Assembly: GCA_002269645.1 (NCBI GenBank)
Contig: NIVC01003311.1
Span: 1-64,000 of the forward strand
Direction: 5' to 3'
Origin: Macrostomum lignano
Lineage: Eukaryota
Length of the DNA stretch: 64,000 nt
Shown: one piece after another, positions 1-64,000 of the stretch
How the letters are laid out: each line of letters starts with the position of its first letter
How positions within the stretch are numbered: the first letter of the stretch is position 1
Notes under the pieces: model-generated
The model's database searches: none
Seen by the model: only the letters and a program-made list of their open reading frames with translations
Told to the model about the DNA's origin: nothing
Position numbers and translations under genes: made by a program

Positions 1-150
1 TCGCATAGACCACGTCTCTGGAGTCACAGCGGAGTTTTTGGTTTGATTCTGTAGACCATTTTAGTGGCATTGGAGCCTGGGCAGACCTGGCCAAACTGAC
101 CATGCTGTTCACACAGGTGACAGCTCGAATTTTTGCATCTAGAATTGCAG

Positions 151-220
151 TAGATAGATAGTAGATAGATAAATAGGCAGACAGATAGATAGACAGACAG
201 ACATACAGACAGACAGAGAG

Positions 221-252
<32 letters not shown>
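151..252. repeat. (AGAT)/(AGAC)n tetranucleotide microsatellite
   Basis: Directly visible tandem tagatagata...agacagacagac run. Confidence 0.9.
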
Positions 253-290
253 TGAATGGATGCTATTCTCCCAATTCCATTCGCTGTCAG

Positions 291-1134
291 GTGGCCCAGC
301 CGCAGTCGAGTACCTGACGATTCCCCGAGGCACCGCGAGCGGCACCAAGAGGAGGACAGGCGCCGCAGTCGGCAGGGCAGCGGCCCCGGCGCCCGCTGTC
401 CTACCGAGGCGTCCTGAAGCTGCCAGCATCGGCTGCCGCGTCCTCATCAAACGCCAGTCAGTCGGCGGCCCAGTGAGAAAAGCCGAGGCCATTCCACGTC
501 TGCCGCTGCCGATGAACCTCGGGCCGACTCTGTATAGCGACTCTATTTCAGCCTATTCATCTAGGCAGCGGGACTCGCGGACTATCGGACTCGAGGACTC
601 AAGGGACTATCGGGACTCGAGGGACTCAAGGGACTATCGGGACTCGAGGGACTCAAGGAACTCGAGAGATCCCGCTCGATCTGGCGAGAGAATCGTTGCT
701 AAGGCCCGGCGTGACAATGGCGGTGGTTGTTGACTTGATATGATAATGATAATTATATGATCAGCTCTTATGAGTCCCCTCTCCTTTACCTTTACCTCTA
801 CCCTCTCCTTTACCCTCTACCCTCTCCTTTACCCTCTACCCTCTACTTTACCCTCTACCCTCTCCTTTATCCTTCTACCCTCTCCTTTACCTTCTACCCT
901 CTCCTTTACCCTCTACCCTCTCCTTTACCTTCTCTCTTAATTTCTTCTTCCCCTCCCTCAGCTTCTCGTCTCCATAATCTTTTATTTCATTTTTATCGTC
1001 TCAATGGAATTCATCGTACTTACTCTTAATTTAATCTTTACATCAATTTCTCCATTGCAGGCCGGTCCTCGGCGTCCACTGCATCAGGAGCTGGCAGACT
1101 GGATCGCATTGTCATAAACAGATCAGTACGATAA
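291..1134 (+). CDS. Possible terminal exons of an unidentified low-complexity Arg/Ser/Asp-rich protein (approx. 291-722 and 1061-1134)
   Basis: Acceptors cgctgtcag (290) and tccattgcag (1060); GC-rich segment with DSRDYR repeats; phase-1 join 722/1061 reads to TAA at 1132-1134. No recognisable domain, and the frame at the 5' end is ambiguous. Confidence 0.3.
775..950. repeat. Pyrimidine-rich minisatellite (ctctcctttaccctctacc-like)
   Basis: Tandem copies visible; accounts for ORF 757..1029. Confidence 0.85.
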
Positions 1135-1739
1135 TGTTAGTCTATCTCTTCTGCTGTTATATTTTCGCAAACATCCCTTAGCAACCAGGTCCAATATTGA
1201 ATATTGCCTGAAGAAGAATCTATCAGAGGTTTCTTGCTACGTTCTGAGGACGAGAATGCTTTAATAAATCTTAGTAGATTAATATATTTAAGCATTTGCT
1301 CTGTTAGCTACTACTTCTTGCGCGAACAAACTGCTAAGTAGTGTGGTGTGTGTTTTTTGTTGTCTGTCATGTTGCCAAATTTATATTTAAATTCGTGTCT
1401 GTCGCATGACCATGAAGGCAGATATGATTTTTTATTTCGTGTTTTTTTTATCTTTCCCTATCGAACACTGACTGATCACTACTCATATCTAAGCACTATA
1501 TGCGGCCGACTGTGCTCGATTTTCATTTCCGCTTGCTTACTTAATAATAAATATAGTATCAGATTGCGTTGTTATATATTTTATAGTACGATTATGTACT
1601 CATTTGATCAGTATGTAATTATTGCTTAAATAATAAACCAGTGGGTGTGACTTGCGGTTTTGTCTCTAATGCTAGCGTCAATTGGCTCAATGGATATGTT
1701 CACTTGACTTCGGGCTTGTATGATTCACGATTTTATAAT

Positions 1740-2560
1740 TGTGACAGTCACCTCCATCTGTCACTGTGATGGTCACCTCCATCTGTCACTGTGATGGTCA
1801 CCTCCATCTGTCACTGTGACGATCACCTCTGTCACTGTGATGGTCACCTCCATTTGTCACTGTGACGATCACCTCTGTCACTGTGATGGTCACCTCCATC
1901 TGTCACTGTGATGGTCACCTCCATCTGTCACTGTGATGGTCACCTCTATCTTTCACTGTGATGGTCACCTCTATCTGTCACTGTGATGGTCACCTCTATC
2001 TGTCACTGTGATGGTCACCTCTATCTGTCACTGTGATGGTCACCTCTATCTTTCACTGTGACAGTCACTTCCATCTGTCACTGTGTCAGTCACCTCCATC
2101 TGTAAATGTGACAGTTACACCCAATCTGTCATTGTGACAGTCAACCCCATCTGCCACTGTGACAGTCACCTCTATCTGTCACTTCCATCTGTCACACGTG
2201 AAAGTCACCCCTATCTGCCACTGTGACAGTCACTATCTGTCACTGTGACAGTCACCTCTATCTGTCACTGACACTTACCTCCATCTGTCACTGTGACAGT
2301 CACTCCATCTGTCACTGTGACAGTCACTCCATCTGTCACTGTGACAGTCACTCCATCTGTCACTGTGACAGTCACTCCATCTGTCACTGTGACAGTCACT
2401 CCATCTGTCACTGTGACAGTCACCTTCATCTGTCAATGTGAGAGTGATCTCCATCTGCCACTGTGACAGTCCCATCTGTCAATATGAGAGTGGTCTCCAT
2501 CTGCCACTGTGACAGTCCCATCTGTCAATATGAGAGTGGTCTCCATCTGTCACTGTGACA
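1740..2560. repeat. 24-25 bp minisatellite (ccatctgtcactgtgacagtcact)
   Basis: ccatc recurs at 2281 and 2305; unit contains the interrupted palindrome tgtcac-t-gtgaca. Confidence 0.95.
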
Positions 2561-3388
2561 GACACCAACATTGTTTCATGTTTCGTACTAGTGTTTTAAT
2601 AGCTTAACGATCACATTGCAATTATATGATTTTTAGTACATTTAATATTAAGATCTTAGAGATTTAGTATAGGTGGATCGACGGAACCTTACAGCCTGTA
2701 TACTTATAGATTTTTGTTGTATAAAATTTTAAGCTATGATTATTTTGACCTTAGTTTGTACATGCGCTGCTCGAGTAATTGCTACGATATGAGGAAAAGA
2801 ACATACAGCTGAATGTCATAAATCATAAATCTAATAGGATGCTGCGAGTAAACCGGTTGGAAGTGGACCATGGATTCATAAGTTAGCGTACATGCTGCTA
2901 TTCCCAATGTACTTGTAGTGTAGATACATGTAATAATTACAGTCTGTATCAGTACATGGTGTACAGTGTATATCCACACATTATATTACAGTCCAGTTGT
3001 TCCGTTTTTAATACAGCATTTATGCGTTACAAAACTTCTTTCTACCCTTTATCAATCCTGTAAGTGCACTCTCCCAGATAGAGTACGCTCAGGATATATC
3101 AGGCTACAGTGTACATGACGACTCAGTACCCTTAGGTCAGTCCCCTGTCTATCGGCATAGAGCTACATGTACACTTAGCCAAGCGAGGAGTGGACGAGAA
3201 GGGAGAGAGGGGGTAGTGGGTCTGCGCAGTTCCGACCGGCACTCTCTCCTCGCCTCTTCCCCAAGTTGTTGTACACTGCATGCCCACACCAGCCTTTTAT
3301 ATATTTCTGCCCCAATCTCGCCAACACTGGGACACGCCGATTGAATCCCAAACTGCTGATTCAGTTTCAAATCGTTCTAATCCAAATC

Positions 3389-6300
3389 ATGGCATCCAGT
3401 GCAACGTCTACAGTCGAACGCTTGGTCATACCTGTGCCGAAAGCTGCCCTGGACCCGGCCACATCATCTCGGGTGGCCATCGATAGCGGCAGCTTGCTAA
3501 CCAAAATGTTATTCATTACTGAACGCGATTCAACTTCCTATAACATGCACTTTCTGTTGATGAAAAATGCCGACTTCAATGACGGACTCGACATCATCAG
3601 GGAGGAGTGCCGGCTGTTGCAGCGGGACGGTAGCGACGTGGTGAAGGTGACGGGCGTCGGGTACAAGCACGAGCAGCAGTTCAACCAGTTGCTAGGGGCC
3701 TCGTCCGAGTTTGTGGTGGAGCCGCTCTGCTGGATTCGGGGCTACTATTGGGCTGTGGAGAACCTGGACCCGGCAGATCTGTTCTATCAGCACGAGGCCA
3801 CCGACCCGTGCTTCTGCAAGAGCTCCTCTGGTCGCTTGGTGGACTTGGAGACTGCCGCTGGTTAGTCTGACACTTATTTCAGAATGTCTGACGCTTATTT
3901 TTATTGTGTCTGACGCTTATTTTTATTGTGTCTGACACTTATTTCAGAATATCTGACGCTTATTTTATTGTGTCTGACACTTATTTCAGAATATCTGACG
4001 CTTATTTTTATTGTGTCTGACACTTATTTAAGAATGTCTGACGCTTATTTTATTGTGTCTGACACTTATTTCAGAATGTCTGACGCTTATTTTATTGCGT
4101 CTGACACTTATTTCAGAATGTCTGACGCTTATTTTATTGTGTCTGACACTTATTTCAGAATGTCTGACGCTTATTTTATTGTGTCTGACGCTTATTTTAT
4201 TGTGTCTGACACTTATTTCAGAATGTCTGGCACTTATTTTATTGTGTCTGACACTTATTTCAGAATGTCTGGCACTTATTTTATTGTGTCTGACACTTAT
4301 ATTTCAGAATGTCTGGCACTTTTCAGTACTATCTGACACTTTTCAGTAGGTCTAGCACTTTTCAGTACTATCTGACACTTTTCAGTATGTCTGACACCTA
4401 TTTCAGTATGTCTGACACTTGTTTCAACATGTCTGACACTCATTTTAGTATGTCTGACACTCATTTCAGTCTATCTGACACTTATTTCAGAATGTCTGAC
4501 ACTTATTTTATTGTGTCTGACACTTATTTCAGAATGTCTGACGCTTATTTTATTGTGTCTGAGACTTATTTCAGAATGTCTGACACTTATTTTATTGTGT
4601 CCGACACTTATTTCAGTATTTCTTACGCTTTTCAGTACTATCTGACACTTTTCAGTATGTCCTATTTCAGACCTATTTCAGTCTATCTGACACCTATTTC
4701 AGTATGTCTGACACTCATTTTAGTATGTCTGACACTCATTTCAGTCTATCTGACACTTATTTCAGTATGTCTGACACTTATTTCAGTATGTCAGACACTT
4801 ATTTCAGTATATCTGACACTTATTTCTGTATTTCTGACACTTATTTCAGTATGCCTGACGCTTATTTCAGTATGTCTGACACTTATTTCAGTATGTCTGA
4901 CACTTGTTTCAGCTTGTCTGACACTCATTTCAGCATGTCTGACACAATTGTTTTAGTAATGTCTGACACTTATTTCAGTATGCCTGACACTTATTTCAGT
5001 ATGCCTGACACTTATTTCAGTATGTCTGACACTTATTTCAGCATGTCTGACACTCATTTCAGTAATTTTTGACACTTATTTCTGAATGTCTGACACAGTA
5101 TTGTTCCAAATACAATGCAACCCCTCCCCTTTTATAATGCCTTGCTTAATTTCCCTTCCCAAAATCGCAGCGGACAATGACCCGGCCGCCAGCGGGTCCG
5201 GCAAGTTCCCCGCGGTGCTGGTGAACGCAGGCAGCAGCGTCGGCATGTGCATCGTGAACGAGAGCGGCGAAGCTGTGAGGCTGTCGCTGTCCTTCTTCTC
5301 CTGCAAGACCCTGGCCGGCCTGGCCAGTCTGCTTCTTGGCACGGCTGATTTCGAAGAAATTGTCCGCCTGGCCGAGGCCGGAGATCGGGACAACGTGGAC
5401 CTGAAGATTGACGAGCTCACGGCTGAGGATCCGTTGCATCCGTTCGGAGCCTACGATGGCGACATCCCGCTGGTGCATCTGGGCAAGATCGCCAACGCCT
5501 CCGTGACGGCTGGTGGGTGCTGGGATAACACCTGGCTTTGAAATCTCCGTTTGTAGCACCTGTAATTAGAGACTCAAGTAGCGCTTGAAGATCACAGGTG
5601 GATTAAAGGGGAGATTGAAGATCACATGTGGATTAAAGGGGAGATCGAAGATCACAGGTGGATTAAAGGGGAGATCGAAGATCACATGTGGATTAAAGGG
5701 GAGATCGAAGATCACAGGTGGATTAAAGGGGAGATTGAAGATCACATGTGGATTAAAGGGGAGATCGAAGATCACAGGTGGATTAAAGGGGAGATTGAAG
5801 ATCACAGGTGGATTAAAGAGGAGCTTAGAGACTACAGGTGGATTAAAGGGGAGCTTAGAGACCACATGTGGATTAAAGGGGAGCTTAGAGACCACATGTG
5901 GATTAAAGGGGAGCTTAGAGACCACATGTGGATTAAAGGGAGCTTAGAGACCACAGGTGGATTAAAGGGAGCTTAGAGACCACAGGTGGATTAAAGGGGA
6001 GCTTAGAGACCACAGGTGGATTAGAGGGGAGCTGAGATTAAATATCACCGGCGGATTAAAGTGGAGCTTAGAGGCGGATTAAAGGGCAGATTAAAGATCA
6101 CAGGTGGATTAAGGGGGAGCTTAGAAATCACAGGCGATTAAAAGTGAGTCAGAAGCGCGATTTGCACTCTTTGCAAATAATTGTCGAATACTCATTAATT
6201 ATTACTCAATTCTCACACTAGGCAGTAGTTTACAATTAAAACAATTACGCGCTTACTTTTCCTTTTCCACCCCTTTCCCCAAAACAACCGCAGCCGCAGC

Positions 6301-6549
6301 AAAACGCGAAGACGTGGCCCGGTCTCTGGTGTCCCTGTTCTGCTTCACCTGTTCAGCACTATCCTGTCATTCGCCTCAGACGCGCAGGTCAATAACGTCT
6401 ACTTGGGCGGCAGCTGTTTTCGTCACTCGCTGTTTCGGCGGGAATTCGAAAACGCGCGCTCGTTTCGGCTGCACAGAGCCGGGTTCAACCACCACTTCTT
6501 GAAGGTTGGCGCCCAAGTTGGCAGCATTGGAAGCTCTGGTGTCGGCTAA
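3389..6549 (+). CDS. Divergent type II (fumble/eukaryotic) pantothenate kinase-like protein, ~356 aa; exons 3389-3860, 5171-5512, 6294-6549; one -1 frameshift near 6343
   Basis: Motifs align with PanK-II: AIDSGSLLTK (DIGGTLVK), KVTGVGYK (TGGGAYK), VEPLCWIRG (DELDCLVKG), PAVLVNAGSSVG (PYLLVNIGSGVS), AEAGDRDNVDL, EDVARSL, VYLGG, FLKVGAQVGSIG. GT-AG junctions are phase compatible (1/1). Confidence 0.75.
3865..5095. repeat. Intronic ~20 bp minisatellite (tgtctgacacttatttcagaa variants) filling PanK-like intron 1
   Basis: Array starts 4 nt after the donor at 3861; accounts for several spurious ORFs at 3926-5072. Confidence 0.95.
5586..6130. repeat. Intronic 30 bp minisatellite (gaagatcacaggtggattaaaggggagatc) in PanK-like intron 2
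   Basis: 30-nt periodicity visible in consecutive lines; the unit drifts to a gagcttagagacc variant towards the 3' end. Confidence 0.95.
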
Positions 6550-6689
6550 CGAGCTGGTGCCCAATGTGCTCAAATTCTCTGTTGCTTGAAAGGTTACTCA
6601 GCAATGATTGACAGCTCGTGATATGTGTTTCAACTTTGGAATGGTTTTTTAATAAACAGATGTAGCTCTATACTTCCAAGCAGTGATGG

Positions 6690-7335
6690 CGCTCTTGGTG
6701 ATCGCCCCCTGTCTCTCAGTGGTCGCCCCTGTCTCTCAGTGGTCGCCCCTGTCTCTCAGTGGTCGCCCCTGTCTCTCAGTGGTCGCCCCTGTCTCTCAGT
6801 GGTCGCCCCTGTCTCTCAGTGGTCGCCCCTGTCTCTCAGTGGTCGCCCCTGTCTCTCAGTGGTCGCCCCTGTCTCTCAGTGGTCGCCCCTGTCTCTCAGT
6901 GGTCGCCCCTGTCTCTCAGTGGTCGCCCCTGTCTCTCAGTGGTCGCCCCTGTCTCTCAGTGGTCGCCCCTGTCTCTCAGTGGTCGCTTCTGTCTCTCAGT
7001 GGTCGCCCCTGTCTCTCAGTGGTCGCCCCTGTCTCTCAGTGGTCGCCACTGTCTCTGGATTGGCGCCCCCTGTCTCTGGATTGGCGCCCCTGTCTCTGGA
7101 TTGGCGCCCCCTGTCTCTGGATTGGCGCCCCTGTCTCTGGATTGGCGCCCCTGTCTCTGGATTGGCGCCCCCTGTCTCTGGATTGGCGCCCCCTGTCTCT
7201 GGATTGGCGCCCCTGTCTCTTGATTGACGTCCCCTGTCTCTGGATTGGCGCCCCTGTCTCTTGATTGGCGCCCCTTGTCTTTTGATTGGCGCCCCCTGTC
7301 TCTTGATTGGCGCCCCCTGTCTCTTGATTGGTGAT
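6690..7335. repeat. 20-21 bp minisatellite (gtggtcgcccctgtctctca switching to ggattggcgcccctgtctct)
   Basis: Near-perfect 20-nt period 6701-7040, then a related variant unit. Confidence 0.95.
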
Positions 7336-8429
7336 TTGGGGCGACTTCCTCCCTCCCGAAAAAAGTGTGTATTTCAAAATTTTACCTACACTTACCTCGC
7401 GATAAATCCATACTACAATACTCTAATGTTATTTTAATGCAGTTTAAAAAACAGTTTCCAGTTTCACAGTTGTCAGTTGCTCGATGTTTTCAATGTTCCA
7501 ACCCTTACTTCTGTGTATTGCTCGTAGTTGGAGACGCTAAAAGCATTGAAAACATCCTACTCGTCATACATTAAGGCTTCATCCTATATAATTTGGTTCA
7601 TTCTTTTTAATTTTGAAAAGCTTGCTTATAAAGTAATGCTACTATAAGTAGTGTGCTGATTTATTTTAGCGATTTTGTTGAACAGTATCCCTTCTATTTG
7701 AAGTTTGGAGCATGTATAATAGTTCCGATCTTATGAAAGTTCCGATCTGGTGAAAGTTCTGCTCTTGTGTAAGTTTTTATCCGAAGTAATCTTGTAAAAG
7801 CCCATCCCTTGTCATAGTGATTACAATTCGTAAATTCGCGTCGCTAAACGCTATAACCCAACTGCACTTTTATTTTAGACATGCAATTTATTCAGCAATA
7901 AAAAATTTACTTTAGTAAGCAATGGACACTGGTTGGTCCACTTTGAAATCCCATTGACAATTTTTTCTGCTTTTATTGTCGTGTGAAAGTGAACAATTTT
8001 ATTAACAATTCAAACATTTTTGAGTATTGCGGCACACTGAAAATCTAAATTTAGGGTCTGGAATCTAGCGATTTCCTGTGAACTTGAAAATTTGAAAATT
8101 TGGGTTGTTGGAGTTTAAGCAAAAATCAGGAGTTGGCAAACTTTTTGTTTGCTTCTTTTACAGACCAGATAAAGAATCTAACTTATGGTTGCGAGACAGG
8201 GGAGAGAGGAAAGGAGAGGGGATAGAGATAAGAGAAGAGAGAGGAAAGTATAGGCGTGGGAGAAGATGAGATAAGAGATTTGTGAGATAAGAGGGGAAAT
8301 GAGATAAGAGATTGGTTAGATGGGAGAAAATATTAGGGAAGAGAGAAGAGATGATAAGAGGCCAAGAAAAAATCAAAGAGGGTGAGAGGAGGGAAGAGAA
8401 AATAGGGAACAGAGAAGAGGAGAGAGAGA

Positions 8430-8950
8430 AAAGGGTAGAGAGAAGATGTGAGACAGGAGAGAAGAGGGTAGAGAGAAGATGTGAGACAGGAGAGAAGAGG
8501 GTAGAGAGAAGATGTGAGACAGGAGAGAAGAGGGTAGAGAGAAGATGTGAGACAGGAGAGAAGAGGGTAGAGAGAAGATGTGAGACAGGAGAGAAGAGGG
8601 TAGAGAGAAGATGTGAGACAGGAGAGAAGAGGGTAGAGAGAAGATGTGAGACAGGAGAGAAGAGGGTAGAGAGAAGATGTGAGACAGGAGAGAAGAGGGT
8701 AGAGAGAAGATGTGAGACAGGAGAGAAGAGGGTAGAGAGAAGATGTGAGACAGGAGAGAAGAGGGTAGAGAGAAGATGTGAGACAGGAGAGAAGAGGGTA
8801 GAGAGAAGATGTGAGACAGGAGAGAAGAGGGTAGAGAGAAGATGTGAGACAGGAGAGAAGAGGGTAGAGAGAAGATGTGAGACAGCAGAGAAAAGGGTAG
8901 AGAGAAGATGTGAGACAGGAGAGAAAAGGGGAGAGAGATGTGAGACAAGA
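8430..8950. repeat. 33 bp purine-rich minisatellite (gagagaagagggtagagagaagatgtgagacag)
   Basis: gaagaggg recurs at 8461 and 8494; accounts for ORFs 8158-9085. Confidence 0.95.
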
Positions 8951-9071
8951 CAGAAGAGATCTGAGAAGAGACTGTGAAGTTCCAAAGAATCCGAAGGCTG
9001 AACAGATAGGAGGGCCGGAGTAGGGCCGGAGTCTGCCAACCCCTGATACATACTCTGAGTAATAAAGCATT

Positions 9072-10183
9072 TCATAGTGTCTCAATCAGCTGCGTGTACA
9101 GCAGTGCAGAAGTTGCTGTTTGCTGATGATCAACCAACTCTTCCTCATCTGCAGCCTCTTTCCTTTCGTCATCTGAGTCCTCACAATTGTCCTGCACCTC
9201 TTGCGCTCCATCAGTGTCGCTCAGCGTGGCTGCAGTTCTCAGGCTCTGCTGACGCGACAGAGTCTCGCAATGGCGCAGATCGATATAATATTCGTCCGTT
9301 TCATTCACTTGGATCACCTGGCGCCCGTTGATGGTGCACGAGGATATTAATGAGGCGGACATCTCCTGGGGCAGGTCTGACACTGCGGTTGCTTCAGCGG
9401 GAGTTCCTGGCTGCTGCTCCGAAGCGGACGTGGCTTCCGCATCGAGGAGAGATTCGGGCTCGCACAGGCTGGGCGTCGCCAGGGGAGGTGGCGGCGGTGG
9501 CGGAGGTGGAGGCTGCGGTTGAGCTGATGGGATGAAGGAGGAGCCGCCGCAGCAGCCGCCGCAGCAGCCGCTTGCTGTTGCTGCTGCTGCTGCAGAAGCG
9601 CGCTTTCCTGCGCTACTCGTTTCGACGAAGTCTGTCGTTCATTGATTTTTCGATAGCGTTTCGTCCGCCGCGACAGGAGCACCAGGGTGAGCACGAGTAG
9701 CAGGGCGCACAGAGCGCCGACACAGCTGCCGATGCTGGCGGGAATGTGCGCCTGCTTGGTGCTCGCGTCCACGCAGTGCATGGCCTCCACTGGGCGCGTC
9801 TGATGGCGACTGGAGCTGGTTGTGTTGGACTGAGCAGCTGCACCTGCCGCTGCTGGCCTGAACTGCAGGCAGACTCGGTAGGCTGTGTCAGGCTGCAGGT
9901 CCTCAACTGAGTAGGTCTCCGCTGCGGGACTCAGTCGGACTCGATGAGCCGGCCTCAGCGACAGTGCACCGGCTGCAGACGAGGAAGATGACGGCTCGGA
10001 TTTGTCGTCGGTTGAAACGTCGGATGGCACCAGAAGGAGGTGGCTGGAGGCTACGGGGGCGGCCCAGCTCCAGTCGGCCTGCAGGCTGCTGCTGCTCAGC
10101 CGCTGAACTCGGAACCAGGCCAGCGGCGGGGGCGGCTCTGGGCGAAGGTCGCTGCTGGATGACTGGCCCATCACGGCGTCTGA
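9072..10183 (-). CDS. Terminal exon of a single-pass membrane protein with a fibronectin type III domain, TM helix and low-complexity cytoplasmic tail; apparent -1 frameshift near 9540
   Basis: Acceptor ttcttccag on - strand at 10184-5; FN3-like YSVEDLQPDTAYRVCL; hydrophobic IGSCVGALCALLLVLTLVLL followed by basic RRTKRYRK. After the poly-Q/A tract a second frame (SAQPQPPPPP...EYYIDLR...IETL*) continues into ORF 9072..9383. Upstream exons not found. Confidence 0.65.
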
Positions 10184-10200
10184 CTGGAAGAACAGGGGTG

Positions 10201-14506
<4,306 letters not shown>

Positions 14507-14984
14507 ATACGCTTCAAGTGGGAGTTCACCTTTGTTTCGCACAATTTTCTTGCCTAATTATTGAGCTTGCAGCCTCCGTGGTCAGCCAATTAGTGACAAA
14601 AAATAGCCCTCGGACACAGTGAAAAGTGTTCTAATTAACTTTTTTCATCGAGGGTCGCTGGCCCCGCCCACCTTTTTAACTGTTACTTGTTGCCGTCAGT
14701 CCGGCTCTTTTCTGAATAGCTGTTCAAATATTAAGCCTTCATCTACACTGTTTGCCGAGTCCGTATAATCCATTAGCGCCAGTCTCTGGGCCTCATCAAA
14801 GTTAGGAGGCGAGCAATTATAAAGTTGTATTGAGCTGTCTCTTCTATGCATGTAGCGAGATCTGATAGCTAATGATCGATTTGATGAGAGTTCATGTGGA
14901 CGGATTAAAGCATAGGGGTACCCTTCTGACGCTACTTTCGATTACTGACATGCACCTATATGGAAGCTGACTGACACCCCATAG

Positions 14985-15595
14985 ACGCTAACTGAGCACT
15001 CCAGAAGCTAACTGAGCACTCCAGAAACTTATTGAGCACTCCAGAAGCTAACTGAGCACTCCAGAATCTAGCTAAGCACTCCAAAACTAACTGAGCACTC
15101 CAGAAGCTAACTGAGCACTCCAAAAGCTAGCTAAGCACTCCAGAAGCTAACTGAGCACTCCAAAAGCTAGCTAAGCACTCCAGAAGCTAACTGAGCACTC
15201 CAGAATCTAGCTAAGCACTCCAAAACTAACTGAGCACTCCAGAAGCTAACTGAGCACTCCAAAAGCTAGCTAAGCACTCCAGAAGCTAACTGAGCACTCC
15301 AAAAGCTAGCTAAGCACTCCAGAAGCTAACTGAGCACTGCAGAAGCTAACTGAGCACTCCAGAATCTAGCTAAGCACTCCAAAACTAACTGAGCACTCCA
15401 GAAGCTAGCTAAGCACTCCAAAAGCTAGCTAAGCACTCCAAAACTCAGAATCTAACTGAGCACTCTAGAAGCTAACTGAGCACTCCAGAAGCTAACTGAG
15501 CGCTGCAGAAGCTAGCTAAGCACTCCAGAAGTTAACTGAGCACTCCAGAATCTAGCTAAGGTTTCCAAAACTCAGAATCTAACTGAGCACTCCAT
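14985..15595. repeat. 20 bp minisatellite (agaagctaactgagcactcc)
   Basis: Directly visible tandem copies. Confidence 0.95.
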
Positions 15596-16179
15596 AGAAG
15601 CCAAAATAACCTGTATTAATAAGGATATAAAGCAATTGAGAACGAATTAATATTTTTCAGTCAACAATACCATCAATACCCTAAATATTTTCTCCCTGTC
15701 TCAAACAGATCCTGCAACATATTTTTCTCGCTGTCTCAGTGCTTTAGTAAACAGAATACATCGATTGCATAAGAACGGCTATGGTAAAAATGGATACTTT
15801 TTAACATCAAATCTTACGACGAATATAAAGATAGATAGATTTGGGAAGGACAGCCTATATTGCAATCACGCATGGGCTAGCTGTGACAGCAAATATGGTC
15901 CCAGATCGAAGATGTCATTGATTAATGGCACCGCCAAGCATCGCCGCGAATGCGCGGGATACCGTCATTAGCTGCTGTGGACAGATATGGGCACAGTATG
16001 CAGTATGGAAACTGATATTGGATCTCACGACATATCAGTATTTCAACTTCTTGTTTGGTAAATAATAGTAGCTTCATAAGGATTCTAGTGGTGAACATAA
16101 CGTTAGATATATTGAGAAATTCCAGGGTAGGATTTTTGGGTATTTTCTTAAGGAATTCTTGGGAGACGTTGGGGTATTT

Positions 16180-16700
16180 AGAGAATTATTTTAGAGTCAC
16201 AAGGGTATTTAGAGAATTTTTGAAAGACGCAGGGGTATTTAGAGAATTCTTGAGAGACCCAGGTGTATTTAAAGAATTCACGAGAGACGCAGGGGTATTT
16301 ATAGAATTTTTAACAGACGCAGGGCTATTTAGAGAATTATTTTAAAGTCACAAGGGTATTTAGAGAATTTTTGAAAGACGCAGGGTATTTAGAGAATTCT
16401 TGAGAGACTCAGGTGTATTTAGAGAATTATTGAGACACCCAGGTGTATTTAAAGAATTCACGAGAGACGCAGGGGTATTTATAGAATTTTTAACAGACGC
16501 AGGGCTATTTAGAGAATTATTTTAGAGTCACAAGGGTATTTAGAGAATTTTTGAAAGACGCAGGGGTATTTAGAGAATTCTTGAGAGACTCAGGTGTATT
16601 TAGGGAATTATTTTAGAGTCACAGGGGTATTTAGAGAATTTTTGAGAGATCCAGGGGTATTAAAGAATTCTTAAGAGACACAGTGGTATTTATAGAGAAT
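16180..16700. repeat. ~30 bp degenerate minisatellite (ggggtatttagagaattcttgagagacgca)
   Basis: Tandem copies visible; accounts for ORF 16055..16345. Confidence 0.9.
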
Positions 16701-17324
16701 TCTCGTCAAACGAGAAGGGGAATTTGAGGAATTATGGAAGTTGGGGAGTTTGGGGAATTCGGGGAATTATTTAAAAGATGCACGTACATCTGAAAGCATA
16801 CTTCAGAAGCCATTTTGAAAATGTTTAAGATTTGATGGCAGCTGTAGAAGATGAAGTGAAGAAGTGAACTCTAAAGGCGAAGCTCAAGCGTACGGTTAAA
16901 GTTAAGTGCTCAAGCGCCAGCCGTCATCTTCTTTTAGCTCTCAGTGCAGGCGTATTTCTGCTTTTAACACGCCTCACGGGCAATGCCGGGCTCCGGATGC
17001 TGCAGCCCCCCCCCTAGCCTCATCCTACCATCCCCAGTAGCCCCTGGCCTGCAGACTGTGAGAGCACGGTGCTTCCTGAGCTCTTGACTGAATTTGGTTT
17101 TGCCTATGAGACGTGCTGGCATGCCTCTAGTGTGCAGGGTATTTATGTATGCTTATATTATGTCTTGGAAATTACTTTTATAGTCCACTCACCTGGAGCC
17201 TGACTATTTAATTCCATGTTTACGCTGTTATCTGCACGAAGTTTTATGATTAAGCTGTTAATTAATGGCTAGAACTTATTTTGCGTTAAGTATTCGTAGT
17301 CTTTGTTTAACTCATTTCGTTACT

Positions 17325-17905
17325 TGTCTAACGCATATGAGTCTCTGTCTAACACCTGTAAATATTAGCCTTACACTTATCATTCTTTGTCTAAAGTAAA
17401 GCTTAGGATTCCAACACAAATGGCGTCTAACACCTATGAGTCTTTGTCTAACATCTATGAGTCTTTGTCTAACATCTATGAGTCTTTGTCTAACATCTAT
17501 GAGTCTTTGTCTAACATCTATGAGTCTTTGTCTAACATCTATGAGTCTTTGTCTAACATCTATGAGTCTTTGTCTAACATCTATGAGTCTTTGTCTAACA
17601 TCTATGAGTCTTTGTCTAACATCTATGAGTCTTCCTATAACACGTATGAATCTTTGTCTAACACCTATGAGTCTTTGTCTAACACCTATGAGTCTTTGTC
17701 TAACATTTATGGGTCTTTGTCTAACATCTGTGGGTCTTTGTCTAACACCTATGAATCTTTGTCCAACACCTATGAGTCTTTGTCTAACAATTATGAGTAT
17801 TCGTCTAACACCTATGAGTCTTTGTCTAACACCTATGAGTCTTTGTCTAACACCTATGAGTCTTTGTCTAACACTTATGAGTCTTTATCTAACATTTATG
17901 GGTCT
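17325..17905. repeat. 21 bp minisatellite (tctaacacctatgagtctttg)
   Basis: 21-nt period gives the artefactual SLSNIYE peptide repeat of ORF 17387..17956. Confidence 0.95.
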
Positions 17906-18289
17906 TTTTTTAGCACCTCAGCGATCCTAAAAATGTCCTCTTCATTTGCTAAGTAATCATTAAATTTTTAAGGGACAGACTAACTGAGAGCATTTACAAC
18001 AGTGCGGACACTGCAAGGTCAAGTCAATAATATGCTTCGGATATCAACCAACATGACACTTGTCATATGACACTTGGCTAAGCGCCAACTAACCATCGAC
18101 AGCCCTTAGTTGCAACTGGTACCACACGGGTTCTCGAGGGCCGCTCTTGTGGGGGAGGGTTCGGGCGTCGGCTGTCAACTCGACCTGGCGCCTGTGTCCC
18201 AAGCCCACAGCCGGCCTCCCGCCCCCTGATCTTGCAGAGTGTGGACCGGGGGCCTGCCGGAGCCTCGCCTGGGAGCAATCCTGGGATAA

Positions 18290-23167
<4,878 letters not shown>

Positions 23168-24164
23168 TCCTTGTGCTCTTTTACCTTGGGGTTGCGATAG
23201 GGGCCTCGCGGCCTATTCGCGGCGCCTGCGCCCCCCGTCAGTAGTAAGTAAGTAAGTAACATGACACTTACCCAAAGTTTTAATTAAACCGACTAACAAG
23301 AAAACAAGAAATTACCTGTCTCTATCACAGGTGAATTTTTATATCCCTATATAATCCAATTAATTTGGTTAGGCAGGGTAATACCTATAACATGAGGTGC
23401 AGTCTGTGCCAGCCTACAGTGGCTCACTCACCTTAGGCGAGCCGGTGAGAACCCCCCTCGGAGAAGGAACGTGTCACTTATTTAATTCAAGAAGTTTCAT
23501 GTTAGAAAGGCAGGCACAAGGTCAGGCTATCTAGGGGTGGGGGTAGAAGTTCTCCAGCTAGCTAGCAGGGTCTCCATAGGGATATATTATGCATCGCGAG
23601 AGCTGCAGATGGTAACCTGCCTGCCTGCCTATCCATCCGCCTCTTCTTACATCCCACTAATTCCTCATAAGCTACACAGTACCTGCTTTCCTCATCCCCC
23701 CCACTTTTCTTCAACATTTCGCCACCTTTTTCCTCTTCAGAGTTGCACTTTCCCTCTCGCAACTCTCTCAGCCCAGTGCCGGTTGAAGCAGGCAGAAATG
23801 AAGTTAACGGCTTTACGCTAACGTCAGCACAAAGGGGAAGACTGACTGGGAAACTTCAAAGCAGTATTAGTTGCTAGGGTCGCTTCAGCTTCCTTATTTA
23901 GTCTCAAGATCCTTTCTTCGCCCCTCTTCATCAAATAGCTTTAGACCTCATTCTACTTTTTTGTTTCATAGGCATATTTTTGTTAACTGTACAAAATTAT
24001 AGCTTGAATACCAAATTAATAACTTAATCAGCTAAACGGTGAACACAATTCTATCTAATTAAAAAATTTTTTTATACCAGCTCGCATCTCGCTGGGGTTG
24101 GCTAGAGGTACCAATAGTTAGGCTGTGCTAGGGTAGGTATAGGGTTATAAAAGGTTTTGAGAAG

Positions 24165-24860
24165 GGTTTTGAGAAGGGTTGGGGGTTTAGAAGTGTTTTA
24201 GGAAGGGTTGAGATACTGAGAAGGGTTTTGGGAAGGGTTAAGAGATTGAGAAGGGTTTCGAGAAGGGTTGAGATACTGAGAAGGGTTTCGGGAAGGGTTG
24301 AGATACTGAGAAGGGTTTCGGGAAGGGTTGAGATACTGAGAAGGGTTTTGGGAAGGGTTAAGAGATTGAGAAGGGTTTCGAGAAGGGTTGAGATACTGAG
24401 AAGGGTTTCGAGAAGAGTTGAGATACTGAGAAGGGTTTCGGGAAGGGTTGAGATACTGAGAAGGGTTTTGGGAAGGGTTAAGAGATTGAGAAGGGTTTCG
24501 AGAAGGGTTGAGATACTGAGAAGGGTTTTGGGAAGGGTTAAGAGATTGAGAAGGGTTTCGAGAAGGGTTGAGATACTGAGAAGGGTTTCGGGAAGGGTTG
24601 AGAGATTGAGAAGGGTTTCGGGAAGGGTTGAGATACTGAGAAGGGTTTCGGGAAGGGTTGAGAGATTGAGAAGGGTTTCGGGAAGGGTTAAGAGATTGAG
24701 AAGGGTTTCGGGAAGGGTTGAGATACTGAGAAAGGTTTCGGGAAGGGTTGAGAGATTGAGAAGGGTTTCGGGAAGGGTTGAGAGATTGAGAAGGGTTTCG
24801 GGAAGGGTTGAGAGATTGAGAAGGGTTTCGGGAAGGGTTGAGAGATTGAGAAGTGTTTTG
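24165..24860. repeat. 30 bp minisatellite (gggaagggttgagatactgagaagggtttc)
   Basis: 30-nt period; accounts for ORFs 24128..24874 and 24228..24878. Confidence 0.95.
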
Positions 24861-25614
24861 GGTAGTGAGATCAAATAACAGGTAATAATATTTTTAGGAA
24901 ATTCAGCACACGCTAAGAAGGGCTGTGTTCAATAGTGCGGAAGATATTTGAACAGAAAGATGCATGCAGGGTGACAACCAACGGGTTTATAAAAAAATAA
25001 AAAATGAAATTTTGAAGAGAATCTCACCTGTGAAACAGAACAGTTCAATTCAGTTATGAAACATAATCGACAAATTTTATGAATTCTAACAATTATATTA
25101 ATAATTAGTCGATTAGTAACTATGAATTGAAATATTTGAGACCGTTTTTTCTGCTCCTGCAGTGGACTCACGCTGACTCAGCGAGTTGCTTTGAGTTTGC
25201 CCGGGGGATGCGCAACCCCCATAATATACGGCCTGCGCATATCTCCATCAGCCCCTTGGGTCATGATCGCTCGCCGCACCCCCGACCCAGGGCCAATCAC
25301 AGATCCACTCCCCTGCGTCAGCCCCACCTCTCCTGTGTAGGCGGAGGCTGTCCCAGAAGCTTCCTCGGTGCCTCTCTCCCGCGCTCCATCAACCCCCCCC
25401 CCACACACACACACATAACCACAATCTTTCTCTCAGCCTCTCTTCTCTCCATCTGAGCTGCTCGATTTGAAGTATGCAGTTCAGTCCTACTCGTCTCATG
25501 GATCCCCAAAGTCCCTTGAAATGTGGCAGTCTGCGGTTTTATACGCACACATACATAGATGCTTCTGAGATATGCGTAATCGTATAGAAAAATTGAAGTT
25601 TGGGAGGTAGCTGC

Positions 25615-26385
<771 letters not shown>

Positions 26386-27384
26386 TATATCTATTCATCA
26401 TTGAACTATATCTAATAAATCACAACTATATGAAATGTGGATTCATTATTGAAAGTGCTCAATGCTGAACAAAATAAACTGATATGAAAAGAAATCGAAG
26501 TGGAATTTATAGGAAAATTTTCGTTACAGTCTGTGGGGTTCCAGGCCGGCCAGCTAGAAGAGTAATGAAGTTGCGATCGCAGATCAGAGTGAGGCTGAAC
26601 TTACTGTGGGACTTTTTCTCTTGCTCATCCTTCCTCCTCCTGCCATAACTAAACTCCCTAAACCATTCCTGAAATCTCAGTTGCATCTCAACCACTTTCC
26701 CCATGATCTGCGCAGCTTCCCCCCCCCCCGCACGCTACCGGAGTTAGCAGCAGGGAAGGGGAATTCCCCGGGAAATTACCCAGGGGAATTTAGACAAGCT
26801 ACATGTAGTTAATGTCGAGAAGCCACTTGTACGAGCGCACAGCATGCAAGGTGGGGAGGCTGTATGGTATTTTAGGAATATTACTGGCATCGGGGGACTG
26901 GCAAGCGAGTTGAATGATGACGATGCTTCTACCCCACTTTGCAGCGATCCCCGCGCGTGCAGCTTCCTAGGAAGTATAGACAGTCATTCTAAACAGAAAA
27001 TCATGATTGACTCTCAAAGCCAATCTCTAAATTCTTGATTACTTGTAATGATCAATCTTTTTCCATTTCCCCTCTTTCTGGTTCACTCGATCGAGCAGTG
27101 CTCAAAGAGGAGCAATTGCTTCTCTGTTGATATTATCTCCTCGAGTTCGAGATGTAGATGAAGAGGGACACGAGAAACATTTTTTATTGCATTTAAGCTG
27201 GCAACGAAGTCATGCCCCCCCCCAGGCCGTGCTTTTGAGTAAATTGGTTTAGACTAGATGGGGAGGAGAGTCCATGGACTGAGTTTGCATGGCTGCATGC
27301 ATTTGGTTGCAAGGCTTGTATGGCTGTTGGATACTTCGCTTGGCTGCTCACAGTGCATTAACAGTGTACACTTTTGCATGGCCT

Positions 27385-28240
27385 TCATTAGAAATTCCCC
27401 TCATCAGTAATTATAATCATTAGGAATTCCCATCGTTAGAAATTCCCCTCATCAGTAATTATGCTCATTAGGAATTCCCATCGTTAGAAATTCCCCTCAT
27501 CAGTAATTATGCTCATTAGGAATTCCCATCGTTAGAAATTCCCCTCATCAGTAATTATGCTCATTAGGAATTCCCTTCGTTAGAAATTCCCCTCATCAGT
27601 AATTATGCTCATTAGGAATTCCCTTCGTTAGAAATTCCCCTCATCAGTAATTATGATCATTAGGAATTCCCTTCGTTAGAAATTTCTCTCATCAGTAATT
27701 ATGCTCATTAGGAATTCCCTTCGTTAGAAATTCCCCTCATCAGTAATTATAATCATTAGGAATTCCCTTCGTTAGAAATTCCCCTCATCAGAAATTATGC
27801 TCATTAGGAATTCCCTTCGTTAGAAATTCCCCTCATCAGTAATTATGCTCATTAGGAATTCCCTTCATTAGAAATTCCCCTCATCAGTAATTATGCTCAT
27901 TAGGAATTCCCTTCGTTAGAAATTCCCCTCATCAGTAATTATGCTCATTAGGAATTCCCTTCGTTAGAAATTCCCCTCATCAGTAATTATGCTCATTAGG
28001 AATTCCCTTCGTTAGAAATTCCCCTCATCAGTAATTATGCTCATTAGGAATTCCCTTCGTTAGAAATTCCCCTCATCAGTAATTATGCTCATTAGGAATT
28101 CCCATCGTTAGAAATTCCCTTCAATAAAAAATCCATTCATTAGGAATTCCCTTTACTTAGGAATTCTCTTTTTCAGTATATATAGTAATTCTCCTCATTC
28201 TAGGAATTCCCTTCTTTAGGAACCCTTCATTAGAAGTTTC
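27385..28240. repeat. 48 bp minisatellite (taggaattcccttcgttagaaattcccctcatcagtaattatgctcat)
   Basis: tagg recurs at 27421 and 27469; degenerates towards the 3' end. Confidence 0.95.
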
Positions 28241-28902
28241 CTGCAGTATGAATTCGGTTCATTTGGTCGAATTCCCCTCATTAGAAATATCCCTTACAGG
28301 AATTCTGCTCATTCTGCTCAACCGAATTCCCATTCCTATTCCTATTCCTTTTATTAGGAATTCCCTCATGGTGGAAGACGAAAAATGGATTGTATCAGAA
28401 TTTTTAAGTTCGAAAAGAAATCGATGGAAGTTCAACTAAAGAAGGTAAATTTTTCAGCACGTATTTTGTTCAAAAGTCTATGAATAAACTTGGAATTAAT
28501 AATTTGTCTATGTTTATAGCTACTATATATATATTCTACGAGGAACATGTATCGATCACATACAGCTATATGAATTCTAACATTTATTTACACGTAGTTA
28601 TTCTCTGTACCACAAGCAGTGTTTTGTATAACCTTGAGATACGCTTATTTTTGCTGTAAGCTCGCTCTACTTTCATTAGAGCGTACGTGTATAGCTACAT
28701 GCATGTGAAAAGTATATCGGATTTGTCGTGCAAACAGTGACACAATTTGCCTTTACCGAGAAGACTTCTTGACAAAAATCTCAACTCAAAAAACCATTGC
28801 AACAGACATACTCTGTGAACTCACTGCATGTTGAAAAGTTCTGTTTTTAAGTCAAAATGTGACTGGGCAATCAGCGGTCAAGCGCCGGCCCTGTAACCCT
28901 GT

Positions 28903-29185
28903 TAGTGGCGGATCTAGAGTTTCATTTTTTCATTTTTGGGGCGGGGTGGCCCAAGTTTGGGGCGCCAACACGAGTATAAGGGGCGCCAATTTTTAAGCTA
29001 GGGGGCGCAAAAATGCGTGTAGGGGGCGAAAAATCAAGCTTAGGCGCGCAAAAAAAGCGTTAGGAGGCGAAAAATTGAGTTTAGGGGGCGCAAATTTAGG
29101 TTTTCGGGGGGCGCAATATGTTCTGTCAAGCTATTTTGGGGGGGGGAAGCGGTGGCGGCCGCCCCCCCCCCTAAATCCGCCCCTG
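28903..29185. mobile_element. Probable MITE (~283 bp) with imperfect 15-bp TIRs
   Basis: Left end tagtggcggatctag versus reverse complement of right end caggggcggatttag (12/15); cctgt(t) present at both flanks; internal ggggcg(c)aaa subrepeats. Confidence 0.6.
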
Positions 29186-30818
29186 CCTGTTAATATCTCA
29201 TTCATTCTATGTTGAAGTTTACGCACTTTTTTTCTATTAAAAATAAATTGTTGAAATCACGCATTTATACCCAAAAAATAAATGCATTGATGCTAAGAAT
29301 ACGTGAAATATTTTTGTTTTTAGTTTATAGATTGTATAAAATTTGTTTAAACTTGGGATCTTTAAACAGCAAAAATTCAGTTTAGCGTCACTTGACATTT
29401 TTGATCAGAGCAATGCGCTCTTGGGCGTTCACTGGCCACTGGGTAAAGTGACACTTGGGCGTCCGACTTGTTGGTATGAATTCAATAATCCAAGCATGCG
29501 GTGCAGCAGCTTGTATATTATCACGGTTATATAACATTATATCCGCTAGGTCGGAAGTCCTTGTATGTTTAGTCTAGACAATTCCAATTATTTACTATTT
29601 TGGGCATTTCAGGGCATACTCGTTTTTCAAATAAGAAAATGGATGGCTCACAAAATAGGCCTAAACATAATGTTAGTTGAGGGTTGCAATCACCAATTAG
29701 GATTAGGCCTAGGCCTATGGAAAAAGCCAAAATCAAAAGAGTACCCTATGCATGAGGCCTAAACCCTTGCCATTGTTGTTGGCCTTTCTTCTCTTCTCTG
29801 CTATTCTGCTAAAAGGTTTCTGGGCTGGCACTGAATAAGAGGTATTGTAATTGTAATTTTATTGTAATTTTGTCTTGGTCTAGAATACAATGATTAATAA
29901 CATAGACTTGTCTTGTTCAACTTAGCTACCTAGTAGGTCTGTTTGAGTTTTTATGTTAGGCATTACATTAGTACATTATTATTATTAATATTATTAATAT
30001 TAGCCTTATATGATTTACACTTACTAGAAAATATGCCATGCCATTTATAATTATAGACAGTTATATCTTTTAATAAATGTGAAGATCTAGATATCCCAAT
30101 GCAAGGAGAAAATGTAGGGATTAGAAGGCAATGCAATGGGGGCATAGTTCTAGTTTACTTTGATATATTCCAACCCCCCCTACCCTTGAATAGAAGGCAA
30201 AATAATTTAATGCGATAAACTAGAAGTATACTGCAATGGGAATAGGTTAAGATTATATTATGATACATTGTAAAAAATAGGTAGATAACATATAAAAGTA
30301 GTTATAGGCTAATCTCATAAAGTTTAGTTTAAGGCTTGCTTATTATTTAATTAATATAGCTTAATTAGCAAAGTTATTAATATTAGGCCTATTAGAAAAT
30401 TTTCAATAAGATATCTGTTGTCACTTAGTATCACTTATATATTATATTATATTTATAGTTACCAAGCTCTGCCTAGACCTAATGATAAACAAAGTTAAAG
30501 CTAATGTTAACATATTTTTAAAAAATATATAAGCTATAGGGAGTATATCACTAATTAATAATAATATATAAAACTATGCATATATTACAATTTAGCACTA
30601 ATTAGTATAATAAGATATATAAATATTTAAGTAATTGATCCATATATTTGGATTTGGAATCCAAATACAAAAAGTCTCACTTTTTTAGAAATACAAATGT
30701 TTTGAATTTGGAAATTTTATTTTCTAAATATTTCAGATGCTTCCAAATACAAAAAATCTAGAAACCTAAACAAATAAAGGAAATAAAACTTCTTAAAATA
30801 AGAAAGTATATTAAAACT

Positions 30819-31114
30819 CATACATGCGCAACAGTCGGCCAAGTTGGCCGATCTGGCCGACTGATTTTGCGGCCAACCAAGAAAGTTACAAAAATGCCCA
30901 CCCAAAAAAACACTAAGTAGTAGTACTAAGTAGCTGATGAGGCATTTTGGCTTTATAAGACAGTCATAGTTACTCCTGCCATTTACCCAAAGTTGCATTA
31001 ATTTTGCTTTCGGGTTTTTTACATGTAAGTCACATTTTTGGCCAAAAACTACATCGCATTTTTGTTAAAACTAAGTCGCATGGCCAACTAAATTTTGGAG
31101 GTTGCGCATGTATG
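30819..31114. mobile_element. hAT-type MITE (296 bp) carrying a 28S rRNA-derived module
   Basis: Perfect 14-bp TIR CATACATGCGCAAC / GTTGCGCATGTATG; perfect 8-bp TSD TTAAAACT at 30811-30818 and 31115-31122. Confidence 0.88.
30925..30988 (-). other. Degenerate 28S rRNA fragment (helix 69-71, R2/I-PpoI target region), copy A
   Basis: Reverse complement GGGTAAATGGCAGGAGTAACTATGACTGTCTTATAAAGCCAAAATGCCTCATCAGCTACTTAGT resembles the conserved 28S GGGTAAACGGCGGGAGTAACTATGACTCTCTTAAGGTAGCCAAATGCCTCGTCATCTAATTAGT (recalled from memory). Not a functional rRNA gene. Confidence 0.8.
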
Positions 31115-31365
31115 TTAAAACTTTATCTGAAAAATGCAACATCTTATATTAATTTTTGCAGTAGCATGGCCTACTTAAAAGAAAGTTATAGCAATTAGAG
31201 TTAATAAACTTTGGGGCCTTTGAAGCATTGAACATGAAGTTGCAAAAACATTTTTGGTAATCATTGTTTTAATATAATCATTGGTTAGTTTTTTCAAAAT
31301 GCAAATGCATAGACTTATGAAAATAGACACAATAAAGTTGTAAAATTGCACAAATGTAATATCAG

Positions 31366-34300
31366 CAGTGTTGGGCACTTCCGTTACCGAGTAACTTGCA
31401 AATGGTAACGCAAGTTACTTTTTCGTAAAGCGTTCCTTACGCAAGTTACTTTTTTATTTTAGTAACGGAGTAACGGTAAGTTACTCAAATTTCGGAAGTC
31501 CGTTACAGTTACTTTGCAACAATCGCAATATTTAAATTAAAAACTGAAATGCTTAGCTATTACGCCGGTTGTCACATGTTTTTGCATTTTTCATTCCTAA
31601 ATTCAAAATTAAGTGAATAGTATCATATGGTATTGCGCTTAATTAATGAAGAAATACTTGAAACATGTTTTACTTTGTTAATATTGGTAAAATATTTTCG
31701 CCTTTCATTGAGGCTTTTCATATTACCAATTCCAGAATCAGAATCGGTTCGGATCTTCCAAGAAAAACAGCAGTACAACTATTTAATTCTGTTGAATGTT
31801 TGACTGCCTTAACAACCTCACTTAGCACAATTTTTCACTTTCTTCTTAGCGATTTTCATTCAATAATAAAAACTTTATAGCACGTATCTCCCTCTAGTTA
31901 TGGAGAAAAAAAGTTATACTTCACAAATTGGTTCTGGTTATGGAACCAGAACTAGCTATATGAAAAGGCCCATTTTCGTTACTAAAAATTTTCAAGTTTG
32001 ATTCAAACAAACAACCAAAGAAATGATGGGTTTCGACCTTCGGGCTCCTTGTTAGGGAAGCCTTCGGGCCTCAGGCTCAGAAATAAATCAATTAGAGACC
32101 TGGCCCCCCACTCCTGTCAGATGGTCAGCCCCATGGTAGCTTGATCGGGTGGCGAGCAGTCTAGGTCCTATAGCTAAGAGAGGGACAGCGAGAGACGAGC
32201 AGGGAGAATTTTGAAAGTAGAAGTTAGCTAATCCGCAGATCAACTAACTTGCTGCCACCAGCCCGTGCGCCCTGGCTCACCACACCGGGACTCTCGAAAT
32301 CGGGCTTCCGACTAGAAGGGGCTTTGCACTTACCTGCCAACTAGTGTCTTTTTGCTGTCAATCTCGAAGTCATAGCCGATGATAAGGGACACTGCTGGGA
32401 CTAGATCGCATTGGCCATGCAGGTACAGAGGGGACTTGTGCAGGGGATTCTTGCGGTGGCGAGTCTATGGGGTAGCTGCATGTACTATTACATTGCTAAA
32501 TACGAAGATATGTACTTTTGGCCTTCAACGCGCCAACTAGCCTTTCATAGCGCTGATGATAGACTAACTCGAACTTCAGAGACCGCGTGATTCATTTACC
32601 CGAGCCGCTTGGCTACCCTAGAGTGCACAAAGTACATCTCTGGCGCCGATTCTGCACTTCTGGCAGTGTTGCTCACTGATTTGATAGATTGGTCGACTGA
32701 GAACTGTCTTGCCATTGGTCCACTGTGACCGGCGCCTACTAGCTTAGCTACTCATCTGAGCCATCGGTGAACAAAGAAATAAAACCGATAAAAATAACTG
32801 TTAGATTTAACCTTCTCCTTAGTTCACTTCACACTTCAGATTGAATTGGAGTCTTAGACTACTAGCAGTATTATTGAATGATTTCTGCCTCAGCAGCAGC
32901 ACTACTGAACAAAATGAGCAAAAGTGTGCGCCTAATTCAGCTACTGCAACAGGGGACAGATAAGGGATCACCCAATCAAGCAAGTCTAGGTAGCCTCTCA
33001 CCCAACCAATCAGAAACTCAACAGCCGGAGACCAGGTAATCCACAGTGACCGAATCGGCTCGATGCTCTGCAGCTGTAGACTCGGGATGATGCTGTCACA
33101 ATCTTCGCTGTTAGCTAGCAGGTGATGCTCTTAACTTGATGTTCGCTGCTGATGACCGGGGGACTCGTCCTTGATGATGATGGGGGGGGGAAGTCGCAAT
33201 CCGGGGATCAAGAAACGATGGTCAGTTCCGGGCCGGTGGAGTAGGAACCAGGCCAGAGTCGGAACAGGTACCGGTCCGAGCGGGCCAAAAACACCGGTTT
33301 AAATAGCCGCCAACTGGACCGCAGTTTGTTATAATGGAACACGTCGATTCTGATTGGCTGAGCCGTTTTGTTAAAATGAGCGCCGAATTTTCTGATTGGC
33401 TAAGCTTGTTGCTACCCAGAATCACGTGACCGAGAAATCCTATCAGTTCCCACAGGGTCGTAAAAAGATGACAGGTGCGGCCATAAATCACTCAAAATCG
33501 CAACAAAATGATTTATGACTTTTCGCGTAGGATTGACGGAAATTAATGAAAAAATATACATTAGAAAGCTCTTATTAAATAGAAAGTGAAGATAATGAAA
33601 AGAAACCGCTAATCACTAAATCCCAAAGTACTTTTAGGGGTAAAACGCATAGCTGTCAAAACTGTCACACGCTTGAGTGAACCCGAACTTACCAGAGGCC
33701 AGATGGCTCTGACCTCATAAATCTTGATGGCCTGTCAAAATGATGAGAAAAAAGCTACCGCCCGCATCCTCTCAGACCATCTGGCGCCCGCCTCAATACT
33801 GAGTGAGGCGCAGGTGGCTGTCAGACCAGCTTCGAAAGCGATGATTTATGACCCAAAAAGCTGCGCCTATGTTATTATGACTACTAGTATGACCAGACAT
33901 TATATCTAGTATAAATTTTATGAAAATTCGCAGAAAAATAATAAAAATGCCTTTAGCCTGCTGTCAGTAGGCTAGTAAGTTTAGAGCCCATGTGCTAGCG
34001 CGGGATTTGGGAAAAAGTGCGTCCTCGTCAGAAAGAAATTCATCTGTAGCCTCCACAAGTCCCTCCACTGGCACTGCAGTACACTACACCATTTTATATA
34101 CAGTTCTATTTATTTTACTCTATTGAATTATTGATATTCGTATATTTTATCATTTATAATTTTAATTATTGATTGCCATTGCCCATTGGTCCTTCTACTT
34201 GCCTCACATCGTGTCGCCAATTCCTGTCTCTGTCTGTTAATCGGTTAATCCCAATGCCCAATGGCAAATTTCGGTAACAACAAAGTGAAAAAATGTGCAA

Positions 34301-34482
34301 TGTGAAAAAAGCAGAAAATTTTGTTAATAACATGGGTAACGGAAGTGAGTAACGGACAGTAACTTAAAAGTTACCAGGTTTTTGTCTAAAGTTACTAGGC
34401 TAACGTAAGTTACTTTTTAAAAATTGGTAACTTAAGTTACAGTAACGCAAGTTACTTTTTTTGAGTAACTTGCCCAACACTG
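31366..34482. mobile_element. Non-autonomous hAT DNA transposon (3117 bp)
   Basis: 12-bp TIR CAGTGTTGGGCA / TGCCCAACACTG; perfect 8-bp TSD AATATCAG at 31358-31365 and 34483-34490; dense subterminal GTAAC/GTTAC motifs at both ends; no transposase ORF found. Confidence 0.92.
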
Positions 34483-34638
34483 AATATCAGTTAGTACTAG
34501 TAATTAGAATTAGCTAGATTAGTTATATAAGGATTAAATTTGATTCAAACTGATTTACTCTTTACTAAATTTTAATTCTTGCAAGTTCACTTGAAGTTGA
34601 ACTTCACTTAAAAAGTAGACTAGTTGCCTACTTAAATT

Positions 34639-34700
34639 ACTAATTAGATGATGAGGCACTTTTGTTACTTAATGTGTCATAGTTACAGCTGCCATTTACC
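34639..34700 (-). other. Degenerate 28S rRNA fragment, copy B
   Basis: Reverse complement GGTAAATGGCAGCTGTAACTATGACACATTAAGTAACAAAAGTGCCTCATCATCTAATTAGT aligns to the same 28S segment as copy A. Confidence 0.7.
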
Positions 34701-35504
34701 TTTTGTTTTTTGTTTATATTCCAAAATATATTTGGATATTCAGCTTCAGATTTGGAATTTTTTGTATATTTGAATTTGGTTTTAGAAACTTATAAAAATT
34801 CACATTAGGTCTATCACTAGAATACACTAATAACTAAAATTAAATTGGATCTTCTATCTATGAGAATTTTTTAATATCTTGATATTGATAGTGTTAGAAT
34901 TAGCAATTTGGTTATTTTTGAAGATATTCAGTATGTCAGCTTATGTTGTTAATTATGGTTGTATTATTCTATATCCAATATAGCAAAAAGCTATTATAGG
35001 GACACTCCCTTTTTGGTAGTTTTAAAAGTAGAAAAGTAACTTGGTATTCTTATTATTTCTATTAAATCTTATAAATAAACTTTTTTATCTATAAAACTCT
35101 AATATATACAAGGAGTGTCCCAAAAGTCAGTGCAATTTCTTCACTACAGCTTTTTCTGACCAATCAGAAATATTTATTATGTAGCAGTTAACAAGCAATT
35201 GTCTGCCCATTAAAATGACTTTCTATTTATTTCTGTATCTGCTGGCATTCTTGAGATATGAGCACTTTTCTGCCCCAACCCCTGTGCTACTTCTACAAAT
35301 TGCCATAGACCAAAGCTTTGTACCTGATGCATGAAACAAAAAACATTAAACAAACCAATAAAACACCCGCAACATGAAAGCTAAGGAAAGAACAGCTAAA
35401 AGTTAATCATCAAAATTGTCCTGAGACTTCTCCACATAGTTACCACTGCGCTGCACACTGCCATTGGCTGTGCATGTCATATTTATTATAAGTTTCATGT
35501 TTCT

Positions 35505-35810
35505 AATGTGTTACATAAAGGAATCCCATAAGGTTTCTGATGTGTTGGATAGGGGAATCCCATAAGGTTTCTGATATGTTGGATAGGGGAATCCCATAAG
35601 GTTTCTGATATGTTGGATAGGGGAATCTCATAAGGTTTCTGATATGTTGGATAGGGGAATCTCATAAGGTTTCTGATGTGTTGGATAGGGGAATCCCATA
35701 AGGTTTCTGATGTGTTGATTAGGGGAATCCCATAAGGTTTCTGATGTGTTGGATAGGGGAATCCCATAAGGTTTCTGATGTGTTGGATAGGGGAATCCCA
35801 TAAGGTTTTT
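35505..35810. repeat. 34 bp minisatellite (ggggaatcccataaggtttctgatgtgttggata)
   Basis: aggggaatcc recurs at 35551 and 35585. Confidence 0.95.
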
Positions 35811-35873
35811 GACTTGTGAAGTTCTATTTGAGATTTACCTTGAAAGCATTGCTTATCAATAAATTTTCAGATA

Positions 35874-37990
35874 ATGACAGCTACTAAAAGTAGTAGTATT
35901 GCTCCATTTCTGTTTGTTAGATTGAAGCATTACTACTGCCCGCCCTGCTGGTTAACAAGTAGATCCAGCTCTACCCTAGTTGGCCAGTCTCCGTCATCTA
36001 CTCTGAGGGCAATCCTATCAGAAGCAGAATGTCGATTGCAGTCTCCACCAGCGCACCCGTTTGTCCGAAATCTACTGTCGCAAGATCTTGGAGGTTTGGC
36101 CGCCAGCTTGCGTGGTTTGGCCGGCACGAAGCATCCACTGGTTGAGGATGCGAAACGGTCTTTGTTGTTCTCCGCTGTGGGAGGCAGTGGCGGCTTATCT
36201 AGTGATAGCAGTGCCTCATCAGCTTTGGCTTCAACTGTGGGTCAGACTCGGAGAGCTGTTGTGCTGCTAGTTGCTAGGGCTCACGAGGAGCTTTTGACTA
36301 AGTAGGTTGGCATACAGTGAAAATATCCTGTCTTTCATAAATGATGAAGCTAAGTAAAGATGCTGAATGAGGATGTTATGGAAATACGAGTATATTCCCA
36401 TTTTTTCATAAAATGGGAATGCCATAAATATATCCCATTTTTCATAAATAAGGATGCATAGAAATATCCCGTCTTATAAGCAAGGCCAGGGTGTTATGAA
36501 AATCTTCCACTTCTCATAAATGTTCATCTTATAAAATGTGCTATTTTTCGTAGCTGAGGATGCTACAAAAAATCCCATTTTTTCATAAATGAAAATGTCA
36601 CGAAAATTTCAGATGTTCTCTACTGTAGTTAAAATCTCCAATTTATTAAACTCTGCACAATATTATACTATCATAACTTAATTCCTAACTCTGTTCTCAA
36701 TCCCGACTTAACCAAGAGGCAGCGATCTGCACGACCTCGAACTTCTGCGCCGGCGCCAATGTCAGCTAGCAGACATTGCCGATTCTGTGTACACCGCCCT
36801 GTCAATCCATTCTCGAGTTGTACCGCCAACCAACTCTGATTTGGCTAAAGGCAACGCTTTAGCTGCTCTAGCTGGAGACTACTTGCTGGCGTCTGCTTCT
36901 CTGGGTCTGGCAGAGTTGGACAGACCGCCGGTTGTCAAATTAATTAGCGAAGCGATTTGCGATATTGTTGCTGGGCGCTTTAGCCTTATTGCGAATGCGG
37001 CTGGTACCGAGTAAGTTTCAAGCACTCTTGTTTTCTGATTGGCTGGTTGGTTAGTTGGGGAATCCCAGCTGTTTTCTGATTAGCTGGTTGGTCAGTTGGG
37101 GAATCCCAGCTGTTTTCTGATTGGCTGGTTGTCCAGTTGGGGAATTCCAGCAGACCAGCTGTTTTCTGATTGGCTAGTTGGTTAGTTGGGGAAACCCAGC
37201 TGTTTTCTGATTGGCTGGTTGTCCAGTTGGGGAATCCCAGCTGTTTTCTGATTGGTTGGTTGTTCAGTTGGGGAATCCCAGCTGTTTTCTGATTGGTTGG
37301 TTGTTCAGTTGGGGAATCCCAGCCGTTTTCTGATTGGTTGGTTGTTCAGTTGGGGAATCCCAGCTGTTTTCTGATTGGTTGGTTGTTCAGTTGGGGAATC
37401 CCAGCTGTTTTCTGATTGGTTGGTTGTTCAGTTGGGGAATCCCAGCTGTTTTCTGATTGGTTGGTTGTTCAGTTGGGGAATCCCAGCTGTTTTCTGATTG
37501 GTTGGCTTAGAAATCTATATTTTAAGGTTTACTATATAAATCAAAGTGCCAATTATACTTATTTAATTTTAGAAACAGCCTTAGCAGCAACAAATTGCCA
37601 GACCTGTCCGCTTGGCTCGACTATGTCCGTCTGACCTCTGCATCCTTACTATCGAAATCAATTCGCAGTGCATTGATTCTGGCAACCGACAATGCCAATT
37701 ACAATTATCAGCAGTGTGCAACCAGTTCTGCTGAGGATCAGTCTATCGAACAGTTCTCTGAGAGTTTCGCAATATTACAGCATGCCTATAAGGAAAAAGT
37801 TGAACACCCTTCAATCGCTGGAGCCTCTTGTCTGTTGAAAAGAATTTCAACTCCGGCAGAAATTAACGATCTGTTAAATTCGAATGCTGATCAATGTCTG
37901 TCAACCATTGACTCTTGGCCTGCTAGTGGCTACTGCACTCATTATTTGAGACAAATTGTTAGAGCACTGCTTGTTGAACAAAGAGTTTAA
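35874..37990 (+). CDS. PDSS2: All-trans-polyprenyl (decaprenyl) diphosphate synthase subunit 2, ~379 aa; exons 35874-36301, 36717-37010, 37573-37990
   Basis: ILSEAE...LLSQDLGGLAASLRGLAGTKHPL, RAVVLLVARA, QCQLADI, GNALAALAGDYLLASAS, SASLLSKS match PDSS2 ([46 protein letters not shown]). No DDxxD motifs, as expected for subunit 2. Junctions phase 2/2. Confidence 0.85.
37030..37505. repeat. Intronic 41 bp minisatellite (ggggaatcccagctgttttctgattggttggttgttcagtt) in PDSS2 intron 2
   Basis: Directly visible; fills most of intron 37011-37572. Confidence 0.95.
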
Positions 37991-38244
37991 TCAAGTTATT
38001 ACTGAGTGCCATTCTGTTCTGGGTACCGCTTTTAGTTTCCATTTATTAAAAGATGCTATATAAGTTTATTTGAATGCATTTTTTCTATTCCTAATTTCTT
38101 CTTTAATTTGTTAATCTTTGAATCACAGCATCAGTGACATTTTTATGTATAGAACATGAATATGTTGCGTTTCAGATCATATTGTCTTTGTGTCTTAATT
38201 TATTTACTTTTTTAAATATTAAGTGTCTCAATAACAAAGTCGGA

Positions 38245-39640
38245 GATTAGAAATGGGATTAGTGAGGTGATTTGGGATTAGTGAGATGATTTTGGATTAG
38301 AAATGGGATTAGTCGTGGGATTTGGGATTAGTGATGGGATTTAGGATTTTAAATTAGATTAGCGAGGTGATTTGGGATTAGAAATGGGTTTAGTGGTGGG
38401 ATTTGGGATTAGAAATGGGATTAGTGGTGGGATTTGGGATTAGAAATGGGATTAGTGGTGGGATTTGGGATTAGAAATGGGATTAGTGGTGGGATTTAGG
38501 ATTAGAAATGGGATTAGTGGTGGGATTTGGGATTAGAAATGGGTTTAGTGGTGGGATTTGGGATTAGAAATGGGATTAGTGGTGGGATTTGGGATTAGAA
38601 ATGAAATTAGTGGTGGGATTTGGGATTAGAAATGGGATTAGTGGTGGGATTTAGGATTAGAAATGGGATTAGTGGTGGGATTTGGGATTAGAAATGGGTT
38701 TAGTGGTGGGATTTGGGATTAGAAATGGGATTAGTGGTGGGATTTAGGATTAGAAATGGGTTTAGTGGTGGGATTTGGGATTAGAAATGGGTTTAGTGGT
38801 GGGATTTGGGATTAGAAATGGGATTAGTGGTGGGATTTGGGATTAGAAATGGGATTAGTGGTGGGATTTAGGATTAGAAATGGGTTTAGTGGTGGGATTT
38901 AGGATTAGAAATGGGTTTAGTGGTGGGATTTGGGATTAGAAATGGGATTAGTGGTGGGATTTGGGATTAGAAATGGGATTAGTGGTGGGATTTAGGATTA
39001 GAAATGGGATTAGTGGTGGGATTTAGGATTAGAAATGGGATTAGTGGTGGGATTTAGGATTAGAAATGGGTTTAGTGGTGGGATTTGGGATTAGAAATGG
39101 GATTAGTGGTGGGATTTAGGATTAGAAATGGGTTTAGTGGTGGGATTTGGGATTAGAAATGGGATTAGTGGTGGGATTTGGGATTAGAAATGGGTTTAGT
39201 GGTGGGATTTGGGATTAGAAATGGGATTAGTGGTGGGATTTGGGATTAGAAATGGGATTAGTGGTGGGATTTGGGATTAGAAATGGGTTTAGTGGTGGGA
39301 TTTGGGATTAGAAATGGGATTAGTGGTGGGATTTAGGATTAGAAATGGGTTTAGTGGTGGGATTTGGGATTAGAAATGGGATTAGTGGTGGGATTTGGGA
39401 TTAGAAATGGGATTAGTGGTGGGATTTAGGATTAGAAATGGGATTAGTGGTGGGATTTAGGATTAGAAATGGGATTAGTGGTGGGATTTAGGATTAGAAA
39501 TGGGATTAGTGGTGGGATTTGGGATTAGAAATGGGTTTAGTGGTGGGATTTGGAATTAGAAATGGGTTTAGTGGTGGGATTTGGGATTAGAAATGGGATT
39601 AGTGGTGGGATTTGGAATTAGAAATGGGATTAGTGAGGTG
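38245..39640. repeat. 31 bp G-rich minisatellite (gggattagaaatgggattagtggtgggattt)
   Basis: attt recurs at 38401 and 38432; three GGG tracts per unit. Confidence 0.97.
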
Positions 39641-39879
39641 ATTATTAAATAACCCAGTTATCAGTGAAAAGGAGATTAGTGGCTCGAACCCTGCATGGAT
39701 TAGAGATGTTTTCATGACACAAATTTTTCCCTGCAGGCAAAGGCGCCAACCTGCTCTGCCCCTCCCAATTCTTGTTTGTGTCTCATCTTCTCTTGCGCGT
39801 TTCAATTTTTTTTAACTAAAATTCTTGGTTCTTAAAGTTAAGTCATATAGACTCGAATTTCTTTTCTGAATCCGTTTTT

Positions 39880-40790
39880 AGTGTGTGATTCTCAGTGTGG
39901 GATTCCTAGTGTGCGATTCTCAGTGTGGGATTCCCAGTGTGGGATTCTCAGTGTGTGATTCTCAGTGTGTGATTCTCAGTGTGTGATTCTCAGTGTGGGA
40001 TTCCCAGTGTGTGATTCTCAGTGTGTGATTCTCAGTGTGGGATTCCTAGTGTGTGATTCTCAGTGTGTGATTCCGATTGTGTGATTCTCAGTGTGGGATT
40101 CCTAGTGTGTGATTCTCAGTGTGTGATTCTCAGTGTGTGATTCTCAGTGTGGGATTCTCAGTGTGTGATTCCGATTGTGTGATTCTCAGTGTGTGATTCT
40201 CAGTGTGTGATTCTCAGTGTGTGATTCTCAGTGTGGGATTCCCAGTGTGTGATTCTCAGTGTGTGATTCTCAGTGTGGGATTCCCAGTGTGTGATTCTCA
40301 GTGTGTGATTCTCAGTGTGGGATTCCTAGTGTGTAATTCTCAGTGTGTGATTCTCAGTGTGTGATTCTTAGTGTGTGATTCTTAGTGTGTGATTCTCAGT
40401 GTGATTCTCAGTGTGATTCTCAGTGTGTGATTCTCGGTGTTGGATTCTCAGTGCGTGATTCTCATTGTGTGATTCTCGGTGTTGGATTCTCAGTGCGTGA
40501 TTCTCAGTGTGTGATTCTCATTGTGTGGTTTTCAGTGTGGGATTCTCAGTGCGTGATTCTCAGTGTGTGATTCTCATTGTGTGATTCTCATTGTGGGATT
40601 CTCAGTGCGTGATTCTCATTGTGTGGTTCTCAGTGTGTGATTTTCAGTGTGGGATTCCCAGTGTGTGATTCTCAGTGTGTGATTCCCAGTGTGGGATTCT
40701 CGGTGTGGGATTCTTAGTGTGTGATTCTCAGTGTGGTTCTCAGTGTGGTTTTTCGGTTTGGGATTCTCAGTGTGTGATTCTCAGTGTGTG
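39880..40790. repeat. 14 bp minisatellite (tgtgattctcagtg / tgggattcccagtg)
   Basis: Directly visible; ends ~140 nt before the NADSYN1 ATG. Confidence 0.95.
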
Positions 40791-40930
40791 TCACGTATTC
40801 CTACGGTGATTGTCAGTAGATATTTTAGTGTGAATTTTTTTTTCAATTTCATGCAAATCTCCAACATAAAATTTGATTTCCCGAAAGAAGAAGCCTGCAG
40901 ATAAATAAACAAATATAATTTCGCAGCAAT

Positions 40931-43900
40931 ATGGAAGCCGCTAGCCTGTGCACAATGGCCACCTGTGTGCTCAACCAATGGTCCATGGATTTTGCCGGTA
41001 ATAAGCGCAGAATATTATCGAGTATTATCGAAGCTAAACGACTTGGAGCATCTTATCGACTTGGCCCTGAGCTGGAGATCACCGGCTACGGTTGTTCTGA
41101 CCATTTCTACGAAGGTGACACCTTTCTGCATAGTTGGCAGGTGTTAAGGGATCTGCTAATTGATCCGGCTACTAGGGATATTGTCTGCGATGTTGGCATG
41201 CCTGTGAGGCATCTCGGCGTGGCCTACAATTGTCGGGTTGTGTTTCTCAACGGTCAGGTGCTGCTCATTCGACCGAAAACTCGAATGGCTGACGATGGAA
41301 ATTACAGGTTATTAGTTAGTGTTTGTGATTTGAAGCAATCAGACCCTCCCTGAAGTTTGTGATTTGAAGCAATCAGACCCTCCCTGAAGTTTGTGATTTG
41401 AAGCGATCAGACCCTCCCTGAAGTTTGTGATTTGTAGTGACCAGACCCCTGAAGTATCTGAATAGAAGCGATCAGACCCTCCCTGAAGTATCTGAATAGA
41501 AGCGATCAGACCCTCCCTGAAGTATCTGAATAGAAGCGATCAGACCCTCCCTGAAGTATCTGAATAGAAGCGATTAGACCCTACCTGAAGTAGTGAAGTA
41601 TCTAAATAGAAGCGACTAGACCCTACCTGAAGTATCTAAACAGAAGCGATCAGACCCTCCCTGAAGTATTTGAATAGAAGCGATCAAACCCTCCCTGAAG
41701 TATCTGAATAGAAGCGATCAGACCCTCCCTGAAGTATCTGAATAGAAGCGATTAGACCCTACCTGAATTATCTGAATAGAAGCGACCAGACCCTCCGTGA
41801 AGTATCTAAATAGAAGCGATCAAACCCTCCCTGAAGTATCTAAATAGAAGCGACCAGACCCTCCCTGAAGTATCTGAATAGAAGCGATCAGACCCTCCCT
41901 GAATTATTTGAATAGAAGCGATCAAACCCTCCCTGAAGTATCTGAGTTTATCTTTTAATAGTTAGAAAAATATATGAGCCTCCATGAGCAGTGCTATAAT
42001 ACATTAATTATCAGGGGTTTAGAAGTCAGTAAATACCATACCCACCCGCAGGGAATCCCGCTGGTTCTCCCGTTGGACAAAACGCGGCGAAATTGACAAA
42101 ACTTTCCAGCTGCCAGACTTGATTGAGTCGGCCATTGGCCAATCCACTGCTCCGTTTGGCGACGCTGTGCTGGCATTTCGCGATGCCAGTCTGGGTTTTG
42201 AAACTTGCGAAGAGATTTGGACAATCGGATCCAGTCATATCGATCTGTTTCTGAATGGTGTTGACATTGTGGTGAACAGCTCGGGTAGCTATCACCAGCT
42301 GAGAAAGCTCAATCGCCGGGTAGATCTAATCTCTAGCTGTACTAATAAAGCTGGTGGATTGTATCTGTACTCTAATCTGAGAGGCTGTGATGGCGAACGA
42401 GTTTATTACGACGGTTCCGCTTTGGTTGCTATGAACGGCAGGTTGGTAGCTCAGAGTCGGCAATTCGCTTTAGAAGAAGTCGAAGTCACTTCGGCCACTG
42501 TTGACTTGGAAGAGATTCGCAACTATAGGCAGGCCAACCGGTCACACTGCCAGCAGAGCGCTGAGGCACCCGCATTGACTCGAATTGCTGTGCCGCAGTG
42601 GCGTCTGTGCCGCCAAGATGTGGCTGCGGCCTGTCAGGTGGGTGAGATGGTGAGATAGGTACTTGAGATTGCGGTGAGATAGATACGTGAGATTGGGGTG
42701 AGATAGATACGTGAGATTGGGGTGAGATAGATACGTGAGATTGGGGTGAGATAGATACTTGAGATTGGGGTGAGATAGATGCTTGAGATTGGGGTGGGAT
42801 ATATACTAGAGATTGGGGTGAGATAGATACGTGAGATTAGGGTGAGATAGATGCTTGAGATTGGGGTGAGATAGATACGTGAGATTAGGGTGAGATAGAT
42901 ACTAGAGATTGGGGTGAGATAGATGCTTGAGATTGGGGTGAGATAGATGCTTGAGATTGGGTGAGATAGATACTAGAGATTGGGGTGAGATAGATACTTA
43001 AGATTGGGGTGAGATAGATACGTGAGATTAGGGTAAGATAGATACGTGAGATTGGGGTGAGATAGATACGTGAGATTGAGGTGAGATAGATACGTGAGAT
43101 TGGGGTGAAATAGATGCTTGAGATTGGGGTGGGATATATACGTGAGATTGAGGTGAGATAGATACTAGAGATTGGGGTGAGATAGATGCTTGAGATTGGG
43201 GTGGGATAGATACTAGAGATTGGGGTGAGATAGATACTAGAGATTGGGGTGAGATAGATGCTTGAGATTGGGGTGGGATAGATACTAGAGATTGGGGTGA
43301 GATAGATACTAGAGATTGGGGTGAGATAGATGCTTGAGATTGGGGTGAGATAGATACGTGAGATTGGGGTGAGATAGATACTAGAGATTGGGGTGAGATA
43401 GATACTAGAGACTGAAGTGAGATAGATACTAGAGATTAGGGTGAGATAGATCCTAGAGATTGGTGTGAGATAGATGCTTGAGATTGGGTGAGATAGATAC
43501 TAGAGATTGGGGTGAGATAGATGCTTGAGATTGGGGTGAGATAGATGCTTGAGATTGGGTGAGATAGATAATTGAGATTGGGGTGAGATAGATAATTGAG
43601 ATTGGGGTGAGATAGATGCTTGAGATTGGGTGAGATAGATACTAGAGATTGGGTGAGATAGATACTAGAGATTGGGGTGAGATAGATAATTGAGATTAGG
43701 GTGAGATAGATACTAGAGATTGGGGTGAGATAGATGCTTGAGATTGGGGTGAGATAGATGCTTGAGATTGGGGTGAGATAGATACTAGAGATTGGGGTGA
43801 GATAGATGCTTGAGATTGGGTGAGATAGATAATTGAGATTGGGGTGAGATAGATACTAGAGATTGGTGTGAGATAGATGCTTGAGATTGGGTGAGATAGA

Positions 43901-46900
43901 TACTAGAGATTGGGGTGAGATAGATGCTTGAGATTGGGGTGAGATAGATGCTTGAGATTGGGTGAGATAGATGCTTGAGATTGGGGTGAGATAGATACTA
44001 GAGATTGGGGTGAGATAGATACTAGAGATTGGGGTGAGATAGATACGTGAGATTGGGGTGAGATAGATACTAGAGATTGGGGTGAGATAGATACGTGAGA
44101 TTAGGGTGAGATAGATACGTGAGATTAGGGTGAGATAGATAACTAGAGATTGGGGTGAGATAGATGCTTGAGATTGGGGTGGGATATATACGTGAGATTA
44201 GGGTGAGATAGATACTAGAGATTGGGGTGAGATAGATACTAGAGATTGGGGTGAGATAGATGCTTGAGATTGGGGTGGGATAGATACTTGAGATTGGAGT
44301 GAGATAGATGCTTGAGATTGGGATGAGATAGATGCTTGAGATTGGGTAAAATAGATACTTGAGATTGGGGTGAGATAGATGCTTGAGATTGGGTGAAATA
44401 GATACTTGAGATTAGGGTGAGATAGATACTTGAGATTGGGGTGAGATAGATACTAGAGATTAAGGTGATATAGATACTTGAGACTGGGGTGAGATAGATG
44501 CTTGAGATTGGGTGAAATAGATACTTGAGACTGGGGTGAGATTGATACTAGAGATTAGGGTGAGAAAGATACTAGAGACTGGGGTGAGATTGATACTAGA
44601 GATTAGGGTGAGATAGATACTTGAGACTGGGGTGAGATACTAGAGATACTAGATACTAGATATTAAGGCGAGATAGATACTTTGCATGTAAGACGGAGGA
44701 AAAGCGTCAAACGTGTAATAGTGTGTATTTAAGCTCACATTAATTCTCGAAAATACCAGTTCTAATAGTTAGAAATTTTTGTTTCAACTTACCAACGGCA
44801 GAGCACCAACCTACCAATGGAGCCCCGCTATCACACGCCGGAAGAGGAAATCGCCCTGGGCCCAGCCTGCTGGCTGTGGGATTATCTCAGACGAAGCGGT
44901 CAGTCAGGCTATTTTCTTCCCCTAAGCGGAGGCATTGACAGTACGGCCACTTCGTGTCTTGTCTACAGCATGTCTGTACAGGTGTTCGAGTCTGTTCAGT
45001 CCGGCTGTCAAGAGGTAATATAGTTACTTGGCTAAGAATTCTGAAACTTGCGCGTACTGTTTTCTAAGAATACTGAAACTTGCGCGCAATGTTTTTTTTA
45101 AGAATACTGATGCGCGCCCTGTTTTCTAAGAATACTGAAACTTGCGCGCAATGTTTTTTTTAAGAATACTGATGCGCGCCCTGTTTTCTAAGAATACTGA
45201 AACTTGCGCGCAATGTTTTTTTTAAGAATACTGATGCGCGCCCTGTTTTCTAAGAATACTGAAACTTGCGCGCAATGTTTTTTTTAAGAATACTGATGCG
45301 CGCCCTGTTTTCTAAGAATACTGAAACTTGCGCGCAATGTTTTTTTTAAGAATACTGATGCGCGCCCTGTTTTCTAAGAATACTGAAACTTGCGCGCAAT
45401 GTTTTTTTTAAGAATACTGATGCGCGCCCTGTTTTCTAAGAATACTGAAACTTGCGCGCAATGTTTTTTTTAAGAATACTGATGCGCGCCCTGTTTTCTA
45501 AGAATACTGAAACTTGCGCGCAATGTTTTTTTTAAGAATACTGATGCGCGCCCTGTTTTCTAAGAATACTGAAACTTGCGCGCAATGTTTTTTTTAAGAA
45601 TACTGATGCGCGCCCTGTTTTCTAAGAATACTGAAACTTGCGCGCAATGTTTTTTTTAAGAATACTGATGCGCGCCCTGTTTTCTAAGAATACTAAATCT
45701 TGCGCGCAATGTTTTTTTTAAGAATACTGATGCGCGCCCTGTTTTCTAAGAATACTGAAACTTGCGCGCAATGTTTTTTTTTAAGAATACTGATGCGCGC
45801 CCTGTTTTCTAAGAATACTGAAACTTGCGCGCAATGTTTTTTTTTAAGAATACTGATGCGCGCCCTGTTTTCTAAGAATACTGAAACTTGCGCGCAATGT
45901 TTTTTTTAAGAATACTGATGCGCGCCCTGTTTTCTAAGAATACTGAAACTTGCGCGCAATGTTTTTTTTAAGAATACTGATGCGCGCCCTGTTTTCTAAG
46001 AATACTAAATCTTGCGCGCAATGTTTCTAAGAAAACAAACTTCTGCGCATTGTTTTCTAAGAAAACTGAAACTTGCGCGCAATGATTTCTAAGAATACTG
46101 AAACTTGCGCGCAATGATTTCTAAGAATACTGAAACTTAAGCGCATTGTTTTCTAAGAATACTGAAACTTGCGCGCCCTGTTTTCTAATAAGAATACTAA
46201 ATCTTGCGCGCAATGTTTCTAAGAAAACAAACTTCTGCGCATTGTTTTCTAAGAAAATTCTATAGCTATATTAGCTATTATATAGCTAATATAGTTACTT
46301 GGCTAAGAATTCTGAAACTTGCGCGCAATGATTTCTAAAAATACTGAAACTTGAGCGCACTGTTTTCTGAGAATACTAAAATTCGCGCACACTGTTTTCC
46401 AAGAAAACTGAAACTGCGCATTGTTTTCTAAGAATACTGAAACTTGCGCGCACTGTTTTCTAAGAATACTAGATCTTGCGCGCACTGTTGCATACCAGAA
46501 CGAGTTTCATAAAATTTCTTCATTTAAATAAAATTCCAGGTGCTGCAAGACCTTCGCAGAATAGTTCGCGATCCTCAGTTCCTACCCGGCTCGCCGCAGG
46601 ACATTTGCTCGCGCCTGTTCACCACCTGCTATATGGGCTCCGAGAACAGCTCGAGTGAGACTAGACAGCGAGCTGAACAACTGGCTAAGGAGATTGGAGC
46701 AAGTCATCTGGCTTTGAGGATTGATGCTGCGGTATATATAGACTTTTGTATAGTTTATCCCATTTTTTATTATTCCAAATCCCATAAATGAGGATAATCC
46801 AATTTTGGATCCTAAGAGTCCCAATACATAATTGCTGGAAATAATTTAATCTCCGATATAAAAAATCCTCATTTATGATTTAATGGGATAAATCGATTTC

Positions 46901-49900
46901 CAATCTCAAAAATCCCAATTTGTGATTTGATGGGATAAATCGATTTCTAATCACAAAAATCCCCATTTGTGATTTGATGGGATAAATCGATTTCCAATCT
47001 CAAAAATCCCAATTTGTGATTTGATGGGATAAATCGATTTCTAATCACAAAAATCCCCATTTGTGATTTGATGGGATAAATCGATTTCTAATCACAAAAA
47101 TCCCCATTTGTGATTTGATGGGATAAATCGATTTCCAATCTCAAAAATCCCAATTTGTGATTTGATGGGATAAATCGATTTCTAATCACAAAAATCCCCA
47201 TTTGTGATTTGATGGGATAAATCGATTTCCAATCTCAAAAATCCCAATTTGTGATTTGATGGGATAAATCGATTTCTAATCACAAAAATCCCCATTTGTG
47301 ATTTGATGGGATAAATCGATTTCTAATCACAAAAATCCCCATTTGTGATTTGATGGGATAAATCGATTTCCAATCCCAAAAATCCCCATTTGTGATTTGA
47401 TGGGAAAAATGGATTTCCAATCTCAGAAATCCCCAATTATGATTTGATCGGATTAATCGATTTTCGATCCCCTAAAATCCCCAATCATGATTTGATGGGG
47501 TAGTTAAAATCCCTTATCCCTGCCCAAATCCAGGTATCGGCCCTGGTAGCCATATTCGTTGCCTGCACCGGTTTGCAACCGAAATTTCGAGCTCACGGTG
47601 GCAGCGCCCAGGAAAATCTGGCATTACAGAATGTGCAAGCTCGGGTTCGAATGGTGCTGGCCTATCTATTTGCTCAGCTGGTGCTGCTGGCAAGGTGAGC
47701 GCGGTGAACTTTGGACTTTTGGAGAGATTTGGAATAAGAATGGGATCTTGAGAGAGATTTGGGATGAGAATGGGATCTTGGGAGAAATTTAGGATAAGAA
47801 TGGGATCTTGGGAGAGATTTAGGATGAGAATGGGATCTCGGGAAAGATTTGGGATGAGAATGAGATCTGGGGAGACATTTAGGATAAGAATAGGATCTTG
47901 GGAGAGATTTGTGATGAGAATGTGATCTCGGGAGAGATTTGGGATGAGAATGGGATCTCGGGAGAGATTTGGGATAAGAATGAGATCTTAGGAGAGATTT
48001 GGGATGAGAATGAGATCTTAGGAGAGATTTGGGATAAGAATGAGATCTTAGGAGAGATTTGGGATAAGAATGGGATCTTGGGAGAGATTTGGGATGAGAA
48101 TGAGATCTTAGGAGAGATTTGGGATAAGAATGAGATCTTAGGAGAGATTTGGGATAAGAATGGGATCTTGGGAGAGATTTGGGATGAGAATGGGATCTCG
48201 GGAGAGATTTGGGATGAGAATGGGATCTTGAGAGAGATTTGGGATGAGAATGGGATCTCGGGAGAGATTTGGGATGAGAATGGGATCTTGAGAGAGATTT
48301 GGGATGAGAATGGGATCTCGGGAGAGATTTGGGATGAGAATGGGATCTTGAGAGAGATTTGTGATAAGAATGGGATCTCAGGAGAGATTTGGAATGAGAA
48401 TGGAATCTGGGAAGAGATTTTAAAGAATCTTTCTAAGATATTTCTTAGATATTTCTAACAATGTTAAGCTGCATGATGACCTGAGGGATAAAAGTTCTCC
48501 ATGTTTTCCCCACAGAGGCCTGACAGGCAACCTGTTGGTGCTGGGCAGCGCCAATCTTGACGAAGGCCTACGCGGCTACATGACAAAATACGACTGCTCT
48601 AGTGCCGATGTTAATCCCATCGGAGGGATTAGTAAATCCGATTTAAGATCATTTATCCGCTATTCGATGCGTAGGCACGGAATTAGCATTCTGGGAGAGA
48701 TTTTCTCAGCTCCGCCTACGGCTGAGTTAGAGCCACTGGCCGCTAATGGGCAGCTGGCCCAGACTGATGAAGTTGACATGGGTATGACCTACGATGAGCT
48801 GTCAGCATATGGCAGATTGCGCAAACTTGACAAGTGCGGCCCGGTTGCCATGTTCCTGCGCCTGCGGCGTCTGTGGCCTCAGCATTCCGCCAAAGTTGTG
48901 GCCGATAAAGTGAAGCATTTTTTTCGATCTTATTCGATTAACCGGCACAAAGTGACTGTGCTGACTCCGTCCTATCATGCAGAGGCTTATAATATTGATG
49001 ATAACCGGTTCGATCATCGGCAGTTTCTTTACAATGTCAACTGGCCTTGGCAGTTTCAACAGATTGATCAACTAGTTGACCAGATGGCCGGTTGCGAACC
49101 CGTGTTGACTACTGATAAAGTGAGTGTGAGTAGTAAGCTTGCATGTTTTTTATGTAGATGAGGGAATGTTAATTGGCTAGCCAAGTAACCAGGTAACCAA
49201 GTAACCGGGTAACCAAGTAACCGGGTAACCAAGTAACCGGGTAACCAAGTAGCCGGGTAACCAGGCAACTAAGTAACCAAGTAACCGGGTAACCAAGTAA
49301 CCGGGTAACCAAGTAACCGGGTAACCAAGTAACCGGGTAACCAAGTAACCGGATAACCAAGTAACCGGGTAACCAAGTAACCGGGTAACCAAGTAACCGG
49401 GTAACCAAGTAGCTGGGTAACCAGGCAACTAAGTAACCAAGTAACCGGGTAACCAAGTAACCGGGTAACCAAGTAACCGGGTAACCAAGTAGCCGGGTAA
49501 CCAGGCAACTAAGTAACCAAGTAACCGGGTAACCAAGTAACCGGGTAACCAAGTAACCGGGTAACCAAGTAACCGGGTAACCAAGTAACAGGGTAACCAA
49601 GTAACCGGGTAACCAAGTAACCGGGTAACCAAGTAACCGGGTAACCAAGTAACCGGGTAACCAAGTAACCGGGTAACCAAGTAACCGGGTAACCAAGTAG
49701 CCGGGTAACCAGGCAACTAAGTAACCAAGTAACCGGGTAACCAAGTAACCGGGTAACCAAGTAATCAGGTAACCAGGCAACTAAGTAACCAGCTATAACC
49801 AGGTAACCAGATAGCCAGGTAACCAAGGAACCAGGTAACTTAGTAAATTTTAACAGTTTTTCCATAAATATCTAACCAGATGGAGCTTGGTCATCCGGAA

Positions 49901-51011
49901 TCGAGCAATCGTGCTGGAGGTACTGGCGCTGGCAACAGCGGCTCAACGTACACGACAACAGGAACGGTTGATAAAATACAGACTAATGATACTACTGGAA
50001 GTAAAAAGAGCGTTCTGAGTAGCAGCGTGGGATATCAGGTAAGAAATATCAGATAATTTTGGAGTTGGCAGTCACTGAATGCAAATCCCAAGTGAAGTGC
50101 AAAGAATATGTTCAGTTAAATTTCAATTTGGGCTTTAGAGGTTACTGAGGTCATTGAGTGTCGCTAAAAAGGATTGGGTTTTTAGAGGTCATTTATACAT
50201 CAAAAGGGATTTTTAAAGGTCGCTGACTGGCACTAAATAATTGGGTTATAGGTCACTTAGGGTCACTAGAAGTTACTGCATGTAACTTAGAATCTGGTTA
50301 AAGGTCACTTAAGGTCACTAGAGGTCACTGAATGTCACTTAAAGAATCGGGTTAAAGATCATTTAAGGTCACTGGAGGTCACTTAAGAATTGGTTTAAAG
50401 GTCACTAGAGGTCACTTAAGAATCGGTTTAAAGGTCACTTAAGCTCTAGAGGTCACTGAAGGTCACTAGAGGTCACTGAAGGTCACTAGAGGTCACCGGA
50501 GATCACTGAATGTTATCGTAAGCTTCCAAGCTAACTTAATCCCAAAAAACTTGCAATTCTCCCCCCCCCCTCCCAACAGGGGTGCGTTCGCCTCCTTGCC
50601 CAGATCGGCAGGCAGCGGGCCACCTGGCGCGGTGGCATCGCGTCCACCCCGATTCCGCCTGTAGAATCCGCCGCAGCCAAAATCCTGGCCTCCGGTAACC
50701 TCGCCGCTGCACGTCGCCGGCCTCAACAACAACAGCAGCAACTGCAGGGCCGGATTGGAAAGCGGACTTCGCCGCTGGCAGTTAAAGCTAATAATGATTC
50801 TGGTCGATGCCGACACAGGAATCAGTCGAATAGAGCCGCTAGCAAGGTGCAGCAGCTTGGCAATGTTGAACAGGCGCCTATAGTTGCTAGGCTGACTCTG
50901 TCTCCTAGAGGTTGTCGAGTTGTGCAGCAGCAGCAGCAGCATCAGGAGCCGGATGAGCCAACTGGTCATCGTCGCTTTCCTGCTCCAAGAATGAGGCTTG
51001 CAATTCCTTGA
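40931..51011 (+). CDS. NADSYN1: Glutamine-dependent NAD+ synthetase; exons 40931-41307, 42052-42637, 44802-45014, 46540-46731, 47534-47694, 48516-49119 (conserved, 711 codons) plus predicted 49880-50038 and 50580-51011
   Basis: Nitrilase triad motifs [20 protein letters not shown]; PP-loop LPLSGGIDS; [15 protein letters not shown]; [33 protein letters not shown]; PTAELEP; [12 protein letters not shown]. All junctions GT-AG and phase compatible. The last two exons are less certain. Confidence 0.95.
41325..41945. repeat. Intronic 34 bp minisatellite (gaagtatctgaatagaagcgatcagaccctccct), NADSYN1 intron 1
   Basis: gaagta recurs at 41451 and 41485. Confidence 0.95.
42655..44680. repeat. Intronic ~24 bp minisatellite (gagattggggtgagatagatacgt), NADSYN1 intron 2
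   Basis: About 2 kb array starting immediately after the donor at 42638. Confidence 0.97.
45035..46490. repeat. Intronic 62 bp dimeric minisatellite (two related ~31 bp gcgcgc-containing subunits), NADSYN1 intron 3
   Basis: 62-nt period between lines 45061 and 45121. Confidence 0.95.
46870..47510. repeat. Intronic 47 bp minisatellite (tgtgatttgatgggataaatcgatttctaatcacaaaaatccccatt), NADSYN1 intron 4
   Basis: tgtgat recurs at 46921 and 46968. Confidence 0.95.
47715..48425. repeat. Intronic 30 bp minisatellite (gggatgagaatgggatctcgggagagattt), NADSYN1 intron 5
   Basis: 30-nt period; accounts for ORF 47898..48458. Confidence 0.95.
49180..49845. repeat. Intronic 16 bp minisatellite (ccaagtaaccgggtaa), NADSYN1 intron 6
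   Basis: Directly visible; accounts for the - strand LPGYLVT ORFs. Confidence 0.95.
50190..50510. repeat. Degenerate ~10 bp repeat (ggtcactaga / ggtcacttaa), predicted NADSYN1 intron 7
   Basis: Repeated ggtcact cores visible. Confidence 0.8.
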
Positions 51012-51042
51012 ATGCCAGGTGTTAGTCCTGTATAGTTTTTAA

Positions 51043-51093
51043 ACTAATGAGATGACGAGGCCTGTCTGTCATAGTTACTCCCGCCGTTTACCC
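51043..51093 (-). other. 28S rRNA-derived module, copy C, with the central R2/I-PpoI site replaced
   Basis: Reverse complement GGGTAAACGGCGGGAGTAACTATGAC-agacag-GCCTCGTCATCTCATTAGT: 26/26 and 18/19 matches to the recalled 28S flanks; central 19 nt replaced by 6 nt. Confidence 0.88.
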
Positions 51094-52096
51094 ACCTGAT
51101 CGTGTCAACCAAGTTAGTTAGTTTTCTCTTGATATTAATCACTTTTTAACACCAGTTTTCTCTATAGAAAATATTTTTATTCATCTATCTAGTTTTAGAT
51201 AGCTTTTTAACTTTTAAAAATCTTCATTCGTTTTCATTCTAGTTAGTGAATATGACCTTTTGACTGTTAAATTAGCTATATTTGGCTTTCTTTTTTCACT
51301 TTGAATCGATTCGCGTTACTTGTTACTTACAGTAGAATGCAGTATCAAATTGTTTTTATTCGTCCTTTTGAGCTCGTAGATTTGATCCTGTTCTTGCGTC
51401 TAATTTATACCTTCTGTCTTTAGCTAAATATACAGAAAATCAAAGTTAACGGCTTATTTTGATCTTTCGTCATTTAATTAGGTCAGTAGAAAGAATCCGT
51501 TGAGAAGCATGCCTTGGTTGGGATTCTGAGTAGGGTAGCAACTTAGCGGTGAACGAGTCTGACTCTAGCGCTACAACCTTCGCCATGGTGTCTTGCACCC
51601 TGGCGCACTTTAAGCGACAATTGCCACACAACCGGCGTGAGGCATTGACTCCCCTGAGCAGGCACACATGTGCGCGGATACGTACGCAGTCATACGCACA
51701 GGCACACACTCACACAGGAGTGTACATCGGCCCTAACTTTATCATTGAGGTTGTACAACCGAGATTGCAATTTAGCCCCCAAATTAATGAGACTGCACTT
51801 GGAATCGAGCCTGGGCCGCTGGCACATCAGAGCACCGCGCTGGAACAAAAGAAAGAAATATTTCAGCTGCTAGTTTGAATAATCAGTTTTGCTTAATATA
51901 GTTAATTTTTCATCTTTTTTGTCATTTCTGACAGACCAGTGCCATGTAGTTCGCTCCCACTTACTGATTGATCTTGTCTTCCCTTCCATATTTTGGGCTG
52001 AGTTGATCAAATCACTTCTTTTACGCTTCAAAAGAAGAAAAAGCCTGCATTGCTTGCAAAAAAGATTGATTAAGCATAAAAGAAGCAGAGCAGACA

Positions 52097-54493
52097 ATGG
52101 CCCTGCCGCCAATGAATCACTATCGACAGGGCATGGGCCTCGGCATGAGCGGCGGAGGCGCCGGTGTCGGTATGGGCGGCGTCGGCAGCATCGGCGGTGG
52201 CATGGGCGGCACCCTCGGCCGTAAGCGAGTCCAAGTCAGCTACGTGATTCGCGATGAAATTGAAAAGTACAATCGATTCGGCGTGAACTCGTTGCAGTTC
52301 GACCCCGTACAGAACCGCCTGTTCACAGCCGGTCGGGATAGCATAATTCGGATCTATAATACCGCCAATCCCGATGAGCCTTACCTGCAGTCTATGGAGC
52401 ATCACACAGACTGGGTTAATGACATTGTACTCTGTTGCAGTAGAAAAAATCTCATCAGCTGTTCCTCCGATACTACAGTGAAAGTTTGGAATAGTTCCAG
52501 AGGCTTCTGCATGTCAACATTGCGCACGCACAAAGACTACGTGCGAGCGCTTGCTTATGCTAAGCACAAAGAGTTAGTAGCTTCAGCCGGACTGGATAAA
52601 GCAATCTACATTTGGGATGTGAATGTTTTAACAGCATTAACTGCCAGTAATAACACTGTTACTACTAGTAGTCTAGCTGGTAATAAAGACAGTATTTACA
52701 GTCTGGCAATGAACCATAGCGCCACAATGATTGTGTCAGGTAGTACAGAGAATGTCTTGCGAATCTGGGATCCCAGATCCTGTCAGAAGCAGTGCAAACT
52801 TCGCGGTCACACTGACAATGTTCGCGCGATTGTAATTAGCAATGACGGCTCTAGGATATTGAGCGGCTCCTCTGACGGCACTATTAAGCTGTGGTCTGTG
52901 GGGGAGCAGCGCTGTATATGGACCTTTTATGGCCATACTGCAGGCGTCTGGACTTTGCAGGCCAACGAAGCCTTCAATACGTTGTACTCTTCGGGCAAGG
53001 ATGCTCAAGTCTTGGCTTGGGATCTCGTCGATAATCAGAAGCCCTGCCGGCTAATCTGTCAGGAGGACTGTCCGGTGCTGAAGGTGCTGCTAGTTGAAGA
53101 GGCTCAACAGCCGCATTTGTGGATATCAACAACTAATACCAATGTGAAGCGCTGGCCATTGCCTTCATTACCGTTCCAGCATAGCCAGCACGTTTCTAAC
53201 CGTCAGAATCAACATCCGGCTATGACGTCATCGACTAATAACGCTTCCGGCAACGCTGTTGGTCAAACAACTGCCGCATTCTCAGATCTCACCAATTCTT
53301 CAGCCTCTGGCTCGGCATCTGCGTCCGCCTCTGCATCCGCCGCCGCCTCTCCCGATGGCGACAAAACGCCGCCTTCACTTCCGCCTCCTCCTATGCCGCC
53401 GCCGCCTCCGCCTTTGCAGCAGCCGCAGCAGCCGCCTCTATCGCCAAAACCGAATTTCTGCATCACTGGCGGCAGCTGTATTCGTCAATATCATATTAGC
53501 AACGATAAACGCTTCCTTTTAACTAAAGATTCCAACGATTGCGTTGCACTGTACGATGTAGTGCTAGTCCGCAAACTGCAGGACCTTCCTCCGGGTAGTT
53601 TTGATCAGCGAGTGGCCGATATGACAGCTAAGAGAGTCTTTGTACCCAGCTGGTTCTCCGTTGACTTGAAAACTGGCCTACCAATGATTCATCTGGAAGA
53701 GCAGGACTGCTTTAGCGCCTGGGTCAGTCAGAGAGACAGCGGCATAGCTGTTGACAGTCTGCCGAGAGAACCGCAAGTGGCTGGCGGGGTGGCACAACCA
53801 GATTCAAAGATCAACTACGGCGGTTTAGTACTACAAGCCCTGTTTGAGCACTGGCCACCTACTCGAGTGCGCAAAGAGGACGGCGGATACACCAGGGCTA
53901 ACATGTACTTCTCTGTGCCTCAGCACACGCCGGTAGTGCTAAGCGAGTCAACTGGGAGGACTCTGTTCCGACTGCTGGTTAGAGACAGCGGGGGTGAATC
54001 GGAGAACTCAATTCTCAACGAGACAGTGCCAGCATGGATTACAGACATTCTAATCGAAAAGAATCTGCCAAAGTACATCAAAATCTCTTTCTATTTAAAT
54101 CCATATCCGTCGTCTAGCGTGAAAAGTTTACGCAAAGATCGACTTAGTGCCAACGATATGCTGCAGATACGCAAAGTGGCGGAGCACGTTGTAGAGATGT
54201 GGCGCACTGAGAGCTTGCCACCAGGGGCGCCGCCGCCCCCGCTCCCCTATCATCAGCAGCAGCAGCAGCAGCCGCCTCCGCACTCCACGAATCAAGCAGC
54301 TTCATCTGATGCGGCTACAGGCGATCAGCAGCAGAAACCGGCTGAAGAATTAGTCGAAATTCTTATTAACGATACGGTCTTGGATCCTAATATGGACCTG
54401 AGAACAGCCAAGCATTTCTATTGGAAGAGTGGCGGCGATCTAGTTCTGTTCTTTCGGCGTAGGGACGATCGGAAACACGCTAACCGGAAGTGA
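52097..54493 (+). CDS. WDR48: WD repeat-containing protein 48 (UAF1, USP1-associated factor 1), 798 aa, single coding exon
   Basis: [111 protein letters not shown] are WDR48 hallmarks; AATAAA near 54531. Confidence 0.97.
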
Positions 54494-54829
54494 AGAGCAA
54501 AGTAGATTATCTTAAACGCGTCTACGGTTCAATAAATATAAATTTATAAATTGTTTCTTCAACTCAGCTATAGTCAAACTGTTTGAATCACTATGCGTTG
54601 TTTAGCTAAAAGGAATCAGACACAAACACTTATCATTAAGCCTGTATTGTACGCGTCTATTTGTCATTTTTAATGCAAACGAACGTTATGACTTATAGTT
54701 AGCTTAGTTTCTACCTTATTGCCACATTTTCACTAGTTTTAATATATTCAATTATAATTTGCTAGCGCCTTGTTCAACATTAGGTGAACTGTATCTAAAG
54801 TAACTATGGTAATTTAAAGTATCTTCGGC

Positions 54830-55060
54830 TATTCTAAAGTGTCTAAGGGAAATTCTAAAGTGTCCATGGCAATTCTAAAGTGTCTATGGCAATTCTAAAG
54901 TGTCTATGGCAATTCTAAAGTGTCTATGGCAATTCTAAAGTGTCTATGGCAACTCTAAAGTGTCTATGGCAACTCTAAAGTGTCTATGGCAATTCTAAAG
55001 TGTCTATGGCAACTCTAAAGTGTCTATGGCAACTCTAAAGTGTCTATGGCAATTCTAAAA
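54830..55060. repeat. 20 bp minisatellite (ctaaagtgtctatggcaatt)
   Basis: Directly visible. Confidence 0.95.
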
Positions 55061-55979
55061 CATCTAGAGTGCTTTTCAGTACTACTGGGGCGATTCTAAA
55101 GTACCCGAAGAGATATTTCACGATGCCTCATAAATTAGTTTGTAATGCTACATGATAAAGTAACGAAGTGACTGATTTATTTCTTGAAACATTAATTTAT
55201 TATATTTATATTGATTCTTATACTTAAAATAGCACTTATTTTCATTTCATACAATTCAGTATATTATAGTTTATAATTTTTAAAAAAATCGTGTTTTTTT
55301 AATAAAGCATATAAAGCTGTGATGAATGCCTAATACAATAATTTATTTAATTCATTTCTTATAGCAAATTAACAAGTCCGCTCCGTCACGACTCTCGTGC
55401 ATCATTCTGTTTTGTTTTTTAAGCTGCCAGAAATGATTAGTTGAAAAAATTGGCCACTGTCAAAAAGTATTCATCTATTTCACCTGAATATAATAATTAT
55501 TCAATTAACTACTACTGATTTCTATTACTATGAGTAGTCTCGTCTGTTTCCAAAGGCAACCTTATATCTTCCACACTTAATATGCTAATTTTATTGCTAG
55601 GCGAATTAATTCATCAGCTTATTAGTTTTTTCATTAGCTATAAAATTTCAATGAAAATAATTATTATTTGTATGCATATATTTAATGATTAACTTCAACA
55701 GTTGTGCGCGATGCTTTGATATGAACTATTTTCATTTTTACTTCCTGTTTCTCCTGTGTCCAGACTTGAACTGTAATTCAATATTTCAACAAGCCTGTAA
55801 ACGTTATTATTATTCGCGTACAATATTGAAATTGTCTCTAAGTTTGCGTAATTTTTTTTGCTGCAAGACTCGAAATATAACTGACATTGCCATACACATT
55901 GACTGCATAGCCCAACACAAGCAGCTGTTTGATCTGCCTTTTTATGCATAACTGCTTAGTTTACTCCGTTTGCTTGATA

Positions 55980-56590
<611 letters not shown>

Positions 56591-56685
56591 GTGTCTTCTC
56601 CGCACACAGCTTTAATTGTCAAAGCCCAACTATCAGGCGTTATGTTTTTGACTTGAGCACCAACGCCACTGCTCAATCACCGTTG

Positions 56686-58288
56686 ATGTGGCCGCACCTT
56701 CTGTCGCGCGTCGGCCTTCCGTGCGCCGCTCTTGGCGCCGCTGCCGCAGCTCTGGTGTCGCAGTCGCACAGCTCGCCTTCTCCATCCCAGTCCGATGGTC
56801 GATCAGACTGCAGCTCGAATCGTTTCTGTAAGCCGCTGCTGGCTGGTGCAGCCTCCGCTGCCACTGCCGCACCTTTGACTGCGGCCGCTCCGATCTACAT
56901 CAACCCGCTGCCCAGTGTTGACGCCTCTCCGGACTCTCTGCATAGCAACCTGCGCTGCTGCGGCCCCGCTGTGCCGGTCAGCGGAGCCAAATGGAACCGG
57001 AACTGGGATGCTATGGAGGGCCAGGCTGGCAGTCAGGTGCGGCACATTGTGCTGATTAGGCACGGCAGGTACAGCCTGGCCAGCAGTCACCTGGACGATA
57101 TGGGTAGGAAGCAGGTGAGTGGGATTTTAGGCTCCTAGTTGCTGGGCTACCGCCCTCCCAGATCCTCAATTGCTGGGCCAGCCTCCCAGATCTTCAGTTG
57201 CTGGGCCAGCCTCCCAGATCCTCAGTAGCTGGGCCAGCCTCCCAGATCCTCAATTGCTGGGCCAGCCTCCCAGATCCTCAGTTACTGGGCCAGCCTCCCA
57301 GATCCTCAGTTGCTGGGCCAGCCTCCCAGATCCTCAGTTGCTGGGCCAGCCTCCCAGATCCTCAGTTGCTGGGCCAGCCTCCCAGATCCCCAGTTGCAGG
57401 GCCAGCCTCCCAGATCCCCAGTTGCTGGGCCAGCCTCCCAGATCCTCAGTTGCTAGGCCAGCCTCCCAGATCCTCAGTTGCTAGGCCAGCCTCCCAGATC
57501 CCCAGTTGCTGAGCCAGCCTCCCAGATCCTCAGTTGCTGGGCCAGCCTCCCAGATCCCCAGTTGCTGGGCCACCCTCCCAGATCCTCAGTTGCTGGGCCA
57601 GCCTCCCAGATCCTCAGTTGCTGGGCCAGCCTCCCAGATCCTCAGTTGCTAGGCCAGCCTCCCAGATCCCCAGTTGCTGGGCCAGCCTCCCAGATCCCCA
57701 GTTGCCGAGGCGAGTTACGCGCACAGAATCCCAGACTGACTGAGTGACTTTCTTTTTCAGGCCGACCTTCTCGGCATCCGCCTGGCCGAACTGCACGCCA
57801 AACACGGCATCGCTCGGCTGATGTCGTCAAATTCAACCCGAGCGGTGGAGACGTCGGAGCTGGCTATGCGGCACCTGCCCCACCTGAATGGCAAGCGCGC
57901 TGAGGACCCCATGCTGCGCGAGATCGGCTGCCCCTGCCCGCCAGAGCCGCCCATGAACAACTACAGAGCGGAGTACCGCTACCACGAAGGCTCTGCCTTG
58001 GCCGAGGCCGCCTTTCGTCGACATATTCATCGGTCAAGTCGAAGCGACGAAGCTCAAATAGTTGCCAACGGGGCCAAACTCGAAGTGATCGTTTGTCACG
58101 CCAACGTCATTCGATATTTCATCTGTCGAGCGTTGCAGTTCCCGCCGGAGGCCTGGCTTCGATTCTCATTGGATCATTGTTCGATTACTTGGCTGAGCAT
58201 TTTCCCTAGCGGGGAGGTCTGCTTGAGATCATTTAGCGACTCCGGCTACTTGCCGAAGCGATGCGTCACCAGCATGAACGCTGACTGA
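56686..58288 (+). CDS. PGAM5: Mitochondrial Ser/Thr/His phosphatase PGAM5, copy 1, ~318 aa; exons 56686-57114, 57761-58288
   Basis: Hydrophobic N-terminus, WNRNWD (WDxNWD motif), HIVLIRHG, SSNSTRAVET, LRE, AEAAFRRHIHR, IVCHANVIRYFICRALQFPPEAWLRFSLDHCSIT; phase-0 GT-AG intron. Confidence 0.93.
57140..57705. repeat. Intronic 28 bp minisatellite (ttgctgggccagcctcccagatcctcag)
   Basis: Fills PGAM5 copy 1 intron 57115-57760. Confidence 0.95.
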
Positions 58289-58899
58289 GATTTGACTGAG
58301 TGACTCTTGTGACTTTTTAACGTAATGCGACTGTTGAGTCACGTGAGTTGCAGAATCGTAAAACTAGTCGCAGAAAAAGTCATCATAGTTGCGAAATACG
58401 ATTCTAATTCACAAGGTTAGCGCGGTGATTCTACAACGCGACTTCAGCACGCCTCAGAAGCGCCCAGAGTCGTTTCAGTTTCAATTTGACCCTTAGGCGA
58501 CTCTTTTGACGACTTTTTATATAGTCCTCAAAGAGTCCCTTCTTTCCTATTTCACCTGTGTTACCTGCAACGACTTTGGGACGCTTCTTGACCTAGGTAC
58601 CGGTTCAATCGGGTCCGCATGGACAGGTGGAACGGGGAGTCAATTATAATTGGTCTATGTCTATGCAGTTTAACGTTCTTACATGTATGTTCTTTGTTGT
58701 TGTTTTTATAGTACGGCTTGTGCCATCGCGCTAAAAATAGTAATAATTTATAGCTATACTGTTCGCTTTTTGTTTCTTTAAATTTTTAAAAAGTTTTTGA
58801 CTATTTGATGGGTAAAAACGATGGCTAACTGACTTCAAATATCCCTTTGTAGATCTTTTCCTATTGTTCAAATATCCCGTCTCAAAATCTCTTATAATG

Positions 58900-60470
58900 C
58901 TTAAAATCCCCCCCCTCAGAATTCTTCCATTTTTTATATATCCCTATCTCAGAATCTTCCTATAGTTAAAATATCCAGATCTCAGAATCTCCCAATTTTT
59001 TAAATATCCCCATCTCAGAATTTCCCCATTGCTGAAATATTCCAATTTTAGAATAGCCCTATAGTTAAAAATCCAGATCTCAGAATCTCCCCATTCTTAA
59101 AAATCCCAGTCTCAGACTCCACATTCTTAAGATATCCCCATCTCAAAATCTCCCCATGGTTAAGATATCCCCTTCTCAGAATCTCCCCATTGTTTAAATA
59201 CATCGTATCTCAGAATCTCCCAATTGTTGAAATATCCCCATTTCAGAATCTCCCCATTGTTGAAATATCCCTATATCGGAATCTTCCCATCGTTAAAATA
59301 TACCCATCTCAGAATCTCCCCATTGCTGAAATATTCCAATTTTAGAATAGCCCTATAGTTAAAATATCCAGATCTCAGAATCTCCCCATTCCTAAAAAAT
59401 CCAGTCTCAGACTCCACATTCTTAAGATATCCCCATCTCAAAATCTCCCCATGGTTAAGATATCCCCTTCTCAGAATCTCCCCATTGTTTAAATACATCG
59501 TATCTCAGAATCTCCCAATTGTTGAAATATCCCCATTTCAGAATCTCCCCATTGTTGAAATATCCCTATATCGGAATCTTCCCATCGTTAAAATATCCCC
59601 ATCTCAGAATCTCCCCATTGCTGAAATATTCCAATTTTAGAATAGCCCTATAGTTAAAATATCCAGATCTCAGAATCTCCCCATTCCTAAAAAATCCAGT
59701 CTCAGACTCCACATTCTTAAGATATCCCCATCTCAAAATCTCCCCATGGTTAAGATATCCCCTTCTCAGAATCTCCCCATTGTTTAAATACATCGTATCT
59801 CAGAATCTCCCAATTGTTGAAATATCCCCATTTCAGAATCTCCCCATTGTTGAAATATCCCTATATCGGAATCTTCCCATCGTTAAAATATTCCCATCTC
59901 AGAATTTCCCCATTGCTGAAATATTCCAATTTTAGAATAGCCCTATAGTTAAAATATCCAGATCTCAGAATCTCCCCATTCTTAAAAATCCCAGTCTCAG
60001 ACTCCACATTCTTAAGATATCCCCATCTCAAAATCTCCCCATGGTTAAGATATCCCCTTCTCAGAATCTCCCCATTGTTTAAATACATCGGATCTCAGAA
60101 TCTCCCAATTGTTGAAATATCCCCATTTCAGAATCTCCCCATTGTTGAAATATCCCTATATCGGAATCTTCCCATCGTTAAAATATTCCCATCTCAGAAT
60201 TTCCCCATTGCTGAAATATTCCAATTTTAGAATAGCCCTATACCGGTAGTTAAAATATCCAGATCTCAGAATCTCCCCATTCCTAAAAAATCCAGTCTCA
60301 GACTCCACATTCTTAAGATATCCCCATCTCAAAATCTCCCCATGGTTAAGATATCCCCTTCTCAGAATCTCCCAATTGTTGAAATATCCCCCATCTCAGA
60401 ATCTCCCCATTGCTGAAATATCCCGATCTCAGAATCTCCCCGTCTTAAAATATCCCCCTCTCTCATACTC
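58900..60470. repeat. ~30 bp minisatellite (aaatatccccatctcagaatctccccattg) with a 295 bp higher-order period
   Basis: Near-identical ORFs at 59271, 59566 and 59861 are exactly 295 nt apart. Confidence 0.95.
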
Positions 60471-60530
60471 TTCCCATTCCTGAACTATCCCAGGTTCCTG
60501 GAAACTAACCAGCCAAATAAAATCGAATGC

Positions 60531-62217
60531 ATGTTGCCGAGTCGCCTGCTCGGCTTCGGCTTATCCTGCGCCGCTGTTGGCGCCGCTAGCGCCGCTCTGT
60601 ACACCGAGTTGTCCTCGTCAGCGGCTTCGTCAGCGCCTGACAATAAACTGATGTCTGTCGCGGATCCCTCGGCACCAGCGGTCTACCTGCGCCCGGTGAC
60701 CAGCGATCAGTTATTGAACAATCTTCGCTGCTGCGATCCAGTGCTACCCGGAACTAAATGGAACAATAATTGGGATAATAGACATTGGCGAACTACTGAT
60801 AGTAGTAGTAGTAATAATAATAAAATCCGCAGTATTATCCTGGTTAGGCACGGCAGGTTTCATCATTCCGATAGGCTGCTAGACGATCTGGGTAGACGCC
60901 AAGCTGAACAGCTGGGTAACCGCTTGGCCCAGCTGCACAGACGCTACGGTATTAGCAGGATTATTTCGTCTAGCGCGCCTAGAGCCGTGCAAACTGCGGA
61001 ATTAGCTATGCGCTATCTGCCGAATAATTTGAAGAGACAAGAGTGCCACCTGTTGACTGAAGTTGGCTGGCCGTGTCCGCCTGAGCCGCCTGGGGCACAT
61101 TTTGTGCCGGAGTTCTACTATCACGACAGGGCTGCCAGGGCTGAGGCAGCTTTCCGTCGGCATATTCATCGGGCTGATGACGATGCGGGAGAGTCCACCA
61201 ATGAGCTGGAGGTCTGTGCTTGTGCTTGGATGAGGCTTATTTTTGCGTGGGGCTCGAGATGGGATCTTGCGGACAAGTCTTCATGGGATCTTGCGGACAA
61301 GTATCGATGGGATCTTGCGGACAAGTCTTGCTGGGATCTTGCGGACAAGTCTCAATGGGATCTTGCGGACAAGTCTTGATGGGATCTTGCGGACAAGTAT
61401 CGATGGGATCTTGCGGACAAGTCTTGATGGGACCTTGCGGACAAGTATCGATGGGATCTTGCGGACAAGTCTTGATGGGATCTTGGGATAAGTATTGATG
61501 GGATCTTGCGGACAAGTCTCGATGGGATCTTGCGGACAAGTCTTGATGGGATCTTGCGGACAAGTCTTGATGGGATCTTGTGGGCACGTATCTATGGGAT
61601 CTTGCGGACAAGTCCTGATGGGATCTTGCGGACAAGTCCTGATGGGATCTTGTGGACAAGTATCGATGGGATCTTGCGGACAAGTCTCAATGGGATCTTG
61701 CGGACAAGTCTCAATGGGATCTTGCGGACAAGTCTTGATGGGACCTTGCGGACAAGTATCGATGGGATCTTGCGGACAAGTCTTGATGGGATCTTGGGGA
61801 TAAGTATTGATGGGATCTTGCGGACAAGTCTCGATGGGATCTTGCGGACAAGTCTTGATGGAATCTTGCGGACAAGTCTCAATGGGATCTGGTGGACAAG
61901 TCTTTATTTATGGGATCTACAAGACAAGTCTTGATGGGATCTTTTGGACACATTGCAACAGACGTAAAAGTGTACTGAAATAATCTTACAGCCAATTTAA
62001 TCCTCAACTCAAGGTATTCGTCTGTCATCGCAACATCATACGCTACATGGTCTGTCGGGCTCTGCAGTTGCCGCCAGAAGCTTGGCTTCGCTTCTCGGTT
62101 GATCACTGCTCAATCACCTGGCTGGACCTGTACCCGGACGGCCGGGTCTGCCTGCGCTGCTTTGGCGACTCCGGACACGTGCCCGTTAGCCTGCTGTCTA
62201 AGGATAATGTGCGCTGA
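60531..62217 (+). CDS. PGAM5: PGAM5 paralog, copy 2, ~294 aa; exons 60531-61211, 62014-62217
   Basis: WNNNWD, SIILVRHG, SSSAPRAVQT, AEAAFRRHIHR in exon 1. Exon 2 (not in the ORF track) translates VFVCHRNIIRYMVCRALQLPPEAWLRFSVDHCSITWLDLYPDGRVCLRCFGDSGHVP...NVR*. Phase-0 join gag|gtctgt...ctcaag|gta. Confidence 0.88.
61258..61945. repeat. Intronic 24 bp minisatellite (gggatcttgcggacaagtcttgat)
   Basis: Fills PGAM5 copy 2 intron 61212-62013. Confidence 0.95.
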
Positions 62218-62225
62218 TACTGCGC

Positions 62226-62910
<685 letters not shown>

Positions 62911-64000
62911 CTTTCTATCTGCCTGCCTGTATATATCTTTGCCTTAATTAATGTTAATTTGCTTGATTTTTTTTTCTCGTATGCATCTGTTCTCATAGTC
63001 TTTTTGTTTCTTCCTGACTGTCTTGGCGTCGATCTGTCTGTTTTTTTATTTTTCTACTGTCTCTGTGTCTGTAGCTGTTAGTTGTTCTGTCTGCTTGCTT
63101 CTGTCTGTCCACTTGCTCTATTTAAGCAACGAAATGGCTTGTCAATCTCATTGTGTCAAACTGTGCCGTTTCATCTACCGCCATTCCAAATCAATTCTGA
63201 TTTATGATGTTCTTCAAATTATTTTGTTTTATTCTCAAACTGCTATTCCTAATTTTGCTAGTTGCACTCATTTTTTAACTTTTTTCCGCACGTGTTACTT
63301 TATTTTTATTTTGCTACTTATGAGTAGTTGAGTAACATTTTTAGCAATTTTTATTATATAAAGACTTCCAATTAGAGATCAATATTCACCTACTGCAACT
63401 GTGTAAACGGTTTATCGAAATCATGTTGATATGAAATCTCATTGTAGCCATAATTTATTATAAATATTTGTTTTGTTAAAATAATTTATTATAAAATATG
63501 TGAAAGAAATACTTATTAATTGGTGCTGATCAAATCTTCGTAAAAAGCCTGTCATATACTGATATAATATTATAACTTAGCTTGTCTTGTTTGTAGACTG
63601 TTTGCTGTGTCTTAACTGACCAGAGTTATTCCATTGATTTTTCTAAGTTTTCATGTCAAAGTTCATCTAATCGATCAATTTTTATTAAGAGGCTTTCTTA
63701 TTGCGCCAAAACAGTTTTTTGTTATAATCAGGTTCCTTCCAGCTTGTCTGTGTCTGGACTGACAATGAATTCAATGCTCAGTTAAAAGTTATATTATTGA
63801 ATTTAGATATACATATTGCATATACGATACGAGCTATATATTGATATATATTGTCAACTAAATTAATTTAGATTTTTATATTTTTATTATCCTTGATAGG
63901 ATAGTAATCCAGTATTTCTTTTTGTTAAACAAAAATTAAATTATAAATTCAATAGTAAAACTTGATTAGAAGTTAATAATATAGATAACAACTTTGAATT

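Follow-up and report, generated by a model that had tools for sequence, protein, structure and literature searches.

Three antisense 28S rRNA segments outside rDNA in Macrostomum lignano: one passenger of a foldback MITE, and one with a layout resembling that of a box C/D snoRNA

The DNA analysed here (the window) comprises 64,000 nucleotides of Macrostomum lignano contig NIVC01003311.1 (NIVC01003311.1:1-64000). Its + strand carries three short segments antisense to 28S rRNA (copies A, B and C of what we call the module), accompanied by DNA transposons and a glutamine-dependent NAD synthetase gene. The only reverse transcriptase of the window belongs to a young non-LTR element of the APE/RT/RNase H type (18428-22946), which shares 99% identity with other copies in M. 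lignano; RNase H is present in the element itself and the APE domain was seen in its relatives. The features that matter for the argument are as follows.

30811-30818 and 31115-31122, no strand: left and right copies of an 8-bp target-site duplication, TTAAAACT, recognised from the repeat and the empty site
30819-31114, no strand: 296-bp foldback MITE with A in its unique centre, recognised from its inverted ends, arms and empty site
30925-30988, + strand: module A, antisense of 28S positions 1-64 (GGGTAAAC...CTAATTAGT), with a diverged centre
30989-31004, + strand: possible, weak 16-nt continuation of A as 28S antisense (BLAST extension with 9 of 12 rDNA queries)
31366-34482, no strand: 3.1-kb hAT-like DNA transposon with ends CAGTGTTGGGCA, between A and B
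34639-34700, + strand: module B, an old copy shared by all three homeologs, without inverted-repeat arms
40931-51011, + strand: glutamine-dependent NAD synthetase gene (8 exons, 907 aa), whose rebuilt product is identical to PAA52042.1
51043-51095, + strand: module C, with both arms kept and 6 nt in place of the 19 nt that surround the R2 site in the centre
51052-51058, + strand: C-box position of C, AUGACGA in the window and AUGAUGA in homeologs L001 and L003
51068-51095, + strand: 28-nt complement to 28S GCGGGUAAACGGCGGGAGUAACUAUGAC, perfect in L001 and L003, with one G-to-A change in the window
51096-51099, + strand: CUGA at the D-box position of C, directly after the candidate guide

The first-pass annotation had placed three copies of one motif here, all on the + strand, and direct inspection of the sequence agreed. 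The 19-mer ACTAATTAGATGACGAGGC has three matches with at most three mismatches in the window (0.02 expected), and the 25-mer GTCATAGTTACTCCCGCCGTTTACC is present at both A and C, with 0 matches expected. The 28S string given in that annotation proved genuine, as an 81-nt version of it is matched exactly in more than 120 metagenomic contigs of eukaryotic rDNA. The motif is indeed the antisense of the 28S stretch spanning the R2 and I-PpoI sites. It is equivalent to positions 3721-3784 of human 28S (helices 68-71, the most conserved core of 28S), i.e. to -36 to +28 relative to the R2 nick.

The window was also searched by BLAST with 12 rDNA-bearing contigs (8-14 kb) picked for likely coverage from 18S to 28S. 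A, B and C were the sole segments matched by all 12 queries (E values of ~1e-9 to 1e-11, ~1e-7 to 1e-8 and ~1e-4, respectively), and all covered the same 64 28S positions. A and B also align, weakly (12-16 bits), to positions ~2200-2312 of the Rfam eukaryotic LSU model. A module profile search of the window and the homeologous loci revealed no fourth copy. A, B and C are the only rDNA-like sequences of the window. The rDNA BLAST and the profile search support a discrete unit rather than general rDNA debris, and the flanks of the three copies, when compared, were mutually unrelated; on both points the original description was accurate. A weak BLAST segment at 31638-31671 (7 of the 12 queries; 34-76 nt, 66-76% identity, E ~2) was set aside as a probable chance match.

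The copies had been said to share their boundaries, which holds only approximately: the ends on the ACTAAT side agree within 0-2 nt, but those on the other side vary by ~0-16 nt. The homeologous versions of B read TCACTAAT, i.e. they contain two extra 28S bases at the ACTAAT boundary, and at the far boundary A extends ~16 nt and C 2 nt beyond. The extension of A is not significant on its own, nor was the similarity past the extended far boundary of A and C when tested. The three CpG transitions reported to be shared by A and B and lacking in C are real, but for one of them (GACGAGG to GATGAGG) the changed form was probably that of ancestral C too: GATGAGG occurs in C of two of the three homeologs, and the window copy is derived. 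Such changes can arise in parallel; the CpG observed/expected ratio of the window is 0.67, and every module CpG has decayed in A and in B. In A and B, divergence is greater in the centre, with 12 events in 38 nt, than in the arms, with 11 in 90 nt (Fisher p = 0.013). Small indels are found at the R2 nick position in A and B, and the deletion in C removed -10 to +9 around the R2 site, leaving 6 nt of filler.

The clearest evidence on mobility comes from copy A. The MITE that surrounds it has perfect terminal inverted repeats (14/14; 30819-30832 and 31101-31114), and its ends read CATACATGCGCAAC. The arms (~106 and 110 nt) resemble each other with a score reached by none of 1000 shuffles, and the DNA fold of the element has z = -3.6. 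Homeologs L124 and L126 lack 30819-31114 and contain a single TTAAAACT at the empty site. The whole MITE, module A included, was inserted in this haplotype after its split from these two homeologs. As both homeologs keep the empty site, the module moves by cut-and-paste DNA transposition. The earlier proposal of a mobile module is therefore borne out by A, whose MITE core has a clean empty site in both homeologous contigs, but not by B and C, which are without transposon ends. No second MITE copy was found in the ~130 kb of M. lignano DNA searched; judging from the one copy, the module may be part of the consensus of a MITE family.

The neighbouring 3.1-kb hAT-like element is bounded by its own 8-bp duplication, AATATCAG (31358-31365 and 34483-34490), and is missing from both homeologs. 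Since it is private to this contig, transposons making 8-bp duplications moved in this lineage after the divergence of the homeologs. Duplications of 8 bp are also made by P and Merlin elements.

B and C are older than A and occur in all three homeologs. Neither has inverted-repeat arms, and the sequences on either side of them show no relation to the arms of the MITE. B differs at 3 of 62 module positions and at 4 of 98 flanking positions; this change at the flank rate indicates a neutral relic.

We consider it probable that A, B and C constitute a small family whose origin is a single short stretch of 28S rDNA or rRNA, which persists as an antisense passenger outside rDNA. The 28S fragment may first have been captured as filler when a double-strand break or a gap was repaired, or in the form of reverse-transcribed rRNA. 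A travels as the cargo of a non-autonomous element, with a transposase presumably encoded elsewhere. B and C would belong to the same family, as earlier products or as decayed relatives. Transposons with rDNA-derived pieces are a known class (e.g. SINE28 and the IGS repeats of Pokey; PMC10946416), and the 28S pieces fused to primate LINE-1 derive preferentially from positions 3636-4115, which include the module segment (PMC13174262). Our verdict is that A represents a new example of a transposon passenger from rDNA and that B and C are decaying relics; the module as such most probably has no R2-related function, and the C/D snoRNA box layout of C presumably either arose by chance or evolved. 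Two observations are to be set against the passenger reading. Three copies of one 64-nt stretch whose ends nearly coincide call for a common source, and plain neutral decay does not predict a centre that is more changed in A and B and deleted in C.

The box layout of C provides a different explanation, namely that the module is, or gave rise to, a box C/D snoRNA gene, A and B being dead relatives without a D box; we regard this as unlikely. C starts 32 nt downstream of the validated stop codon of the NAD synthetase gene (51009-51011), on the sense strand of the neighbouring genes, and might be cut from the NAD synthetase / WDR48 primary transcript so as to direct 2'-O-methylation at the 28S G that corresponds to human G3723, although this is again a rather doubtful proposition. 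The RNA could come from a 149-nt intron in the 3' UTR (51019-51167) or from the intergenic spacer. At the C-box position AUGAUGA is probably the ancestral state, and ancestral C thus has, in this order, AUGAUGA, 37 nt ending in the perfect 28-nt 28S complement, and CUGA. The rRNA complement before this CUGA is 28 nt long, where a D box calls for at least 10 nt, and its fifth paired base is a plausible Nm site. In A and B, CUGA is absent after the guide region. The register (ACCC, 2 nt, CUGA) is common to C, human SNORD87 and Rfam sn2343, the consensus of the latter being GCCGUUUACCCGUCUGA in this register. The box D + 5 rule predicts one and the same target G for C, SNORD87 and sn2343. SNORD87 guides LSU-G3723, and a published antisense oligonucleotide against it implies UUUUGCCGUUUACCCAGCUG (PMC10911272). 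Furthermore, the interval between the C box and the guide, which is free to vary in such an RNA, is the part that diverged in A and B and was deleted in C.

UGAUGA is ancestral in all three copies, but it lies only one CpG transition away from the 28S antisense. The sn2343 match to C (15.1 bits, E = 0.4) falls far short of the gathering score of 60; the SNORD87 family was not reported at C, and a scan of the whole window returned no snoRNA. C has neither a terminal stem of 4-5 bp beside the boxes nor C'/D' boxes, and the putative RNA would be only ~60 nt long. Its minimum-energy fold contains a 6-bp outer stem (AACUAA/UUAGUU) and is no better than those of shuffled sequences (z = -1.5). The match to 28S antisense also takes in the 9 nt 5' of the C box, for which a snoRNA has no need. 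Finally, window C has accumulated two derived changes in 57 nt, one of which disrupts the C box (P ~0.012 against background), which suggests relaxed rather than strong constraint. C is a candidate box C/D snoRNA, predicted from sequence features.

A related and quite improbable view is that C is an emerging SNORD87-like guide for a conserved Gm site, born of a 28S-antisense insert. The CpG transition from GACGA to GAUGA would have made the C box, the spacer would have been lost, and CUGA would already have stood in register. Antisense 28S fragments spread by transposons or repair could in this manner serve as raw material for box C/D guides.

Alternatively, B, C and the sequence that the MITE originally captured might be independent retro-pseudogenes of one stable 28S rRNA fragment, which seems to us distinctly improbable. 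According to this explanation, a non-LTR reverse transcriptase always began at one 3' end of the RNA (...CUAAUUAGU) and left copies truncated to varying extents at the 5' end, a mechanism to which we assign an equally low likelihood. A sense-3' boundary common within 0-2 nt, combined with a sense-5' boundary varying by 0-16 nt, is the pattern to be expected from target-primed reverse transcription; the window contains the young non-LTR element described above, and human LINE-1/28S chimeras favour the 28S region holding this segment (PMC13174262). However, the variation of the 5' ends depends on weak extensions, and the flanks of B and C, when read, showed no target-site duplication, tail or adjoining LINE sequence. 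In the Rfam structure the fixed end falls within one strand of a helix and does not coincide with a known cleavage site of rRNA, and the more diverged centre is left unexplained.

That the copies act as ectopic R2 target sites, i.e. decoys or extra targets as suggested in the first-pass annotation, or that their centres record cutting by a 28S endonuclease and error-prone repair, is highly improbable: the window and all three copies are free of R2-type sequence, no copy has an insertion in it or close by, the R2 site is uninterrupted in A, B and C, B evolves neutrally and A moved via a DNA transposon. The span of the module about the nick, the nick-site indels of A and B and the filled deletion of C accord with this idea, as do the occurrence of R2 in flatworms, including lineages with lost target specificity (PMC5035012), and the retention of up to 36 nt of upstream 28S in R2 RNAs (PMC3774820). 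Against it, the planarian R2 ribozyme cuts at -28 rather than at the -36 of the module, and CpG decay in the arms would alter a protein-binding site. A variant that takes the damaged centres for scars left by cutting of ectopic targets by a 28S-specific endonuclease is weaker than the emerging-guide view.

Should the MITE family turn out to be abundant, the few known cases of transposon cargo from rDNA would be extended by a DNA-transposon route and by the universally conserved core of helices 68-71. Such copies would supply many genomic look-alikes of the standard R2/I-PpoI target, which matters for rDNA-targeted insertion tools and for read mapping in M. lignano, a model flatworm. C, if it is expressed and guiding, would provide a concrete, datable path from the target's own sequence to a modification-guide snoRNA. 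If neither holds, the locus contains ordinary genomic debris and one neat transposon insertion.

Compared with known systems, C shares with SNORD87 and sn2343 (RF01172) the guide core GCCGUUUACCC, the CUGA spacing and hence the predicted target G. In these snoRNAs the guide precedes an internal D' box of a longer RNA, whereas the CUGA of C would be a terminal D box; the complementarity is 28 nt in C versus ~11-12 nt, only C has 28S antisense upstream of the C box as well, and its Rfam score lies far under the threshold. The R2 target site is contained in the module, whose upstream arm overlaps the 9-36 nt of 28S found in some R2 RNAs; unlike in the R2 system, the copies contain no R2 sequence or insertion, their orientation is unrelated to any element, and A moves by DNA transposition. 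Primate LINE-1/28S chimeras likewise represent dispersed short 28S fragments of the same region (human 3636-4115), but their median length is 269 nt (PMC13174262), the M. lignano copies being far shorter, with no LINE junction, duplication or tail at B and C and a DNA-transposon route for A. In SINE28 of mammals (28S pieces) and Pokey/mPok of Daphnia (IGS repeats), an rDNA piece has also been incorporated into a mobile element and spread outside rDNA (PMC10946416). The vehicle of A is, in contrast, a foldback MITE with an 8-bp duplication rather than a SINE or piggyBac element, and its piece, seen in one carrier copy, is 64-80 nt of the conserved 28S core in antisense orientation. Finally, the carrier of A resembles hAT-type MITEs and foldback elements in being short and non-coding, with perfect terminal inverted repeats, an 8-bp duplication and a clean empty site; hAT is only a candidate superfamily for it, and what distinguishes it from these elements is its unique, rRNA-derived centre.

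It is probable that the three 28S-antisense segments of this contig represent an rDNA-derived passenger module, of which one copy (A) is demonstrably borne by a transposon and two (B and C) are relics. The relevant features are as follows.

30925-30988, + strand: copy A of the module
34639-34700, + strand: copy B of the module
51043-51095, + strand: copy C of the module
30819-31114: 296-bp foldback MITE carrying copy A
31366-34482: non-coding DNA transposon of 3.1 kb, with ends CAGTGTTGGGCA and a perfect 8-bp duplication, AATATCAG

The feature is genuine. The three + strand copies reported in the first-pass annotation were confirmed at the stated positions, far beyond chance, and the 28S string given there was correct: more than 120 eukaryotic rDNA contigs contain an exact match to an 81-nt version of it. 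The 28S reference used for module comparisons was a cross-eukaryote consensus, not M. lignano's own sequence. As a control for rDNA debris, 12 rDNA-bearing contigs (8-14 kb, picked for expected 18S to 28S coverage, with rRNA boundaries unmapped) were compared with the window by BLAST. Copies A, B and C were the only matches common to 12/12 queries, each over the same 64 positions. A weaker segment (31638-31671), matched by 7/12 queries over 34-76 nt at 66-76% identity (E about 2), was set aside after reading by eye as probable chance. A module profile HMM found no copy beyond these three, and their flanks proved mutually unrelated. In local scans A and B aligned, with low scores, to positions ~2200-2312 of the Rfam LSU model, while an Rfam scan of the whole window at E <= 1 gave no rRNA or snoRNA match, only microsatellite-based mir-341 look-alikes. 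Such weak, spurious hits occur in a (GTTA)n microsatellite of 4.3 kb (10202-14505, about 1070 units).

The module is a discrete unit whose ends are shared only approximately. The claim of common boundaries therefore stands as regards discreteness, but not exact coincidence: the ACTAAT end (sense ...CUAAUUAGU) is the same in all three window copies, but the homeologous B has two additional 28S bases there (TCACTAAT), and at the opposite end A is ~16 nt and C 2 nt longer. Further out, the flanks show no significant similarity to 28S (p = 0.1-0.9), despite the stretching of the A and B alignments by Infernal.

Copy A sits at the midpoint of a MITE with ends CATACATGCGCAAC. Its terminal inverted repeats, 14 bp long and perfect, occupy 30819-30832 and 31101-31114, and TTAAAACT adjoins the element on either side. 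The arms of this MITE, of ~106 and ~110 nt, are mutual reverse complements, with a score reached by 0/1000 shuffles, and the fold of the DNA has a z of -3.6. Upstream homeologous DNA for an empty-site test was reached through the NAD synthetase gene, whose 8-exon coding sequence was rebuilt from the window by homology and GT-AG enumeration; the 907-aa product is exactly PAA52042.1, and the cluster ids of this protein yielded two homeologous contig loci (L124 and L126). In both of them the whole of 30819-31114 is absent and a single TTAAAACT is read straight through. It follows that the MITE entered this lineage together with the module, in a single insertion, and that copy A is proven transposon cargo. 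The 8-bp duplication fits hAT; the superfamily is left open because P and Merlin elements also generate duplications of this length. The inner end of the left arm (30913-30933) holds a small tandem duplication, ACTAAGTAGTAGT ACTAAGTAG: a second copy of the opening 9 nt of module A (ACTAAGTAG) lies 12 nt upstream and shares their T-to-G departure from 28S.

The neighbouring 3.1-kb transposon, which has subterminal AAGTTAC/GTAACG repeats, is private to this contig. Its absence from both homeologous contigs indicates insertion after this lineage split from them; before the arrival of the two elements, the A and B sites were ~590 bp apart. Elsewhere in the window (18428-22946) resides a non-LTR retrotransposon with an ORF1-like ORF, for which look-up found no record, followed by a 929-aa ORF encoding RT and RNase H. 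Many UniRef proteins of M. lignano match it at 97-99% identity, and their full-length relatives have an APE domain. The family looks young and possibly active.

Copies B and C are present in all three homeologs and are older copies, probably relics; neither has palindromic arms, nor do their flanks resemble the arms of the MITE. The mobility originally proposed for the module holds for at least copy A, carried by a transposon. The B module differs between homeologs at 3/62 positions, compared with 4/98 in its flanks, which indicates neutral decay. It lies 1.17 kb upstream of a polyprenyl synthase gene called at 35871-37990 (380 aa). An exon-like ORF of this gene (36787-37014), with a GDYLLA motif, had no protein match in a word-indexed search, and the called product may be differently spliced there; for another ORF (35874-36305) no record was found on look-up.

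Copy C starts 32 nt past the validated NAD synthetase stop codon and ~1 kb ahead of WDR48 (a 798-aa ORF, 52097-54493, 99% identical to an M. lignano protein), and all three are on the + strand. GT...AG sites at 51019 and 51167 might bound an intron of 149 nt, in which C would lie 68 nt short of the 3' end. Nearly every intron or spacer here (NAD synthetase introns at 41308-50579 and elsewhere) has its own long minisatellite array, with about 60 arrays in the 64 kb (units of 13-62 bp, up to 2 kb). Here two homeologous contigs had been obtained through the exact WDR48 product. A MAFFT alignment of the unique 4.5 kb around C, which avoided the tandem arrays, placed the window and homeologous locus L003 as sisters (0.45% divergence), with L001 as the outgroup (1.5%). 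Ancestral C can thus be reconstructed as containing GAUGAUGAGG and ACCCGC directly followed by CUGA. Homeolog relationships switch along the contig, between ~28000-36500 (L124/L126) and 50400-54900 (L001/L003). Around C the window is nearest to NIVC01000829.1 (0.45%); around B a comparison of 160 nt shows no difference between the other two contigs, from which the window departs at 7/160 (about 4%). This switching suggests either exchange between subgenomes, by recombination or gene conversion, or an assembly that is itself mosaic.

Both arms of the module are kept in C, and 19 nt around the R2 site have been swapped for 6 nt. Using this deletion as an independent partition into centre and arms, we counted 12 change events/38 nt in the centre of A and B versus 11/90 in the arms (Fisher p = 0.013). 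Any of three causes could account for the excess: a C box and guide were formerly under constraint, the source sequence itself had a drifted centre, or the R2/I-PpoI site was broken repeatedly. As to the CpG transitions common to A and B, methylation-driven decay was rejected as proof of kinship, since CpG sites can mutate in parallel and C has one of the changes too.

A role of C as a C/D snoRNA, i.e. a candidate guide, is unlikely, even though ancestral C has an AUGAUGA and a CUGA separated by 37 nt, the last 28 of which are perfectly complementary to 28S. Human SNORD87 guides LSU-G3723, and an antisense oligo implies UUUUGCCGUUUACCCAGCUG in this snoRNA (PMC10911272). A local Rfam scan aligned C to the C/D family sn2343 (consensus UGAUGA...GCCGUUUACCCGUCUGA), and ACCC plus 2 nt plus CUGA is common to C, sn2343 and SNORD87. 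By the established box D + 5 rule, all three would be aimed at the same G of GGGUAAAC, which equates the module with human 28S 3721-3784. Against this role, the sn2343 alignment scores only 15 bits (threshold 60), C has no adjacent terminal stem, no C'/D' boxes and an unremarkable fold, and neither A nor B has a CUGA. Evolution of window C also appears relaxed: its C box has a derived T to C and the vicinity of its D box a derived G to A, which exceeds background expectation (P about 0.012). These two lineage-specific substitutions in 57 nt (51043-51099) correspond to ~13x the local background, and the T to C change is a return to the 28S base at a CpG. CUGC as a D-box variant in A and B was rejected, since its register would point one base off the Am site already known and the crucial A is missing.

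An origin of B and C as retro-fragments seems still less probable, although primates have retro-copied 28S fragments from the same part of the molecule (PMC13174262). The R2-target decoy suggested in the first-pass annotation, or an R2 scar, is a very improbable speculation. R2 is present in flatworms, including non-specific lineages (PMC5035012). Between 9 and 36 nt of upstream 28S may be retained in R2 RNAs, but the planarian R2 cut is at -28 (PMC3774820), which disqualifies an exact ribozyme leader at the -36 boundary for flatworms. The window holds nothing R2-like, the site is uninterrupted in A, B and C, the move of copy A was by DNA transposition, and B evolves neutrally.

The passenger-module reading has precedents, as transposons with pieces of rDNA are known, e.g. 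SINE28 and the IGS repeats of Pokey (PMC10946416). The foldback MITE with its antisense helix 68-71 core is a further case of such rDNA-carrying transposons, and therefore a new example of an established kind.
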